Shown piece by piece: positions 1-64,000 of a stretch of DNA of 64,000 nt (positions are counted from its first letter, which is position 1; every line of letters begins with the position of its first letter). The notes below the pieces were generated by a model. It worked only from the letters and a program-made list of their open reading frames with translations, did not search any database and had not been told where the DNA came from. A program made the position numbers and the translations under genes. Source of the DNA: an uncultured Gemmatimonadaceae bacterium (GTDB lineage Bacteria > Gemmatimonadota > Gemmatimonadetes > Gemmatimonadales > GWC2-71-9); contig CAZPER010000011.1 of assembly GCA_964585655.1 (NCBI GenBank), positions 1,174-65,173 of the forward strand, read 5' to 3'.

Positions 1-137
1 TGGTCGGATCCCCGTGCGATCCGGCCAAGGGGGTCGCCGACCTCGCGCTGGGAACGATTACGTTTACGGCGCTGCCGCTCACCGCCGCCCTGGCCGACGG
101 CGACCTCTCCACCCTCGACGGCACCATCGAGTACTGA
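1..137 (+). CDS. 3' end of an unidentified gene (partial, runs off the window start)
   Basis: Frame-3 reading VGSPCDPAKGVADLALGTITFTALPLTAALADGDLSTLDGTIEY* ends at TGA 135-137. Third codon positions are GC-rich. No start in window and product not recognisable. Confidence 0.35.
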   Translation, partial: VGSPCDPAKGVADLALGTITFTALPLTAALADGDLSTLDGTIEY

Positions 138-171
138 CCCCCACCCGGGCACCCGAAAGGAAGACGCCTCC

Positions 172-612
172 ATGTCCAGACGCCTGCTGGTCCCCACCTG
201 CCTGCTGCTGCTCGGCCTCGCGCCGGAGCGCCTGACCGCCCAAAGCTACGCGGTCCAGGTCTGGGACCAGCTGCAGGAGCACTGGAAGACCATCTCCAAG
301 AACGACGACGACTGGTACCTGCAGAACTACCTGATGGGGCGTCTCAACAAGGGCGGGACCGACAGCTGGACGTTCTACTTCGACAAGGGGAAGAGCTACA
401 TCATCACCGGCGCGTGCGACAACGACTGCAGCAACGTCGACCTGGTGATCAAGGACGCCGACGGCAACACGGTGGACAAAGACCGGAAGGACGATGACAC
501 CCCGGTCCTGAGCCTGCAGCCGGAAAAGGCGGGACGGTACACGATCAACGTCGAGATGGCGGCGTGCAAGGAGGAGCCCTGCTACTTCGGGCTGGGGATT
601 TTCCTCAAGTAG
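172..612 (+). CDS. secreted hypothetical protein (Cys-containing, beta-sandwich-like)
   Basis: ATG at 172. Signal peptide MSRRLLVPTCLLLLGLAPERLTAQ. Four Cys in the mature part. No family recognised by eye. Confidence 0.65.
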   Translation: MSRRLLVPTCLLLLGLAPERLTAQSYAVQVWDQLQEHWKTISKNDDDWYLQNYLMGRLNKGGTDSWTFYFDKGKSYIITGACDNDCSNVDLVIKDADGNTVDKDRKDDDTPVLSLQPEKAGRYTINVEMAACKEEPCYFGLGIFLK

Positions 613-618
613 CGCCAG

Positions 619-2409
619 TCATCCCAGCGCCACCGCGCACTGGATCAGGCCGATGTGGGTGAAGGCCTGGGGGAAATTGCCGAGGAACTCGCCGGACAGG
701 GGATCGATCTCCTCGGAGTAGAGGCCGAGGTGGTTGGCGTAGCCGAGCATGCGGTGGAAGATCCGCTCGGCCTGCGGCCGGTCCCCGATCCGGCAGAGGG
801 CCTCCGCCAGCCAGAAGGTGCAGATGGAGAACGCCCCCTCCTCACCATCGAGGCCATCGGGGGTGAGGTAGCGGAAGACCAGTTCGCCGTCGGGGGTAGT
901 GAGGTCGCGCTGGATGGCCCGCACGGTGGAGATCACGCGCGGGTCGTCCCAGGGCAGGAAGCCCATCATGGGGATGGTCAGGGCCGCCGCGTCGAGGGTG
1001 TCGGGATGGTCGTAGGCCTGGATGAAGGCCCCGCGGGTCGGGTTCCAGCCGCGCTCGAGGATCTCGGCCCTGACGGCGTCGCGGGCCGCGGTCCAGGCGG
1101 GAAGGTCCGCCGGGAGTGAGAGGTCGGTAGCGATCCGGATGCCGCGATCGAGCGCCACCCAGTTCATCACCTTGCTGAAGACGTAATGCCGGGTCTCGCC
1201 GCGGACCTCCCAGATGCTGGAGTCGGGGCGGTCCCAGTGATGGCTCACCCAGTCCACCAGCGGCCGCAGGGTGCGCCAGACCCCCTCGCTCATCGGATGC
1301 TCCCGGCGCCAGGCGTCCGCGGCGGCGAGCACCTCGCCGTAGACATCGAGCTGGAGCTGGTCCACCGCGCCGTTCCCCACCCGCACCGGGCGGCTGCCGC
1401 GGTAGCCGCTCAGGTGCTCCAGCTGCCGCTCCTCCAGGTCCCGCCGGCCGTTCACCGTGTACATGATCTGGAGGTGACCGCCCCCCTCATGCCGGCAGAC
1501 CCGGCGGAGGAATCGCATGAAGGCGTCGGCCTCCGCGCCGTGCCCCACGCTCTGCAGCGCAGTCAGGGTGAAGGCCGCGTCGCGCAGCCAGACGAAGCGG
1601 TAGTCCCAGTTGCGGATGCCGCCCAGGGTCTCGGGCAGCGAGGTCGTCGGGGCGGCGATGACCGCGCCGGTCTCGCAGTCGGTGAGCAGCTTGAGGGTGA
1701 GCGCCGACCGCTCCACCGCGTCGCGCCAGGGGCCGGCGTACCGGACTTTCGAGCTCCAGCGCAGCCAGAAGGCGGTGGTTTCCTCGAGCTTCCGCTGGCT
1801 CTCGTAGCGGTCCACCGGGTGGACGTCGTCGTCATCGTGACGCAGCACCATCCAGCGGGTGTCGCCGGCCGGGAGGGTGAAGTCGGTCTCCGCCGCCCCC
1901 TGCTCGATGCGCCACTCGAACGGCCGGGCGCTGGCCAGGGTCAGGACCTGGTCGGTGCGATCGCTGGCAAAGAGGCCTTCGCCGATCATCTCGAGGCGCG
2001 TGCTGCGCGCCCCGTACTCGAACCGGGGCATGAAGCGCACCCGCATCGGCATCTCCCCCCGGAGCCCGTGCACCCGGCGGTGGATCTCCCGGTGATTCCC
2101 CTCCGGGCGGCCCTCGGCGGTGACCGGCATGAAGTCGGTCAGGACCGCCTCGGCGGTCGCGGTGCGGAAGGTGGTCTCCAGGATGTTGGTGCCGGTGAGG
2201 TAGCGCTGGACGGCGGCGTACGGCTCGGCGGGCTGGATCAGCCAGGTCCCGCCTCGCTGCGGGTCGAGCAGCGCGGCGAAGACACTGCCGCTGTCGAAGC
2301 GGGGGAGGCAGCACCAGTCGATTCCCCCGTGCCGACCCACCAGCGCGGCGCTCTGCATGTCACCGATGAGGCCGTAGTCGGAGATGGTCGGCTGGTCGGC
2401 GAAGCTCAT
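619..2409 (-). CDS. glycoside hydrolase family 15 (glucoamylase/trehalase-like)
   Basis: 596-aa ORF. The N-terminus ISDYGLIGDMQSAALVGRHGGIDWCCLPRFDS and the (alpha/alpha)6-type C-terminal region are typical of GH15. Its ATG overlaps the otsB stop. Confidence 0.88.
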   Translation of the reverse strand: MSFADQPTISDYGLIGDMQSAALVGRHGGIDWCCLPRFDSGSVFAALLDPQRGGTWLIQPAEPYAAVQRYLTGTNILETTFRTATAEAVLTDFMPVTAEGRPEGNHREIHRRVHGLRGEMPMRVRFMPRFEYGARSTRLEMIGEGLFASDRTDQVLTLASARPFEWRIEQGAAETDFTLPAGDTRWMVLRHDDDDVHPVDRYESQRKLEETTAFWLRWSSKVRYAGPWRDAVERSALTLKLLTDCETGAVIAAPTTSLPETLGGIRNWDYRFVWLRDAAFTLTALQSVGHGAEADAFMRFLRRVCRHEGGGHLQIMYTVNGRRDLEERQLEHLSGYRGSRPVRVGNGAVDQLQLDVYGEVLAAADAWRREHPMSEGVWRTLRPLVDWVSHHWDRPDSSIWEVRGETRHYVFSKVMNWVALDRGIRIATDLSLPADLPAWTAARDAVRAEILERGWNPTRGAFIQAYDHPDTLDAAALTIPMMGFLPWDDPRVISTVRAIQRDLTTPDGELVFRYLTPDGLDGEEGAFSICTFWLAEALCRIGDRPQAERIFHRMLGYANHLGLYSEEIDPLSGEFLGNFPQAFTHIGLIQCAVALG

Positions 2410-3194
2410 CGGCCGGCCTCTGCCCGGGGCAGCCGGGCGGCGCGCGCCGCGGCGAGGCGACGAAGCCAGGCGGCGAAGGTGGCGGGGTTCCGGGTGGTGA
2501 AGGCGGCCCCAGGCACCCGGCGACCGATGGCGATGGTCACCGCCCCCGGCGTGAGCGCGCGGAAGGCGTCCTGATCGGTGGTGTCATCGCCGGCGTAGAG
2601 CACGGCAGCCTTCTTTCCGCGCCGGAGCCACCGGCGCACCGCGGCACCCTTGTTCACCCCCGGGAGCTGGGCGTCCAGCACCCGGTTGCCATGCAGCACC
2701 CGGAGCCCCATCCGGCGGAGGAGCGCGGCGACCTCCCTGACCGTCCGGTGCGCATGCCCCCCCGGCAACCGCAGGTGAATGGCCAGCGACCGGTCCTTCC
2801 GCTCCAGCCAGATCCCGCGCCGCCCGGCGAGGAACTGTTCCACCGCCCGCGCCGCCCGCCGCAGCCGGGCGCGGTCGGCGGGGAGCCAGGGCTGGAGCCG
2901 GCCGCCTTCGAGGAGTCGGGCGCCGTGATCGCCGAGAATGGCGTCCACCGGCGTGCCGCTGATGCGGGCCACGGCCCGGGCCGAGCGTCCCGAGACCAGC
3001 ACCACCTCGGCTCCGGTCCGGCGGAGCGCGACGAGCGTGCGCCGGGTGGTGGTGGGTACGCGCGCGCGATCCGGATTCTCCCCCAGCGGCGCCAGCGTGC
3101 CGTCGAGATCCAGGAAGAGCAGCGGCCGCTCGGCCCGGACCAGTGAGTGGAAGGCCCGCCGTGCCGCCGGCCCCCGGCCGAGGGGATGGGTCAC
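2406..3194 (-). CDS. otsB: trehalose-6-phosphate phosphatase
   Basis: HAD motif I LFLDLDGTL. Length and position between otsA and GH15, with overlapping stop/start codons on both sides. Confidence 0.85.
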   Translation of the reverse strand: MTHPLGRGPAARRAFHSLVRAERPLLFLDLDGTLAPLGENPDRARVPTTTRRTLVALRRTGAEVVLVSGRSARAVARISGTPVDAILGDHGARLLEGGRLQPWLPADRARLRRAARAVEQFLAGRRGIWLERKDRSLAIHLRLPGGHAHRTVREVAALLRRMGLRVLHGNRVLDAQLPGVNKGAAVRRWLRRGKKAAVLYAGDDTTDQDAFRALTPGAVTIAIGRRVPGAAFTTRNPATFAAWLRRLAAARAARLPRAEAGR

Positions 3195-4654
3195 GCCCGC
3201 GGCCGGAGGCGATCTACCTCCGCAAAGATATCGCCCATCCAGTCGTGGATGGTGTGACGCTCGACCCGATGGTGCAGCGCGATGCTGCGCCGCTCACGCT
3301 CTTCCGCGGGCAGGGTCAGGACGCGGTACAGCGCATCGGCGGTGGCGCCGATGTCGTAGGGATTGATGAGCAGCGCCTCCTTGAGCTGGCGCGCCGCGCC
3401 GGCAAACCGGGACAGCACCAGGACGCCCATCCGCCCCTGCTGGCAGGCGACATACTCCTTGGCCACCAGGTTCATCCCGTCCTGCAGCGGCGAGACGATG
3501 CAGACGTCGGCGGCGCGGTAGTACGCCGTCAGGGTGGGATGGTCGAGGCTCTCCCGCACCAGCTCTACCGGCAGCCAGCCGTCCCGCCCGAAGCGGGCAT
3601 TGACCTCGGCCGCGATGTCCGCGACTTCCTGCTCGAAGGCGGCGTACTCCGGGACGTCGGTGCGGGTGGGGACGCCGACCTGGAGCAGCGTCACCCGGCC
3701 GTGCAGCTCGGGGTGCTCGTCCAGCAGCCGGGCGAAGGCGGCGAAGCGGCGCGGGATGCCCTTGGTGTAGTCCACCCGGTCCACGCCGAGCAGCAGCTGG
3801 CCGCCGGCGGGCGCCACGCGGCGGCGGAGCTCACGGGCGTGGGCCTCGGTCTCGGGGGTTCGGGCCTGGGCGGCGAAGGCGGCGACGTCGATCGAGATGG
3901 GAAATTCGCGCACGTGGGTGCGGCGGCCGCGGTACCGGACCAGGCCCCGGGTGGGCTCCACCACCGCGTCCCGGAACATGCGGCGGGCGCTGTCGAGGAA
4001 GTTGCGGACGTCGAGCCCGGTCTGGAACCCGAGGAGGTGGTTGCCCAGGAGCCCGCGCACCAGGGCGCGCGCGTTCGGCAGTACCCGGAGAATGTCCGGC
4101 GCCGGCCAGGGGATGTGCCAGAACTGGTGCACGAACAGGTGCCGCACCCGGCGCAGCACGCCCGGCACCAGCGCCAGGTGATAGTCCTGCACCCAGCAGG
4201 TGGCGGGCCGGCCCTTTGCCTCCGCGATCGCGGCGGCGGCGAACCGCTCATTCACCTGCCGGTAGGCGAGCCAGCTGGCCGCGTCATACACGAAGCGGGG
4301 CAACTGGGCGTGACAGAGGGGCCAGAGGGCGCGATTGGCGGTCTCGAGGTAGTAGCCCACGACCTCTTCCGCGCTGAGCCGCATGCGGCGGAGGCGAAAG
4401 CTGGGGGCTTCCGGCGGCAGGCCGATGGTGTCGCCGATGTCGGTGACATCGAAGTCGGCGCTGCCGTGGCCCCACGCGATCCAGGTGCCCCCGGTGGCCG
4501 CCATGACCGGCTGCAGCGCGCTGGTCAGGCCGCCGGCGGGCCGTGACACGAGCACCTCGCCAGCCGGGCCGCGCTGGTGCACGTACGGCTCGCGGTTGCT
4601 GAGCAGAATCAGGGGCGTGGCGGGGGCCCGCGACAGCCAGCGGAAGATCGCCAT
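3191..4654 (-). CDS. otsA: alpha,alpha-trehalose-phosphate synthase (GT20)
   Basis: 487 aa. N-terminus LILLSNREPYVH, plus LLGVDRVDYTKGI and PLQDGMNLVAKEY, which are characteristic OtsA motifs. Confidence 0.92.
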   Translation of the reverse strand: MAIFRWLSRAPATPLILLSNREPYVHQRGPAGEVLVSRPAGGLTSALQPVMAATGGTWIAWGHGSADFDVTDIGDTIGLPPEAPSFRLRRMRLSAEEVVGYYLETANRALWPLCHAQLPRFVYDAASWLAYRQVNERFAAAAIAEAKGRPATCWVQDYHLALVPGVLRRVRHLFVHQFWHIPWPAPDILRVLPNARALVRGLLGNHLLGFQTGLDVRNFLDSARRMFRDAVVEPTRGLVRYRGRRTHVREFPISIDVAAFAAQARTPETEAHARELRRRVAPAGGQLLLGVDRVDYTKGIPRRFAAFARLLDEHPELHGRVTLLQVGVPTRTDVPEYAAFEQEVADIAAEVNARFGRDGWLPVELVRESLDHPTLTAYYRAADVCIVSPLQDGMNLVAKEYVACQQGRMGVLVLSRFAGAARQLKEALLINPYDIGATADALYRVLTLPAEERERRSIALHHRVERHTIHDWMGDIFAEVDRLRPRA

Positions 4655-4771
4655 GGTCGCAGGGTACCCCCGGCGGGGGCGCGGAGGGAAGCCCCCGGCT
4701 CAACTTGCGTCCCCCCTGCGGCGGGGCCACGTTTCGGGCGTCCACTCTACAACACACGTCGGAGGATCAGG

Positions 4772-6142
4772 ATGACGGCTCGGCGGCTCGGCGGCTCGAC
4801 GGCTCGGGTGCTGCTCGCGGCCCTGGCACTGCTTCAGGCGTGCACCCCGAAGCCCAAGGACCGGATCGCGCTGGTCGGCGGCAACGTCATCAGCGGTGCC
4901 GGCGACCCGGTGCTCCGCGACGCGGTCATCGTGGTCCACCAGGGGCGGATCGAGACCGTCGCCCCGCGCGAGGGGTTCGAGATCCCCTCCTCCGCGGAGG
5001 AAGTGGACGTCACCGGGTCCTGGATCCTCCCCGGCCTGGTGGACGGCCATGGCCACATCGAGCGCTGGGCGCTGAGCCGCTACGTGATTGCGGGCGTCAC
5101 CACGGTCCGCGATGTCCACGGCGAACAGGACTCGATCCTGGCGTTGCGGGAAGAGGTGAACCTCGGCGGCCTGGTCGCGCCCCGGGTGTACAGCGCCGGC
5201 GCCATGATCGACGGCCCGCCCGCCACCTATCCGTCCGCCACCGAGGTGGCCACCCCCGATTCCGCCCGCCGCGCGGTGGACTCGCGCGCGGTGGCCGATG
5301 TGGACTACATCAAGACCTACATCCACGTCACCCCGGCGCTGTTCAAGCCGCTGATCGACGAGGCCAACACCTTCAGCCTCAAGGTCACCGCGCACCTCGG
5401 CCTCACCGATGCGCTCACCGCCAGCCAGCTGGGTGTCGCGGCCATCGAGCACCTGAGCGGCGTCCCCGAAGCGGCCAGCCCCAAGCCCGACAAGTTCTAC
5501 GCCGAGCACCGGGCGGGCTTCTTCCGGGGGTGGACCTACTTCGAGAAGAGCTGGGCCACGCTGGACAGCGCCGCGCTGGCGCGGGTGGCCCAGACCCTCG
5601 CGGAACGGAAGGTCGTCCTCATCCCGACCCTGGTGCTGCACGAGACCTTCAGCCGACTCGATGATCCCGCCATCCTCAACCACCCCGACCTGCGCACCAT
5701 CCCCGACGCCCAGCTGCAGCGCTGGAACCTGCCGGAGATGGTCGCGCGGGCAGGGTGGACGGCCAATGACTACCCCGCCTTCCGCGCCTCGCGGGCCAAC
5801 CAGGACCTCTTCCTCAGGGAATTCCGCGCGGCCGGAGGGCGGATCGTGGCCGGCACCGACGCCATCAACCAGATGCTGGTGCCGGGGTGGAGCCTGCATA
5901 CCGAGCTGGAGCTGCTGGTCGCGGCTGGGCTCACGCCGCAGGACGCCCTCGAGACCGCTACCCGCAATGCCGCGCAGCTCCTTGGCGCCGATTCCCTGGG
6001 AGTGATCCAGCCGGGCAAGATGGCCGACCTCCTCATCCTGGGATCCAACCCCCTCACCGACATCCGCAACACCCGGACGGTGCAGCGGGTCATGGTCCGC
6101 GGCCAGCTCTACAACGCCGACTCGCTCAAGGCCGGCCTGTAG
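4772..6142 (+). CDS. amidohydrolase-family lipoprotein
   Basis: I prefer ATG 4772 (GGAGGA 6 nt upstream) over the track start at 4577. Lipobox-like LLQAC. Metal-binding DGHGH motif. C-terminal GKMADL typical of the amidohydrolase superfamily. Confidence 0.85.
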   Translation: MTARRLGGSTARVLLAALALLQACTPKPKDRIALVGGNVISGAGDPVLRDAVIVVHQGRIETVAPREGFEIPSSAEEVDVTGSWILPGLVDGHGHIERWALSRYVIAGVTTVRDVHGEQDSILALREEVNLGGLVAPRVYSAGAMIDGPPATYPSATEVATPDSARRAVDSRAVADVDYIKTYIHVTPALFKPLIDEANTFSLKVTAHLGLTDALTASQLGVAAIEHLSGVPEAASPKPDKFYAEHRAGFFRGWTYFEKSWATLDSAALARVAQTLAERKVVLIPTLVLHETFSRLDDPAILNHPDLRTIPDAQLQRWNLPEMVARAGWTANDYPAFRASRANQDLFLREFRAAGGRIVAGTDAINQMLVPGWSLHTELELLVAAGLTPQDALETATRNAAQLLGADSLGVIQPGKMADLLILGSNPLTDIRNTRTVQRVMVRGQLYNADSLKAGL

Positions 6143-6145
6143 CCG

Positions 6146-6502
6146 ATGGCGTTCGGCCGGGTGCTGCTCGGGTTCGTCGCAGTCGGGGTGTTCTTCCTGG
6201 CCTGGAGCCAGGTGGGGCGCCGGCTGGGATCGCGGGGGGAGCCGGCGGCCGCCGTTCCGGCCGGCGTGCCCTGGCCTTCGCTGCTGGTGGAGGCCGGGCT
6301 GCTGACGCTGTTCGCCGGACTCTGGTTCGGGAGTCTCGGCAGCGGCGGGGCGGTGCTGCTGTTCCTGATCGTGGGGCTGCTGATGGAGGTGCCGGGCCGG
6401 ATCCGGGCGCAATCGCTCCGGGCGGTCGCGGTCAAGCCGATGATCGGCGGGGTGCTCCGGATCCTGGTGGCGGGGGTGCTGCTGGGTCTGCTGCTGGGGT
6501 AG
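6146..6502 (+). CDS. small integral membrane protein, unknown function
   Basis: 118 aa with about four hydrophobic helices (LLGFVAVGVFFLAW, LLVEAGLLTLFAGLWF, AVLLFLIVGLLM, VLRILVAGVLLGLLLG). Starts 4 nt after the upstream stop. Confidence 0.6.
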   Translation: MAFGRVLLGFVAVGVFFLAWSQVGRRLGSRGEPAAAVPAGVPWPSLLVEAGLLTLFAGLWFGSLGSGGAVLLFLIVGLLMEVPGRIRAQSLRAVAVKPMIGGVLRILVAGVLLGLLLG

Positions 6503-6540
6503 GCGGCTCGGCGGCGCGCGTTCCTACCCCCTGCCCGCTT

Positions 6541-7284
6541 CTACCCCACCGCCCGCCACACCCACCAGGCCCCGACCACCATCCCGGACACGCCCACCCC
6601 CTGCATGATGCGCCGGCCCAGCGGCACCGAGCGTGCCGCGGCCTGGCGCATCGCATAGGCCGCCACCACCGCGTAGATCGTCATGCCCGCCGTCACCCCG
6701 AGCCCGAACGCGGCGAGGTACAGGAGACCGAGATCCACCCGGTGGATCAGGGTGACGGGGAGCAGCGCAACCACCGCGCCGGTCCCGGCCAGCCCGTGCA
6801 TGAGCCCCACCGCGGTGATCCCGTGCCCGCGGTGATGATGCCCATGCGCGTGGCGGGACTCGTCGTCATGATGATGCCGTGCGGCGGCCGGGTGGTCGGC
6901 ATCGTGCGGGTGATCGTGGGACGGCGCCGCCGGATGCACATGCAGGTGGGCGTGGTCCCCGTGTTCCGCCGGGGGGTGGAGGTGTAACTTCCGGCTCGAG
7001 ACGAACGCCCAGAGTCCCAGCAGGAAGAGCATCACCCCGACGACGCCCTCACCGATCGCGTCATACCGGATGGGCCAGCGGAGCCCGGTAACCAGCAGCA
7101 CCGCGCCGAGCACGATCACCGCCGCCGAGTGTCCCAGCCCCCAGCGGAATCCGAAGCGCGCCGCGTGTGCCGCGGAGGGCTTCCCCGCGACAAACGTGGT
7201 GACCGCGATCATGTGGTCGACCTCCAGGGCGTGGAGGAAGCCGAGCATGAGGGCCGTGACGATGGGAACCAGGCTGGACAGCAT
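6541..7284 (-). CDS. NicO/RcnA-type nickel/cobalt transporter with a His-rich loop
   Basis: Only the C-terminal 247 aa of the 492-aa track ORF look real, starting at ATG 7284. Motifs LGFLHALEVDHM and GLMHGLAGTGAVV parallel the RcnA signature regions. Central loop HLHPPAEHGDHAHLHVHPAAPSHDHPHDADH...HAHGHHHRGH. Confidence 0.8.
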   Translation of the reverse strand: MLSSLVPIVTALMLGFLHALEVDHMIAVTTFVAGKPSAAHAARFGFRWGLGHSAAVIVLGAVLLVTGLRWPIRYDAIGEGVVGVMLFLLGLWAFVSSRKLHLHPPAEHGDHAHLHVHPAAPSHDHPHDADHPAAARHHHDDESRHAHGHHHRGHGITAVGLMHGLAGTGAVVALLPVTLIHRVDLGLLYLAAFGLGVTAGMTIYAVVAAYAMRQAAARSVPLGRRIMQGVGVSGMVVGAWWVWRAVG

Positions 7285-7296
7285 GGAGGAGGGAAT

Positions 7297-8367
7297 ATGA
7301 CCGACACCCCGATGGATCAGAAGCCCCGCATCCGCCTCACCACGCTCTCGCACGGCGCGGGTTGAGCCTGCAAGCTCGGCTCCGCCGAGTTGGCGCAGGT
7401 GCTGCGCCGTCTGCCCGCGATCGGGGATCCCAACATCCTCGTGGACGCGGCCACCCGGGATGATGCCGCGGTCTATCGCCTGAGCGAGAGCCGCGCCCTG
7501 GTGGCCACGGTGGACTTCTTCACGCCCATCGTGGACGACGCACGCACCTGGGGGCGGATCGCCGCCGCCAACGCGCTGAGCGACCTCTACGCGATGGGCG
7601 CCACACCGCTCTGCGCCCTGAGCCTGGTGGGCTGGCCCCGGGAGAAGCTGCCGCTCGAGCTGCTGGGTGAAGTGCTGGAGGGTCTCGGGGAGGTCGCTCT
7701 GGAGGCCGGATGCCCCATCGTGGGAGGGCACTCCATCGACGCGCTCGAGCCCCACATCGGGCTGGTGGCGCTCGGAGAGGCGCATCCCGACCGGCTGCTC
7801 ACCAATACCCACGGCCGTCCCGGCGACCGGCTGGTCCTCACCAAGCCGCTCGGCACCGGCATCCTGAGCACCGCGCTCAAGCGGGAGCTGATCCAGGAAC
7901 GCGAGATGGCGGAGGCCATCCTGACCATGACCGCCCTCAACGCCGGCGCCATGCGCGCGGCGCTGGCCCACGGCGTCACCGCCGCCACCGACGTGACCGG
8001 CTTCGGCCTGCTGGGCCACCTCGCGAACGTGGTGGCCGGCAGCGGGGTCGGCGCGGAGCTGTGGCTCGACCGGATTCCCCTGCTGCCCCGGGTCCGGGAG
8101 TTCGCGGCCCGCGGCGTGGTGCCGGGCGGCTCGCAGCGGAACCTCGCGGCCGCGGTGGGAGTGGAGTGGGAGGACGGCATTCAGCAGGAGGATCGCCTGC
8201 TCCTGGCCGATGCCCAGACCTCCGGCGGGCTGCTGCTGGCGGTGGCGCCCGACCGGCTGGCGGCGCTCCGCGCGGCGCTCGCCGCCGAAGGAACCCTGGC
8301 CTCCAGCGAGATCGGGACGCTCACGGCCGAACGCGGCGCGGTGCGGGTCCGGCGGAGCGTGCCCTGA
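7297..8367 (+). CDS. selD: selenide, water dikinase (selenophosphate synthetase), selenocysteine-containing; TGA 7363-7365 read as Sec
   Basis: Track ORFs 7129..7365 and 7390..8367 share one frame and are separated only by TGA 7363-7365. The joined protein reads MTDTPMDQKPRIRLTTLSHGAG-U-ACKLGSAELAQVL...TRDDAAVY...TVDFFTPIVDD...GRIAAANALSDLYAMG...GGHSID, which is collinear with E. coli SelD (..SHGAGCGCK..). The TGA sits exactly at the Cys17/Sec position. GGAGGAGGG lies upstream of ATG 7297. Confidence 0.9.
7366..7402 (+). promoter_or_regulatory. candidate bacterial SECIS stem-loop directly downstream of the selD UGA
   Basis: In gcCTGCaaGCTCGGCtccGCCGAGttggcGCAGgtgc, the lower stem CCTGC/GCAGG and the apical stem CTCGGC/GCCGAG (3-nt loop tcc, or 5 bp with a 5-nt loop) were paired by hand. 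The apical loop lies about 20 nt after the UGA. Confidence 0.55.
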
Positions 8368-8579
8368 TGCGCTGGTCCCCCGAACGCCTGGACCAGCTGG
8401 AACGCGCGGTGCGGGACGGACGGCGGGTCGTCGTGTCCCGCCGGGGGACGGAGTACATCGTGATCGCGGTGCGCCTGGCGACCGAGCGTTCCCGGGACGC
8501 CTTCATCGGCCGGCTGCCGATGACGGGCGACGAAGTCGTCTTTGTGCTGGATGAGGTGGATGCGTTTCAGGTCGTCTGA
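8367..8579 (+). CDS. small hypothetical protein, translationally coupled to selD
   Basis: ATG 8367 overlaps the selD TGA (tGATG). 70 aa: MRWSPERLDQLERAVRDGRRVVVSRRGTEYIVIAVRL... GC-rich third positions. No recognisable family. Confidence 0.5.
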   Translation: MRWSPERLDQLERAVRDGRRVVVSRRGTEYIVIAVRLATERSRDAFIGRLPMTGDEVVFVLDEVDAFQVV

Positions 8580-8627
8580 TCCCCTCCCCTCCTTGACACC
8601 CCCGGTCCGGACCCCCACCCTCAGGCC

Positions 8628-9497
8628 ATGTTCACTTCCCTCCTCGTGGGACTGGATGGCTCCCCCCAGGCCCAGGTGGCGCTGGCGCAGGCGATGGTCA
8701 TCGGACAGCGGTTCCGGTCCCGCATCCTCCTGACGCACATCTCCCTTCCCCCCGGGAAGACCTCGGAGATGTCGCTCGGCGCGCCATGGATGGAGTGGAC
8801 CCCGGGCAACGCCCCCTCGACCCGCCGCGAGCACGACCAGGCCGCCCAGCTCATGCTGGACGACGCCGCCGGCGCGATCCGCCGCGCCGGCCTGGAGGTG
8901 GAGACGGCGTGGCGCGAGGGTGATGTGGTGGAATCGCTGCGGGTGCTGGCGGAGCAGGTCGGCGTGGTCGTGGTGGGGCGTGCCGGCTTCCGCGCCGGGG
9001 GGGACGCGCTCGGCCCCGATACCCGGGAGCTGATCCGCCGCTCGCCGCGGCCGGTGCTGGTCTGCGGCCGGCGACCCACGCCGATGGACCGGGTGCTCGT
9101 AGCCTACGCCGGCGGCCCCGCGAGCGAGGGGGCGCTGGCCTTCGCCGGACGGTTTGCCAGCATCACCGGGGCGCATCTCGACGTGGTGCATGTGGCGGAG
9201 GACGACGAGCGGGGCCGGCAGACGCTGGCGCGGGCGTCGGGGGCGCTCTCCATGGCGCCACTCGACTTCGAGACCCACCTGGTCGAGGGAAAGCTGGAAA
9301 CCGCGATCCCGGCGATGATCGCCAGGCTCGGGGCCGATGCCCTCTTCGCGGGCGCGCACCGGGAGGAGGCGGGGTGGCTCGTGCCATCGCATACCGAGGT
9401 TATCTTGCGGGCGACCGAGATTCCCGTGCTGGTCCACCTGCAGACCACCTCCCCTGGTGCCCGCGTCTCCACTGCCCATCGCCGTACTGCACCTTGA
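8628..9497 (+). CDS. tandem universal stress protein (UspA-family) domain protein
   Basis: Two USP-like halves, LLVGLDGSPQAQVAL... and VLVAYAGGPASEGAL..., each ending in a G..G-type ATP-binding region and an hVLV motif. Confidence 0.8.
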   Translation: MFTSLLVGLDGSPQAQVALAQAMVIGQRFRSRILLTHISLPPGKTSEMSLGAPWMEWTPGNAPSTRREHDQAAQLMLDDAAGAIRRAGLEVETAWREGDVVESLRVLAEQVGVVVVGRAGFRAGGDALGPDTRELIRRSPRPVLVCGRRPTPMDRVLVAYAGGPASEGALAFAGRFASITGAHLDVVHVAEDDERGRQTLARASGALSMAPLDFETHLVEGKLETAIPAMIARLGADALFAGAHREEAGWLVPSHTEVILRATEIPVLVHLQTTSPGARVSTAHRRTAP

Positions 9498-10089
9498 TGA
9501 AAGCTGCCTTGGGAACGGCCAGGACCGCGCCACCCCGGGCGGCGCCGGCGGCCTGATCGAGGCCCGCGCCGGCGGCGCCATCCAGCGCCGCGACTTCCAC
9601 ATTCACGCCCCCGACACCACCAACAACCGCATGGCGCTCGCCGGCGCCATCGCCGCACTGCAGCTCCTGGCCGGCAAGGGCAAGCGGCTCGACGTGCTGC
9701 TGGTCTCGGATTCCGAGTACCTGGTCAAGGGGATGCGGGAGTGGGTGCCGGGCTGGATCGCGCGGGGCTGGACCCGGAAGGGCGGCGCCATCGAGAACCT
9801 TGAGCTGTGGCGGGTGCTGGTGGATTCCGCCCGGCGCCATCGGGTGCAGTTCGGCTGGGTCCGCGGCCACAAGGGGCACCCGAAGAACGAGTACGCCAAT
9901 GATCTCGCCGTCATGGCGGCCACGGAGCAGGTCACCAGCCAGGGCGCGGTCGAGTCCGGCTTCGGTGCGTGGCTGGAGGGAAAACGGAAGCTCGGGCTCT
10001 ACCAGGAGTACGATCCGGACGCGAGCTTTGCCGCGCTGGAGCGGCGGGTGCAGGCGGGAGAATCGTTCCCGATGCGGCTGGAAGAATGA
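9457..10089 (+). CDS. rnhA: ribonuclease HI with a C-terminal extension
   Basis: LHLDESCLGNG, NNRMALAGAIAAL, LLVSDSEYLVKGM and VRGHKGHPKNEYANDLA match the RNase HI catalytic core. The start is uncertain. GTG 9457 is chosen because the core begins there, and it overlaps the USP 3' end by 41 nt. Confidence 0.8.
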   Translation: MPASPLPIAVLHLDESCLGNGQDRATPGGAGGLIEARAGGAIQRRDFHIHAPDTTNNRMALAGAIAALQLLAGKGKRLDVLLVSDSEYLVKGMREWVPGWIARGWTRKGGAIENLELWRVLVDSARRHRVQFGWVRGHKGHPKNEYANDLAVMAATEQVTSQGAVESGFGAWLEGKRKLGLYQEYDPDASFAALERRVQAGESFPMRLEE

Positions 10090-10112
10090 GCCGGGGGCGG
10101 CCGGTAGGAGCT

Positions 10113-10150
10113 GAGCAGTAGGGGCGACCGGCCGGTCGCCCCTGCTGCTC
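10113..10150. terminator. near-perfect 19+19 nt GC-rich palindrome between convergent genes (bidirectional terminator candidate)
   Basis: GAGCAGTAGGGGCGACCGG/CCGGTCGCCCCTGCTGCTC, one G-U position. Lies between the rnhA stop (10089) and the stop of the minus-strand gene (10156). Confidence 0.6.
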
Positions 10151-10155
10151 CGCCC

Positions 10156-11019
10156 CTACGATTGCCGCCGCCGGCCGCCGAAGCCGAGCGTGAGCCGGAC
10201 CCGCCCCGTGACCAGGTCCGAGGGCGCGGAGTAGGCCTCCCCCGAGAGCAGGATCCCATCGGACAGCGCCAGCGTCAGGCCACCGAAGGCGGTGATCCGG
10301 CTGAGGTTCACCTTCACCTTCTGGTCGTTGCGCTGTCCCAGGGAATCGCGATAGCTCACCTGGAAGCGCGGGTGGAGGATGTTGTATCCGCCGCCCACGT
10401 AGGGACGCACCCTCCCCTGCATCAGCGGCACGGTGAATCCCATCTCCACCCCGAAGATGTTGGGCGCGAACTTGTCGTCCGAGGTGGTGCCACCGAAGCA
10501 GGGGCTCGTCGCGTCCTGACTGGCGCCCTCCGGGCAGGTGATCGGCGCCCGGACGCTTCCGATCGTGGCGTGAATCCGGCCGCTGAACATCCCGCCCTTG
10601 GCGTTCATCGGGATGGTCCGCGACAGCGCGAAGCTCCACAGGTTCGGCTTGACCCCCTGGATCCGGACCGGCGGGACCCAGCTCACCTCCATCATGACGC
10701 CATCGCCGAGCACGAATCCCACCCGCGGCCGCGGCAGGACCTGCGCCACATTCCAGTGCTCCGGTCCCGCCGTGGGCCGGCAGCGGACCGGGGTGCGCAG
10801 CCGGGCGGAGGCATCGGGGAGGTAGGCGCCCTCGACGCTCCACTGCACCGAGCCGGGACGGTAGATCCACGGCGCCTGCGCCATGCTGTAGGCCAGCGGG
10901 ACCGAGAAGTGCGCGAAGAGATTCGCCTCGCGGGAGCTGCCGGACGGGCTGCAGTTCCCCTGGGCGGCGAGTGGCGCCCCGATCATGACGCTGCCGAGGA
11001 GAATCGGGAAGGCGCGCAT
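10156..11019 (-). CDS. secreted hypothetical protein (possibly an outer-membrane beta-barrel)
   Basis: Start moved to ATG 11019. Signal peptide MRAFPILLGSVMIGAPLAAQG. Alternating hydrophobic beta-strand-like segments in the C-terminal half. Confidence 0.6.
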   Translation of the reverse strand: MRAFPILLGSVMIGAPLAAQGNCSPSGSSREANLFAHFSVPLAYSMAQAPWIYRPGSVQWSVEGAYLPDASARLRTPVRCRPTAGPEHWNVAQVLPRPRVGFVLGDGVMMEVSWVPPVRIQGVKPNLWSFALSRTIPMNAKGGMFSGRIHATIGSVRAPITCPEGASQDATSPCFGGTTSDDKFAPNIFGVEMGFTVPLMQGRVRPYVGGGYNILHPRFQVSYRDSLGQRNDQKVKVNLSRITAFGGLTLALSDGILLSGEAYSAPSDLVTGRVRLTLGFGGRRRQS

Positions 11020-11071
11020 CGCTGGTCCTTGCTTGACACTGCGGGAAGCCGGCTCTAGTCTCACCTGTGCA

Positions 11072-11872
11072 ATGACCGACCTCGAACGGCTGTTCCGGCG
11101 GCTGGTGGATAACCTAATCGCGATTGACCCGGCACGCCTGCACCGGCCGCTCGCGCTCGGTGACCTGCTTGGCTCCGTCATGCCCTACCGCACCAACCGC
11201 CGCTCCCTCCAGATCGACACCGTCGAGGACTACGAGATGCTGGTGCTCCGTCTCGCGGCCGGCGAAGGGGGCTTCGTGCGGCTGCAGTCGGAGGACATCG
11301 CGCAGGTGTTCCGCGACCAGCTGGAGAGCCCCAACCCCGACCTCGAAGTGCTGCGCGAGCACGCCAGGGCGGACCTCGTCCTCGGTACCGAGCCGCTGGC
11401 GCACGCCCTCGGCCCCGGGCCCGACGAGTCCTACGCGCCCCCCGAGGACGAGTTCGACTTCCCGGTGCTCTCCAGCCCGGGGCCGGACATCGAGCCGGCG
11501 GAGCCGCCAGCCCGCCGCAACCTCGAGCTCTCCACCACTGACGCTCCCCTGCGCCGCACCGACCCCACGCCGCGGCGCACCGAGGCGCCGGTGCGCCCGC
11601 TGTTCACCGCCGAGCCGGTGCTGCCCGCCCCGCCGATGGTTCCACCGCCCCCGCGCATCACCGCCGAGCCGGAGCCCGCCCCCGCCCGGAGCCGCGACTC
11701 CGGCGCCCGTTGCGGCTTCTGCGGTGGGCACCTGCCCGCGGGCCGCACGGTGCACTTCTGCCCCCACTGCGGCCAGAACCAGAGCTTCACCCGCTGCCCC
11801 GAGTGCCAGGCGGAACTCGAGCTGGGGTGGAAGCACTGCATCGGCTGCGGCCACCCCGTCGGCGAGGGATAG
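11072..11872 (+). CDS. double zinc-ribbon domain protein with a Pro-rich linker
   Basis: Start at ATG 11072 (MTDLERLF). C-terminus CGFCGGHL...FCPHCGQN...RCPECQAEL...HCIGCGHP gives four CxxC pairs. Low-complexity Pro/Glu linker. Confidence 0.65.
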   Translation: MTDLERLFRRLVDNLIAIDPARLHRPLALGDLLGSVMPYRTNRRSLQIDTVEDYEMLVLRLAAGEGGFVRLQSEDIAQVFRDQLESPNPDLEVLREHARADLVLGTEPLAHALGPGPDESYAPPEDEFDFPVLSSPGPDIEPAEPPARRNLELSTTDAPLRRTDPTPRRTEAPVRPLFTAEPVLPAPPMVPPPPRITAEPEPAPARSRDSGARCGFCGGHLPAGRTVHFCPHCGQNQSFTRCPECQAELELGWKHCIGCGHPVGEG

Positions 11873-11965
11873 CCGGGGCTGTCACCTCCAGCCCGATGCC
11901 TCCGTAGGGCACCCGCCGCCCGGGGCACTCCCGCCGGGCATACACTTCTCTTACACCCGCGACCC

Positions 11966-12526
11966 ATGACACTGCGACACCTGATCCTGCCGCTGGCACT
12001 CCTCATCCCTTCCGTCGCCACCGCAGCACTTGGCGCCCAGGCCGCGCCGGCCCCGGCGACCGCCCCCCAGCCCGCCGCCAACCCCGCCGATGTCGCCTCC
12101 GAAGACGCGATCATCGCGGCGCTCTATGACGTGATCTCGGGCCCCGCCGGCCAGAAGCGCAACTGGGACCGGATGCGCTCCCTGTTCCAGCCGGGGGCGC
12201 GCCTGATTCCCACCTTCAAGGCGCAGGACGGAAGCTGGCAGCAGCGCACCTGGACGGTGGACGAATACATCACCACGGCCGGCGCCACGCTGGAGCAGCG
12301 CGGCTTCTTCGAGATCGAGGCGGCGCGCAAGACCGAGCGCTTCGGCAACATGGTGCAGGCCTGGAGCACGTACGAAAGCCGCTGGAAGCCGGAGGACGAG
12401 AAGCCGTTCCAGCGCGGGATCAACAGCATCCAGATGCGGTACGACGGCACGCGCTGGTGGATCGTCACCGTGTTCTGGCAGGGAGAAACACCGGAGCATC
12501 CGATCCCCGAGAGGTACCTCAAGTAG
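11966..12526 (+). CDS. secreted NTF2/SnoaL-like fold protein
   Basis: Signal peptide MTLRHLILPLALLIPSVATAALGAQA. The mature part has the DAIIAALYDVISG...W.IV..FW pattern seen in DUF4440/SnoaL-like proteins. Confidence 0.6.
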   Translation: MTLRHLILPLALLIPSVATAALGAQAAPAPATAPQPAANPADVASEDAIIAALYDVISGPAGQKRNWDRMRSLFQPGARLIPTFKAQDGSWQQRTWTVDEYITTAGATLEQRGFFEIEAARKTERFGNMVQAWSTYESRWKPEDEKPFQRGINSIQMRYDGTRWWIVTVFWQGETPEHPIPERYLK

Positions 12527-12557
12527 CGGCCCCGACTGCCCCAAACTCCGCCCGCCC

Positions 12558-12587
12558 GGGTTGGGTGGCCAACCAGCCGCCCAACCC
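12558..12587 (+). terminator. stem-loop downstream of the NTF2-like gene
   Basis: GGGTTGGGTGGC-caacca-GCCGCCCAACCC (12 bp, one G-U), followed by GTTGTTG. Confidence 0.5.
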
Positions 12588-12684
12588 GTTGTTGCGTATG
12601 AACTTCCCCCTGCTCGACTTCACACCTGTCTCCCGGCGATATTTCGGGCCCTGAACCGTCCCTTCCTTATATAGGGAGCCCGCA

Positions 12685-13890
12685 ATGCCCACTCAGGGGC
12701 ACCCGGCCGACGTCTTCATCCTGAGCGGCGTACGCACCGGCTTCGGCAGCTTCGGCGGCACGCTCAAGGATCTCTCCGCCACCGACCTCGGCGTGCACGC
12801 CGCGAAGGGCGCCATCGAGCGCGCCGGGATCCAGCCCGCCGACATCGATCACGTGGTCTTCGGCAACGCGCTGCAAACCAGCGCCGACGCGATCTACCTG
12901 GCGCGGCATGTGGCGCTCCGGAGCGGCTGCCCCGTGGAGACTCCCGCCGTCACGGTGAACCGGCTCTGCGGCTCGGGGTTCGAGGCCATCATCCAGGGCG
13001 CCCAGCAGATTCTGTTAGGCGAATCCGCCGCGGTGCTGGCGGGCGGGGCCGAATCGATGAGCCAGGCCCCGCACGTGGTGCGCGGCGCCCGCTGGGGCAT
13101 CCGGCTCGGGCCGCCCGCCCCGCTCGAGGATGCGCTGTGGGAGGCGCTCAAGGACAGCCAGTGCGGACTCTCCATGGCGGAGACCGCCGAGAAGCTGGCG
13201 ACGCAGTACGGGCTGGCACGGAGCGCGGTGGACGAGGTCGCCCTGCTGAGCCAGCAGCGCGCCCGGGAGGCCTGGGGCTCCGGCGACTACCGTGACGAGG
13301 TCATCCCGGTGCCGATCTCCAACCGGAAGACGAAGCAGGCGGAGCCGTGGGCGGCCGATGAGCACATGCGGCCCGACACCACCGCGGAGGCACTGGCCAA
13401 ACTGCCACCCTACTTCCGGAAGGATGGCGTCGTCACCGCCGGCAACGCGTCCGGCATCTCCGACGGCGCCGCCGCGCTGGTCGTCGCGGGGTCGGCAGCC
13501 GTGAGGGCGCGGGGCTGGAAGCCGATCGGTCGAATCGTGGCATGGGCCACCGCCGGCGTGGATCCCAGCATCATGGGCATCGGCCCGGCGCCGGCGGCGC
13601 GCAAGGCGCTCCAGAAGGCCGGCATGACCCTCCCCCAGATGGACCTGATCGAAGTGAACGAGGCCTTCGCGGCGCAGTATCTCGCGGTGGAAAAGGAACT
13701 GGGCCTCGACCGGGGGCGCACCAACGTTGAAGGCGGCGCGATCGCGCTGGGGCACCCGCTGGCCGCCAGCGGCGCCCGCCTCACCCTGCACCTGGTGCAT
13801 GCCCTGCGGCGCACCGGCAAGCGGTTCGGCCTGGCCAGCGCCTGCATCGGTGGCGGCCAGGGGCAGGCCGTGATCGTCGAGGCTCTCTGA
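12685..13890 (+). CDS. acetyl-CoA C-acetyltransferase (thiolase II)
   Basis: VNRLCGSGFEAI (active-site Cys), NEAFAAQ, GGAIALGHPLAASG and CIGGGQG motifs. AGGGAG RBS upstream. Confidence 0.93.
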   Translation: MPTQGHPADVFILSGVRTGFGSFGGTLKDLSATDLGVHAAKGAIERAGIQPADIDHVVFGNALQTSADAIYLARHVALRSGCPVETPAVTVNRLCGSGFEAIIQGAQQILLGESAAVLAGGAESMSQAPHVVRGARWGIRLGPPAPLEDALWEALKDSQCGLSMAETAEKLATQYGLARSAVDEVALLSQQRAREAWGSGDYRDEVIPVPISNRKTKQAEPWAADEHMRPDTTAEALAKLPPYFRKDGVVTAGNASGISDGAAALVVAGSAAVRARGWKPIGRIVAWATAGVDPSIMGIGPAPAARKALQKAGMTLPQMDLIEVNEAFAAQYLAVEKELGLDRGRTNVEGGAIALGHPLAASGARLTLHLVHALRRTGKRFGLASACIGGGQGQAVIVEAL

Positions 13891-14716
13891 TGCCCGGCGA
13901 TCTCCCCGCCCGGATCGACCGCGCGGCCATCGAGCGGATCATCCAGCGCGCCACGGAACTGCAGACCGGCGAGCGGGATATCTCGGACGGCATGAGCGCC
14001 GACGAGGTCGTGGGGCTCGGGAAGGAGGTCGGCATCCCGGAGCGGTACCTCCGGCAGGCCATCCTCGAGGAGCATGGCCGGGTGGAGGCGCCCGCGGCCC
14101 GCGGACTCCTCGACAAGACCTTCGGCCCCGCCACCGTCGCGGCCCAGCGGGTGGTGGCCGGGACGCCGGACGAGGTGACTCTGCGGCTGCGCGAGTACCT
14201 GGAGCGGGAAGAGGTGCTCACCATCCAGCGGGAGCTGCCGGGGCGCATCACCTGGGAGCCGCTCCGCGGCATCGAGGCGGTGCTGCGCCGCTCCACCGCG
14301 GCGTTCGGCGGCCGCAAGGCGCTGATGCTCAACAATGCTCAACTGGTGACGGCCACCGTCACCGCGCTCGAACCGGGCTACTGCCACGTGAGCCTGACCG
14401 CCGACCTCGGCAGCACGAGGCAGGGGTTCATTATCGGCGTCGCGGCAACGGGCTTCGTCGGCGGGAGCGCGGCGGTGGTGCTCGGCGTGCTCTCCCCCCT
14501 GGCGTGGCTGCCGGCCGCGCCGCTGGTACTCGCCGCAGGGATCGCCTACATCGTGAAGGGGCAGTACCGGCCCGCGGCTGAACGTGCCCTCCTCGGGGTG
14601 GAGCGGGCGCTGGACCATGTGGAGCGGGGCAAGATCAAGCCCGCGCACCAGCTCGGCCCCGGGGCACCCGGGGTGCTCGGCTCCATCCTCGAGGAAGTCC
14701 GCAAGGCAATCAAGCC

Positions 14717-14720
<4 letters not shown>
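13890..14720 (+). CDS. hypothetical membrane protein embedded in the thiolase/hbd operon
   Basis: ATG 13890 overlaps the thiolase TGA, and its own TGA overlaps the next ATG (14717). Soluble N-terminal half, then two hydrophobic helices (FIIGVAATGFVGGSAAVVLGVL, LPAAPLVLAAGIAYIV). Confidence 0.65.
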
Positions 14721-15581
<861 letters not shown>

Positions 15582-15589
<8 letters not shown>

Positions 15590-16070
15590 GGGCCTTGTGA
15601 CACGACGCATCCTGCTGCTCCTGCTCCTCGCCGCCTGCAGCCCCTTCACCACCCGCCCCTATTTTCCCCCGGTGACCGGCGCCGCCCAGGCGGAGATCGA
15701 GCTCGACCTGGAGGACGCGACCGAGACGCTCGCCGCGGTGCTCCGATCCGATTCACTCCCCGTGACCCAGGTGGAACTGCGGGACGGCTACATCGAGACC
15801 GCCTGGTTCGACGCCAACACCAAGGCGCCCACCGACGCCCGGCGACTTGGCCCCGACGTGGTCCAGATCCGGGCCTGGGTGGACCCGAGCCGGCAGGGCT
15901 ACAGCGTGCTCACCGTCGAAACCGTCTACCGCCCCCTTGCCGACCCGAGCCTCTCCCCACGCGATCTCGACCGCCAGGTTCCTCCGGACCATGTCGTCGG
16001 CAAGCGGGTGACGGAGATCGTCACCGAGCTGGCCCGGCTGTACTCCAGCGAGGCGCCGCCCGCGCCGTGA
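15582..16070 (+). CDS. hypothetical lipoprotein
   Basis: ATG 15582 (or GTG 15597). Lipobox LLLLAAC-S. No recognisable domain. Confidence 0.55.
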
Positions 16071-16079
16071 GGGGCTGAC

Positions 16080-17168
16080 GTGGAAGCCTCCGCCGCTCCG
16101 GCCGCCGCGCGGACGGCGCCACCCGGGGTGGATGCCGGATCGGACTGGGCGTTCTGCCGGGCCATCCTCCCCCGGGTCTCCCGCACCTTTGCGCTCGGCA
16201 TCCGGCTGTTGCCGGCGGAGCTGTCGCGGCCGGTGGCGGTGGCGTACCTGATCTGCCGGATCGCGGACACCGCGGAGGACCATCCCGCCCTCTCCGTGGA
16301 CGCGCGCCGCGCCCTGCTGGCAGAAGTGGACCGGGCCCTCAGCGATCCGGCAGCGACCTTTACCGGCATCCGGGCCGTAACCTGGCCCGATGACCTCGAC
16401 CTCGGCGGCCTGATGGGGGAGGCGGACCGGGTACTGCGGGAGTTCCGGCGGCTCCCACCCGGGGACCAGGCGGCGGTGACGCCTTGGGTGCAGGAGATGG
16501 TGCGGGGCATGGCCAGCTGCCTGCGTCCGCCGAGCGGTGGCCCGGCGCCGCTCCTCGATACCCTGGCGGAGCTCCGCCGCTACTGCTGGTATGTGGCGGG
16601 CACGGTCGGTCACCTGCTCACGGCTCTCTTCACCCGGCACATCGGCGGCATCGGCGCCGCCCGCCTGGAACGGCTGGAGCGGCTGGCGCCGCAGTTCGGG
16701 CTCGGCCTCCAGCTCACCAACATCATCCGGGACATCGCCGACGATCACCGCCATGGCCGGAGCTTCATCCCAGTCGAGCTGTGGCAGGGGGCGGGGATCG
16801 CTCCGGAGCAGTTCGGCAAACCCGAGGCGGCCCGGCAGGCGTGGGCCATGGTGGAGCCGCTGCTGGCCGAGACGGAGCGCTGCCTCGAGGATGCGCTCGA
16901 CTATTCAACCGCCCTCCCCCGCCACGCCATCCGGGTGCGGGTGTTCTGCCTGACCAGCCTCTTCTTCGCCTGCCGGACGATCGCCCTGATCCACGCCCAG
17001 CCGGCCCGGCTGGTCGGAGGAGAGCGGATCAAGATGCCGCGCAGCGAGGTCTACGCGATCCTGCTCGCCACCGCGCTGCTTGCCCCCTGCAACTGGGCGC
17101 TCCGGCTCTACTACCGGCGGCTGATCGGCGGCCCGCGGCCCGGAGCGGCCGCGCTGGACCGGCCGTGA
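16080..17168 (+). CDS. squalene/phytoene synthase family protein
   Basis: GTG start. VSRTFALGIRLLP, AYLICRIADTAED (Asp-rich motif 1) and NIIRDIADD (Asp-rich motif 2) are typical of trans-isoprenyl diphosphate synthases of the SQS/PSY family. Confidence 0.82.
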   Translation: MEASAAPAAARTAPPGVDAGSDWAFCRAILPRVSRTFALGIRLLPAELSRPVAVAYLICRIADTAEDHPALSVDARRALLAEVDRALSDPAATFTGIRAVTWPDDLDLGGLMGEADRVLREFRRLPPGDQAAVTPWVQEMVRGMASCLRPPSGGPAPLLDTLAELRRYCWYVAGTVGHLLTALFTRHIGGIGAARLERLERLAPQFGLGLQLTNIIRDIADDHRHGRSFIPVELWQGAGIAPEQFGKPEAARQAWAMVEPLLAETERCLEDALDYSTALPRHAIRVRVFCLTSLFFACRTIALIHAQPARLVGGERIKMPRSEVYAILLATALLAPCNWALRLYYRRLIGGPRPGAAALDRP

Positions 17169-18838
17169 GTGCCACGGGCACCCCGGCGCTCCACACCGAG
17201 CCGCGGGTACGCGCCGCCTACTCCGAGGGCGCGGGGATCTACCGCGTGGTGCCACAGGCGGTGGCACTCCCCGCCTCCGTGGAAGAGCTCACCGCCCTGA
17301 TCCGGTGGGCCCGCGAGACCGGCACCCCCCTCACCGCGCGCGGCGCCGGCAGCGGGATTCCGGGGAACGCCGTGGGCTCCGGGGTGCTGGTGGACCTCCG
17401 GGAACGGATGCCCCGCCGGCTCGAGCTCGATGCCGCCGGCGCCACTGCCATCACCAGCGCCAACATCACCCAGCAGGAACTGAACGAGGCCGCCCGTCCC
17501 CACGGCCTCCGCCTCCCCCCTGACCCCTCGAGCAGCCGGTGGGCCACCCTCGGCGGTATGGTCGCCACCAATGCCGCCGGCGCGCGCACGGTGCGGTATG
17601 GGCCGGCCCGGGCGTGGGTGGCGGGGGTGGAGATTGTCACCGCGGATGGGGAGCTCGGGTGGGTGGAGCGGGAAGGGAGGACGACGGGAGGACGGGACGA
17701 CCGGACGCTGGCCGCCATTCGGAGGTTCGAGCGGGAGGCCGCGCCGGCGATCCGCGCCGCCGCGGATCTGGTCCGGGCCCGATTCCCCAAGGTGCGGAAG
17801 AACACCGCGGGCTATGCCCTGGACCGGTGGCTCGACTCCGGCGATGACCTGGACCTGCTGATCGGCTCCGAGGGGACGCTGGCGTTCATCACCACGATCC
17901 GCTGGCGACTGGCGCCGATCGCGCGGGCCCGGACCGGACTGCGGGTCTCGCTCCGGTCGCTTGACGACCTGGAAGAGGCGGTGCGGGCGCTGGTGGCACT
18001 CGATCCCTCCGCGGTGGAGCTGCTCGACCGGACCTTCCTGGACCTGGTCGGCATGGCAGGAGGCCAGCTCGCCGCCCCCCCAATTGCCCAATCGCCCAAT
18101 CGCCCGGTCGCCGAGGCCATTCTCCTCGTTGAATTCGAACGGGAGACCGACGCCGCGGCCCGCGGTGTGGTCGGGGACGCGGTCCGGGCGGTCGGCGGCC
18201 TCGCCACCGATGTGGAGACCGCCCTTACCCCCGAGGAGGAGCACCGGCTCTGGGCGCTGCGCCACGCGGCGAGCCCGATCCTGGCCAGCCTGCCGCCGGG
18301 GCGGCGCTCGCTGCAGGTGATCGAGGATGGCTGCGTCCCCCTCCCCCGGCTGGGCGAGTATGTGCGGGCCATCCGGGAGGCCGCCGCCCGGCAGGAGATC
18401 GCCGTGGTGATCTTCGGCCATGCGGGGGATGGCAACGTGCACGTGAACGCGCTGCCGGAGGTCGGGCGCCCCGACTGGCTCACCCGGGTGGGGGAGCTGT
18501 ACCGGGAGGTGAGCGACGCGGCGATCCGGCTGGGTGGCACCGTCAGCGGCGAGCACGGCGATGGCCGGCTGCGGGCGCCGCTGCTCGAGGCCCAGTACGG
18601 TCCCGAGGTCATGGCCCTGATGCGTGGGGTCAAGACGGCGTTTGATCAGGATGGTATCTTGAACCCCGGCGTGAAGCTCGAAGCCGGGCTCGCCCCCCTC
18701 GCCGCGCTCAAGCTGGGCCCCGATGCCGCGCCGATTCCGGACGATATCGGCCGGGCGCTCCGGGAGATCGAACGGACCGGGGGATACGCCCGGAGCAGGC
18801 TCGAGATCGCCGGTACTGAGGGGAACGGGGAACAGTGA
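17165..18838 (+). CDS. FAD-linked oxidase (GlcD / FAD_binding_4 family)
   Basis: Real start GTG 17165 overlaps the upstream TGA (GTGA). RGAGSGIPGNAV, GGMVATNAAG, and a C-terminal GGTVSGEHGDGRLR...FDQDGILNPG motif typical of GlcD-like oxidases. The upstream part of the track ORF (16484-17164) is a shadow of the preceding gene. Confidence 0.88.
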   Translation: MSATGTPALHTEPRVRAAYSEGAGIYRVVPQAVALPASVEELTALIRWARETGTPLTARGAGSGIPGNAVGSGVLVDLRERMPRRLELDAAGATAITSANITQQELNEAARPHGLRLPPDPSSSRWATLGGMVATNAAGARTVRYGPARAWVAGVEIVTADGELGWVEREGRTTGGRDDRTLAAIRRFEREAAPAIRAAADLVRARFPKVRKNTAGYALDRWLDSGDDLDLLIGSEGTLAFITTIRWRLAPIARARTGLRVSLRSLDDLEEAVRALVALDPSAVELLDRTFLDLVGMAGGQLAAPPIAQSPNRPVAEAILLVEFERETDAAARGVVGDAVRAVGGLATDVETALTPEEEHRLWALRHAASPILASLPPGRRSLQVIEDGCVPLPRLGEYVRAIREAAARQEIAVVIFGHAGDGNVHVNALPEVGRPDWLTRVGELYREVSDAAIRLGGTVSGEHGDGRLRAPLLEAQYGPEVMALMRGVKTAFDQDGILNPGVKLEAGLAPLAALKLGPDAAPIPDDIGRALREIERTGGYARSRLEIAGTEGNGEQ

Positions 18839-18952
18839 ACGGCGAACGGGGCCTCCCCCGGAGCCCTCCGTCCCATTCCCCGTTCCCCGTTCCCCGTTCC
18901 CCGTTCCCCGTTCCTCGTTCCCCGTTCCCCGTTCTCCGTTCCCCCGTTCCCT
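18819..18952. repeat. heptamer tandem-repeat palindromic element (GGGGAAC arm / about 11 x CCCGTTC arm)
   Basis: Left arm aGGGGAACGGGGAACagtGAACGGcGAACGGGG (covers the last codons and stop of the oxidase). Right arm CATTCCC(CGTTCCC)n with variants CGTTCCT and CGTTCTC, 18874-18952. Confidence 0.85.
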
Positions 18953-18966
18953 GGTAGTCCCGACCC

Positions 18967-19719
18967 ATGGACATCATCCAAGCCCCCCGGATCACCCTCC
19001 TCGCCCGGCCCCAGTTCCTGGAACCCGAGCATCTCCCGGTCCAATGGAAGGGGGACAGCTCGGACGGCGAGAAGCTGGCGGAGTTCGCCGGCCGGATCTG
19101 CTACATGAGCCAGCACAATCCGGCGGGCCGGACCACGGCGGATTACCTGGAGAACATCCTGCGGCAGGGGCACGGCTCGGTGTTCGAGCACGCCGTCTAC
19201 GTCCTGCTTATCGAGGGGATCAGCCGCTCCTGCAGCCATGAACTGGTGCGCCACCGGGCGGGGTTCGGGTACTCCCAGCTCTCCCAGCGATACGTGGACG
19301 AGTCCCACGCGGCCTTTGTCATGCCCCCGGCGATCATCGGGGACGCGATGCTGGAGCGGGAGTGGACCGGCCAGGTCCAGGCGGCGCAGCAGGCCTACGT
19401 CCAGGCGGTGGACCACCTGATGGAGAAGTACAGCTGGGTGGAGGACAAGGTCCACCGGCGGAAGATGTCCCGGGAGGCGGCGCGCAGCGTCCTGCCCAAC
19501 GCCACCGAGGTGAAGATCGTGGTGAGCGGGAATATCCGGGCCTGGCGTACGATGCTCGAGCTGCGGCTGGGGGAGGGGGCGGAGCTGGAGATCCGGCGCA
19601 TGGCGATCGGCTGCCTGCGGGCCCTCAAGGCGGAGGCACCCTCGTTCTTCGCCGATTTCGAGATCTACAAGGCGGGAGACGGGACAGAGGCCGGACGGGT
19701 GGGGTATCACAAGGTCTGA
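18967..19719 (+). CDS. thyX: FAD-dependent thymidylate synthase
   Basis: ThyX signature RHRAGFGYSQLSQRY (RHRxxSxxxxSxR). About 250 aa. Confidence 0.93.
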   Translation: MDIIQAPRITLLARPQFLEPEHLPVQWKGDSSDGEKLAEFAGRICYMSQHNPAGRTTADYLENILRQGHGSVFEHAVYVLLIEGISRSCSHELVRHRAGFGYSQLSQRYVDESHAAFVMPPAIIGDAMLEREWTGQVQAAQQAYVQAVDHLMEKYSWVEDKVHRRKMSREAARSVLPNATEVKIVVSGNIRAWRTMLELRLGEGAELEIRRMAIGCLRALKAEAPSFFADFEIYKAGDGTEAGRVGYHKV

Positions 19720-19726
19720 GTGAAGC

Positions 19727-19795
19727 GAGAACGGGGAACGGAAGACGGGGGTTCGCGGCATGCGAGCCCCCGTGCTTCGTTCCCCGTTCCCCGTC
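19727..19795. repeat. heptamer-type long imperfect hairpin downstream of thyX (terminator candidate)
   Basis: GAGAACGGGGAACGGAAGACGGGGGTTCGC-ggcat-GCGAGCCCCCGTGCTTCGTTCCCCGTTCCCCGTC. Same GGGGAAC/GTTCCCC units as at 18819-18952. Confidence 0.75.
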
Positions 19796-19951
19796 GACCA
19801 AACTTCGGAAAGAAAGTGTCAAAAAAACTATTGTGTGTTTGGGAAGTGTTTCTTACTTTAGATATGTAATCTGCAAGACACCGCGTCGGCTCGCTCCAGA
19901 TGGGCGGCCTTTTTTGCGAAGAACGCGGGGACCCGACGCAGAGAGGATCGT

Positions 19952-21055
19952 TTGGCAGTTCGCATAGGACTTGCCTTCAACCTGAGACCGGAAGCACCGG
20001 CTGCCACCGCCGGGGCCAGCATCGCCTCCCCCTCCAATTCCGGTTCCTCACGCGATCTCCGCTACGACCTGCCCCAGCCTGATCTCTACGCCGAGTGGGA
20101 TGAACCGGCGACGATTGAAGCCGTCGAGCGCGCGCTCCGGCCCCTGGGCGAGGTCATCCGGCTCGAGGCGGTGGCCGACTTCCCCGCCAAGCTGGCCAAG
20201 GCGCGCCCCGATTTCGTCTTCAACATCGCCGAGGGGCTCTACGGGCCCAACCGCGAGGGGCACATCCCGGCGATCTGCGAGTTCATGGGGGTGCCCTACA
20301 GCGCCTCGGACCCGCTGACCCTCTCCCTGGCGCTGCACAAGAGCCGGGCGAAGGAGATGCTCCAGCTCCGCGGGGTGCCGACCGCTCCCTTCCTGCTGGC
20401 CCGGACCGTGGCCGACGCCCGGAACTGCACCCTCCCCTTCCCGCTCTTCGCCAAGCCGGCGTTCGAGGGGTCGGGCAAGGGCGTGAGCGTCAAGAGCCTC
20501 TGCACCACCCGGAAGGAGCTGGTGAAGCAGGTGGATTACCTGCTCTCCACCTACCGGGAGCCGGTGCTGGTGGAGACCTACCTGCCGGGAGCGGAGTTCA
20601 CGGTCGCCATCCTGGGCAACGGCAAGGACGCCCGCTGCCTCCCCATCGTGGGCATGCAGTTCAACGAGCTCCCCGAGGGCGCCCCCCCGATCTACGGCTA
20701 CGAAGCCAAGTGGATCTGGGACCGCCCCGACGACCCGCTGGAGATCTTCGAGTGCCCGGCGCGGGTGCCGGCGCGGCTCGCCACCCAGATCCGGGCCGCG
20801 GCCCTGGGCGCCTATCACGCCCTCGAATGCCGCGACTGGTGCCGGGTGGACATCCGCTGCGACGCGGACGGGACCCCGAACGTGGTCGAGCTCAACCCCC
20901 TCCCCGGGATTCTCCCCGATCCCCGGGACAACAGCTGCTTCCCCAAGGCGGCGCGCGCGGCCGGCATGAGCTACGACGAGCTCCTCCGGACCGTGGCCGA
21001 CATCGCCTGGCGGCGGATCAGCGGACGTTCACTCCTGGCAGAGGCGGCTGCGTGA
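19952..21055 (+). CDS. D-alanine--D-alanine ligase-family ATP-grasp enzyme (paralogue 1)
   Basis: TTG start after GAGAGGA. FNIAEG..G..RE, LFAKPAFEGSGKGV, VLVETYLPGAEFTVAILG and CRVDIR.D..G.PNVVELNPLPG are ATP-grasp/Ddl-like motifs. Confidence 0.82.
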   Translation: MAVRIGLAFNLRPEAPAATAGASIASPSNSGSSRDLRYDLPQPDLYAEWDEPATIEAVERALRPLGEVIRLEAVADFPAKLAKARPDFVFNIAEGLYGPNREGHIPAICEFMGVPYSASDPLTLSLALHKSRAKEMLQLRGVPTAPFLLARTVADARNCTLPFPLFAKPAFEGSGKGVSVKSLCTTRKELVKQVDYLLSTYREPVLVETYLPGAEFTVAILGNGKDARCLPIVGMQFNELPEGAPPIYGYEAKWIWDRPDDPLEIFECPARVPARLATQIRAAALGAYHALECRDWCRVDIRCDADGTPNVVELNPLPGILPDPRDNSCFPKAARAAGMSYDELLRTVADIAWRRISGRSLLAEAAA

Positions 21056-22068
21056 AGGTTGCGGTTCTGTACGATGGCGGCTGGGATGAATGGGACGCGA
21101 AGGACGTGGCGTCCGTCTGGGAGAGCGTCAAGGAAGTCCAGTCGGCCCTCCGGGGCCGGGGCTACGAGACCTGCTCCATCCCCGTCCGCGCCCCGAACGA
21201 CTTCTCCTGGCTCCCCAAGGTCCGCCGCGCCGACGCCGTCTTCAATCTCTGCGAGGGGATCGGCGGGCATTCCCGGTTCGAGGACTTCGTGGTGGCCACC
21301 CTGGAGCTGACCGGGGTGCCCTACACCGGCTGCCGCCCCTGGGCGGTGAGCGTGGCCCACCGGAAGCACGTCGCCAACACCATCCTGGCCCGGAGCGGGA
21401 CCCCGATCCCCCCTTTCGTGGTCTGCGACGGCAACAAGATCCCCGCCGACCTCACCCTGCCGGTCATCGTGAAGCCCGCCGCCGAGGATGCCAGCGTCGG
21501 GATCGACGCCGGCTCCGTGGTCACCAGCAAGCGCGCCCTCCGGAAGCGGCTGGCGGAGACGGTGGAACAGTGGGAGACGGTCCTGATCCAGGAGTACGTG
21601 GCGGGCCGCGAGTTCAATATCGGCTTCGTCGGGGACCAGGTCCTGCCCATCGCCGAGCTCTGCTTCGACAACATGCCGGAGGGGAGCTGGCCCATCCTGA
21701 CCTACGCCGCCAAGTGGGACGTGGGGAGCCCGGAGGACCTGGGCTCGGTGCCGGTCTGCCCCGCCGCGGTCACCCCCGAGCTGCAGAAGCGGATGGTCAC
21801 CGTCGCTCGGCAGGCGTGGGAGGAGTTGTGCGGCGCCGAGGGGTATGGCCGGGTGGACCTCCGGGTGGACGCCGCGGGCCAGCCGTTCGTGCTCGAGGTG
21901 AACCCCAACCCCGACATCTCCGACTCCGCCGGCCTCTCCCGGATGGCCAAGGCCTTTGGCTGGGAGTACGACGACCTGATCTGCCGCATCGTGGACGAGG
22001 CCCTCTCCCGCTCCAGCAGCCGCCAGGCAGCCGCCGCCCTGGTCGCCCCCGCGCTCCCGGCACAGTGA
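21052..22068 (+). CDS. D-alanine--D-alanine ligase-family ATP-grasp enzyme (paralogue 2)
   Basis: GTG 21052 overlaps the upstream TGA. VFNLCEG, VIVKPAAEDASVGI, VLIQEYVAGREFNIGFVG and GRVDLRVDAAGQPFVLEVNPNP. Confidence 0.82.
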   Translation: MKVAVLYDGGWDEWDAKDVASVWESVKEVQSALRGRGYETCSIPVRAPNDFSWLPKVRRADAVFNLCEGIGGHSRFEDFVVATLELTGVPYTGCRPWAVSVAHRKHVANTILARSGTPIPPFVVCDGNKIPADLTLPVIVKPAAEDASVGIDAGSVVTSKRALRKRLAETVEQWETVLIQEYVAGREFNIGFVGDQVLPIAELCFDNMPEGSWPILTYAAKWDVGSPEDLGSVPVCPAAVTPELQKRMVTVARQAWEELCGAEGYGRVDLRVDAAGQPFVLEVNPNPDISDSAGLSRMAKAFGWEYDDLICRIVDEALSRSSSRQAAAALVAPALPAQ

Positions 22069-22586
22069 CCCCCCGCGTCGGGCCTCGTCTTCGGGACCTG
22101 ACGAGCGCCGACGCGGGCCGCATCCTCGACATCACCCGCGCCACCGGCGTCTTCCGCGAGGAGGAACTGGCCATCGCGGACGAAGTCTTTCATGATGCCG
22201 TGGCGCCCACCGGGCCGTCGGGGGGGCTCGGAGCAGGGTCGGAGCTGCAGCTCCGACCCTACTACGCGTTGGGGGCGGAGGTGGGCGGCGACTTGGTCGG
22301 GTGGATCTGCTGGGGGAAGACCCCCTGCACCGAGGGGACCTGGGATCTCTACTGGCTGGCGGTCGATCCGGCGGCCTACCGGGGCGGGGTCGCCAGCGCG
22401 CTGGTCACGGAAATGGAACGACGGCTCGGCGGGGTAGCCCGGCTCATCTCGGTGGACACCTCCGGCCGCCCCGACTACGGCCCCACCCGCGCCTTCTACC
22501 TTGCCCGCGGCTATCACGAGGTGGCGCGGGTCCCCGATTTCTACGCTCCTGGAGATGACCAGGTCATCTTCACCAAGGCGCTCTGA
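22065..22586 (+). CDS. GNAT-family N-acetyltransferase
   Basis: GTG 22065 overlaps the upstream TGA. LAVDPAAYRGGVASALV (acetyl-CoA-binding Q/RxxGxG/A-like segment) and FYLARGY, typical of the GNAT fold. Confidence 0.78.
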   Translation: MTPRVGPRLRDLTSADAGRILDITRATGVFREEELAIADEVFHDAVAPTGPSGGLGAGSELQLRPYYALGAEVGGDLVGWICWGKTPCTEGTWDLYWLAVDPAAYRGGVASALVTEMERRLGGVARLISVDTSGRPDYGPTRAFYLARGYHEVARVPDFYAPGDDQVIFTKAL

Positions 22587-22596
22587 CCCGCCCGCC

Positions 22597-23961
22597 CTAC
22601 CGCAGTAGTGGCTTTCCCCCCTGCAGCACCACCTCTCCCCCCTTCATCACGAACTCCGGCGTCAGGAAGCTCCGCAGGTCGGCGAGGGCGTCCCCCCGGA
22701 TGGCCACGATGTCGGCGAACTTCCCCGGCGCCAGGCTGCCGAGCTCCCGGTCCCAGTCCATCATGCGGGCAGCCTCGATCGTAGCGGACTGAATGGCCTG
22801 CATCGGGGTCATGCCGTAGCGCACCATGTAGGGGAGCTGGGCGGCGTTGAGCCCGTGGGGAAAGACCCCGGCATCGGTGCCGTAGGCGATCCGCACCCCC
22901 AGCCCGACCGCTTTCCGGAAGGCCGTCCGCTGGGTCTCGGTGGTTTCCCGGTTCTTCCGCAGGATCTCCGCCGACCAGCCGTCCCGGGCGCCGACCGAGT
23001 CGATGTAGTCGCCGTTGAAGATGTCGGCCACCAGCCAGGTGCCCTGTTGCCGCATCAGGTCGAGGGCCTCGTCGTCCGCCAGCGACCCGTGCTCGATGCT
23101 CCGGACCCCCGCCCGCACCGCCCGCTTGATCCCCTCCGCCCCGTGGGCATGCGCCGCCACGAACGTCCCATAGTTGCCCGCCTCCAGGACCGCCGCGCGG
23201 AGCTCGTCCTCGGTGTACTCCGGGGTGCCCGGCAGGGTGCCGGGGGCCAGCACCGCTCCAGTGGCGATGATCTTGATGAAGTCCGCCCCCCCGTTGAGCA
23301 GCTCCCGCACCCGTTGCCGCACCTCGGTTGCCGAGTTGGCGACGCCGCGGCGGAAGTCGGGCGGCGGGATGACGTCCGGGGCGAGCCCGGTGACCTCGCC
23401 GCCGCCGCTCGACACGGTGACGTAGGCGGCGGCCACCTTCATCCGGGGCCCGGGCACGGTGCCGTCGTTGATCGCGTTCCGGAGGGCGGCGTCCACGTAG
23501 GCCCGATAAGTGCCGACGTCCCGCACCGTGGTGAACCCGGCGAGGAGCGTGGCCCGCGCGTGGCGCACCCCGGTGAAGGCGTTCTGTGCCGCGCTGGTGG
23601 TGAGCGGGTCGGCGCTGCTGGCGCCCTGGATCGGGTCGGCGAGGTGGGTGTGGACGTCGATCAGCCCCGGCAGCACGGTGGCGCCGGAGAGGTCAATGAC
23701 CCGGGCGCCGCGCGGGATCGGCTGGCTGCCCGGCTGCACCGCCTCGATCCGGTCGCCCCGGATCAGGATGACCTGGTTGGCGCGGACCTCGCCGCGCTCG
23801 ACATCCACCAGCCGGCCGGCGCGGATGGCGGTGAGGTCCTGGGCGGACGCGCCCACCGGCGCGAGGAGCAGGAGGCAAAGCAGCAGTCGAGCCGTCGGGG
23901 CGACCAGCCGGTCGCCCCGACGGCAGCCCCCGGAGGGGGCGAATCGGGAATCGGGGATCAT
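22597..23961 (-). CDS. secreted amidohydrolase (imidazolonepropionase/prolidase-like)
   Basis: LPGLIDVHTHL, AHAHG, GTDAGV and GKFADIVA are amidohydrolase-superfamily motifs. The ATG overlaps the upstream gene's stop (ATGA). Confidence 0.88.
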   Translation of the reverse strand: MIPDSRFAPSGGCRRGDRLVAPTARLLLCLLLLAPVGASAQDLTAIRAGRLVDVERGEVRANQVILIRGDRIEAVQPGSQPIPRGARVIDLSGATVLPGLIDVHTHLADPIQGASSADPLTTSAAQNAFTGVRHARATLLAGFTTVRDVGTYRAYVDAALRNAINDGTVPGPRMKVAAAYVTVSSGGGEVTGLAPDVIPPPDFRRGVANSATEVRQRVRELLNGGADFIKIIATGAVLAPGTLPGTPEYTEDELRAAVLEAGNYGTFVAAHAHGAEGIKRAVRAGVRSIEHGSLADDEALDLMRQQGTWLVADIFNGDYIDSVGARDGWSAEILRKNRETTETQRTAFRKAVGLGVRIAYGTDAGVFPHGLNAAQLPYMVRYGMTPMQAIQSATIEAARMMDWDRELGSLAPGKFADIVAIRGDALADLRSFLTPEFVMKGGEVVLQGGKPLLR

Positions 23962-26546
23962 CGCAGCTCCGCAAACTTGTCCCGCGCCGCCCGCAGCCGC
24001 TCCAGCACCTCACGCCTTTCCTGCGCGGTATTCCACCCCGGATGCGACTCCGCCGCCGGCACCAGCCGGTCGATCCACCGCAGGAAATACTCGGCGTCGG
24101 ACGGGCTTCGCACCGGCTTCCCGGCCACCGTCACATACACCGGACTGGTGCTGGCAAAGGGGTAGAGATCGAGGATGGGCTCCGCCGGCTGGGGGCTCCA
24201 CGCCCGGAGCACGAACCAGCCGCTGGCCGCCACCGGCACCATGATGGTGGTGTCGGCGCTGGTCCGGTCTCCGCGCAGGGGGATGGTGGCCACCACCTCC
24301 CCGCCGCCGATCACCTCGAGGTGCTCCACCGGCACGTTGGAACGGAGCATGATCTTGAGCGGCAGCCGGTGGCTTCCGGCCGGAAGCGTCACCTCGCCGC
24401 CGGGTCCGACCCCCCCGGCAGTGAACTGCAGCACCGGCCCGTTGGTCACGAAGGTCTTCCCGGCCTTGAGGGCAGCGTACCACCGGCCCCGGTCCAGCGG
24501 AATTGGGGACTCCACGTACACCCGGGTGGTGCCGAGCGGGCCGCGGAGGCTGGCGTAGTTGGTCATGGCGTCGGTGCCGGCGCCGGCCGGGACCCGGAAG
24601 CCGCAATTGAGCAGTCGGTACCAGACCTGCGAGGTGATGAGGTGGTCGCTGAAGCCCATCACCTCCAGGTAATCCACCTTGCCGAGCGCCACGTCCACCG
24701 GGAGGGCATAGGTGAAGGGCGGGGCGCTGTCGGAGAGGTTGGGCGCCTCGTCGAAGGGATGCACATATCCCAGCAGCCCCCCCTGGGCCCGCACCTGGTC
24801 CGCCACCGTGGCATTATCGGGGTAGAGGCTGGCCACCGCCGTTCCCGCGTACCCCGAGTAATCGGGCAGGAGCAGGTGCCTGGTGAGGCCGATCGCCGCG
24901 GTGTGGCCCCACCAGCTGGTGTGAAATTCCTGGTCGTGCAGGATCATCAGGTCCGGGGTGGAGACCGGATCGGGGCGGCCGGTGAAATAGCTCACGTCCG
25001 GCACCCGGTCTTCCTTGTTGACGATCAGGTTCTCCACCAGGTTAAGCCCCTCCGCCCGCGCCTGCAGGGCGAGGCTGGCCGGCGTGGCGCGGTAGTGGCC
25101 GCCGTAGTTCATGTGGACGTGGAGGTCCCCCGAGGTCCATCCGGGGAGCCGCACCAGCCGCGCCAGCCGGATGGTCCGCTCCAGGGCCGCATTGGCGACC
25201 ACCGTCACCCGCTCACGCACGACGCGGAACTCCGGACCGCGGCTCACCTCGATGCTCACCTCCCCTGCGGGGACAGTGAGAGCGCTTCGGCCAGAGGTGT
25301 GGAAATAGGTGGCCTCGAAGCGGCGCCGCGTCCGGTCAAAGGCCTCGTCGGCATGGCGCCAGGCGTCATCGGGGGCCGCGCCGCGGCCATCGGACAGGGT
25401 CACCGACACCCGTGCCGGCGTCGGCCTCCCGGTGACGGCGTCCACCACCGAGATCGTGAGCCGGCCCACCGGCTCCCGGTACACTCGGCGCCGGGCCTCG
25501 ATCTTCTGCCGGCTGCCGCCGGGGATCCCCACCACCCAGAGGGCGGTATTCCCGGCCTCGTTGCTGATGTAGGCGATGCGCCGGCCGTCCGGCGCCCAGC
25601 GCGGGCCGGTCGCATCGAAGTCGCCGTAGGTGAGCTGCAGCGGGTCGCCACCGTCCGCGGTGGTGAGCCAGAGCTGGTGCCACTGGCGGCCGAGGTAGCT
25701 GGCGTAGACCACTCGGCGGCCGTCGAGGGCCCAGTCGGGGCGCATCCGCCAGGTGGATTCCTCGTCGAGGATGGCGGTCAGGCGGTCGGACGGACAGGCG
25801 GACGGGCGGTCAGGGGAACAGACGGGCAGGCGCCAGATACCGCCGCTGCCCCAGATCTTCCCCCGGTTGCTGACCAGGATCAGCTCCTTCCCGTCCGGGG
25901 ACCAGGTGGGCGAGATGTAGTGGTCGTACTTCGAGTAGTAGTACCGCGGGAGCTTCGAGTCGACGTCCGGGGTAACCCTGACTGCCTGACCGCCCGTCCG
26001 GCCGTCCGCCGGCGCGTCCACCAGCCATACATGGAACCGTCCCTCATACGCCGTGCTCACATACGCGATCCGGCTGCCGTCGGGAGACCAGCGCGGCTCC
26101 ACGTTCACGGCGCCGTCGCTTACCAGCGGCCGGGAGACCAGCGTGGCGAGGTCGAGCAGCCGGAGCTCGACCGCATCGCTCCGGTAGGACGCGTACACCA
26201 CCCGGCTGCCGTCCGGGGAGACGTCCGGCTGGTAGTCGTAGCCGGGGCCGGTGGTGAGCTGCTCCGCGACGGAATCGCCGATCCGCTGCCGCCAGAGACT
26301 CCCCTGCATGGCGTAGATCAGCGTCTGCCCACCGGCGCCCCAGGCCACGGCCGAGGGGCCGCTGGTGACCTGCGGCAGGTACATCTCGCGGTAGTAGTAA
26401 TTGTGCGGGAGCTTGACCTGCTTGAGCACTGGTTGCCGCTGCGCGTCGACGGCGTGTGGGAGGGCGGTCGCGAAAAAGACGAAACCGCCAAGACCGCCAA
26501 GACCGCGAAGAACACAGCGCATTTGCATCACTCCTGACACCCTCAC
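23958..26546 (-). CDS. secreted TolB-like PD40 beta-propeller protein with a C-terminal PHP/CehA-like metal-hydrolase domain
   Basis: Repeated ..SPDG..IAY/VVY.S PD40 motifs in the N-terminal 350 aa, then GDLHVHMNYGGHY plus downstream His/Asp clusters. The start may be M7 or M9 (26528/26522). Confidence 0.75.
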   Translation of the reverse strand: MRVSGVMQMRCVLRGLGGLGGFVFFATALPHAVDAQRQPVLKQVKLPHNYYYREMYLPQVTSGPSAVAWGAGGQTLIYAMQGSLWRQRIGDSVAEQLTTGPGYDYQPDVSPDGSRVVYASYRSDAVELRLLDLATLVSRPLVSDGAVNVEPRWSPDGSRIAYVSTAYEGRFHVWLVDAPADGRTGGQAVRVTPDVDSKLPRYYYSKYDHYISPTWSPDGKELILVSNRGKIWGSGGIWRLPVCSPDRPSACPSDRLTAILDEESTWRMRPDWALDGRRVVYASYLGRQWHQLWLTTADGGDPLQLTYGDFDATGPRWAPDGRRIAYISNEAGNTALWVVGIPGGSRQKIEARRRVYREPVGRLTISVVDAVTGRPTPARVSVTLSDGRGAAPDDAWRHADEAFDRTRRRFEATYFHTSGRSALTVPAGEVSIEVSRGPEFRVVRERVTVVANAALERTIRLARLVRLPGWTSGDLHVHMNYGGHYRATPASLALQARAEGLNLVENLIVNKEDRVPDVSYFTGRPDPVSTPDLMILHDQEFHTSWWGHTAAIGLTRHLLLPDYSGYAGTAVASLYPDNATVADQVRAQGGLLGYVHPFDEAPNLSDSAPPFTYALPVDVALGKVDYLEVMGFSDHLITSQVWYRLLNCGFRVPAGAGTDAMTNYASLRGPLGTTRVYVESPIPLDRGRWYAALKAGKTFVTNGPVLQFTAGGVGPGGEVTLPAGSHRLPLKIMLRSNVPVEHLEVIGGGEVVATIPLRGDRTSADTTIMVPVAASGWFVLRAWSPQPAEPILDLYPFASTSPVYVTVAGKPVRSPSDAEYFLRWIDRLVPAAESHPGWNTAQERREVLERLRAARDKFAELR

Positions 26547-26584
26547 AAGTTATCCCCTTGGCGGCCTTCGCGGTCTTGGCGGTT
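26478..26584. repeat. nonamer (GCCAAGACC-type) repeats arranged as inverted arms around the start of the PD40 gene
   Basis: Left arm GACGAAACCGCCAAGACCGCCAAGACCGCGAAGAAC (26478-26513, inside the signal-peptide codons). Right arm CTTGGCGGCCTTCGCGGTCTTGGCGGTT (26557-26584, in the 5' leader). Confidence 0.8.
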
Positions 26585-26643
26585 GAATGCCGCTGCCACC
26601 AATCCCCGCTTGCGCCCCGGATTCTCTCCGGCAACTTTTCACG

Positions 26644-28035
26644 ATGCCCATCACCATTCGCGCCTTAGTCTGCGCCGCCATCGCCCTCGGCGCCAGTGCG
26701 CCGGCCGCCGCCCAGGATTCCGCCGACCCCATCGTCACCCAGTACCGTGACGTCGCCGACCGCATCATCCAGACGGCGCTCGCGGACAGCTCCGCCTGGG
26801 ACCGCCTGGCCCGGCTCACCGATACCTTCGGCCACCGGCTGAGCGGCTCCCGGAGCCTGGAGCAGGCCATCGACTGGGTGCTGGCGGAGATGAAGCGGGA
26901 CGGCCTCGACAACCCGCGCACCGAGCCGGTGAAGGTGCCCCACTGGGTGCGGGGCGCGGAGTCGGCCGAACTGGTCTCCCCCCGCCGTGTTGCCCTGCCC
27001 ATGCTCGGCCTGGGCGGGAGCATCGGCACCCCGGCAAAGGGCATCACCGCCGAGGTGCTGGTGGTCTCGGACTTTGACGAGCTGAACGCGCGCGCGGCGG
27101 AAGCCAAGGGCAAGATCGTGCTGTTCGATCCCGAGTGGAAAAACTACGGGGAGACCGGCCGCTACCGGCGGGTCGGGGCCATCGCCGCCGCCAAGGCGGG
27201 TGCGGCGGCCCTGCTCATTCGCTCGGTCGGGCCCTACGGCATCCGCACCCCGCACACCGGCGTGATGGGCTACGACAGCACCGTCACCCGGATCCCCGCG
27301 GCCGCGATCACCATGGAAGACGCCATGATGCTCCACCGGATGCAGGACCGGGGGGAGCGCGTCGTGGTGACGCTCAAAATGCAGGCGAAGACCCTCCCGG
27401 ACGCCATGAGCCGGAATGTCATGGCCGAAATCATCGGTTCCGAGCATCCGGAGGAAGTGGTGGTGCTGGGCGGACACATCGATTCCTGGGACGTCGGTAC
27501 CGGCGCCATGGACGATGCCGGCGGCGTCGTGGTCTCCTGGGAGGCGATCCGGCTGATCCAGCGACTGGGCCTCAAGCCGAAGCGCACCATCCGGGTGGTG
27601 GGCTGGACCAACGAGGAGAACGGGCTGCGCGGCGCCCTGGCCTACCGCGACGCGCGGGGCGCGGAGGTTGCCAATCACGTCATGGCGATCGAATCCGACG
27701 CGGGGGTCTTCCGCCCGGAAGGCTTCAACATGACGGGAACCGACAGCGCGGTATCGATCGTCCGGCGGGTGGCTGCCCTGCTGGCCTCGATTGACGCGGA
27801 CAGCATCTCCACACCGGGCGGCGGAGCGGACATCGGCCCGCTCATGGAGCGCGGCGTGCCCGGGCTCGGGCTCGATGTGGACGGGGAGCGGTACTTCTGG
27901 TATCACCACACCCCGGGCGACATGGTCGACAAGCTGGATCCCGAGGATGTGGCCCGCTGCGTCGCGGCGATGGCGGTGATGGCCTACGTCATTGCCGACC
28001 TGCCGGAGCGGCTGCCGCCGACCCCAGTGCCCTAG
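26644..28035 (+). CDS. secreted M28-family aminopeptidase
   Basis: Start ATG 26644 with signal peptide MPITIRALVCAAIALGASAPAAAQ. GGHIDSWDVGTGAMDDAGG and NEENGLRGA zinc-ligand motifs. Confidence 0.88.
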   Translation: MPITIRALVCAAIALGASAPAAAQDSADPIVTQYRDVADRIIQTALADSSAWDRLARLTDTFGHRLSGSRSLEQAIDWVLAEMKRDGLDNPRTEPVKVPHWVRGAESAELVSPRRVALPMLGLGGSIGTPAKGITAEVLVVSDFDELNARAAEAKGKIVLFDPEWKNYGETGRYRRVGAIAAAKAGAAALLIRSVGPYGIRTPHTGVMGYDSTVTRIPAAAITMEDAMMLHRMQDRGERVVVTLKMQAKTLPDAMSRNVMAEIIGSEHPEEVVVLGGHIDSWDVGTGAMDDAGGVVVSWEAIRLIQRLGLKPKRTIRVVGWTNEENGLRGALAYRDARGAEVANHVMAIESDAGVFRPEGFNMTGTDSAVSIVRRVAALLASIDADSISTPGGGADIGPLMERGVPGLGLDVDGERYFWYHHTPGDMVDKLDPEDVARCVAAMAVMAYVIADLPERLPPTPVP

Positions 28036-28799
28036 CCCAGGAACAGCTTCTTCGGGTCCAGCACCTCGCGCAGGAGCCGCAGCTCCTCCCCCGTCGGCGG
28101 CGCCACCAGGCCCAGATGCGTCCGGGCCTGGAGCGGCCAGCCCACGTTGGCCTTCACATCCTCGAGGGTGACGCCGGGGTAGAGCGCCGTGAGGACCATC
28201 TCCCCGCTCTCCGGGTCGCTCTCGAGGATTCCCTTGTCGGTGATCACCTTGACCGGCCCGGCGCCGGGCATCCCCAGCTCCTGGCGCGTCTTCCCCTTGC
28301 AGCGCTGGCCGGGGCTGGTGAGGAAGTCGAGCTCCGCCGGGAAGGCGCGCGGGTTGAGCCGGCTGATGATCAGCACCCGCTGGGCGTGCACCGCGATCTC
28401 CGCCGCGCCGCCGGAACCGGGGAGTCGCACCTTGGGCTTCTCGTAGCCGCCGATGACGGTGGTGTTGATGTTGCCGTAGCGGTCCACCTGGGCCCCGCCC
28501 AGAAACCCCACCTCGATCTTCCCATTCTGCAGGAAGAGCTGGAACACATCCGCCATGGAACAGATCATCAGGGAACCGGTCACCAGCGACGGGTCCCCGA
28601 TCGAGACCGGCAACCGCTCCGGCACCGCCCCCACCGCCCCCGATTCGTAAATCAGCACCAGGTCCGGCGCCTGCAGCGCCCGGGCCAGGTTGCAGGCCAG
28701 GTTCGGCAGCCCGATCCCGACAAAGACCACCTCCCCGTTCCCGAGCTCGCGCGCAGCCACGGCCGCCATCATTTCTGACGGGGTGTACTCAGAAGCCAT
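28032..28799 (-). CDS. CoA-transferase subunit B (3-oxoacid/glutaconate CoA-transferase family)
   Basis: VFVGIGLPN, SGAVG and LPGSGGAAEIA motifs. Overlaps subunit A. Confidence 0.88.
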   Translation of the reverse strand: MASEYTPSEMMAAVAARELGNGEVVFVGIGLPNLACNLARALQAPDLVLIYESGAVGAVPERLPVSIGDPSLVTGSLMICSMADVFQLFLQNGKIEVGFLGGAQVDRYGNINTTVIGGYEKPKVRLPGSGGAAEIAVHAQRVLIISRLNPRAFPAELDFLTSPGQRCKGKTRQELGMPGAGPVKVITDKGILESDPESGEMVLTALYPGVTLEDVKANVGWPLQARTHLGLVAPPTGEELRLLREVLDPKKLFLG

Positions 28800-29694
28800 A
28801 GTTCACCCCTTCGCAGTAATGATCCTTGGCGGTGAGCCGCGCCTTGAGGTCCGGCTGGCGGGCCAGGTAGTCGGCCCGGTCCTTCACGCCGTACACCCAC
28901 TGCTCCAGGTACTCCTGCAGCTTTGCGGGGTCGCGGGAGATGTCCTCCCACGCCACGTAGAAGTCGTTGTCCCGGTCGTAGTAGCCCTGGGCGTAGCTCG
29001 GATGGCAGCCCCACGGCTCCACCACCACCGCGTTCACGATCATGCCGGGAATCAGGGTGCGGTTCGGGTCGGCGCGGATCACCGACTCGTCCACCAGCTC
29101 TTCCACGACCACGATCACCTTCTTCGAGGCGAAGGCCGCTTCCTTCTGCACGCCGAGGAGGCCCCAGACCTGGGCGTTGCCATACTGGTCGGCACGCTGG
29201 GCGTGGATGACGGTGACATCGGGATTGAGCGCGGGCACCGTGGCCAGGACTTCGCCTGTGTAGGGGCAGGTGACGGTCCGGATCCGCGGATTGGCCACCG
29301 GGAGGTCGGTGCCCATGTAGTTCCGCATGGTCCAGAAGGGGAGCCCCGCCGCGCCGGCGGACATCCGCGCCACCATCCCGAAGTGGCTGTACTCCTCGAT
29401 CTCGAGCTTCGGGGTGCCCTTCTCCACCGCGCGGCGGAAGGCGTGCAGCGACCCGGCGCCGGGGTTCCCCGCCCAGGAAAAGACCAGCTTCCGGGCGCAG
29501 CCGGCCGCGATCATCTGGTCGTAGATCAGGTCCGGGGTAAGCCGGGCAATGGTGAGATCCTTGCGCCGCTGGCGGATGATCTCGTGCCCCGCCGCGAAGC
29601 AGATGAGGTGGGTGAAGCCCTCGATCACCACCGTGTCGCCATCCCGCACATGGGCGGCGACGGCGTCCTGCATGGAGACGACCTTGGAATGCAT
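28789..29694 (-). CDS. CoA-transferase subunit A
   Basis: DAVAAHVRDGDTVVIEGF at the N-terminus and a subunit-A-like length (301 aa). Adjacent to subunit B. Confidence 0.85.
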   Translation of the reverse strand: MHSKVVSMQDAVAAHVRDGDTVVIEGFTHLICFAAGHEIIRQRRKDLTIARLTPDLIYDQMIAAGCARKLVFSWAGNPGAGSLHAFRRAVEKGTPKLEIEEYSHFGMVARMSAGAAGLPFWTMRNYMGTDLPVANPRIRTVTCPYTGEVLATVPALNPDVTVIHAQRADQYGNAQVWGLLGVQKEAAFASKKVIVVVEELVDESVIRADPNRTLIPGMIVNAVVVEPWGCHPSYAQGYYDRDNDFYVAWEDISRDPAKLQEYLEQWVYGVKDRADYLARQPDLKARLTAKDHYCEGVNYGF

Positions 29695-29700
29695 GACTCG

Positions 29701-30405
29701 CTAGGCTCCTGGTCCGTGCGCCGCCGTGTGTGCCTCCCCCGCCTCGATCTGCCCCACCAGCAGCTCCGCGGCCCCCGCCAGGTGGGCTTGCAGCAGGTCG
29801 CCGGCGCGCCCCGCGTCCCGCTCCGTGAGCGCGGCGAGGATCTCCCGGTGCTCCCGTTCGAACCGCTCCCGGTAGGTGAGCATCAGGCCGTGGATCAGCC
29901 AGTAGCGATCCACCCGGCGCAGCAGCCCGTCAATCAGTTCCTGCATCCGTGGCCGATCCTCGAGCCCGTAGATCAGCTCATGGAACTCCACATCCTGCGT
30001 CCCCCACGCCGCGCCATCCGTGGCCGACTCGGCGGCATCCAGGATCTGCGCCGCCCGCGCCAGCTGCGCCGGCGCCAGCCGCGGCGCCGCGCGGCGCACC
30101 GCGGCCGTCTCGAGGATGGCGCGAATCTCGTAGATCTCCCGGATCTCGCCGGGCGTCAGGGCACTGACAGTGGCGCCACGGTTGGGCTGGTAGGTGACGA
30201 GCCCCTCGGACTGCAGCTGCCGCAGCGCCTCGCGGACCGGGATGTGACTCACCTGCAGCTGCGCGGCGATCTCATCCTGGGGCAACGGCGCGTTGGCCCG
30301 GAGATGACCGCTCGTGATCGCCTCACGCAGCACCTCGGCCACCAGTTCGTGGGTGGCGAGCTTGCGGCGTCGAGGAAGGCGATCGAGGAGCTGGTCGAGG
30401 TGCAT
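29701..30405 (-). CDS. GntR-family transcriptional regulator (FadR/FCD type)
   Basis: Winged-helix QDEIAAQLQVSHIPVREALRQLQSEGLV plus a helical FCD-like C-terminal domain. Confidence 0.88.
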   Translation of the reverse strand: MHLDQLLDRLPRRRKLATHELVAEVLREAITSGHLRANAPLPQDEIAAQLQVSHIPVREALRQLQSEGLVTYQPNRGATVSALTPGEIREIYEIRAILETAAVRRAAPRLAPAQLARAAQILDAAESATDGAAWGTQDVEFHELIYGLEDRPRMQELIDGLLRRVDRYWLIHGLMLTYRERFEREHREILAALTERDAGRAGDLLQAHLAGAAELLVGQIEAGEAHTAAHGPGA

Positions 30406-30530
30406 CTGAAGGCCAGGAGATCGGGAAACGGGAGCCGGGGCGCCGAGCCGCCGGGTTGCGCGATGATATATTATATATTATCGTTCCAAAGTCAAGCTGG
30501 ACAACGCATTAATATACGACCGAGGGTGCC

Positions 30531-31922
30531 ATGCACGACACCGATACCCCCATCAAGGCCGGCCAGCCGATCCCCTACCCGCCCAAGCGCGAGTACGTGG
30601 AACCGGACTGGACCCGGCTCCCGGGCTACAAGGGTGTCACCCAGGAGGAGTGGGAGAACGCCACCTGGCAGCGCAAGCACACCGTCAAGAACCTGCGCGA
30701 GTTCAAGGACGCCCTCGGCCACCTGCTCCCCGAGGATCTGGCCCTGAGCATCGGGCAGGACATGGAGCAGCGCGCCACCATGTCCATGCTCATCCCCCCG
30801 CACATGCTCAACACCATGAACATGGCGGACCTCTGGCACGACCCGGTGCGGCGCTACATGGCGCCGGCCCTTGCCGACCGGCTCACCGAGTGGGCCAACC
30901 ATCCCAAGGCCTCGCGGGACAGCCTGCACGAGCACGACATGTGGGTGGCGGAGGGGCTCACCCACCGCTACCCCACCAAGGTGCTGGCGGAGATGCTCTC
31001 CACCTGCCCCCAGTACTGCGGCCACTGCACCCGGATGGACCTGGTCGGCAACGACGTCCCCCAGGTGACCAAGCTCAAGTTCGCGATGCCGCAGAAGGAC
31101 CGGCACCAGGCCATGCTGGAGTACCTGCGGAAGACACCCAGCGTCCGGGACGTCGTGGTGTCCGGCGGCGACATCGCCAACCTGCACATCACCCAGCTGG
31201 AGCCGTTCGTCTCCGCCCTGCTGGACATTCCGAACATCCGCGACATCCGGCTGGCCTCGAAGGGGCTGATCGGGCTGCCGCAGCACTACTTGCAGGACAC
31301 GGTCCTGGCCGGCCTCGAGCGGCTGGCCCGGAAGGCCTTCGACCGCGGCGTGGACCTGGCGCTCCACACCCACGCCAACAGCGCCCAGCAGGTCACTCCC
31401 CTCGTGGGCAAGGCCACCAAGAAGCTGCTGGAGATCGGCTTCCGCGATGTGCGCAACCAGGGAGTGCTGCTCCGGGGGGTGAACGCCACCACCCAGGAGC
31501 TGCTCGACCTCTGCTTCATGCTGCTCGATCATGCCAAGATCATGCCCTACTACTTCTACATGTGCGACATGATCCCCAACAGCGAGCACTGGCGGGTGTC
31601 GGTGGCGGAGGCCCAGCAGCTGCAGCACGACATCATGGGCTACCTCCCCGGGTTCGCCACGCCGCGCATCGTCTGCGACGTGCCCTTCGTCGGCAAGCGC
31701 TGGGTGCACCAGGTGGCCGAGTACGACCGGGAGAAGGGCATCAGCTACTGGACCAAGAACTACCTCACCAGCATCGAGTGGGGCAACCAGGCGGCGCTGC
31801 AGCAGAAATACGCCTACTACGACCCGATCCACACCCTGCCCGAGTCGGGGCAGCGCTGGTGGCGCGCGCACGAGGCCGAGATGGCCCGCGCGCACGAGGG
31901 CACGCACGCGGTGCACGCGTAG
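30531..31922 (+). CDS. kamA: lysine 2,3-aminomutase (radical SAM, KamA family)
   Basis: CPQYCGHCTRM (CxxxCxxC), VVVSGGD, RLASKG and PYYFYMCD are KamA-family signatures. 463 aa. Confidence 0.9.
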   Translation: MHDTDTPIKAGQPIPYPPKREYVEPDWTRLPGYKGVTQEEWENATWQRKHTVKNLREFKDALGHLLPEDLALSIGQDMEQRATMSMLIPPHMLNTMNMADLWHDPVRRYMAPALADRLTEWANHPKASRDSLHEHDMWVAEGLTHRYPTKVLAEMLSTCPQYCGHCTRMDLVGNDVPQVTKLKFAMPQKDRHQAMLEYLRKTPSVRDVVVSGGDIANLHITQLEPFVSALLDIPNIRDIRLASKGLIGLPQHYLQDTVLAGLERLARKAFDRGVDLALHTHANSAQQVTPLVGKATKKLLEIGFRDVRNQGVLLRGVNATTQELLDLCFMLLDHAKIMPYYFYMCDMIPNSEHWRVSVAEAQQLQHDIMGYLPGFATPRIVCDVPFVGKRWVHQVAEYDREKGISYWTKNYLTSIEWGNQAALQQKYAYYDPIHTLPESGQRWWRAHEAEMARAHEGTHAVHA

Positions 31923-31947
31923 GGCGGCCGCAAGCGCCGCCCCTACG
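31917..31947 (+). terminator. 12-bp GC hairpin overlapping the kamA stop codon
   Basis: GCGTAGGGCGGC-cgcaagc-GCCGCCCTACGC. Confidence 0.6.
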
Positions 31948-31966
31948 CGTGCCCCGCCCAGATGAA

Positions 31967-31989
31967 CCCGTTCCCCGTTCCCCGTTCCC
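31967..31989. repeat. short heptamer array (CCCGTTC x3)
   Basis: CCCGTTCCCCGTTCCCCGTTCCC. Same unit as the 18.9, 19.7 and 37.0 kb elements. Single arm only. Confidence 0.75.
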
Positions 31990-32025
31990 TTTTCTCCTGC
32001 TTGCCTTGAACTGGCCGGTGCTACG

Positions 32026-33333
32026 ATGACCACCCGCGACTACCCCCGGATCCTCACTCCGCCGCCCGGCCCCAAGGGGCGGGCCATCATCGACCGCGAC
32101 ACGGCGTGGACCTCGCCCTCCTACATCAAGGAGTATCCGCTGGTCATCGCGGGCGGGAAGGGAGCCATGGTCGAGGACGCCGACGGCAACCGCTATATCG
32201 ACTACATGGCGGGGATCGCGGTCTCGGCCACGGGCTACAACCACCCGAAGGTCGTCGCTGCCATCCAGGAGCAGGCCGGGAAGTTCCTCCACATCTGCGG
32301 CACCGACTTCTACTTCGAGGGCTTTGCCCAGCTGGCCGAGCGGCTCGCGCGCCTGGCCCCTGGACCGAGCCGGAAGCGGGTGTTCCTCTCCAACTCGGGC
32401 ACCGAGGCCATCGAGGGGGCGATCAAGCTGGCGCGCTATCACACCCGGCGCCCGGCGCTCATCGCCTTCCAGGGCTCGTTCCACGGGCGGACCTACGGGG
32501 CGATGTCCCTCACCTCGAGCAAGGCGCGGCAGCACAAGCATTTCGGCCCGCTGCTCCCCGAGGTGTACCACGTCCCCTACGCCAACCCGTACCGGATGAC
32601 CGACCCGATCGGCGAGTCGCTCGACGCGCTGCACGACCTCTTCAGCCGGCACGTGGACCCGACCGACGTGGCCGGGATCTTCGTCGAGCCGGTGCAGGGG
32701 GAGGGGGGCTACGTCATGCCGCCGATGGGCTTCCTCCGTGCGCTGCGGGAGGTCTGCGACCAGCACGGCATCCTGCTGGTGGCGGATGAGGTGCAGAGCG
32801 GGGTGGGCCGCACCGGGAAGATGTGGGCCTGTGACTGGGAGGGGGTCGAGCCCGACATCCTGGTGAGCGCCAAGGGACTCGGCAGCGGGATGCCGATCGG
32901 GGCGTTCATCGCGAAGGAATCGGTCATGACCTGGGAAGCCGGGAGCCACGGCTCCACCTACGGCGGCAATCCCGTCGCCTGCGCCGCCGCGCTCGCGACC
33001 CTGGAGATCGTGGAGGGGATGCTGCCCCACGTCCAGCAGATGGGCGACCGGATGCTGGGCCACGCCCGGCGGATGCAGGAGAAGTACGCCGTGATCGGCG
33101 ATGTGCGCGGCCGCGGCCTGATGCTCGGCATCGAGTTCGTGAAGGACCGGGCCGGCAAGGAGCCCTACGCCGACATCGTGGACCGCATCACCGAGCGCGC
33201 CTTCCGGAAGGGGCTGCTGCTCCTGGGATGCGGCAAGAGCACCTTCCGGCTCGCGCCGCCGCTGGTGCTGGATCAGTACGACGTCGATACCGGGATGGAA
33301 ATCTTCGAGGCCTGCCTGAAGGAAGAGGACTGA
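32026..33333 (+). CDS. class-III PLP-dependent aminotransferase (GabT/ArgD-like)
   Basis: SNSGTEAIEGAIKLAR, DEVQSGVGRTGKMWA, SAKGLGSG (PLP Lys) and STYGGNP. Confidence 0.9.
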   Translation: MTTRDYPRILTPPPGPKGRAIIDRDTAWTSPSYIKEYPLVIAGGKGAMVEDADGNRYIDYMAGIAVSATGYNHPKVVAAIQEQAGKFLHICGTDFYFEGFAQLAERLARLAPGPSRKRVFLSNSGTEAIEGAIKLARYHTRRPALIAFQGSFHGRTYGAMSLTSSKARQHKHFGPLLPEVYHVPYANPYRMTDPIGESLDALHDLFSRHVDPTDVAGIFVEPVQGEGGYVMPPMGFLRALREVCDQHGILLVADEVQSGVGRTGKMWACDWEGVEPDILVSAKGLGSGMPIGAFIAKESVMTWEAGSHGSTYGGNPVACAAALATLEIVEGMLPHVQQMGDRMLGHARRMQEKYAVIGDVRGRGLMLGIEFVKDRAGKEPYADIVDRITERAFRKGLLLLGCGKSTFRLAPPLVLDQYDVDTGMEIFEACLKEED

Positions 33334-33377
33334 TGGTTGGGCGGTAAGGCGGTTGGGCGAGGGTGTAGGGATCCAGA

Positions 33378-33408
33378 CGACCCTCCGGCTCCGGGAGCCG
33401 GAGGGTCG
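33378..33408. terminator. perfect 12-bp hairpin between convergent genes
   Basis: CGACCCTCCGGC-tccggga-GCCGGAGGGTCG. Preceded by GGTTGGGC/GGTAAGGC/GGTTGGGC octamers (33335-33358). Confidence 0.65.
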
Positions 33409-33421
33409 CTTGCATCCGTCG

Positions 33422-33943
33422 TTACTGCCGGACCAGGTGCCAGGTCACCGTCACGCTGCCCGTGACCCCGTTGGCCTCGTCGGCGTCGGGGTGTTCGTAG
33501 GTGTCTTTCCCATCGAGCTTCGCGTAGTCCGCGGCCTGCAGATCAGACATCTCCATGATCGGGTAATCTCCGCGCCGGGGCCGCTTGCCGGCCGCCTCGG
33601 GGCACCAGACCTGGAAGTCGTACTCGCCGGCATTCTCGGTGGTAGCGTGCCCCACGACCAGCATGCCGGGACCCTCAAACTCCGGCGCTCCCGCCGGCTT
33701 CACCCGGCAGGTGACCCGGCCCGCGGCGATCGTCGCCGCGACGGTGGTCACCTCGTCCTTGCCGCTCACCTTGAGGGTGGAGGTCTGCGCCACGGTGCCA
33801 CTGTAGTACATGGCGCAGTTCCAGGTCGCCAGGGAGTCCATGTTGCACCGCTTCCAGTCGCCCGACACCTGGCCGTCGAGGGCGGGCTGCCACAGCAGCG
33901 CCGGCAGCAGGAGCAGCGTGAATCCGCGTGTGGAGAAGGTCAT
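33422..33943 (-). CDS. secreted hypothetical protein
   Basis: Only the last 173 aa of the 637-aa track ORF look real, starting at ATG 33943. Signal peptide MTFSTRGFTLLLLPALLWQPALDG. Cys-containing mature domain. Confidence 0.6.
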   Translation of the reverse strand: MTFSTRGFTLLLLPALLWQPALDGQVSGDWKRCNMDSLATWNCAMYYSGTVAQTSTLKVSGKDEVTTVAATIAAGRVTCRVKPAGAPEFEGPGMLVVGHATTENAGEYDFQVWCPEAAGKRPRRGDYPIMEMSDLQAADYAKLDGKDTYEHPDADEANGVTGSVTVTWHLVRQ

Positions 33944-34035
33944 GGAATCGGGTCCTCCCTGGTCTCTGGTTGAGACGCCATGGAAACGGCAGGGCGGAAT
34001 GCCACGACCACCCGCTGCCCCGCCCGCCGCCCCGC

Positions 34036-35616
34036 CTACGAGGTCACCACCGTCCGGCTCTGCTCCCGCATGAATTGCTGCACGTACCACGGCCCGCAGC
34101 CGCCCTTGCCGCTGCCGCCGCTCCCCTTCCAGCCGCAGAAGGCCTGCGCCCCCGGCCAGGCCCCGGTGGTGGCGCCGCTGCGCTTGTTGACGTAGCAGAC
34201 CCCCGCCTCGACCTCGTCGAAGAAGCGGTCGATCTCCTCCTGCCGCCCCGAGAACAGGCCGGCGGTCAGACCGAATTCCACCTTGTTGCTCTCGGCGATC
34301 GCCTGGTCGAAGCTGTCCACCGTCGCCACCGCCAGGAAGGGGGCGAACAGTTCCTCCAGGAAGAGGGTGCTCTCGAGCGGCAGCTCGGCGATCGTCGGGG
34401 CGACGAAGTGGCCCTTCTCGAAGGCCTCGCCCCGGAGCCGCTGGCCGCCCAGCACTACCTTCCCCTCCCGGCCGGCCTGGTTCACCGCCTTCTCCCAGCG
34501 CTGCACCGCCTTCTCGTTGATCACCGGCCCGAACCAGACGTCGCGCTGGGTCACGTCGCCCATGCGGATGGCCTTGGTCTTCTCGATCAGCTTCTCCATG
34601 AACGGCGCGGCCACCTTCCGGTGCACGTACACCCGGCTGGTGGCGCTGCACTTCTGGTTCTGCAGCCCGAACGCCGACTTCATCACCCCTTCCGCCGCGG
34701 CGTCGAGGTCGGCGGTGTCCATGACGATCGCGGCGTTCTTCCCGCCCAGCTCCATGAGGCAGGGCTTCACCCACTTCTCGGAGAGCCCGTGGAAGATCCG
34801 CATCCCCACCGGCTTCGAGCCGGTGAACACCACGCCGTCGGTCAGCGGGTGCTGCCACATCGGGTCGCCGATCTCGCGGCCGTGCCCCGACACGAACTGG
34901 AACACCCCCGCGGGCACCCCTGCATCCCGGTACACCTCGTACAGCTTGAGCCCCGTCCAGGGGGTGTCCTCGGCCGGCTTGTACACCACCGCGTTGCCGC
35001 TCATGAGCGCGGCGGAGGACATGCCGGTGGAGAGCGCCAGCGGGAAGTTGAACGGCGCGATGCAGACAAAGACGCCGTAGGGCCGGAGGATCTCGATGTT
35101 CCGCTCGACCGGGGTCATCTTCGCCATCTCGACCGTGAACCCGTTGTGGTCCTCCACCTGCTGGCAGTAGTAGTCGATGAGGTCCGCCGACTCCTCGGTG
35201 TCCCCCATGGACTCCAGCCGGTTCTTCCCCACCTCGTAGGCCATGATGGCGCTGAGCAGGAACTTCCGCTCCCGGATCAGCTCGGCGGCGCGGCGGAGGA
35301 TGCGGACCCGCTCCCGCCACGGCAGCGCCGCCCACCCCTTCTGCGCCGCCTTGGCGCCACGCACTGCCTGGTCCACGTGCGCCGGCGTGGCGCAGGCAAA
35401 CTTCCCCAGCACCAGGCCGGTGTCGATGGGGGAGACATCGGTGATGGGCTCGACGCCCTTCACCTCCACCGCCTGGCCGTTGATGTAGAGCGGATGGCTC
35501 CTCCCCGCCGTGGCGCGGACCTCGGCGAGCGCCGCGTCGAAGGCCCGGTGGAAGGCTTCCATGTCCACGTTGGTGGAGGTGTAGGTGATCTTCTGCTGCG
35601 GAGCGGTGGCCGTCAT
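34036..35616 (-). CDS. NAD-dependent aldehyde dehydrogenase (P5C-dehydrogenase-like subfamily)
   Basis: FTGSKPVG, LMELGGKNA and catalytic NQKCSATSRV motifs. 526 aa. Confidence 0.9.
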   Translation of the reverse strand: MTATAPQQKITYTSTNVDMEAFHRAFDAALAEVRATAGRSHPLYINGQAVEVKGVEPITDVSPIDTGLVLGKFACATPAHVDQAVRGAKAAQKGWAALPWRERVRILRRAAELIRERKFLLSAIMAYEVGKNRLESMGDTEESADLIDYYCQQVEDHNGFTVEMAKMTPVERNIEILRPYGVFVCIAPFNFPLALSTGMSSAALMSGNAVVYKPAEDTPWTGLKLYEVYRDAGVPAGVFQFVSGHGREIGDPMWQHPLTDGVVFTGSKPVGMRIFHGLSEKWVKPCLMELGGKNAAIVMDTADLDAAAEGVMKSAFGLQNQKCSATSRVYVHRKVAAPFMEKLIEKTKAIRMGDVTQRDVWFGPVINEKAVQRWEKAVNQAGREGKVVLGGQRLRGEAFEKGHFVAPTIAELPLESTLFLEELFAPFLAVATVDSFDQAIAESNKVEFGLTAGLFSGRQEEIDRFFDEVEAGVCYVNKRSGATTGAWPGAQAFCGWKGSGGSGKGGCGPWYVQQFMREQSRTVVTS

Positions 35617-36965
35617 GCGTGCCTCACCTTCGTCAGGGTTGCTTCCAGCGCGACGGTGAACCGCCGCACCAGTTCGTCAATCTCGGCTTCTTCGATCACG
35701 AACGGCGGGGCCAGGCAGGAGAGGTCCCCGTTGATTCCGTCCGCCTGACCCATGTTGGCCCAGGTCATCAGCCCCGCCGCCAGCGCCTGCTCGCTGAAGG
35801 TCTCGGCGAACTTGAGCTTCCGCGGCCACGGCGCCCGGCTGCCCTTGTCCGCCACGAACTCGATCCCCGCGAGGAGCCCCCGGCCGCGGACATCCCCGAC
35901 GTGGGGCAGCTCCCGGAGCGCCGCCAGCTTCCGGTGGAACACCTCGCCCATGCGGCGGCAGCGTTCCACCAGCCCATGCGTCCCCATATAGCGGACCGCG
36001 GCCAGCCCCGCCGCGGCAAGCACCGGGTGGTGGCTGAAGGTCTGCGCGTGCAGCAGCGCCCCCGACCCCTTCGCGATGGGGTCCAGCAGCCGGCGGGAGG
36101 CCGCCACCACGGAGAGGGGGGCATAGCCGCCGGTGATGCCCTTGCCGAAGGTCATGATGTCCGGCATCACCCCGTACTGCTCGATCGCCGACCAGGTGCC
36201 GGTGCGGCCGGCTCCCACCAGCACTTCATCCGCGATGAAGAGCACCTGGTGCCGGTCGCAGATCTCGCGGATGCGCGCGAAGTAGCCCGGCTCCGGCACC
36301 GAGTGCCCGGTGCTGCTCCCCCCGACCGGCTCCGCGATGAACGCGGCGACGTTGTCGGCGCCGAGCTGCAGGATGGCGGCTTCGAGCGCCGACCCGGAGC
36401 AGGTCGGGCAGTCAGCCCGTCCACCGCCACACTCGCAGCGGTACCCGTACGGCGCCGGGATCCGGTGGATGTCCACCAGCCATTCGCGATAATACGTCTT
36501 GTAGTGCTCCCGTGCCGAGGCAGACAGCGCGAGCAGGGTGTTGCCATGGTAGGCGGGGAAGAGCGCGATCACCTTGTGCTTGGACGGCTTGCCGGTCTCC
36601 ACCCAGTACTGCCGCGCCAGCTTGAGCGCGGCTTCCACCGCCTCGGAGCCGCTGCCGAGGAAGTAGAACTTGTCAAGCTCCCCGGGGAGCAGCTCCGCCA
36701 GCGCGTCCGCCAGCGCCTCCACCGGCTCATTGGTGAACGCGGTTCCATTCAGGTAGGCGACCTTCGCGGCCTGCGCGGCCATCGCCTGGCCGATCTCCTG
36801 CACTCCGTGGCCCAGATTCGCCACGAAGGCGCCACCGGAGCCATCGAGATATCGCTTGCCGTCTGCGTCCACCAGCCAGCACCCCTCGCCGTGGGTGATG
36901 AGCGGAAATCGGCGGGTGAGCTTCCGGTAGAAGACGTGGGAGTCGGGGTACTGGTAGGTCGCCAT
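35613..36965 (-). CDS. class-III PLP-dependent (omega-) aminotransferase
   Basis: GSGSEAVEAALKLAR, DEVLVGAGRTGTWSA, TFGKGITGG (PLP Lys). Its stop overlaps the ALDH start. Confidence 0.9.
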   Translation of the reverse strand: MATYQYPDSHVFYRKLTRRFPLITHGEGCWLVDADGKRYLDGSGGAFVANLGHGVQEIGQAMAAQAAKVAYLNGTAFTNEPVEALADALAELLPGELDKFYFLGSGSEAVEAALKLARQYWVETGKPSKHKVIALFPAYHGNTLLALSASAREHYKTYYREWLVDIHRIPAPYGYRCECGGGRADCPTCSGSALEAAILQLGADNVAAFIAEPVGGSSTGHSVPEPGYFARIREICDRHQVLFIADEVLVGAGRTGTWSAIEQYGVMPDIMTFGKGITGGYAPLSVVAASRRLLDPIAKGSGALLHAQTFSHHPVLAAAGLAAVRYMGTHGLVERCRRMGEVFHRKLAALRELPHVGDVRGRGLLAGIEFVADKGSRAPWPRKLKFAETFSEQALAAGLMTWANMGQADGINGDLSCLAPPFVIEEAEIDELVRRFTVALEATLTKVRHA

Positions 36966-36984
36966 AGGAGGGGGAAATCTACAG

Positions 36985-37082
36985 GAGAAACGGGGAAACG
37001 GGGAAACGGGGGAACGGGGAAGGGGCGCCCTGCCCTCCCGTTCGCCGTTCCCTGTTCTCCGTTCTCCGTTCTCCGTTCTCCG
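36985..37082. repeat. heptamer tandem-repeat palindromic element (terminator candidate for the csaA-like operon)
   Basis: Left arm GAGAAACGGGGAAACGGGGAAACGGGGGAACGGGGAAGGGG. Right arm CCCTCCCGTTCGCCGTTCCCTGTTCTCCGTTCTCCGTTCTCCGTTCTCCG. Confidence 0.85.
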
Positions 37083-37086
37083 TAGT

Positions 37087-37428
37087 TCAGATCAGCCTGG
37101 CCCCATTCGGCACCGGCCGCTCCGGCAGGGCCAGGACGATGGCGCCGGTCTCGTCCGCGAAGCCGGTGACCAGCACCTCCGAGCGGAAGGGCCCGATCTG
37201 CTTGGGCGGGAAGTTGAGCACGCCGAGGACCTGCCGCCCCAGCAGGTCCTCCTTCCGGTAGTGCACCGTGATCTGGGCGCTGGAGCGCCGGACGCCGATC
37301 TCCGGGCCGAAGTCCACCGTGAGCTTCCAGGCCGGCTTCCGCGCCTCGGGGAAGTCCTCCACCCCGATGACCGTCCCCACCCGGAGCTCGACCCGCTCGA
37401 ATTCGGCCCAGCTGATCGGAGCGGTCAC
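37087..37428 (-). CDS. CsaA-like tRNA-binding (OB-fold) domain protein
   Basis: GTG 37428 overlaps the upstream TGA. ...[32 protein letters not shown]...[16 protein letters not shown] is typical of CsaA/Trbp111. Confidence 0.8.
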
Positions 37429-37898
37429 AGCTCGGGGCAGCCTTCGCGGCGGCGGGTGTCCGCCAGCGAGATGATTTTCCAGTCCGCGCCGTCCTTCGCG
37501 ATGAGAAACGCGTCCACCCCGCAGTGGCTCAGCTTGGTCCCCAGGTAGAAGGTGTAGTCCATCCAGACCGTGGCGAGGGTGCCGTCCTGGTGGACCACCT
37601 CGTTGGCCACCCGCTCGTCCCACACCTCCGCGTGCGGCGTCCCCACCGCCTTCACGAAGCCGTCCACCCCGCCATCCACGTTGATCGTGGGCGTGCCCTG
37701 CCGCACAAACGCCGAGGCCATGAACACTTTCGGATGGAAGACCGAGCGGACCATGGCGCTGTCACCGGCGCGCATGCCGTCGAAGAGCCGCTTGGTTACC
37801 GCCAGGATGGCGTCACGGTCGGGGGCCTGCTGCGCGGCCAGCGGGGCGGCAACGGCGAGGGACGCCACCAGGAGGGCCGCACGTCGAAGCGTCATCAT
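37425..37898 (-). CDS. secreted NTF2-like (DUF4440/SnoaL-like) protein
   Basis: Signal peptide [23 protein letters not shown]. The [17 protein letters not shown]...W.II pattern is typical of the fold. Confidence 0.6.
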
Positions 37899-37941
37899 GC
37901 TCAGGATTCCAGGGTTGAGGGTGCGGGATGTACGGGAGCGG

Positions 37942-38631
37942 TCAGGTCCGGGTTTCCGGCGTGGTCAGTCCCCGGATCACCGCTTCGAGCTCGGCGACGT
38001 CGAGGCCGGCGCCATTCGGCAGGCGCGGACCGAGATGAATCTCCCGGACGCCGGTCAGCTGCACCAGGCGGGCGGCATGATCGGCGCGGACCCCGCCGCC
38101 GGCGAGGATCGTCACTGTGACCCCGAATCGCTGGACCAGCCGGCGCAGCGTGTCGGCGCCCGCCAGCGCGGTCGGCGCCCCGCCCGAGGTGAGGACCCGC
38201 CCGATCCCCAGCTCCGCCAGCGTGGCCACCGCGGCCCCGAGGTCCGGGACCTGGTCGATGGCGCGGTGAAAGCTGACCGCGAGAGGCCGCGCCCGCGCCA
38301 CGAGCCGGGCCACCAGGTCCCGATCCACCCCGCCCTCCGCACTCAGCGCGCCGAGGACCACGCCATCGGCCCCCGCCAGCCTCAGGTCATGGAGGTCGGT
38401 GAGCATGGCGTCCACGTCCCCGTCGTCATAGTGGAAATCGCCGGGGCGGGGACGGAGCAGCACCTGCAGCGGCAGGTCAACCCTCCGGCGCACCGCGCGC
38501 ACCAGCCCCGCGCTCGGCGTGACGCCACCCTCCGCCAGCCCGGCGCAGAGTTCCAGGCGGCCGGCGCCCGCGCGCCCGGCCGCCACGGCGCCCGCGACGC
38601 TCTCCACCGCCGCTTCGACCAGCACATGCAT
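37942..38631 (-). CDS. cutC: CutC-family copper homeostasis protein
   Basis: Start preferred at ATG 38631. RLELCAGLAEGGVTPS, VLLRPRPGDFHY, FHRAID and RVLTSGG are CutC motifs. Confidence 0.85.
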   Translation of the reverse strand: MHVLVEAAVESVAGAVAAGRAGAGRLELCAGLAEGGVTPSAGLVRAVRRRVDLPLQVLLRPRPGDFHYDDGDVDAMLTDLHDLRLAGADGVVLGALSAEGGVDRDLVARLVARARPLAVSFHRAIDQVPDLGAAVATLAELGIGRVLTSGGAPTALAGADTLRRLVQRFGVTVTILAGGGVRADHAARLVQLTGVREIHLGPRLPNGAGLDVAELEAVIRGLTTPETRT

Positions 38632-38739
38632 CTGGACCGCCTCGGATAGTGCGCCCCGAAACCCCGGGGTCAACTTGCGGAAGCGCCGGGCCCTGTCAAC
38701 TTACGCGCACGGGGGCGCCGGCGGACCCCGCCCTCCTCT

Positions 38740-38764
38740 CCCCGCCCCGCCCCGCCCCGCCCCA
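38740..38764. repeat. (CCCCG)5 pentamer run immediately upstream of the parvulin-like gene
   Basis: CCCCGCCCCGCCCCGCCCCGCCCC, ending 8 nt before ATG 38773. It is G-rich on the minus strand. Two GTCAACTT(G/A)CG direct repeats lie at about 38669 and 38695. Confidence 0.8.
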
Positions 38765-38772
38765 GCGAGACG

Positions 38773-39816
38773 ATGATGCAGCAGCTGTTCGACCGGTCTC
38801 TCTTCTCCGTGGGCGAGGTGACCTACACCTGGAAGGACGTGATCCTCTTCGCCATGCTGAGCGGCCGGTGGCGGCCGCTGGAGCGGGCCATTCGGGAGGG
38901 GCTCGCCTGCGTCCGCCGCCTCGAGGAGGACGACATCGAGGAACCGGAGGAGGCGGTGGATGCCTGCGCCGCGGAGTTCCGCTATGAACGGGAGCTCATC
39001 ACCGCCGAGGAGACGGAGGCCTGGCTCGAGGAGCGGGGGGTCGAGACCTCGGAGTGGATGGAGTGGGTACGCCGCGAGACACTGCGCACCCTGTGGGCCG
39101 CGGAGCTGCCCGCCCTGGTCCTCCGGTTCCCCGCGGATGCGGCTGAGGTCGCCGAGGCGGCCACCGCGGACCTGCTCTGCTCCGGCAAGGGCGAGGCGTT
39201 TGCCAACGGACTGGCTGAACGGGCGGCCGCGACCGCCGCGCTGGAGGAGGCCGGCGAGGCGCTGGAGGTGGAGCTGCCCGCCGGCGCGGTGGGGCGGGTG
39301 CTGGACCTGCTCCCCGAGCTGGATCCGGACGAGACCGAAGCCACGCTGCTCCACCTCGCCGTGCTGGACCAGGGGCTGGCCCGGTTCAGGGAGATGGCCG
39401 CCACCCCGGAGCTCATCCACCGGGAGCTGGAGCTGGGCCGCCTGGAGTGGATCCGGCTGGATTGCCGGGTGATCCAGTTTCCGACCGAGGCGCTGGCCCG
39501 GGAGGCGGTGTTGTGCGTACGGGAGGACGGGATGGGGGTGGACGAGGTCGCCGAGAGCGCCCACGCCCAGGTCCACGAGATGCGTTTCTACCTCGGGGAG
39601 CTCGACCCCGACCTGCAGCCCCGGCTGCTCGCGGCCCTGCCCCAGGAGCTGATCGGGCCGGCCCCCTTCGAAGAGCAGTACGCCCTGTTCCTGGTCCTCG
39701 ACAAGGTGCTGCCGGACGAGCGGGCCCCCGACCTCCGCCGGGAGATCGAGCGCCGCGCGGTGGACCGGGCCGTGGCCGACCAGGTCTCCCGCCGGGTCCA
39801 GTGGCGGGCGGGCTGA
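38773..39816 (+). CDS. acidic cytoplasmic protein with a degenerate parvulin (PpiC)-like C-terminal domain; putative peptide-maturation/chaperone component
   Basis: 347 aa, no signal peptide, rich in E, A and L. The C-terminal segment VIQFPTEALAREAVLCVREDGMGVDEVAESA...YLGELDPDLQPRLLAALPQELIGPAPFEEQYALFLVLDKV follows the parvulin pattern (HIL..eA..i..G..F.elA...dLG.f....p.f..a.f.l..Ge.s.Pv.t.fGyhli). The catalytic-type His residues are not evident. Confidence 0.6.
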   Translation: MMQQLFDRSLFSVGEVTYTWKDVILFAMLSGRWRPLERAIREGLACVRRLEEDDIEEPEEAVDACAAEFRYERELITAEETEAWLEERGVETSEWMEWVRRETLRTLWAAELPALVLRFPADAAEVAEAATADLLCSGKGEAFANGLAERAAATAALEEAGEALEVELPAGAVGRVLDLLPELDPDETEATLLHLAVLDQGLARFREMAATPELIHRELELGRLEWIRLDCRVIQFPTEALAREAVLCVREDGMGVDEVAESAHAQVHEMRFYLGELDPDLQPRLLAALPQELIGPAPFEEQYALFLVLDKVLPDERAPDLRREIERRAVDRAVADQVSRRVQWRAG

Positions 39817-39969
39817 CCCTCCCGGCCGGCCGGATCGGCTTGCGGAGCGGTCAATTGGCGGCATACTACCCAAGACCCCGACCCCCCAGCCCAGAACCAC
39901 CCAGGCCAGACGGTCCCCTGGGCCGCGACGCTGTTACGCGACCCGGGCGCGGCGCACGCCGGAGCGTTC

Positions 39970-42900
39970 GTGGAGAGCAGCGAGCTCGAGAGCATCCTGC
40001 AGCAGGTGAGCATCCTCCAGTTCCTCCCGCCGGACGTGCGGGACCTGGTCGAGGCCAGCTTCGTGTCGGCCAGCTACAGCTTCGGCCAGGAGATCATCCG
40101 CGAGGGTGAGCCGGCCGACGCGCTGTACGTGCTGGTCGCCGGCCGCGCGCGGGTGCTCAAGCGCTCCGAAACCGGCGATGAAATCTCCCTCGGGACCATC
40201 CGGGTCGGCGAGACCTTCGGCGAGGGGGACCTGCTGGGCTCCGGCACCCGGGCCACCACGGTGCGGGCGAGCTCCGACGTGGAAGTGCTCCGCCTCGACC
40301 AGTCGGTCGTGGATGCGCTGATCCGGAAGCGGCCCGAGATCCGGCAGTACCTCGAACTCCAGTCCCGCCACCGCCACCTCCAGGGCTTCTTCCGGCAGTT
40401 CGCGGTCTTCGCCACGCTCCCTCCCGAGGCGACCGCGGCCCTGCTCCGGGCGCTGGAGCCGGTGGAGGTGCCGGCCGGCACCGAGATCGTCCGTGACGGG
40501 GACCCGCCCGGCCCCATGTACATCATCGAGGACGGGCGCTGCCGGGTCCACATCGGGGTGGACGGCCGCCGGCGCAACGTGGCCTTCCTCCGGCGGGGGG
40601 AGTTCTTCGGCGAGTTCTCGGTGTTCCGCGACATGCCCCGGACCGCGACGGTGGAGTCGGTCACCCCCTGCCGCCTGCTCCGGCTGACGCAGGAGACCTA
40701 CCGGGGACTGCTCGACGAGTACCCCGATTTCCGCGACGCGATCGAGGCGCGGATCGCGCAGTACGACTTCCGGCACACGGCGCAAATCCCCATCGACCTC
40801 TTCCAGGAGCTGCTCCCCGCCGACGCCGCGCCCCGGAACACCGTCGGCCACGACCAGATCGACGAGGACGTGAGCGGGCCGGCGCGGGGGCGGGCGGAGG
40901 CGGAGGAGGCGCCCTTCGCCGACGAGGAGGGACGGTTCGTCAAGCACCGGAAGCGGATCCGGCGCTTCCCGCACCTGTGGCAGATCGACGAGATGGACTG
41001 CGGCGCCACCAGCCTGGCCATCATCTGCCGCCACTTCGGGAAGGCGATCAGCCTGGCCCGCATCCGGCAGCTGGTCCACACCGGCCTCGATGGCGCCAGC
41101 CTGCGCGCCATCTGCCAGGGCGCCACCGAGCTCGGGCTGGCCGCGCGGGCCGTGAAGGCCTCGGCCACCAACGTCCACCAGATGCCGCTGCCGGCCATCG
41201 TGCACTGGGAGGGCAACCACTGGGTGGTGCTGTACGACGTGGGGAAGGACCACGTGCGGGTCTCGGACCCCGGGGTGGGGAAGCGGCGGATCCCGCGGGC
41301 GGAGTTCGACGCGAAGTGGACCGGGTACGCCGCACTGTTCGACTACACCATCGAATTCGAGAAGAACGAGGAGAGCCGGCTGGGCATCGCCTGGCTGCTG
41401 CCGTTCTTCAAGCCGTTCGTGGGGCTGATCGCGCGCTGCACCGCGCTGGCGCTCATCGTGAGCGCGCTGCAGATGGTGATCCCGGTGTTCACCCAGGTGA
41501 TCGTGGACCGGGTGCTGGTGGAGGGCGACCTCCAGCTGCTCAACATCCTGATCATCGGGATGGGGCTGGTGATCCTGATGTCGCTGGTCGCCTCCCTCGT
41601 GGAGCGCTACCTGCTGGCGTGGATGGCGGTGCGGATCGACTCGGGCACCCTCGACTTCCTCACCCGGCGGCTGCTCAGCCTGCCGATGTCCTACTTCAAC
41701 AGCCGCCGCACCGGCGACATCCAGCGGCGGCTGGCGGGCATCTGGCAGGTGCGCGAGTTCCTGGTGGAGCATGGCAGCGCCGGGCTCACCGCCGCCGCCC
41801 AGCTGCTCTCGGCCCTGGCGCTGATGCTGGTGTACAGCCCCACGCTCACGCTGGTCTTCCTGGCCACCGTGCCGGTGTTCGTAGTCGTCCTCAAGGTGAG
41901 CGCCAACTGGCTCTATCCGCTCTACGCCGAGCTGGAGGAGACCTACGGCAAGTACCAGTCGTTCCAGATCGACGCCATCAAGGGGATCGAGACGGTCAAG
42001 TCGCTGGGGGCGGAGTTCTCCTTCCGCGACCTCATGCTGCGGCAGTTCAACAGCGTGGCGCGCAGCCGGTTCAAGGCCGACTACACCCTGATGACCTACA
42101 ACGGGGTGGTGCACAGCATCACCCTGGTCTCGATGGTGCTGTTCCTGCTGGTGGGCGCCCGGGAGGTGCTGGCGGGCCACATGTCGATCGGCGCGCTGGT
42201 GGCCTTCAACGCCCTGGTGGCGCTGGCCAACGCCCCGATCCTGACGCTCATGTACCTGTGGGACGACATGCAGCAGGCGGCGGTGTACCTGAACCGGCTG
42301 GACGACATCTTCCAGCAGGTGCCGGAGCAGGGGCACGACCGCTCCCGGCTGCTGCCGGTCCGCTCGCTCGAGGGCCGGCTCGGGGTACGCCACATGAGCT
42401 TCCGGTATGGCGGGCCGGAGTCGCCGGCGATCCTCGACGACCTCAGCTTCGAGGTGCCGCCCAACACGATGGTCGCCATCGTGGGCCGGAGCGGCTCGGG
42501 GAAGACCACGCTGATCAAGATCCTGGCCGGGCTGCTGGAGCCGACCGAGGGCACCATCCTGTACGACGGGATCGACCTCAAGACGCTCAACTACCGCGAG
42601 CTGCGCCGCAAGATCGGCTTCGTGCTGCAGGAGAACCACCTCTTCGACGATACCGTGGCCCGCAACATCGGCTTCGGCGAGGAGGAGCCGGACATGGACA
42701 AGGTGATGTGGGCGGCCCAGGTCGCCAACGCGCGCGAGTTCATCGAGCGGCTGCCGCTGGGCTACGACACCCGCATCGGGGAATCGGGGCTGGGCCTCTC
42801 CGGCGGCCAGCGGCAGCGGGTGGCGATCGCGCGGGCGATCTACAACCGGCCCCCGATCCTGATCTTCGACGAGGCCACCAGCGCGCTCGACACCGAGAGC

Positions 42901-43104
42901 GAGCGGGCGGTGAAGGAGAACATCGACCAGCTACTCGAGGGGCGGACCTCGTTCGTGATCGCCCACCGGCTCTCCACCGTCCGCGACGCCGATCTCATCC
43001 TGGTGCTGGAGAAGGGCAAGCTGGTCGAGCAGGGCACGCACGACGACCTGATGCGCCGCCAGGGGCTGTACTACTTCCTGGTCAGCCAGCAGCTGCAGCT
43101 CTAG
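39970..43104 (+). CDS. peptidase-containing ABC transporter (PCAT): two cNMP-binding domains + C39 double-glycine peptidase + ABC TMD + NBD
   Basis: GTG start, 1044 aa. cNMP phosphate-binding cassettes FGEGDLLGSGTRATTVRA and FFGEFSVFRDMPRTATVES. C39 domain QIDEMDCGATSLAIICRHFG ... GNHWVVLYD ... VSDPG (Cys/His/Asp). Six-helix TMD. Walker A GRSGSGKTT, signature LSGGQRQR, Walker B ILIFDEATSALD. Confidence 0.92.
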   Translation: MESSELESILQQVSILQFLPPDVRDLVEASFVSASYSFGQEIIREGEPADALYVLVAGRARVLKRSETGDEISLGTIRVGETFGEGDLLGSGTRATTVRASSDVEVLRLDQSVVDALIRKRPEIRQYLELQSRHRHLQGFFRQFAVFATLPPEATAALLRALEPVEVPAGTEIVRDGDPPGPMYIIEDGRCRVHIGVDGRRRNVAFLRRGEFFGEFSVFRDMPRTATVESVTPCRLLRLTQETYRGLLDEYPDFRDAIEARIAQYDFRHTAQIPIDLFQELLPADAAPRNTVGHDQIDEDVSGPARGRAEAEEAPFADEEGRFVKHRKRIRRFPHLWQIDEMDCGATSLAIICRHFGKAISLARIRQLVHTGLDGASLRAICQGATELGLAARAVKASATNVHQMPLPAIVHWEGNHWVVLYDVGKDHVRVSDPGVGKRRIPRAEFDAKWTGYAALFDYTIEFEKNEESRLGIAWLLPFFKPFVGLIARCTALALIVSALQMVIPVFTQVIVDRVLVEGDLQLLNILIIGMGLVILMSLVASLVERYLLAWMAVRIDSGTLDFLTRRLLSLPMSYFNSRRTGDIQRRLAGIWQVREFLVEHGSAGLTAAAQLLSALALMLVYSPTLTLVFLATVPVFVVVLKVSANWLYPLYAELEETYGKYQSFQIDAIKGIETVKSLGAEFSFRDLMLRQFNSVARSRFKADYTLMTYNGVVHSITLVSMVLFLLVGAREVLAGHMSIGALVAFNALVALANAPILTLMYLWDDMQQAAVYLNRLDDIFQQVPEQGHDRSRLLPVRSLEGRLGVRHMSFRYGGPESPAILDDLSFEVPPNTMVAIVGRSGSGKTTLIKILAGLLEPTEGTILYDGIDLKTLNYRELRRKIGFVLQENHLFDDTVARNIGFGEEEPDMDKVMWAAQVANAREFIERLPLGYDTRIGESGLGLSGGQRQRVAIARAIYNRPPILIFDEATSALDTESERAVKENIDQLLEGRTSFVIAHRLSTVRDADLILVLEKGKLVEQGTHDDLMRRQGLYYFLVSQQLQL

Positions 43105-43110
43105 GGAGCC

Positions 43111-44328
43111 ATGCCCCGCACCGACCTGGACGCCTCCGCCGAGTTCCTCGACACCGAGCCCCCCCACTGGGCGGCGCGGGGCCTGGCCTGGGTCATCATC
43201 AGCCTGGTCCTGATCGGGGTGATCGCCGCCGTCGTGGTGCAGGTGCCGGAGACGGTAAGCGGGCGCTTCACCCTGGCCCCGGCCGACGGGGCCGACCCGG
43301 TCCGGGTGCGCAAGGATGGCATCGTCACCGCGGTCACGGTGCGGGAGGGAGACACGGTGCCGGCCGGCGCCACCCTGGTGATGCTCCGGTCCCCCTCCCT
43401 CAGCGATCGCTCCGGGGAGCGGCGGACGATCGAGACCCAGCGCCGGGCCGACCAGGACCGGCTCCGGATCCTCAGCAGCCAGTATCAGACCCGGAAGCGC
43501 GCCGACGAGGCCGAAGCCCGGCGGCTGCGGGCCCGGATGGAGTCGCTCAAGCGGCTGATCACCTCGAAGGAGCACCGGCTGGCGCTGATGCGGGAACTGG
43601 CCGACAGCGCGAGTTCCGGCTTCCGGAGCGGCGCGGTCAATCGGCTGGAGGTGGCCCGCATGGACCTGGAGGTGTCCACGCTGCAGGAGGAGGTCCAGAA
43701 TGCCGGCAACGACCTCGAGGATGCCGCCGCCGACCTCGCCCGGCTGGGTCGGGATGGCCAGGCGCGGGACCTCGAGTATGAGGACGCGCGCCGGAGCCTG
43801 GAGGAGTCGGTGGAAACGGCGGGCATCCGGATCGAGGCGCTGGGCCGCGACCTCGAGGGGGTGACGGACGCCGGCCTCGCCGTCTCCGCCCCCTGCCGGG
43901 GCACGGTGCTGCGGCTCCATGTGAGCGCCGCCGGGGCCCTGGTCCGCGAGGGGGAGGTCATCAGCGAGATCGCCTGTGCCGGCGCGCGGCTCCAGGCCGA
44001 GTTCGCGGTCCCGCAGAGCGGCCTCCCCCAGATTCGCGCGGGACAGCGGGTGAAGCTCCGCTACGACGCCTTCCCCTACCAGCGCTACGGCATCCGTTTC
44101 GGCCAGGTGCGCTGGGTGGGGCCCTCCAGCCTGGGCGACCGCGACAGCAGCTTCCGGGCGGTGGTGGACCTGGCCGAGGATTCGATCCGGGTGCGGGGCC
44201 AGGAGCGGGCGCTGCAGGCGGGGATGCAGGGACAGGCGGACGTGGTGGTGGGGCGGCGGTCGCTGGTGAGCTATGCCATCGAGCCGATCCGGGCGCTGCG
44301 GGAGAACTTCCGGGACCCGTCGCCGTGA
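43111..44328 (+). CDS. HlyD-family membrane-fusion / secretion adaptor protein
   Basis: N-terminal TM helix GLAWVIISLVLIGVIAAVVV, lipoyl-like beta segments, a long coiled-coil (RRLRARMESLKRLI...LQEEVQNAGNDLEDA), and a C-terminal beta-barrel ending GRRSLVSYAIEPI. Confidence 0.88.
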   Translation: MPRTDLDASAEFLDTEPPHWAARGLAWVIISLVLIGVIAAVVVQVPETVSGRFTLAPADGADPVRVRKDGIVTAVTVREGDTVPAGATLVMLRSPSLSDRSGERRTIETQRRADQDRLRILSSQYQTRKRADEAEARRLRARMESLKRLITSKEHRLALMRELADSASSGFRSGAVNRLEVARMDLEVSTLQEEVQNAGNDLEDAAADLARLGRDGQARDLEYEDARRSLEESVETAGIRIEALGRDLEGVTDAGLAVSAPCRGTVLRLHVSAAGALVREGEVISEIACAGARLQAEFAVPQSGLPQIRAGQRVKLRYDAFPYQRYGIRFGQVRWVGPSSLGDRDSSFRAVVDLAEDSIRVRGQERALQAGMQGQADVVVGRRSLVSYAIEPIRALRENFRDPSP

Positions 44329-45329
44329 GCGTCCATGGCCACGGCAGTCCCGATCGCCATCCCGAATGGCGCGCGACCCTCGACGACTTCCAGTCGGGCG
44401 ACGAGGCGATGCGGCGCTGCCTCGACCTGGCCCGCGTCGCCGCCCGGACCGACCTCCCCACCCTGATCCTGGGCGAGACCGGCACCGGCAAGACCCTGCT
44501 GGCGCGGGCGCTGCACAACTCCTCCCGCCGGGCCCGCGGGCCGTTCATCGCCTTCAATTCCGCCGCGCTCTCCGACACCCTCCTCGACAGCCAGCTCTTC
44601 GGCCACGAGCGGGGCGCGTTCACCGGCGCGGACCGGCGGGTCAAGGGAAAGTTCGAGCTGGCCGACGGCGGCACCCTCTTCCTTGACGAGATCGCGGACA
44701 TGAGCCCCTCGGCACAGGCCAAGATCCTCCGCGCCGTGGAGTACGGGGAGTTCGAGCGGCTGGGGAGCGAGCAGCTGCTGGACGCGGATGTCCGGCTGGT
44801 GACGGCCACCCACCTGCCGATCACCCGGTACAAGGAGACGGAGCACTTCCGGAAGGACCTGTTCTACCGGATCAGCGGCATCACCCTCCGGCTCCCCGCC
44901 CTGCGGGAGCGGCCCAACGACCTGGCCTCCCTGATGGCGGCAGAGATCGCCGCGGCGAGCGCGCAGCTGGGCAAGCCGATCGTGGGGTTGAGTCGGCATG
45001 CGGCGGACCGGCTGCTGGGCTACGGCTGGCCCGGGAACCTGCGGGAGCTCAAGCGGGTGATCCACGCCGCCGTGGCGATCGCCGAGGGGGACGTCATCGA
45101 GGACACCGCCATCCTGCTGGAACCGGAGGCACTCGACGCGCCGCCAGCGGTTGCGCCCCGGCCCCGTGCCCCGGACGCGGCGGCGGCCGACGGGGACCTG
45201 TCGCTCCGGAGCGCCGAGCGCCGGCACATCGCGGCGGTGGTGGCGCGCTTCGAAGGCAACAAGCGGCGCGCCGCCAAGGCGCTCGGCCTCGCGCGCTCGA
45301 CCCTGGACCGCAAGCTCGCCGAAAGTTAG
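44325..45329 (+). CDS. sigma54-dependent transcriptional activator (bEBP) lacking an N-terminal sensory/receiver domain
   Basis: GTG 44325 overlaps the hlyD TGA. Walker A GETGTGKTLLARALH, the sigma54-contact loop GAFTGA, Walker B GGTLFLDEI, and the C-terminal Fis-type HTH NKRRAAKALGLARSTLDRKL. Only about 20 aa precede the AAA+ core. Confidence 0.9.
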   Translation: MSVHGHGSPDRHPEWRATLDDFQSGDEAMRRCLDLARVAARTDLPTLILGETGTGKTLLARALHNSSRRARGPFIAFNSAALSDTLLDSQLFGHERGAFTGADRRVKGKFELADGGTLFLDEIADMSPSAQAKILRAVEYGEFERLGSEQLLDADVRLVTATHLPITRYKETEHFRKDLFYRISGITLRLPALRERPNDLASLMAAEIAAASAQLGKPIVGLSRHAADRLLGYGWPGNLRELKRVIHAAVAIAEGDVIEDTAILLEPEALDAPPAVAPRPRAPDAAAADGDLSLRSAERRHIAAVVARFEGNKRRAAKALGLARSTLDRKLAES

Positions 45330-45338
45330 ACCCTCGCT

Positions 45339-45355
45339 GGTAGCGCGCCGCTACC
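45339..45355. promoter_or_regulatory. 7-3-7 palindrome (candidate UAS for the bEBP, or the bEBP gene terminator)
   Basis: GGTAGCG-cgc-CGCTACC, 10 nt after the bEBP stop and about 100 nt upstream of the -24/-12 element. Confidence 0.35.
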
Positions 45356-45450
45356 CCTGGCCCAGTTCTGGACCCACGCCACCGGCGTCCCACCGCTCCG
45401 TCCGCAGGCAACACGCTGTGAATGCGGCAGTTGACTCGAGCGGCGCCGTG

Positions 45451-45466
45451 TGGTCCGGGGCTTGCC
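45451..45466 (+). promoter_or_regulatory. sigma54 (-24/-12) promoter
   Basis: TGGTCCGGGGCTTGCC versus the consensus TGGCAC-N5-TTGCW. The GG and GC dinucleotides and the full TTGC are present at the exact consensus spacing. It lies 59 nt upstream of ATG 45525 and directly downstream of a bEBP gene. Confidence 0.7.
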
Positions 45467-45524
45467 TCTACCACGGATCATCACGCTGCACCGTCGTACC
45501 CCTTACCCCACACCGGAGGTTACC

Positions 45525-45647
45525 ATGGCGGACAAGAAGAAGATCAAGGACCTGCCCAAGAAGTCCGTGAGCAGCAAGAAGGCCGGCGCGGTCACCGGTG
45601 GCGCCAAGAAGAAGGCCCCCTCGCTCCTCCGTCGGCGCGCGAACTGA
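45525..45647 (+). CDS. small cationic peptide, candidate double-glycine-leader precursor 1 (40 aa)
   Basis: GGAGG 6 nt upstream of the ATG. Sequence MADKKKIKDLPKKSVSSKKAGAVTGG/AKKKAPSLLRRRAN, with 14 K/R and 2 D. A V-x-G-G site sits next to a C39 exporter. It lies downstream of the sigma54 promoter. The track shows it only as the tail of a 65-aa ORF (45450..45647). Confidence 0.6.
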   Translation: MADKKKIKDLPKKSVSSKKAGAVTGGAKKKAPSLLRRRAN

Positions 45648-45666
45648 TTCGCCGCGGGTGCCCGAA

Positions 45667-45696
45667 GCGTGGGCGGCCCCCTGGGGCCGCCCGCGC
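45667..45696 (+). terminator. strong GC hairpin between the two peptide genes (attenuator / processing-site candidate)
   Basis: GCGTGGGCGGCCCC-ct-GGGGCCGCCCGCGC, about 14 bp including one G-U. There is no adjacent U-tract (CTTTT sits 10 nt downstream). Confidence 0.5.
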
Positions 45697-45726
45697 GCTC
45701 ACCCGACTTTTCCGCATGAGCCCGCC

Positions 45727-45894
45727 ATGACAGAGCGCAAGCCGCGTAAGACCCGATCCACCCGGACCAAGGACGGGGAGATTGTGCGGCTGGAGGACCT
45801 GGCCCCGCCGGAGAACGTCCGGGGCGGGGTCCGGAAGCGGCTGTTCGGCGAAGAGACCCCCCGGCGCCAGCCGCGCAAGCCCAGCGGCGGCTGA
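45727..45894 (+). CDS. small basic peptide, candidate double-glycine-leader precursor 2 (55 aa)
   Basis: ATG 45727, with no clear SD. Sequence MTERKPRKTRSTRTKDGEIVRLEDLAPPENVRGG/VRKRLFGEETPRRQPRKPSGG. It shares the [KR][IL][KE]DL-P...V-x-GG-x-[KR]K[KR] pattern with peptide 1. GC-rich third positions. Confidence 0.45.
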   Translation: MTERKPRKTRSTRTKDGEIVRLEDLAPPENVRGGVRKRLFGEETPRRQPRKPSGG

Positions 45895-45927
45895 CCCTTC
45901 GGGGGATCGCGGCGGACACCGCTGGGC

Positions 45928-48900
45928 CTACGGGCGGCGCTCCAGCATCAGCATCGCGCGGCCGCGCGCATTGGCGATCCGCGGCGTGAACCTCGGGTCC
46001 GCCCCCTCCCATGCCTTCACCAGCCGCTGGTAGTGATAGGCGGCGCTGTCCCGCTGGCCGGCGGCCTCGAACGCCTCGGCCAGGGCTTCGGTCAGGTCGG
46101 TATGGGTGACGTACAGGTTGGACCCCTCGAACATCCCGCGCAGCGCGCTCTGCAGGATCGTTACTGCCTCACGCGGCCGCCCCAGCCGGGTGAGGGTCCG
46201 GCCCAGGACCAGGTTGGCCCGGGTGTAGCCGACGTTGGGAGAGAGGATCGAGCGGCGGAACAGCTGGACCGCCTCTCCATCCCGTCCGCGCGCCAGGGCC
46301 AGCAGCCCTTCCACGTAGTAGTGCAGCCGCTGGTCCCGCGCGAAGGCACTCTGCCGGCCCAGCACCCGGATGGTATCGGCCAGGCCGGCGAGCCGGGTGG
46401 TGTCTCCCTGAGCGGCGAGCACCCCCGCGGCGTGGGTCAGCGCCCAGACGCGGTTCCGGGAAACGGCCGAGGAATCCTCCCCGCTGACCCGCCCCCGGGC
46501 GACGGAGTCGAAGAGCGCCGCCGCGGCCCGATAGGCACCCTGCTCGAATAGCACCTGGGCCTCGAGCAGCGCGGTGGTGGGCGCGGCCCCGGGCCGGCTC
46601 TGTTCGCCCCGGGTGGCGCGGTAGCGGCGCGCGGCCACGAGCGCCTCCTCCAGCCGCCCCTGCTGGCGGAGCACCACCGCCAGCATCCACGACGCCTCGA
46701 CGCGCTCATCCGGGTCGGCGGCATGCAGCTGTCCCCGCACCACCTCCGCGGCGGTCGCGAAGTCCCAGCGCCAGAGTTGATTGGCCGAGTGATAGCGCCA
46801 GGTCTTCGGGTCTCTCGGCAGGAGGCTGTCCGCACGCGCCAGCGCGGAATCCGCCGCCGCGAACGCCCCGGACTGGGCCAGCAGCATTGCCAGCGTGCGC
46901 CACGCGACCCCGGACCCCGGCTGCAGCCGGGTCCACCGCCGGCCGACGGCGACCGCCGCTCCAATGGAGTCCTCCTGGATGTAGGAGGAGTAGAGGGCGG
47001 GCATCGCCTCGCAGGCCAGGCAGCGCGGGGTGCTCCCCCGGAGCCCGAGCGAGTCCCGCGCAATGACGGTCTCGAGCGGGCCGTGCGCCGCCTCGTAGTC
47101 CCCGGCGAGGATCGCCGCCTGCCCGGCCATCAGGTACCCCTCCAGTTCCGCGGGGTAGCGGACCATGAGCGTTTCCGCGATGGCCCGCAGGGAGGGGGAG
47201 GTGTTGACGAACGCCCAGGCGGCGTTGACCAGCAGCCGTTCCCGGTCGCTGGCCCGCCGCGCCAGGTCCACCGCGCGCCGGAGCCGCGCTACCGTCTCGG
47301 TGCGCAGCCCGGGCGAGGTGCTCAGGGCGTAGAAGAACTGCGCCATGGCGAACGCCGAGTCGGCCTTGAGCGCTTCCTGGAATTGCCGCTCGGCGTCGGC
47401 ACGCTCCCCCTCGTAGTAGAGCCGGAGCCCCGCCTCGTACAGCTGGTAGGCCCGCACCGAGCGGGTGGAAACGTCCGCCAGCGAGCCGGCCAGCGGCGTG
47501 CCGCCGAGATCGCGGAGCAGGCGGGCGGTGCCGCTGTCGGCCAGCAGGAAGAGGTTCTCCCCCTCGACCGTGTACGCTTCGAGCACGGCGCCGCTGCCCA
47601 GGTCGACGCGGCGGAGGTCGAGCCGCATCCGTCCGGGCGCGAGGTCGTAGAGGGCGCCATCCACCAGCTCCGTGGCGCCCGATTGCCGCGCGGCGGCCAC
47701 GCTCGCGGCGGCGGTGTCGGCGGGTTCCGGAAGCTGGCGCATCACCTCCACCATGCGTGCGTTGCTCACCACCCTGAGCCCCCGGGTCCGGGCCAGGTTG
47801 GTGGCCAGCATGTCCGCCATCGGCGCGCCCAGCGCGCCCGCGCCGCTGGCGGCGTAGTGGCTGATCCGGCCGACCGCCACCACCCGCTCCGGTGCAGGCA
47901 TCGCCGCGGAGCTGACCAGGTGGGCCCGCCAGACGTGTCTGGTCAGCGGCACCAGGAGCGCGGCGACCACGGCCACGAGTAGCCACCGAGCCCGGCGCCG
48001 CCTCGCCTGCGGTGGCGGCTCCGCCGGCGCCCCCAACCCCAAACCGCCGCCCACCGCCCATCCGCTGGTATGCCCCAGGTCGAGGGGACCGCTCGGACGG
48101 CTGGGGCGTGAGGGGGGATCCGCAGTGGGGGGTGGTGCCGGGGCGCTGGCTGGCGTGGGTTCCGGCGGGGGTGAAGCCGCCGGCGGGGGCGACGTGGGAA
48201 CTGCCGCCGGCGTGGCCGGGCGCTGCCCGGTGCGGAGCTGCTCCGCCAGCGCCACCACCTCCCGGTCGGGAGCGAGGTCCAGCTCCTGCCGCACCAGCGT
48301 CTCGTAGACGCGCGCATGCTGCAGCGCCCCGGCCACGTCCCCGCCGGCGGCCAGCGAACGCATCAGGCGGGCGGCGACCTGGGCATTCATCGGGTCCTGG
48401 GCCGCCAACTTCCTGAGCCACCCCACCGCACCGCGATGGTCGCCTCGCTCGCTGCACCGGGCCGCCAGCTGCTCCAGCAGGTCGGACCATTCATGGGCCA
48501 GTCGGCTCCGCTGCTCCTCAGCCCAGCGCTCGAAGGGATCCGCCTCCGGCAGGTGGAAGCCGTCCAGGAACGGCCCGCGATAGCACTCGGCGGCGCCCTC
48601 CAGGTCCCCCGCGGCGAGGGTGTCATGGAACTCGGCGTAGTCGCTGGTGACTTGATCGGGGTTGAGGCGCAGGTCCTTGAGGCCGAGGAGTGCCTCGTCC
48701 GATCCGAGGTCCCGGCGGAGCGCGTAGAGCGCCTGGGTCAGGGCGCGACGGCCGCGTTCCTCATCGGCGTCGGGCCAGAGGTAGGCGATCAGGGCGTCGC
48801 GCGTTGCGCCACGATCCCCCGCCACGGCCAGAAGGGCGAGGAGGGCCAGCCGGCGGGGCTGGGCCGCCGCCCCGCTGAGCGGGCGACCCTCACCCGTCAC

Positions 48901-48933
48901 GAACAGCCCGCCTAAGACGTTGATCCTGAGCAC
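45928..48933 (-). CDS. membrane-anchored SARP/BTAD-family transcriptional regulator with a large extracytoplasmic TPR domain
   Basis: GTG start. The N-terminus has an OmpR-like winged helix plus BTAD (LRINVLGGLFV...LALLALLAV...ALIAYLWPD...YRGPFLDGF...ALQHARVYETLVRQELDLAP). Then a Pro-rich linker, one TM helix (WLLVAVVAALLVPL), and about 650 aa of TPR-like helical repeats. Confidence 0.85.
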   Translation of the reverse strand: MLRINVLGGLFVTGEGRPLSGAAAQPRRLALLALLAVAGDRGATRDALIAYLWPDADEERGRRALTQALYALRRDLGSDEALLGLKDLRLNPDQVTSDYAEFHDTLAAGDLEGAAECYRGPFLDGFHLPEADPFERWAEEQRSRLAHEWSDLLEQLAARCSERGDHRGAVGWLRKLAAQDPMNAQVAARLMRSLAAGGDVAGALQHARVYETLVRQELDLAPDREVVALAEQLRTGQRPATPAAVPTSPPPAASPPPEPTPASAPAPPPTADPPSRPSRPSGPLDLGHTSGWAVGGGLGLGAPAEPPPQARRRRARWLLVAVVAALLVPLTRHVWRAHLVSSAAMPAPERVVAVGRISHYAASGAGALGAPMADMLATNLARTRGLRVVSNARMVEVMRQLPEPADTAAASVAAARQSGATELVDGALYDLAPGRMRLDLRRVDLGSGAVLEAYTVEGENLFLLADSGTARLLRDLGGTPLAGSLADVSTRSVRAYQLYEAGLRLYYEGERADAERQFQEALKADSAFAMAQFFYALSTSPGLRTETVARLRRAVDLARRASDRERLLVNAAWAFVNTSPSLRAIAETLMVRYPAELEGYLMAGQAAILAGDYEAAHGPLETVIARDSLGLRGSTPRCLACEAMPALYSSYIQEDSIGAAVAVGRRWTRLQPGSGVAWRTLAMLLAQSGAFAAADSALARADSLLPRDPKTWRYHSANQLWRWDFATAAEVVRGQLHAADPDERVEASWMLAVVLRQQGRLEEALVAARRYRATRGEQSRPGAAPTTALLEAQVLFEQGAYRAAAALFDSVARGRVSGEDSSAVSRNRVWALTHAAGVLAAQGDTTRLAGLADTIRVLGRQSAFARDQRLHYYVEGLLALARGRDGEAVQLFRRSILSPNVGYTRANLVLGRTLTRLGRPREAVTILQSALRGMFEGSNLYVTHTDLTEALAEAFEAAGQRDSAAYHYQRLVKAWEGADPRFTPRIANARGRAMLMLERRP

Positions 48934-49123
48934 GTTATGGCAGGTGACTTCCGGGTGACATCGGGGCGACGAGGGCCGGAGATCGGCGTGAGTTGCGGTT
49001 CTATACTAGGCGTCGTTCACCCGGCCGGCAACCGATTCCGGCCCGCGCCTTCGGGCAACGCCAGGAATTGTCGGGCGGTCCAGGGCAACGACGCATTACC
49101 CCCTGATGTGGAAGGAGTCACCG

Positions 49124-50086
49124 ATGCGGTTCCCGCTGCTGTGCTCGATCGCCGGGCTGACCCTGTTGGCACCCGGACTGGCCCCGACCTGGGAGGCGAC
49201 CCACCGGGCCACCGTCTCCGGCGCGATGACCGCCACCCTCACCGGGTCGGCCGTCTTTGGGCCGGTGCGCCAGAACCGCTCGGCACTGGGAGCCAGCTTC
49301 TCCCTCGAGCTGGGAACGCAGTCGGAGCGGGGAGCGGTGGTCTTCAGCCGGGTGAACGGCGAGCGGCCGGGGGTGGGGACCTACCGGATCACCCCGCTGG
49401 GTCCGGGGGCGGAGGGGCCGAACGACTTTCACGCGGTGGTCTCGCTCGGCTCGGTGGAGCTGCCGGTGGGTGTGTTCCATGGCATGAGCGGCAGCGTGAC
49501 GATCACGCAGTCGAGTGACGATCGGATCGTGGGCCGGTACGAGCTCAAGGCCACCGGCTTCCTGGCCAGCGATCCGGACGTTGAGGACCGGGAGATCACC
49601 GTCCGGGGCGGCTTCAGCGCGGACCGCGCGGAGGCGCCGTCCCTGTTCGAGGCGACGATCAGCGGCGCCGCTCCCACGGTGGCGCGGGGCGCGGCGGAGT
49701 TCGGTGAGGCGGGGCCGGAGGCGGAGCGCTCCTTCTCCCTCACCCTGGGCGCCTACGCGGAGCAGGGCGCGATCGTGCTGACCCGGAACGGCGCCGGGCG
49801 GCCGGGTGTCGGGATCTACCGGGTGACGCCCTCGGTGACGCGGATGGGAGAGTTCCACGGCCTGGTGGTCACCGGATCGCCGAGCCATCCGACGGGGGTG
49901 TTCCGGGTGGAGCGCGGCACGATGAGCGTGACGGCCAGCTCGGCGGAGCGGATCAGCGGCACCTTCGAGTTCCAGGCGACGGGGTTCCTCGCGGCCGACC
50001 CGGCGCGGGAGGACCGGCGGGTGACGGTAAGCGGCAGTTTCACGGCAACCCCGGGCGGACAGGTCACCGCCCTGACCCTTAACTGA
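49124..50086 (+). CDS. secreted protein made of two homologous ~150-aa repeats, unknown function
   Basis: ATG 49124 after GAAGGAG. Signal peptide MRFPLLCSIAGLTLLAPGLA. The two halves align: SFSLELG..ERGAVVFSR..GERPGVGTYRITP..FHAVV..GVF..SVTITQSS..RIVGRYELKATGFLASDP..EDREITVRGGFSA versus SFSLTLG..EQGAIVLTR..AGRPGVGIYRVTP..FHGLV..GVF..SVTASS..RISGTFEFQATGFLAADP..EDRRVTVSGSFTA. Confidence 0.7.
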   Translation: MRFPLLCSIAGLTLLAPGLAPTWEATHRATVSGAMTATLTGSAVFGPVRQNRSALGASFSLELGTQSERGAVVFSRVNGERPGVGTYRITPLGPGAEGPNDFHAVVSLGSVELPVGVFHGMSGSVTITQSSDDRIVGRYELKATGFLASDPDVEDREITVRGGFSADRAEAPSLFEATISGAAPTVARGAAEFGEAGPEAERSFSLTLGAYAEQGAIVLTRNGAGRPGVGIYRVTPSVTRMGEFHGLVVTGSPSHPTGVFRVERGTMSVTASSAERISGTFEFQATGFLAADPAREDRRVTVSGSFTATPGGQVTALTLN

Positions 50087-50094
50087 ACGGAGCA

Positions 50095-50289
50095 GTGATG
50101 CCGGTGCGTGACGCGATCCAGAGCCTGAGGGCGTGGTACCACGCCCTCCGCTCCCTGGACCGGATCCTCGCGGCGCAGGAGCGGGCCGCGATCAACTCGA
50201 TGGCGGTGGCGCGGCCGCATGCGCGGCCGCGGCCATCCCTGTCCCCCACCCTGCACGGCCTGCCGGTCGTTTCGCGGGCGCGGCACTAG
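50095..50289 (+). CDS. possible small ORF (64 aa), unknown function
   Basis: GGAG upstream of the ATG and GC-rich third positions. It fills the gap between two plus-strand genes. No recognisable motif. Confidence 0.3.
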   Translation: MMPVRDAIQSLRAWYHALRSLDRILAAQERAAINSMAVARPHARPRPSLSPTLHGLPVVSRARH

Positions 50290-50298
50290 GCGGAGACC

Positions 50299-50736
50299 AT
50301 GACGGACGAAGGACTGCGCCTGCTGCAGCGGAGCTGGCGGACGCTGGACCCCGCGGAAGTGGCGGCGCGGTGGCGGGCTCGCCTCGGGCCACTCGATCCG
50401 GAGCTGGCGGCGCGCGCCGAGGCGGTGCCGCCGGCGGCGCTGGTCGCGGTGCTGCAGGCGCTGCTCAACGCCGTGGACGATCCGGAGCGGCTGGTCGAGC
50501 TCGCCGCGGAGTGGGGCAGGCACCCGGCGGCCCTGGAGCTCCGCTCCCGGCACCACGTGCTGCTGGGCGACGCGCTGCGGGAGAGCCTGCGCGAGTTGCT
50601 CGGCCCGGCGTGGAATCCGGCGCTGCAGGCGGCCTGGCTGGAGGCGGCGATCCTGGTGTCGTCGGTGATGCGGCGTTCGGCCCTCCGCGCGTCGGGGGAG
50701 TGGCCCCGTCCGGCGGCGCCGGTGGAACGGGACTAG
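50299..50736 (+). CDS. globin-family protein
   Basis: LLQRSW at the N-terminus, and a W/LG.rH...L...H...LGDAL...L...LG..W.P.L..AW pattern matching the globin E-H helices. 145 aa. Confidence 0.6.
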   Translation: MTDEGLRLLQRSWRTLDPAEVAARWRARLGPLDPELAARAEAVPPAALVAVLQALLNAVDDPERLVELAAEWGRHPAALELRSRHHVLLGDALRESLRELLGPAWNPALQAAWLEAAILVSSVMRRSALRASGEWPRPAAPVERD

Positions 50737-50739
50737 GCG

Positions 50740-51294
50740 ATGGCGCGGCAACTGGACGAGATCGTGACCGAGCTGGAACAGGCCCGGCACCAGGCGGGCG
50801 CGCTGCTGGCGACGACGCCCGAGGCGGCGTTCACGCGCCGCCCGGCGCCGGGGCACTGGTCGGTGGCGGAGTGTCTCGATCACCTGAACCTGACGACGCT
50901 GATCTTCCTGCCGCTCCTCGACGCGGCCCTCGCGGAGGCCCGTCAGCTCCCGCCGGCGGGGGCGCGACGGTTCCGGCGCGACTTCACCGGCTGGCTCCTC
51001 TGCACGATGTCGGAGCCGCCCATCCGGCACCGGGTGGCCACGACCGCGCTCTTCACCCCGGCGCAGGTCGGCAGCCGGGACGAGGTCCACGCCGCGTACC
51101 AGCGGCTGCAGGAGGAGCTGATCGAGCGGGTGCGGCGGTCGGACGGGCTGGCGCTGGACCGGGTGACGATCATCTCCCCGTTCAATGCGCGAATCCGCTA
51201 TCACGCCTATTCCTGCTTCCGGGTGCTCGCAGCGCACCAGCGGCGGCATCTCTGGCAGGCGGAGCAGGTGCAGCGGAGGCTGCGCACGGCCTAG
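50740..51294 (+). CDS. DinB-family (DinB_2) four-helix-bundle protein
   Basis: PAPGHWSVAECLDHL and a C-terminal HQRRHLWQAEQV motif, typical of the DinB/YfiT-like His triad. Confidence 0.72.
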   Translation: MARQLDEIVTELEQARHQAGALLATTPEAAFTRRPAPGHWSVAECLDHLNLTTLIFLPLLDAALAEARQLPPAGARRFRRDFTGWLLCTMSEPPIRHRVATTALFTPAQVGSRDEVHAAYQRLQEELIERVRRSDGLALDRVTIISPFNARIRYHAYSCFRVLAAHQRRHLWQAEQVQRRLRTA

Positions 51295-51355
51295 CGCGTC
51301 CCCTTGCCCGCCCCGCCGGGATCGGCGATCATCGGGGACCCTGACCGGACTCGCC

Positions 51356-53452
51356 ATGCGTCGCCTCGTGTTGCTCGCCCTTGCCGCCTTCGCCCCCGGC
51401 GCCCTGGTTGCCCAGGGCTCCGCCCCCCGCCGGATCGCGATCGAAGACCTGCACCGCTTCCGGGATGTCAGCGACCCGCAGCTCTCGCCCGAGGGCAACT
51501 GGGTGGCGTACACGGTGAGCGTCGCGGATCTGGGGGAGGACGGCACCGCCAGCGACCTGTGGATGACGAGCTGGGACGGCCGCGCCACGCTCCGGCTCAC
51601 CACCACGCCCTCCGCCAGCGAGCACACCCCGCGGTGGAGCCCCGACGGCCGCTACCTCGCCTTCCTGTCCGGCCGTGGCAACGAGGACGGGGTGGATCAG
51701 CTCTGGCTGCTGCCTCGCGCGGGCGGCGAGGCCGAACAGGTCACCCATCACCGGACCGGCGTCGCGGACTTCTCCTGGTCCCCGGCGGGGGACCGGCTGG
51801 CGCTGGTGATCGAGGATGGGGACTCCGTTGAGGTGCACGGGGTGTTCCCGCCGAAGCTGGATGACGCCGGCGCCGACCCCGGGATGGCGGACGCGGGGCC
51901 GCAGGCCCCGCGCGACAGCGCCAGCCGCAAGACCGCGCCACCGATCGTTATCGACCGGTACTACTTCAAGGAGGACTACGTCGGGTACGTGCGGCGGAAG
52001 CGGTCCCACCTCTACTTGCTGGAGCTGGCCAGCCGCTCCGTGGAGCAGATCACCTTCGGCGAATTCGACGAGTACCTCCCGGCCTGGTCGCCGGACGGCC
52101 GGTACCTGTCCTTCACCAGCAAGCGCTCCGGAGATGACCCTGACCGGGGCAACAACTTCGACATCTGGATCATGCCGGCGTCGAAGGGAGTCGTGCCGCG
52201 CCAGGTGACGACCTTCGCCGGTCCCGACGGCGCCGCCGACTGGGAGGGCCCGGCGGTGTGGAGTCCCGACGCGCGGACCATCGCCTACCTCCAGGGTGGG
52301 GCTGACTCTCTGATCTACTACGCCGGTCCGCGGCTGGCGCTCACCCCGTGGGGCGGCACCGGACGGCCCACCGTGCTCACCGAGCAGCTCGACCGCCACG
52401 TGACCCAGCCCACCTGGTCCCCCGATGGCCGCCAGCTCTACTTCCTGCTCGAGGACGACCGCTCGCGGTACCTGGCGCGGATGCCGGCCGCGGGCGGTGC
52501 CATCGAGCGGCTCGCCGGGGAGGGCGGTGTCGTCCACAGCTACAGCGTGAGCCGCGATGGGAGGATCGCCTACCTCCTGGACACGCCGGCGCGGCCCTCC
52601 GAGGTCTATGTGCTGGGACCGGAAGGGCCGCGGATGCTTTCGCGGCAGAACGACAGCCTCCTGGCGATGCTGCGGCTGGCCCCGGTCGAGGACATCAGCG
52701 TGAAGAGCCCGGACGGCACCACGGTCAACGGCTTCCTGATCCGGCCGCTCGACTACGCCGCCGGGACCCGCTACCCGACGGTGCTCACCATCCATGGCGG
52801 GCCGGTGAGCCAGTTCCAGCGCGAGTTCGATTTCTACTGGCAACTGCTCGCCGCCGAGGGGTACGCGGTGGTGGCGATGAACCCGCGCGGAAGTTCGGGG
52901 CGGGGGGAGAAGTATTCACTCGCCATCTGGGCCGACTGGGGCAACAAGGACGCGAAGGACGTGATCGCGGGAGTGGACCACGCGATCCGGATCGGGGTGG
53001 CGGATCCGCAGCGACTCGGCGTGGGCGGATGGAGCTACGGCGGCATCCTGACCAACTACGTCATCAGCCAGGACCAGCGGTTCAAGGCGGCGGTGAGCGG
53101 CGCGAGCATCTCCAACATCCTCGCGGGGTATGGCACCGACATGTACGTCCGGGAGTACGAGTCCGAACTCGGGCCGCCGTGGAAGAACACCCAGAACTGG
53201 CTGCGGCTGTCGTCCCCGTTCCTCAAGGCGGACCGGATCCGGACCCCGACGCTGTTCCTCTGCGGCGAAAAGGACTTCAATGTCCCGCTGCTCAACTCGG
53301 AGCAGATGTACCAGGCGCTCCGGAGCCTCAGCGTCCCGACCAGGCTGGTCATCTACCCGGGGCAATTCCACGGCATCGACAAGCCGAGCTACCAGCGGCA
53401 CCGCTACGAGCAGTATCTCGCCTGGTACGCGGAGTACCTGCGGACGCAATAG
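51356..53452 (+). CDS. secreted S9-family serine peptidase (prolyl oligopeptidase / acylaminoacyl-peptidase type)
   Basis: Start ATG 51356 (MRRLVLLALAAFAPGALVAQ). N-terminal PD40-type propeller (SPDG repeats). C-terminal alpha/beta hydrolase with nucleophile elbow GVGGWSYGG, then ...GEKDFNVP... and ...GQFHG. Confidence 0.9.
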   Translation: MRRLVLLALAAFAPGALVAQGSAPRRIAIEDLHRFRDVSDPQLSPEGNWVAYTVSVADLGEDGTASDLWMTSWDGRATLRLTTTPSASEHTPRWSPDGRYLAFLSGRGNEDGVDQLWLLPRAGGEAEQVTHHRTGVADFSWSPAGDRLALVIEDGDSVEVHGVFPPKLDDAGADPGMADAGPQAPRDSASRKTAPPIVIDRYYFKEDYVGYVRRKRSHLYLLELASRSVEQITFGEFDEYLPAWSPDGRYLSFTSKRSGDDPDRGNNFDIWIMPASKGVVPRQVTTFAGPDGAADWEGPAVWSPDARTIAYLQGGADSLIYYAGPRLALTPWGGTGRPTVLTEQLDRHVTQPTWSPDGRQLYFLLEDDRSRYLARMPAAGGAIERLAGEGGVVHSYSVSRDGRIAYLLDTPARPSEVYVLGPEGPRMLSRQNDSLLAMLRLAPVEDISVKSPDGTTVNGFLIRPLDYAAGTRYPTVLTIHGGPVSQFQREFDFYWQLLAAEGYAVVAMNPRGSSGRGEKYSLAIWADWGNKDAKDVIAGVDHAIRIGVADPQRLGVGGWSYGGILTNYVISQDQRFKAAVSGASISNILAGYGTDMYVREYESELGPPWKNTQNWLRLSSPFLKADRIRTPTLFLCGEKDFNVPLLNSEQMYQALRSLSVPTRLVIYPGQFHGIDKPSYQRHRYEQYLAWYAEYLRTQ

Positions 53453-53476
53453 GGGCGGAGCCGGAGCCCCGCCCCT
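53451..53476 (+). terminator. GC hairpin overlapping the S9 peptidase stop codon
   Basis: AGGGGCGG-agccggagcc-CCGCCCCT. Confidence 0.5.
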
Positions 53477-53785
53477 CGAGCATGTGCCGTGAACCGGCGG
53501 GCGGCTGTCGGGCCGCCAATGGGTGAGCGCTGCCATGCCTTGGCATGCGTTCGCTCAGGTCCCCCGGGATGGAGCTGGCTGCCTTCCATCCCTCATGGGT
53601 AGCGCGGAGTCCTGCGGGCGGTGTCCATAGCGGGGCGTCCGTGACGGGATATCTTCCCCGACGGTGGGCCCCATCGTCCCTCGTTTCCTTCGGTGGGCAG
53701 CTCCACGATAGGGCGTGTCCCGCCGCTGTCAACGGGAAATTTCTGCCCCTGCAGCCTGCCGCACTCAGAACCGGGCAACCTTTTC

Positions 53786-55378
53786 ATGATTCGTTCCGCC
53801 GTCCCCGTCCTCGGCAAGGTGGGCCTCCCCGCGCCGGTGGCCGAGCTGGCGCGCCGCCCGTGGGATGCCATCGTGGTCGGCGCTGGCCACAATGGCCTGA
53901 CCTGCGCCTTCTACCTGGCGCGCGCGGGGCGCAGGGTGCTGGTGCTCGAGTCCCGGGAGCGGATTGGCGGGGCCTGCACCCTGGAGGAAACCTGGCCCGG
54001 CTACCGGGTCTCCCCCTGTGCCTACGTGGTGGGCCTGCTGCACCACCGGGTCATCGAGGAAATGCGACTGCCGGCCCGCGGATACCGGTGGACCCCGGCG
54101 AGCGGCGGCTACTTCGTGCCCTTCGAGGACGGCACGAGCCTCCAGCTCTGGGATGACGAGGCGAAGGCGGAGGCGGAGCTGCGGCGCTTCGCGCCGCAGG
54201 ACGTGAAGGGCCGGCACGAGATGCACCGCCTGATGAAGAAGATCGTGTACGCCCTCCGGCCCCTCGATGACTCCGACACCTGGCTGCACCGGGCTCCCGC
54301 ACGGGAAGGGGTTGAGGCCCGGCTGGGGCACGACCGGGACGCCATCGGGCTCCTCTTCGAGTGGTCCATGGCGGAACTGATGGACCGCTACCTCAGCGAT
54401 CCCCGAATGCAGATGGCCTACATGGGCCAGGGCGTCGTGGGGAGTGCCGCGAGCCCGTATGATCCCGGCACCGCCTCCCTCTACTATCACCACTTCCAGG
54501 GCCGGCTTGATGACGGGGAGCCCGGAGGGTGGGGCTACGTGCAAGGCGGGATGGGGATGGTGAGCTTCCTGATGCACGACGCGGCGGTGGAGGCGGGCGC
54601 GGTGGTGGCGGCAGGGCTGCCGGTGGCGCGCATCGTCCCCGGCGAGGGCGTGGAGCTGGCGGGCGGGGACCGGATCAACGCCCCCGTGGTGATCAGCAAC
54701 GCCGACCCGGTCGCGACACTCCGGCTTCTGGGGCCCGGTGCCGACGCCACCTGGCGGGCCCGGGTGGAGGCGGTGCCGATGAAGAGCGCCACGGTCAAGT
54801 TCAACGCCGCGCTCGCGGAACTGCCCAACTTCACGGCGCGCCCCGGTACCCGGATGCCGCACCACACCGCGACAATCAACACCCCGCTCACCCACGCGGA
54901 ATGGCAGGCGGGGCATGCCGCGGCCATGGCGGGGCGGCTGCCGCCGCGGGTCTGGACCGAGATCTACCTGCAGACCGCCTACGACCCGAGCGTGGCACCG
55001 GAAGGGAAGCACCTGATGAGCGTCTTCTCGCAGTATGTGCCGCACACCTTTGCTTCGGGTACCTGGGACGATCATCGCGCGGCGGCGGGGAAGGTCGTGC
55101 TGGACTCGATCGGCCGCTTCTGCAGCAACCTCCCCGACGCCGTCATCGCGAGCGAGACCCTGGGCCCGCCGGACGTGGAGCAGCGACTCGGCCTCACGGG
55201 GGGGCAGATCTTCCAGGGGGAGTGCCTGCCGCCCTACATGTGGCGCAACCGGCTGGAGTACCGGACCCCGATGCCAGGGGTCTACCTCTGCGGCGCCTGC
55301 ACCTGGCCGGGGGGAAGCGTGATCGGCATCAACGGCCGGAACGCGGCGTACGAGGTGATGGGGATGCTGGGCGATTAG
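53786..55378 (+). CDS. phytoene-desaturase-family NAD(P)/FAD-dependent oxidoreductase
   Basis: Start ATG 53786. Rossmann motif DAIVVGAGHNGLTCAFYLARAGRRVLVLE.R.R.GG. The C-terminus LCGACTWPGGSVIG is typical of the CrtI-like amine-oxidase fold. Confidence 0.85.
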   Translation: MIRSAVPVLGKVGLPAPVAELARRPWDAIVVGAGHNGLTCAFYLARAGRRVLVLESRERIGGACTLEETWPGYRVSPCAYVVGLLHHRVIEEMRLPARGYRWTPASGGYFVPFEDGTSLQLWDDEAKAEAELRRFAPQDVKGRHEMHRLMKKIVYALRPLDDSDTWLHRAPAREGVEARLGHDRDAIGLLFEWSMAELMDRYLSDPRMQMAYMGQGVVGSAASPYDPGTASLYYHHFQGRLDDGEPGGWGYVQGGMGMVSFLMHDAAVEAGAVVAAGLPVARIVPGEGVELAGGDRINAPVVISNADPVATLRLLGPGADATWRARVEAVPMKSATVKFNAALAELPNFTARPGTRMPHHTATINTPLTHAEWQAGHAAAMAGRLPPRVWTEIYLQTAYDPSVAPEGKHLMSVFSQYVPHTFASGTWDDHRAAAGKVVLDSIGRFCSNLPDAVIASETLGPPDVEQRLGLTGGQIFQGECLPPYMWRNRLEYRTPMPGVYLCGACTWPGGSVIGINGRNAAYEVMGMLGD

Positions 55379-55452
55379 GCGATTAGGCGATTAGGCGGTT
55401 GGGCGATTGGGCGATTGGGCGATTGGGCGATTGGGCGATTGGGCGATTGGGC
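55373..55452. repeat. 10-unit octamer tandem repeat (3 x GATTAGGC, GGTTGGGC, 6 x GATTGGGC)
   Basis: Read directly. The array starts inside the last codons and the TAG stop (55376-55378) of the oxidoreductase gene. No inverted arm nearby. Confidence 0.9.
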
Positions 55453-55617
55453 GGTTCGAGGGGTAACGCCGCGACCGGGCGCGGTGGGCCCGGAGTGCGC
55501 GTCAGTGAGCGGCCGCGTTGATTGCGCCCTCGCCCGGAGCGCGAACTGCAGGGCGCGGAGGGCCCGCTGCGCACGGGAACGGCTCGGCGGCTCGGCGGCT
55601 CGTACAAGGGATCGGAA

Positions 55618-56538
55618 ATGCTAGCAACTCTAATGCTGCTCGCGCTGACCGTGGCCGGGGAGCCCCAGCCGACAAGCCGACAAGCGGCCGAGCCGCCGGA
55701 CTCCACCACCGTCATCCTCCTCGGCACCGGCATGCCCTTTCCCGACGACAAGGCGCAGGGGCCGGCCACGGCGGTCGTGGTGGGGAGGCGGATCTTCCTG
55801 TTCGATGCCGGACCCGGCGTCATGCGACAGATGACCGCGGCGGGGCTCCCGGTGCGCGGCGGGACGATCACCCGGGTGTTCCTCACCCACCTGCACAGCG
55901 ACCACACCCTCGGGCTGCCGGACATCATCTTTACCAGCTGGGTCATGGGCCGGCGCCTCCCGCTTGGCATCGTGGGGCCGGCGGGCACCCAGGCCATGAC
56001 CGATCACCTGCTCGCGGCGTGGAGCGAGGACATCGCGGTGCGCACCGAGGGACTGGAGCATGCCGCCCCCGGCGGACAGCGGGTGTCGGTGCGCGAGGTC
56101 AGCGGCGGAGCGACGGTGTACGATTCCGCCGGGGTCACGATCACCGCGATCCCGGTGCCGCATGGCAACTGGAAGCAGGCGTTCGCGTACCGGATCGACG
56201 GGCCGGGGAAGACAGTGCTCATCTCCGGCGACACCCGGCCCAGTCCTGCGCTAGAAGCCGCGGCCCGAGGCGTGGACGTGCTGATTCACGAGGTGTATCC
56301 GGAAGTGCGGCTCAAGCCGGAGGAGCGACCCGGCGGCGATGCCTGGCCGCGGTACATGCGCTCGTTTCACACCTCTGACCGGGAGCTGGGGGCGATCGCC
56401 GCCCGGGCCCGGCCCCGGCTGCTGGTGCTCTATCACATCGTCCGCATGGGCGGCACCGACCAGGAGCTGCTCGCCGGGGTCAGGGCCGGTGGCTTCTCCG
56501 GACGCACCGTCGTCGGGCAGGACCTCAACCGCTTCTAG
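55618..56538 (+). CDS. secreted MBL-fold metallo-hydrolase
   Basis: Start ATG 55618 (MLATLMLLALTVAG). HLHSDH zinc motif, plus downstream H and D ligands (ISGDTRP, VLIHE, YH). Confidence 0.85.
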   Translation: MLATLMLLALTVAGEPQPTSRQAAEPPDSTTVILLGTGMPFPDDKAQGPATAVVVGRRIFLFDAGPGVMRQMTAAGLPVRGGTITRVFLTHLHSDHTLGLPDIIFTSWVMGRRLPLGIVGPAGTQAMTDHLLAAWSEDIAVRTEGLEHAAPGGQRVSVREVSGGATVYDSAGVTITAIPVPHGNWKQAFAYRIDGPGKTVLISGDTRPSPALEAAARGVDVLIHEVYPEVRLKPEERPGGDAWPRYMRSFHTSDRELGAIAARARPRLLVLYHIVRMGGTDQELLAGVRAGGFSGRTVVGQDLNRF

Positions 56539-56544
56539 GGCACC

Positions 56545-56895
56545 ATGAACCCATTTCACCTGACGCTGGCGCAGGCGCTCTCCCGGATGCCCGGCCCCTA
56601 TGGGGACCACTACGCTGTGCTGCTGGAGCACGGCACCCTGGAGGTCGGGCTCTACGCCCCGAAGACCAGCGACCCGCAGACGCCCCACACCAGGGACGAG
56701 CTCTACGTGGTGATGCGCGGCAGCGGCTGGTTCCGGAACGGGCCGGACCGGGTGGCATTCGGGCCGGGCGACGTGCTCTTCGTGCCGGCGCACCGCGAGC
56801 ACCGCTTCGAGTCCTTCACCGACGACCTGGCGGTCTGGGTCTTCTTCTACGGTCCGCAGGGCGGCGAGGTGGGCCAGGGGCTCAAGCCGCGGTGA
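56545..56895 (+). CDS. cupin-domain protein
   Basis: 116 aa. HTRDELYVVMRGSG...GDVLFVPAHREHRF matches cupin motifs 1 and 2. Confidence 0.78.
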   Translation: MNPFHLTLAQALSRMPGPYGDHYAVLLEHGTLEVGLYAPKTSDPQTPHTRDELYVVMRGSGWFRNGPDRVAFGPGDVLFVPAHREHRFESFTDDLAVWVFFYGPQGGEVGQGLKPR

Positions 56896-56938
56896 GACGG
56901 CCGGGGTCAGTCCGTGCGCCCCGCCTTGCCCCCCCGGC

Positions 56939-58108
56939 ATGGGAACGGTAACCTCTGCCATGACCATGGAGCCGACGCTCGAGCGCAGCCACTACCTCTC
57001 GCCTGACAGATACGCCCGGGAGAAGGAACAGCTCTTTGCCCGGGAGTGGATGTGCGTGGGCCGGGAGGAAGAGGTGCCCGAGCCGGGGGACTACCTGTTG
57101 CTGGAGCTGGCGGGGGAGCGGCTGCTGCTGGTCCGCGGCCGGGACGGCGCCCTGCACGCCCACTACAACGTCTGCCGCCACCGCGGTTCCGAACTGGTCC
57201 TGGGCGTGGACCCGAAGGGTCACGGGGGAGAGGCTGGGGCGGGCGGCGCGGCCGGGGTCCGGCCCAGCGGCCACTTCAGCTCCGGCATCAAGTGCCCGTA
57301 CCACGCCTGGACCTATCAGCTGGACGGAGCCCTCCGTACTGCGCCGTTTCTCGAGGACGGCGACGGATTCTGCCGGGAGGACCTGCCCCTCTTCGGGGCG
57401 GCGGTCGAGCGCTGGGGCGGGTTCGTCTTCCTCCGGCTCGACGGCACGACGGGGCCGTCGCTGCTCTCCCAACTGGGCGGCGCGGTGGAGCGGGTGAAGC
57501 GCTACCCACTGGCCGAGCTCCGCACCGCGCGGCGCATCGTGTACGCCGTGGCCGCCAACTGGAAGGTGATCCTCGAGAACTACAACGAGTGCTATCACTG
57601 CGGGCCGGTGCATCCGGAGCTCTGCCGGGTGGTGCCGGCGTTCAAGCAGAAGGGGGGCGCCGACCTCGACTGGGACCGGGGCGTTCCCCACCGCGAGGGG
57701 GCGTGGACCTTCACCATGTCCGGCACCACCAGCCGCCGCCCCTTTGCCGGCCTCAACGAGGACGAACTGACTCGGCACAAGGGAGAGCTGCTCTATCCCA
57801 ACTTCATGCTCTCGCTGGCGGCGGAGCACGCCGCCGCCTTCACCCTCTGGCCCCACGGGCCGGGGGAGACCACCGTCATCTGCGACTTCCTGTTCCATCC
57901 CGAGGAGATGGCCCGCCCCGGCTTCGACCCGATGGACGCGGTCGAGTTCTGGGACATCACCAACCGGCAGGACTGGGTCATCTGCGAGAGCGTCCAGCGC
58001 GGCATGGCGAGCCGCGTCTTCACCCGCGGCTTCTACGCCCCGATGGAGAGCCTGAGCCTCGATATCCGTCGCTACATCAGTGACCGCCTGCCGTCCTCCG
58101 ACACCTAG
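56939..58108 (+). CDS. Rieske [2Fe-2S] non-haem-iron oxygenase, alpha-subunit type
   Basis: Rieske ligands CRHRGS...(insert)...CPYHAWTY. Catalytic-domain NYNECYHCGPVH (mononuclear Fe His pair region). The start could be M8 or M10. Confidence 0.88.
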   Translation: MGTVTSAMTMEPTLERSHYLSPDRYAREKEQLFAREWMCVGREEEVPEPGDYLLLELAGERLLLVRGRDGALHAHYNVCRHRGSELVLGVDPKGHGGEAGAGGAAGVRPSGHFSSGIKCPYHAWTYQLDGALRTAPFLEDGDGFCREDLPLFGAAVERWGGFVFLRLDGTTGPSLLSQLGGAVERVKRYPLAELRTARRIVYAVAANWKVILENYNECYHCGPVHPELCRVVPAFKQKGGADLDWDRGVPHREGAWTFTMSGTTSRRPFAGLNEDELTRHKGELLYPNFMLSLAAEHAAAFTLWPHGPGETTVICDFLFHPEEMARPGFDPMDAVEFWDITNRQDWVICESVQRGMASRVFTRGFYAPMESLSLDIRRYISDRLPSSDT

Positions 58109-58141
58109 CGCCCAGTCCCTCACCCCAACCCCCCTCCCCCC

Positions 58142-58432
58142 ATGGCCACCCGATCCCGCGGCAAGAAGGCGGCGAAGCCCGCCAAGCGGCGCCCCCGCGC
58201 CGACGTCCTGACCCGGTTCTCCTCCTCCAACCAGCCCAAGCGCTACGGCGGCGCGGCTGGCCGGAAGGGAAGCAAGAACCTGCAGGCCAAGCTGACCGAG
58301 GCGGATGTCCGCCAGGCCCGGGCCCGGTACCGGAAGGGCACCCTGATCAAGACCCTGGCGCGCGCCTACCGGGTGAACGCCTCCACCATGTCACTCGCGG
58401 TCCGTGGCATCACCTTCCGGCACGTCAGGTAA
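58142..58432 (+). CDS. small basic HTH-containing protein
   Basis: 96 aa. Lys/Arg-rich N-terminus, then KLTEADVRQARARYRKGTLIKTLARAYRVNASTMSLAVRGITFRHV, a helix-turn-helix-like segment. Confidence 0.55.
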   Translation: MATRSRGKKAAKPAKRRPRADVLTRFSSSNQPKRYGGAAGRKGSKNLQAKLTEADVRQARARYRKGTLIKTLARAYRVNASTMSLAVRGITFRHVR

Positions 58433-58440
58433 CGCACCTC

Positions 58441-58860
58441 ATGCTCTCGACCCGTACCCACCGCGCCCTCTCCCTCGAGGGCGCGCGGCAGCTGGCGGAC
58501 GCCGCCCTGGCGGAGGCCCGCAGGCGCAACGGCACCGTGGCCGCCGCGGTCGTGGATCCTGACGGTGGCCTCATCCTGTTCCAGTGCATGGACGGCACCC
58601 AGCCCGCCAGCCAGGACATCGCCATCCTGAAGGCCCGCACCGCGGCCCGGATGCGGCGGCCCACGAAGACCCTGGAGGACAGCGCCGCCGCCGGCCGCCC
58701 CGGCTTCCTCTCCCTGCCCGGGATGCTGCTCCTCGAGGGGGGCGTGCTGGTCCGGGTGGAGGGGGAGCTGGTCGGCGCGCTCGGCATCAGCGGGATGACC
58801 TCGGCGGAGGATGGCGTCATTGCGGCGGCGGCACTGGCCGCCGTCGGAGCGACCGGCTGA
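58441..58860 (+). CDS. GlcG/HbpS-like (DUF336) haem-binding protein
   Basis: AAAVVDPDGGLI, A..KARTAA and GGVLV...GELVGALGISG motifs. Confidence 0.82.
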   Translation: MLSTRTHRALSLEGARQLADAALAEARRRNGTVAAAVVDPDGGLILFQCMDGTQPASQDIAILKARTAARMRRPTKTLEDSAAAGRPGFLSLPGMLLLEGGVLVRVEGELVGALGISGMTSAEDGVIAAAALAAVGATG

Positions 58861-59409
58861 ATGGCGACCCAGCTTGCCACCCTGGCTGGCGGCTGCTTCT
58901 GGTGCCTCGAAGCGGCCTTCCAGCAGCTCAAGGGCGTGGAGTCGGTGCAGTCCGGCTACGCCGGGGGCGAGAGCCCCAATCCGACGTATCGCGCCGTCTG
59001 CGAGGGGGACACCGGCCACGCCGAGGTGGTCCAGATCGCCTTTGACCCGGCGGTGATCAGCTACCGGGACCTGCTCACCGTGTTCTTCACCATTCACGAC
59101 CCCACCACCCTCAACCGGCAGGGCGCCGATGAGGGCACCCAGTACCGCTCCGCCATCTTCTTCCACGACGCCGAGCAGGAGCACACCGCGCGCGCCGTGA
59201 TCGCGGAGCTTGCTGCCCAGCGGATGTTCGACGATCCGATCGTCACCGAGGTGGTGCCGCTCGACGTCTTCTACCCCGCCGAGCCGTACCACAAGGACTA
59301 TTTCCGCCGCAATCCGTTCCAGCCGTACTGCATCGGCGTGGTGGCCCCGAAGGTGGCCAAGGTGCGCAGCAAGTTCATGCAGCTTCTGCGCAAGGAGGAG
59401 TCGTCGTGA
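58861..59409 (+). CDS. msrA: peptide-methionine (S)-S-oxide reductase
   Basis: The GGCFWCLEA active site, GHAEVVQIAFDP and YHKDYF. Confidence 0.93.
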   Translation: MATQLATLAGGCFWCLEAAFQQLKGVESVQSGYAGGESPNPTYRAVCEGDTGHAEVVQIAFDPAVISYRDLLTVFFTIHDPTTLNRQGADEGTQYRSAIFFHDAEQEHTARAVIAELAAQRMFDDPIVTEVVPLDVFYPAEPYHKDYFRRNPFQPYCIGVVAPKVAKVRSKFMQLLRKEESS

Positions 59410-60488
59410 GGCGGGCCGCGGCCCTCGCGCTGCTGCTCCCGCTCGCCGCTGCCCCGCTGGCCGCGCAGCAGCCACCCCGCTTCGCGTCGCGGGTGGACGC
59501 GTACGTGCGGGAAGAGATGGCTCGGCAGGGGCTGGTGGGGCTTTCGGTGGCGGTGATGCGGGAGGGGAAGATCGTACTCGAACGGGGGTACGGCTTCGCC
59601 AACCTGGAGCACCAGGTGCCGGCTACGCCCGCCACGGTCTATCAGTCCGGGTCGCTGGGCAAGCAGTTCACGGCGGCGGGGATCATGCTCTTGGTGCAGG
59701 ACGGGAAGCTCCGGCTCGAGGACAGCGTGCCGCGGTTCTTCCCTGAGGCACCGGCGGCGTGGAACGCCGTGACGGTGCGGCACCTCCTGACCCACACCTC
59801 CGGCGCGGGGGACTACCCCGACGACTTCGACTACCGCCACGACTACACCGAGGCGGAGATGCGGGCGCTGGTGCTCTCCCGGCCGTTCAGCTTCGCGCCC
59901 GGCAGCGACTGGCAGTACAGCAACATGGGCTACGTCCTGCTCGGCCTCATCATCCGGGAGGTCACCGGGGAGTTCTACGGCGATTTCCTCCAGGCCCGGA
60001 TCTTCCGCCCGCTGGGCATGACCACCACCCGCATCATCACCGAGGCGGATCTCGTCCCCAACCGCGCCGCGGGGTACCGGCGGGTGGAGGGAGCCCTCAA
60101 GAACCAGGAGTGGGTGTCACCGGTCGTGAACACCACCGCCGACGGTTCACTGTACCTGACGGTGCGGGACCTGGCCCGGTGGGACGCGGCGCTCTACGGC
60201 ACTGCCCTGCTTTCCGCGGAAAGCCTGGCCGCGATCCGGGCGCCGGTCCGGCTCGTGGACGGCAGCACCCGCCCCTATGGCTTTGGCTGGCGGGTGGGGG
60301 TGGCCAACGGCCACGCCATCATGGCGCATGGCGGCTCGTGGCAGGGCTTCCGGACGGCGATCGTGCGCTACCCCGACGACCGGCTCACGGTCGCGGTGCT
60401 GGCCAACATGGCCGGCGCGGAACCGGGGACGATCGCCCAGGGGATCGCGGCGCTGTGGGACCCGGCGCTGGTGGCGATGGCCGAGTAG
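59406..60488 (+). CDS. secreted serine hydrolase (class C beta-lactamase / PBP fold)
   Basis: Signal peptide. S-x-x-K motif SGSLGKQFTA, Y-x-N motif YSNMGY, and a late HGGSWQG motif. Confidence 0.85.
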   Translation: MRRAAALALLLPLAAAPLAAQQPPRFASRVDAYVREEMARQGLVGLSVAVMREGKIVLERGYGFANLEHQVPATPATVYQSGSLGKQFTAAGIMLLVQDGKLRLEDSVPRFFPEAPAAWNAVTVRHLLTHTSGAGDYPDDFDYRHDYTEAEMRALVLSRPFSFAPGSDWQYSNMGYVLLGLIIREVTGEFYGDFLQARIFRPLGMTTTRIITEADLVPNRAAGYRRVEGALKNQEWVSPVVNTTADGSLYLTVRDLARWDAALYGTALLSAESLAAIRAPVRLVDGSTRPYGFGWRVGVANGHAIMAHGGSWQGFRTAIVRYPDDRLTVAVLANMAGAEPGTIAQGIAALWDPALVAMAE

Positions 60489-60490
60489 GG

Positions 60491-60507
60491 GCGAGGCTGC
60501 GCCTCGC
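60491..60507 (+). terminator. short hairpin after the beta-lactamase-fold gene
   Basis: GCGAGGC-tgc-GCCTCGC, 3 nt after the stop. Confidence 0.4.
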
Positions 60508-60543
60508 TCCTCGCGGCCGGATGCTTTCCTCGAGGTAATGACG

Positions 60544-60574
60544 AAGGGTGGGCCCCCAACGGGAGCCCACCCTT
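60544..60574. terminator. hairpin between convergent genes
   Basis: AAGGGTGGG-cccccaacgggag-CCCACCCTT followed by T. Lies between the plus-strand hydrolase and minus-strand SusD genes. Confidence 0.55.
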
Positions 60575-60600
60575 TGCCGTGCTACCGCCCTACCGCCCCG

Positions 60601-61977
60601 CTAGTACCCCGGATTCTGGGTCACGTTGGGCGCCACCTGGATCTCCGACTGCGGGATCGGGAAGAGCACCCGGAAGGCGGGGATGCCGAGCACGGTCACG
60701 GCCTGGCCGCTGCGCGCCAGGTCGGGGTAGCGATCGCCTTCCTCGGCGAACTCCAGCCGGCGCTGGGTATCGATCCGGGCCAGGATCTGGGCCTGGGTCG
60801 TGATGTCCACCCCCACGGTATCGGTGTCGAGGCCGGCCCGGGCCAGGATCTGGTTGTAGTTGGCCACGGCGCTGTCCAGCTGGTTCTGCTGGGCAAACGC
60901 CCCCGCCTTGATGAGCAGCACTTCGGCGAAGCGGAGGATGTGGAATTCCTCATCACCATTGGGGCCGGGGAACTTGGTGCCGTACGAGCCGCCCCCCTGC
61001 GTCCCTTCGACGTACCCGCCGCCCGAGGGATCGGGCGCGATGTTCCAGGTAAGCCGGGTATCGGTGGAGAGGGTGTCGTAGGCATCGATCAGCGACTGGG
61101 TCGGCCCCATCTCGAAACGCCCGGCCCCGGTGTTGAGCAGGTCGGAGAGCCAGTAGTACCCCAGCAGGTTGAACTGGTTCAGGGTGAACGTCAGCTTGAG
61201 GATGTCCTCGGGGGTGTCCACCGCGTCGCTGTCGAAGAGGTCGGAGTAGCTCGGCGCCAGGGTGTAGCCCAGCGCCTCCGCCTCCTGCGCCTTGGCGAGC
61301 GCGCTGGCGTAGTTCCCCTGGTAGAGGTACACCCGGGCCAGCAGCGCCTTGGCCGCGCCGAGACTGGCGTGGTTGTCGGGGTCGGTGGTGTTGGTCATCC
61401 GGGTCTCGGCCTCGGTGAGGTCCGCGATGATCTGGGTATAGACCTCGGGCACCGTGGCGCGGGCCAGGTTCGCGGCGTCGTCCGGATTGGTGATCGGCTC
61501 CAGCCGGAGCGGGACGCCCCCGTAGTACTTCACCAGGTTGTGATAGTTGAGCGCCCGGAGGAAGTACGCCTCGCCCAGGATCTGCTCCTGCTCGCCCGGC
61601 GCGAAGCCGGTGACGTTGGGCACCTTCTGGATCAGCACGTTGGTCCGCTTGATCGCCTCGTAGATGGCGTTCCACATGCCGGTCACGTCGGCGTTATCGG
61701 CGAAGAACGCGCGCTGCGCCGCCTCCTGGTAGGAGACGAACGTGCCGGTGTGGTTGGCGTTGTCGGCGTAGAGATCGCCGAAGTGGGTGAACGTGCCGCC
61801 GTAGTAGTACCCGCTCTGGAGGGCGTTGTACGCGCCGGCCAGCGCGGCGCGCGCCCCGCCCGGCGTCTTGATGACCTTGTCGTCCGAGAGCTGGTCGGGC
61901 GGGCTGGTGTCGAGCAGGTCGCCGCAGGCGCCGAGCGCGAGCGTGGCAACAAGCAGGAACGCGGAGCGCTGGAACAT
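60601..61977 (-). CDS. RagB/SusD-family outer-membrane nutrient-binding lipoprotein
   Basis: Start ATG 61977 with lipobox LALGAC. TPR-like SusD core (AYFLRALNYHNLVKYYGGVPL, ARVYLYQGNY). Immediately downstream of a SusC-type gene. Confidence 0.88.
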   Translation of the reverse strand: MFQRSAFLLVATLALGACGDLLDTSPPDQLSDDKVIKTPGGARAALAGAYNALQSGYYYGGTFTHFGDLYADNANHTGTFVSYQEAAQRAFFADNADVTGMWNAIYEAIKRTNVLIQKVPNVTGFAPGEQEQILGEAYFLRALNYHNLVKYYGGVPLRLEPITNPDDAANLARATVPEVYTQIIADLTEAETRMTNTTDPDNHASLGAAKALLARVYLYQGNYASALAKAQEAEALGYTLAPSYSDLFDSDAVDTPEDILKLTFTLNQFNLLGYYWLSDLLNTGAGRFEMGPTQSLIDAYDTLSTDTRLTWNIAPDPSGGGYVEGTQGGGSYGTKFPGPNGDEEFHILRFAEVLLIKAGAFAQQNQLDSAVANYNQILARAGLDTDTVGVDITTQAQILARIDTQRRLEFAEEGDRYPDLARSGQAVTVLGIPAFRVLFPIPQSEIQVAPNVTQNPGY

Positions 61978-62018
61978 GCGGGCGCCTTTCAGGAACTGCG
62001 TGGTCATGGTCGGCATGG

Positions 62019-64000
62019 TTACCACCCCGCCTGCAGCCCGAAGGACCAGGTCCTGGCCACCGGGTAGGCGTAGAAGTCGGTCGCCAGCGAGGCGTTGGCG
62101 GTGGAGCCGTTGCTGTTCACTTCAGGGTTGTAGCCGGTGTAGTCGGTGCTGGTGAAGAGGTTTTCCGCCCGCACGTAGACCCGCGCGTGCGACAGGCGCA
62201 TGCTGCTGGCGAAAGCCTCCGGCAGCTGGTACCCCAGCGTGAGGTCCTGCAGCCGCAGGTAGGAGCCGTCCTCGATCATGCGGGAGGAGATGAGCCGCGC
62301 GCCCGAGGTGCCGTCGAAGCTGGCCCGCGGCTGCTTGGTGTTGTCGCCGGGCGCCTGCCACCGGTCCAGCACTTCGATGAACTTGTTGTCGTAGTTGTAC
62401 CCGCCCTCATCCGAGAAGACCCGCATCCCGTTGAAGACGTCGTTGCCCTTGCTGAACTGGAAGAACCCGGTGAGGTCGAACCGCCGGTAGCTCAGCGTGG
62501 TGGTCAGGCCGCCGGTGTAGTCCGGCCACGGGTTGCCGACGAAGGTCTTGTCCGAGGTGGTGATGCTGCCATCGCCATCCACATCCTTGTAGATCGCATC
62601 GCCGGTGGTCGGGTCCACGCCCTGGAACTTGTAGGCGTGGAACTCGCCCAGCGGGTGTCCCACCGCCACCCGGTTGATGTCGTAGTAGCCGGTGGAGAAC
62701 GGCTGGTTGTCGAACAGCTGGGTCACCCGGTTCCGGTTGAAGGACATGTTGAGGGTCGTCACCAGGCGGAAGCCGTCGGCCCGGGTGGGCTGCAGCGGCA
62801 CGGCGGTGAGGACGAACTCCAGCCCCTTGTTCTGCATGCCGCCGATGTTGTCGGTGAACGAGGTGTAGCCGCTGCTCCCCGGAATCGGCCGGCTGAGGAG
62901 CAGGTCGGTGGTCCGCTTGCGGTACCAGTCGGCGGAGAGGGCCGCGCGGCCGTTCCACAGCTCCAGGTCGAACCCGAGGTTCACCTGGGTGGTCTTCTCC
63001 CAGCTCAGCCCCAGGTTGCCCAGGTTGCACGGGTAGTAGCCCGGCTCATCGCCATAGTTCGCGGTGCAGTAGGTGCCCTGGTAGGGGTAGTCGCCGATGG
63101 CCTGGTTGCCGGTCCGGCCCAGGCTGCCCCGGAGCTTGAGGTTGCTCACGGTGCGGCTGTTGGCGAGGAAGCTTTCCCGGCTCGCCACCCAGGCCACCGA
63201 GGCGCCCGGGAAGAAGCCGTAGCGATCCTCCGGGCCGAACACCGACGACCCGTCCCGCCGGAAGGAGAGGCCGAGGAGGTACTTGCCGTCCAGGGTGTAG
63301 TTGGCCCGCCCGAAGAACGACACCAGGCGATTCTCGGCGTAGGTGCCGGAGAACTGGGTGGCGTTGGTGGCGTTGTTGACCTGGTCCAGCTTCTCGTCGG
63401 TCAGGATCTCGCCGCGGATGAAGGCGTTATCGGTCCGGTTCCGCTCCACGCTCGAGCCGGCGGTGAGGGCCAGCTCGTGCCGCCCGTTCCAGCTCCGGTC
63501 GTAGTTGAGGAACCCGTCGAAGACGTAGCGCCGGCCATTCGAGTAGCCCCGCTTGGCGACGCCGCCGTACTTGGCGCCGTCGGAGCCCGGCACCAGCGGC
63601 GACTGGTACTGCTCCTCGGTCAGGTTGTAGAGGTCCACCCCGACCCGGCCGGTGGCCCGCAGCCCGCCGCCCAGGTCGTACCGCGCCTCCACGTTGCCCA
63701 CCACCAGGTTGGTGAAGGCGTCGGTGGTGTTGTGCTCCGCCAGGTCCACCGCGTTCACGTAGGCCATGCCATCCGCGATGCTGGTGAACCGGCCATCCGG
63801 CTGCCGCACCGGGAAGAACGGCTCGTGCGCGATGGCGTTGCCGACCAGGCCCTCGAGGTTGTCGTCCGCCTCGACCCGCTCATTGTGCTCCCCGGAGAGC
63901 GCGAGGCCGGTGGAGATGTAGAGCTTCGGGGTGGCCTGGAAATCGAGATTGGCGCGGCCGCCGATGCGGCGGTAGCCGGAGGTGAGCACGATGCCGCGCT
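62019..64000 (-). CDS. SusC/RagA-type TonB-dependent outer-membrane receptor (partial; N-terminus beyond the window end)
   Basis: Beta-barrel sequence with Y/F/G/N-rich strands, GLSWEKTTQVNLGFDL, and C-terminal ...ARTWSFGLQAGW. Paired with SusD. Confidence 0.88.
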   Translation of the reverse strand, partial: RGIVLTSGYRRIGGRANLDFQATPKLYISTGLALSGEHNERVEADDNLEGLVGNAIAHEPFFPVRQPDGRFTSIADGMAYVNAVDLAEHNTTDAFTNLVVGNVEARYDLGGGLRATGRVGVDLYNLTEEQYQSPLVPGSDGAKYGGVAKRGYSNGRRYVFDGFLNYDRSWNGRHELALTAGSSVERNRTDNAFIRGEILTDEKLDQVNNATNATQFSGTYAENRLVSFFGRANYTLDGKYLLGLSFRRDGSSVFGPEDRYGFFPGASVAWVASRESFLANSRTVSNLKLRGSLGRTGNQAIGDYPYQGTYCTANYGDEPGYYPCNLGNLGLSWEKTTQVNLGFDLELWNGRAALSADWYRKRTTDLLLSRPIPGSSGYTSFTDNIGGMQNKGLEFVLTAVPLQPTRADGFRLVTTLNMSFNRNRVTQLFDNQPFSTGYYDINRVAVGHPLGEFHAYKFQGVDPTTGDAIYKDVDGDGSITTSDKTFVGNPWPDYTGGLTTTLSYRRFDLTGFFQFSKGNDVFNGMRVFSDEGGYNYDNKFIEVLDRWQAPGDNTKQPRASFDGTSGARLISSRMIEDGSYLRLQDLTLGYQLPEAFASSMRLSHARVYVRAENLFTSTDYTGYNPEVNSNGSTANASLATDFYAYPVARTWSFGLQAGW

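What the first reader, a model, noticed from the sequence alone, without database searches (positions are those of the whole stretch)
45525..45894. Two unannotated lysine/arginine-rich peptide genes sharing a DL-P...V-x-GG motif
The sequences are:
- Peptide 1 (40 aa): MADKKKIKDLPKKSVSSKKAGAVTGG|AKKKAPSLLRRRAN.
- Peptide 2 (55 aa): MTERKPRKTRSTRTKDGEIVRLEDLAPPENVRGG|VRKRLFGEETPRRQPRKPSGG.

Both contain [KR][IL][KE]-D-L-x-P, then a hydrophobic residue at -4 and Gly-Gly, followed by a [KR]-K-[KR] cluster. That is the geometry C39 peptidases cleave.

The ORF track reports them only as the tails of longer, implausible ORFs (45450..45647 and 45598..45894). Gene callers would probably miss them.

The leaders are atypically basic compared with classical double-glycine leaders, which are acidic and amphipathic. 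The predicted cores are 14 and 21 aa. Peptide 2 also ends in GG.
Basis: partly seen in the sequence, partly recalled or inferred. Interest (0 to 1): 0.8.

Follow-up and report, generated by a model that had tools for sequence, protein, structure and literature searches.

The report
Two exported double-glycine peptide genes
Two tiny genes in a soil Gemmatimonadota genome are real and encode the likely cargo of a neighbouring peptide-cutting export pump; the same gene set recurs in at least five bacterial phyla, and I found no description of it.

Summary
Both ORFs are real genes at the stated coordinates: peptide 1 at 45525-45647 (40 aa) and peptide 2 at 45727-45894 (55 aa). Evidence: GC3 0.93/0.89, dN/dS 0.2-0.4, and orthologues conserved across phyla.

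They follow a conserved same-strand module: a SurA/PpiC-like protein, a C39-peptidase ABC exporter with two cNMP-binding domains, HlyD, and a sensor-less sigma-54 activator. A sigma-54 -24/-12 promoter sits at 45451-45465.

- **Peptide 1** belongs to a mostly multi-copy family. The leader is conserved (..K[IV]KDLP.K.V..KKA..VKGG) and the 5-32 aa cores are hypervariable.
- **Peptide 2** belongs to a second, usually single-copy family. Its leader is shorter (..L.DLAP...V[KR]GG) and is followed by a conserved K-x-x-F-G-[EQ] motif.

Neither family matches a Pfam or NCBIfam model, and no paper I could search describes the system.

The claim that gene callers would miss these genes is wrong: both are called in public assemblies. 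The trailing GG of peptide 2 and the basic cluster after the GG of peptide 1 are not conserved.

Verdict: a new variant of a known kind, of moderate to high interest. The function of the mature peptides is unknown.

The parts
38773..39816 (+). 347-aa cytoplasmic SurA/PpiC (parvulin)-like protein, first gene of the conserved module. Probably a chaperone or partner protein for the peptides or the exporter.
   Evidence: It sits directly upstream of the exporter in nearly all related loci. Weak hit to TIGR04500, E 2e-7, below cutoff. A family profile hits SurA parvulin domains, E 7.5e-4. 8 of 16 members hit PF13145 Rotamase_2.
39970..43104 (+). 1044-aa peptidase-containing ABC exporter (PCAT): two cNMP-binding domains, a C39 peptidase, the ABC membrane domain and the ATPase.
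   Evidence: Pfam domains. Both cNMP domains keep the FGE...R[AT]AT phosphate-binding cassette. The C39 domain aligns with LahT150 (6mpz), ComA and PCAT1, with catalytic Q338, C344, H417 and D433 in place. Best NCBIfam hit is TIGR03796 at 536.6 bits, below the 853.3 cutoff.
43111..44328 (+). 405-aa HlyD-family periplasmic adaptor.
   Evidence: Pfam HlyD_3 and HlyD_D23, and TIGR01843. Conserved position in the module.
44325..45329 (+). 334-aa sigma-54 enhancer-binding protein: AAA+ domain plus Fis-type HTH, with no N-terminal sensor domain.
   Evidence: PF00158 at E 3.4e-60, and PF02954. GAFTGA loop present, and only about 25 residues precede the AAA+ domain. It is adjacent to the peptides in 38 non-redundant related loci plus this window.
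45451..45465 (+). Candidate sigma-54 -24/-12 promoter TGGTCCGGGGCTTGC, about 60 nt upstream of the peptide 1 start.
   Evidence: GG-N10-GC with TTGC at -12. An equivalent element lies within 400 nt after the activator stop in 35 of 47 loci, about 10-fold above the background density.
45515..45519 (+). Shine-Dalgarno GGAGG for peptide 1.
   Evidence: 65 of 72 type 1 genes across loci have an SD-like motif.
45525..45647 (+). Peptide 1 (type 1 precursor, 40 aa). Leader MADKKKIKDLPKKSVSSKKAGAVTGG (45525-45602), predicted core AKKKAPSLLRRRAN (45603-45644), then the stop codon.
45667..45696 (+). 13-bp G+C hairpin between the two peptide genes. Possibly an attenuator or an mRNA 3'-end stabiliser.
   Evidence: Fold of 45640-45730: -45.3 kcal/mol, z -2.4. 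Long hairpins recur just upstream of type 2 genes in many Gemmatimonadota loci, with z below -2 in 10 of 30.
45727..45894 (+). Peptide 2 (type 2 precursor, 55 aa). Leader MTERKPRKTRSTRTKDGEIVRLEDLAPPENVRGG (45727-45828), post-GG part VRKRLFGEETPRRQPRKPSGG (45829-45891), with the conserved K-R-L-F-G motif at 45835-45849. No Shine-Dalgarno.
51185..53452 (+). 755-aa S9 (prolyl-oligopeptidase family) peptidase with PD40 propeller repeats. A possible lineage-specific accessory gene, separated from the peptides here by an inserted block.
   Evidence: Pfam. It lies directly after the peptide genes in L001, L002 and L011/L019, and about 2 kb after the activator in L064. It is absent from most other loci.

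Best explanation
Both ORFs are genuine, translated small genes of a Gemmatimonadota bacterium. They are the cargo genes of a conserved module.

**Proposed mechanism.**
1. The adjacent sensor-less sigma-54 activator drives transcription from the -24/-12 promoter at 45451-45465.
2. The precursors are recognised through their N-terminal leaders by the cytoplasmic C39 cysteine-peptidase domain of the exporter, possibly helped by the SurA/PpiC-like protein encoded first in the module.
3. The leader is cut off after Gly-Gly.
4. The C-terminal part is pumped out through the ABC exporter, the HlyD adaptor and an unidentified outer-membrane channel.
5. The exporter's two cyclic-nucleotide-binding domains make export, and perhaps cleavage, conditional on a nucleotide second messenger.

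**The two peptides.**
- Peptide 1 is one of a mostly multi-copy family. The leader is conserved and the very short core (5-32 aa, here AKKKAPSLLRRRAN) is hypervariable. This is the pattern of diversifying secreted effectors, either signals or antimicrobials.
- Peptide 2 is a second, normally single-copy companion. Its conserved block spans the GG and continues into K-x-x-F-G-[EQ]. It lacks a Shine-Dalgarno and often follows a strong hairpin. It is therefore probably made at a lower level and serves a conserved signalling or regulatory role rather than acting as a variable effector.

**Shown versus inferred.**
- Shown here: gene reality, family membership, synteny, an intact protease active site, and promoter-motif enrichment.
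- Inferred: cleavage at GG, export, cNMP gating, sigma-54 dependence in vivo, and the roles of the mature peptides.
For: **Gene reality.**
- GC3 is 0.93 and 0.89.
- dN/dS is 0.21-0.38.
- The peptide 1 ORF has 0-1 nt differences against 23-30 in the upstream 200 nt.
- Both are called as proteins in public assemblies.

**Family evidence.**
- 69 type 1 proteins in the 5.8-billion-protein set.
- 185 clusters (representatives at 50% identity) at E <= 1e-3 among 1.84 billion proteins.
- In 80 related genomic loci, 99 type 1 and 49 type 2 hits.

**Synteny.**
- Of 38 non-redundant loci with an adjacent activator and at least 1.5 kb downstream, 34 carry type 2 and 29 carry type 1.
- The 3 loci with no hit to either HMM turned out to hold divergent copies.
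- 11 loci without the activator had no HMM hit downstream on the module's strand. A looser pattern scan found leader-like ORFs in three of them.

**Precursor pattern.**
- Type 1 leader identity is 0.48 against 0.09 for the core.
- The K..FG-type motif is present in all 27 type 2 sequences aligned.

**Protease.** The C39 domain is closest to LahT150, ComA and PCAT1, with Q/C/H/D aligned.

**Regulation.**
- The activator has the GAFTGA loop.
- A sigma-54 -24/-12 element occurs in 35 of 47 loci, a 10-fold enrichment.

**cNMP domains.** Both keep FGE...R[AT]AT cassettes.

**Expression asymmetry.**
- An SD-like motif occurs in 65 of 72 type 1 genes against 12 of 30 type 2 genes.
- Hairpins precede type 2 genes.

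**Precedents.**
- HetC of Nostoc is a cNMP-domain PCAT needed for development whose substrate is unknown (PMC10986499).
- A TIGR04500 SurA-like protein (MirC) is an essential partner protein in a RiPP cluster that also encodes a PCAT (PMC13097080).
Against: **No experimental data.** Every organism carrying the module in my set is an uncultured MAG.

**The leaders depart from the canonical double-glycine leader.**
- The window's leaders are basic, not acidic.
- In type 1, position -15 is K/R and a Pro sits at -16.
- Type 2 has R/P at -7/-8 and no hydrophobic residue at -12.

**Type 2 may not be a simple cargo.** Its conserved block runs straight across the GG. It might not be cleaved, or might act before or without export.

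**No downstream partners.** No immunity gene, receptor kinase or modifying enzyme is conserved in the module, so no fate for the exported peptides is evident. Some type 1 cores are only 5-7 residues long.

**The promoter evidence is incomplete.** 12 of 47 loci, including all four Verrucomicrobiota loci, lack a sigma-54 element by my criterion.

**The exporter fits no named subfamily.** It scores below the curated cutoffs of all NCBIfam PCAT models.
Confidence: 0.75

Rival explanations
1. Peptide 2 (type 2) is not ordinary cargo but a regulator. One version: a small anti-activator or feedback element that binds the sensor-less sigma-54 activator, or the exporter, inside the cell. It would be removed by cleavage and export when the exporter is switched on, coupling export capacity to transcription, as FlgM export does for sigma-28. 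Peptide 1 would still be cargo.
For: - Type 2 is single-copy in 30 of 38 loci.
- Its conserved block spans the GG and includes an invariant-style K-x-x-F-G motif in all 27 sequences across phyla. That argues for a conserved partner, and the only conserved proteins in the module are intracellular or membrane-bound.
- The activator has no sensor domain, like PspF, which is controlled in trans (established knowledge).
- The peptides and the activator tend to occur together. The 11 loci without the activator had no HMM hit downstream on the module's strand, although a looser scan found leader-like ORFs in three of them.
- Type 2 genes usually lack an SD and often follow a hairpin, consistent with a low-abundance regulator.
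Against: - There is no direct evidence of any interaction.
- A conserved extracellular signal with a conserved, unlinked receptor would give the same conservation pattern.
- The tails of type 2 are variable and rich in P/K/R, like secreted peptides.
Confidence: 0.2
2. The peptides are RiPP precursors whose cores are post-translationally modified before export. The modifier would be the SurA/PpiC-like protein acting with an unlinked enzyme, or the neighbouring S9 peptidase trimming them. They would not be plain unmodified peptides.
For: - The first gene of the module is a distant relative of TIGR04500. A characterised member, MirC, is required for graspetide maturation in a cluster that also encodes a PCAT (PMC13097080).
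- The leader/core conservation pattern is that of RiPP precursors.
- An S9 peptidase follows the peptides in several Gemmatimonadota loci, and both cores contain Pro.
Against: - No ATP-grasp, radical-SAM, lanthionine or cyclodehydratase gene is conserved next to the module in the gene tables of L001, L002, L012 and L014.
- Cores are hypervariable, with no recurring Cys/Ser/Thr/Asp/Lys pattern.
- The TIGR04500 hit is far below cutoff: 30.6 bits against 180.
- The S9 peptidase is absent from most loci.
Confidence: 0.12
3. The ORFs are not functional peptide genes. They would be chance ORFs in G+C-rich intergenic DNA, regulatory upstream ORFs, or part of a small RNA.
For: - Both are very short and of low complexity.
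- Peptide 2 has no Shine-Dalgarno.
- The peptide 1 ORF is unusually conserved at the nucleotide level as well.
Against: - Amino-acid-level conservation extends across five phyla with diverged DNA.
- dN/dS is 0.2-0.4.
- GC3 is about 0.9 only in these frames.
- 185 family clusters exist in public proteins.
- No Rfam family matches; the only match is sub-threshold, 21 bits against a gathering score of 47.
Confidence: 0.02

Closest known systems
Double-glycine (GG) leader peptides processed by peptidase-containing ABC transporters: ComC/ComA, colicin V/CvaB, CtA/PCAT1, LahT substrates, class II bacteriocins and microcins
   Same: - An N-terminal leader ending in Gly-Gly, with a hydrophobic residue at -4.
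- Encoded beside a PCAT with an intact C39 Cys/His/Asp site and a HlyD adaptor.
- Conserved leader and variable core, often in tandem copies.
   Different: - The leader is Lys/Arg-rich in this lineage, with a conserved D-L-P motif and a Pro inside the leader.
- Hydrophobic positions -12 and -15 are only partly kept in type 1 and are lost in type 2.
- Cores are far shorter (5-32 aa) than class II microcins.
- No immunity gene and no two-component sensor.
- The exporter carries two cNMP-binding domains, and expression appears sigma-54-dependent.
HetC of Nostoc PCC 7120, a cNMP-domain PCAT (PMC10986499)
   Same: - An N-terminal cyclic-nucleotide-binding domain fused to C39 peptidase and ABC exporter.
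- Proposed to export a regulatory peptide under control of a nucleotide ligand.
   Different: - HetC has one such domain and binds ppGpp in vitro. No GG-leader substrate gene lies near hetC, and its substrate is unknown.
- Here there are two domains with canonical cNMP cassettes, and candidate substrates are encoded immediately downstream.
- Orthology to HetC was not tested.
NHLP/Nif11-leader RiPP systems with NHLM-type exporters (TIGR03796/03797/03794; PMC2887384), and the rosaritide cluster with its TIGR04500 partner protein MirC (PMC13097080)
   Same: - The best-scoring NCBIfam model for the exporter is TIGR03796.
- A SurA/PpiC-like protein distantly related to TIGR04500 is encoded beside the PCAT.
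- Leaders end in GG.
   Different: - All scores are below the curated cutoffs.
- Leaders are 26-34 aa, not the 70-80 aa protein-like NHLP/Nif11 leaders.
- The peptides give no hit to any NCBIfam precursor model.
- No ATP-grasp or other modifying enzyme is present in the module.
PF14406 Bacteroid_pep, ribosomally synthesised GG-leader peptides of Bacteroidetes
   Same: Short precursors with a Lys-rich leader ending in GG. 3 of 31 type 1 members give weak hits, best E 0.012.
   Different: - The hits are sub-threshold and involve a minority of members.
- The window's peptide 1 gives no hit.
- The taxa and gene neighbourhood differ.

Membership tests
Double-glycine leader peptide (PCAT substrate) | Gly-Gly (or Gly-Ala/Ser) at positions -2/-1 of the cleavage site | tested here: met
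   G25 and G26 are invariant in 31 and in 58 type 1 sequences. In 27 type 2 sequences G34 is invariant and G33 is at 90% or more.
Double-glycine leader peptide (PCAT substrate) | Hydrophobic residue at -4 | tested here: met
   V23 is nearly invariant in type 1. Type 2 has V/I at -4 in most sequences, with P in two.
Double-glycine leader peptide (PCAT substrate) | Further hydrophobic positions at -7, -12 and -15 of an amphipathic, usually acidic leader helix (consensus recalled from the literature on ComC, LagD and LahT substrates) | tested here: inconclusive
   Type 1 has A at -7 (nearly invariant) and V/I/L/M at -12, but K/R at -15 and P at -16. Type 2 has R at -7, P at -8 and K/E at -12. The window's leaders have net charges +6 and +3.
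Double-glycine leader peptide (PCAT substrate) | Genetic linkage to a PCAT whose C39 domain keeps the catalytic Cys, His and Asp and the oxyanion Gln | tested here: met
   The linkage is conserved in 35 of 38 loci by HMM, and in the remaining 3 by pattern.
Double-glycine leader peptide (PCAT substrate) | Demonstrated cleavage after GG and export | not testable with these tools
   Requires a biochemical assay or peptidomics.
NHLP / Nif11 leader precursor families | Long (about 70-80 aa) nitrile-hydratase-like or Nif11-like leader matching the NCBIfam/TIGRFAM precursor models | tested here: not met
   No NCBIfam model is hit by either window peptide, or by 31 type 1 and 27 type 2 members, at E <= 1, apart from single spurious hits. 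Leaders are 26-34 aa.
NHLM-type bacteriocin exporter (TIGR03796 equivalog) | Score at or above the curated cutoff of 853.3 bits | tested here: not met
   536.6 bits. The model also covers only residues 332-1038, so the two cNMP-binding domains lie outside it.
TIGR04500 PpiC-related peptide maturation system protein (MirC type) | Score at or above the cutoff of 180 bits, and co-occurrence with a graspetide ATP-grasp ligase | tested here: not met
   30.6 bits, E 2e-7, partial match. No ATP-grasp gene appears in the gene tables of related loci. A SurA/parvulin-like relationship itself is supported weakly.
Class II microcin | Mature peptide of tens of residues with a dedicated adjacent immunity gene (definition recalled from the microcin literature, e.g. 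PMC10233263) | tested here: not met
   Cores are 14 and 21 aa here and 5-32 aa across type 1. No conserved small membrane-protein gene accompanies the peptides in the module.
Sigma-54-dependent operon | -24 GG / -12 GC promoter with correct spacing, plus an adjacent enhancer-binding protein with a GAFTGA loop | tested here: met
   TGGTCCGGGGCTTGC at 45451-45465. 35 of 47 loci have such an element, a 10-fold enrichment. GAFTGA is present. In vivo dependence is not testable here.

The most novel reading that the evidence does not exclude
The module is a previously unrecognised, second-messenger-gated peptide secretion and signalling circuit shared by several soil-dwelling phyla.

- Peptide 2, with its universally conserved K-x-x-F-G motif, would be the circuit's control element. 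It would be either an exported anti-activator that holds the sensor-less sigma-54 activator in check until the cNMP-gated exporter removes it (FlgM-like logic), or a universal autoinducer.
- The hypervariable type 1 peptides would be strain-specific outputs.

If so, these loci would also give the first natural substrates for cNMP-domain PCATs of the HetC kind.
Probability: 0.15. Interest if true: 0.85.

Novelty: new variant of a known kind. Interest (0 to 1): 0.6.

Why it matters
- **Unexplored peptide secretion.** PCAT-exported GG peptides are well studied in Firmicutes and Enterobacteria, but hardly at all in Gemmatimonadota, Acidobacteriota, Methylomirabilota or Verrucomicrobiota, which dominate soils and are mostly uncultured.
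- **A ready-made test system.** The module pairs an exporter that should respond to a cyclic nucleotide with obvious candidate substrates next door. HetC, the one studied cNMP-domain PCAT, has no known substrate. These loci could be used to test how a nucleotide ligand gates peptide processing and export.
- **New families for annotation and mining.** The two peptide families (at least 185 clusters for type 1 alone) are absent from Pfam and NCBIfam and are labelled hypothetical or unnamed. Models for them would improve annotation and RiPP/bacteriocin mining.
- **An experimental handle.** The conserved type 2 peptide with its K-x-x-F-G motif is a defined, short, synthesisable ligand with which to search for a partner.

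Tried and rejected
**Led nowhere**
- AlphaFold2 of the 347-aa SurA/PpiC-like protein from a single sequence gave mean pLDDT 42.6. The model was unusable and no fold search was run.
- A search for a conserved activator-binding palindrome between the activator stop and the promoter found no shared element. The window has GGTAGCGCGCCGCTACC at 45339-45355, but it is not conserved.
- The sigma-70 promoter scan found nothing. The intrinsic-terminator scan found only two minus-strand chance-level sites.
- No tandem repeats.
- No Rfam family. PtaRNA1 at 21 bits against a gathering score of 47 is the hairpin, a chance match.

**Considered and rejected**
- A profile-profile comparison of type 1 against type 2 aligned only 7 columns (xVKGGx, probability 8.7%). 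Common ancestry of the two families is not demonstrated. However, Verrucomicrobiota variable peptides use the short type-2-like leader spacing (VRDLKPSKDAKGG), which hints at it.
- The overlapping ORFs 45503..46012 (-), 45422..45730 (+), 45450..45647 and 45598..45894 are rejected as the real genes. Their codon-position GC does not fit, and their N-terminal extensions are not conserved.

**Literature**
Eight searches found no description of this module or of these peptide families. They turned up only the HetC and rosaritide papers as partial parallels. The library excludes most subscription journals, so prior description elsewhere cannot be ruled out.
Full report
**1. The observation**

The window is 70.6% G+C. 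Reading 45000-46400 gives:
- an ATG at 45525 preceded by GGAGG (45515-19), with a stop at 45645-47. This encodes MADKKKIKDLPKKSVSSKKAGAVTGGAKKKAPSLLRRRAN.
- an ATG at 45727 with a stop at 45892-94. This encodes MTERKPRKTRSTRTKDGEIVRLEDLAPPENVRGGVRKRLFGEETPRRQPRKPSGG.

GC by codon position is 0.51/0.46/0.93 for peptide 1 and 0.70/0.55/0.89 for peptide 2. That is the pattern of real genes in this genome, where GC3 is 0.81-0.97. The overlapping alternative ORFs lack it.

**2. Surroundings**

On the same strand, immediately upstream:

| Coordinates | Product |
|---|---|
| 38773-39816 | 347-aa protein with no Pfam hit and a weak TIGR04500 hit |
| 39970-43104 | 1044-aa protein: two cNMP_binding domains, Peptidase_C39, ABC_membrane, ABC_tran |
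| 43111-44328 | HlyD adaptor |
| 44325-45329 | Sigma-54 activator made of only the AAA+ domain and a Fis-type HTH |

- The activator keeps the GAFTGA loop and has about 25 residues before the AAA+ domain, so it has no sensor domain.
- Both cNMP domains keep the FGE...R[AT]AT phosphate-binding cassette. Its meaning rests on established knowledge of the CAP/PKA family.
- The C39 domain's best solved relatives are LahT150 (6mpz, E 1.1e-17), ComA and PCAT1. The QxxxxxC, NHW and DP motifs align.
- About 125 nt after the activator stop lies TGGTCCGGGGCTTGC (45451-65). It has the GG-N10-GC spacing and the TTGC of a sigma-54 promoter.

**3. Related sequences**

*Public proteins.* Peptide 1 is an already-called 40-aa protein on 86 public contigs, with an 81%-identical 39-aa relative. 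Peptide 2 has 95%- and 89%-identical called relatives of 55 and 54 aa. So gene callers do find both.

*Close relatives.* Contigs carrying peptide 1 show the same gene order.

*A more distant contig.* L001 has seven small genes after the activator. These are the orthologues of peptides 1 and 2 plus five further peptides. The five share the leader KK.KDL[SP]KK.V..KKA..VKGG but have unrelated C-terminal parts.

*Profile searches with these leaders.*
- 69 unnamed or hypothetical small proteins were found.
- In an exhaustive search of 1.84 billion cluster representatives, 185 clusters scored at E <= 1e-3.

*Genomic scan.* A scan of one genome per species with the exporter's N-terminal half found 429 relatives. 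The best 80 come from Gemmatimonadota, Acidobacteriota (including Thermoanaerobaculia), Methylomirabilota/Rokubacteria, Binatia and Verrucomicrobiota. The window's own lineage is there: L015 is 96% identical and titled Gemmatimonadetes MAG.

*Synteny.* tblastn shows the order SurA/PpiC-like protein - exporter - HlyD - activator in nearly all of them.

**4. Two peptide families**

HMM scans of six-frame fragments of all loci show two families sitting directly after the activator on the same strand.

*Type 1 (peptide 1)*
- 0-7 copies per locus.
- M1, G25 and G26 are invariant. L10, A20, V23 and K24 are nearly invariant.
- Mean pairwise identity is 0.48 over the last 20 leader residues and 0.09 over the first 10 residues after GG.
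- Core lengths are 5-32 aa.

*Type 2 (peptide 2)*
- Single-copy in 30 of 38 loci.
- D24, L25, P27, G34 and G41 are invariant. L22, G33, K37 and F40 are at 90% or more.
- A [KQ]-x-x-[FL]-G motif (KRLFGE, KLRFGE, KLLFGQ and so on) occurs after the GG in all 27 sequences aligned.

*Co-occurrence*
- Of 38 non-redundant loci with an adjacent activator and at least 1.5 kb of downstream sequence, 34 have type 2, 29 have type 1 and 28 have both.
- The three loci with no hit to either HMM contain divergent copies found by pattern.
- Eleven loci lacking the activator had no HMM hit downstream on the module's strand. A looser pattern scan found leader-like ORFs in three of them: L067, L077 and L082.

*Relationship between the families*
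V-x-G-G) corresponds to the most conserved positions of both families.
- The spacing differs, and a profile-profile comparison aligns only xVKGGx.
- Verrucomicrobiota variable peptides use the short, type-2-like spacing (VRDLKPSKDAKGG).

*Database status.* Neither family matches Pfam or NCBIfam. The only hint is a sub-threshold match of 3 of 31 type 1 members to PF14406, the Bacteroidetes GG peptides.

**5. Selection and expression signals**

- dN/dS between the window and orthologues in L001, L016 and L002 is 0.21-0.38 for both peptides.
- In close relatives the peptide 1 ORF has 0-1 nucleotide differences. The one seen is at a third codon position. The 200 nt upstream have 23-30 differences.
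- A sigma-54 -24/-12 element with at least 8 of 10 consensus positions lies within 400 nt after the activator stop in 35 of 47 loci. That is 2.07 per kb against 0.21 per kb overall. None was found in the four Verrucomicrobiota loci.
- An SD-like motif precedes 65 of 72 type 1 genes but only 12 of 30 type 2 genes. The window's peptide 2 has none.
- A 13-bp G+C hairpin (45667-45696) separates the two genes. Comparable hairpins precede type 2 genes in many Gemmatimonadota loci.

Together these suggest abundant type 1 and scarce type 2 product. That is an inference.

**6. The first gene of the module**

- Its family profile hits SurA parvulin domains (E 7.5e-4).
- 8 of 16 members hit PF13145.
- The window protein weakly hits TIGR04500.
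- No ATP-grasp or other modifying enzyme is conserved here.
- It has no recognisable signal peptide by eye.

I therefore infer a cytoplasmic chaperone or partner role, perhaps on the invariant L-P / A-P bond of the leaders. This is speculative.

**7. Mechanism and rivals**

The best-supported account has these steps:
1. Sigma-54-dependent transcription of the peptide genes.
2. Leader recognition and cleavage after GG by the C39 domain.
3. Export through the exporter, HlyD and an outer-membrane channel.
4. Control by a nucleotide ligand through the two cNMP domains.

Type 1 peptides would be diversifying secreted effectors. Type 2 would be a conserved companion with a regulatory or signalling role.

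The rivals are:
- type 2 as an intracellular or exported regulator of the sensor-less activator;
- modified RiPP precursors;
- non-genes.

The last is excluded by sections 1, 3 and 5. The first two remain open.

**8. Comparison with what is known**

The peptides work like double-glycine leader substrates of PCATs. They meet the GG, -4 and linkage criteria. They differ in several ways:
- leader chemistry and the internal Pro;
- very short cores;
- absence of immunity or sensor genes;
- a cNMP-domain exporter;
- sigma-54 control.

The only studied cNMP-domain PCAT I found is HetC of Nostoc. It binds ppGpp and has no known substrate (PMC10986499). Eight literature searches found no description of this module. 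The searchable library is incomplete.

**9. Verdict**

The claim about gene callers is wrong, and two of the noted details are incidental.
- It is a new variant of a known kind: two uncurated GG-peptide families in a conserved, apparently uncharacterised cNMP/sigma-54-controlled export module across at least five phyla.
- Interest is 0.6. The most novel reading not excluded is an export-coupled regulatory circuit centred on peptide 2, at about 15% probability.

Noticed in passing
window 45928-51294, compared with L002, L011 and L019: In some close relatives (92-96% identical genes) the S9 peptidase follows peptide 2 after about 100 nt. The window and other relatives carry a block of about 5.3 kb in between. 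The block holds a 1001-aa SARP/BTAD-TPR regulator on the minus strand (45928-48933), a ~320-aa protein, a 63-aa ORF (called only in the related loci), a 145-aa globin-like protein and a DinB-family protein. This is an insertion/deletion polymorphism right next to the peptide genes.
   Followed up: partly
window 45667-45696; also upstream of type 2 genes in L012, L014, L021, L029, L038, L045, L060 and L076: A long perfect G+C hairpin sits between the last type 1 gene and the type 2 gene in many Gemmatimonadota loci, although the sequences differ. It resembles the read-through terminators found after structural genes in bacteriocin operons.
   Followed up: partly
all related loci: Type 1 genes almost always have a strong Shine-Dalgarno (65 of 72). 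Type 2 genes mostly do not (12 of 30, near the chance level for the loose pattern used).
   Followed up: partly
P0014, P0016, P0018, P0046, P0066; L001 9273-9419; L074, L075, L079: One type 1 core recurs behind quite different leaders and in different lineages: (R)GPGTQTED[DE].Y[VI]G(..RRR). Others recur too, such as ..LAANHNQTLR.. and ..SK[AT]RSEIS.TFA[RQ]NARA. So not all cores are hypervariable, and a few conserved cargo types exist.
   Followed up: no
L013 8219-8407, 10001-10132, 19048-19191: Three orphan type 1 genes with NHNQ-type cores are scattered over 11 kb, away from any exporter module. One lies directly upstream of a Ser/Thr kinase-TPR protein and a histidine kinase/response regulator pair.
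   Followed up: no
L010 1-3519, compared with the window: In this otherwise 96%-identical contig, the exporter is only 76% identical and the SurA/PpiC-like gene 35%. HlyD and the activator are 96% identical. This suggests a recombination breakpoint inside the module.
   Followed up: no
window 45339-45355: A perfect palindrome GGTAGCG-CGC-CGCTACC lies 12 nt after the activator stop and about 100 nt upstream of the sigma-54 promoter. It is a possible activator binding site or terminator, but it is not conserved in other loci.
   Followed up: partly
L037, L039, L056, L067, L072, L077, L082, L084, L085, L086 and L017: Some relatives have the SurA/PpiC-like protein, exporter and HlyD but no adjacent sigma-54 activator, and the HMM scan found no peptides downstream on the module's strand. 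L077 and L082 have a type-1-like gene on the opposite strand just after HlyD. A looser pattern scan also found a leader-like ORF after HlyD on the same strand in L067 and two more in L077.
   Followed up: partly
L012 10502-11416 and L014 10659-11573: In a second Gemmatimonadales lineage the peptide genes are followed by a class IV aminotransferase (Aminotran_4, the D-amino-acid/branched-chain type) and several small unknown ORFs, not by the S9 peptidase.
   Followed up: no
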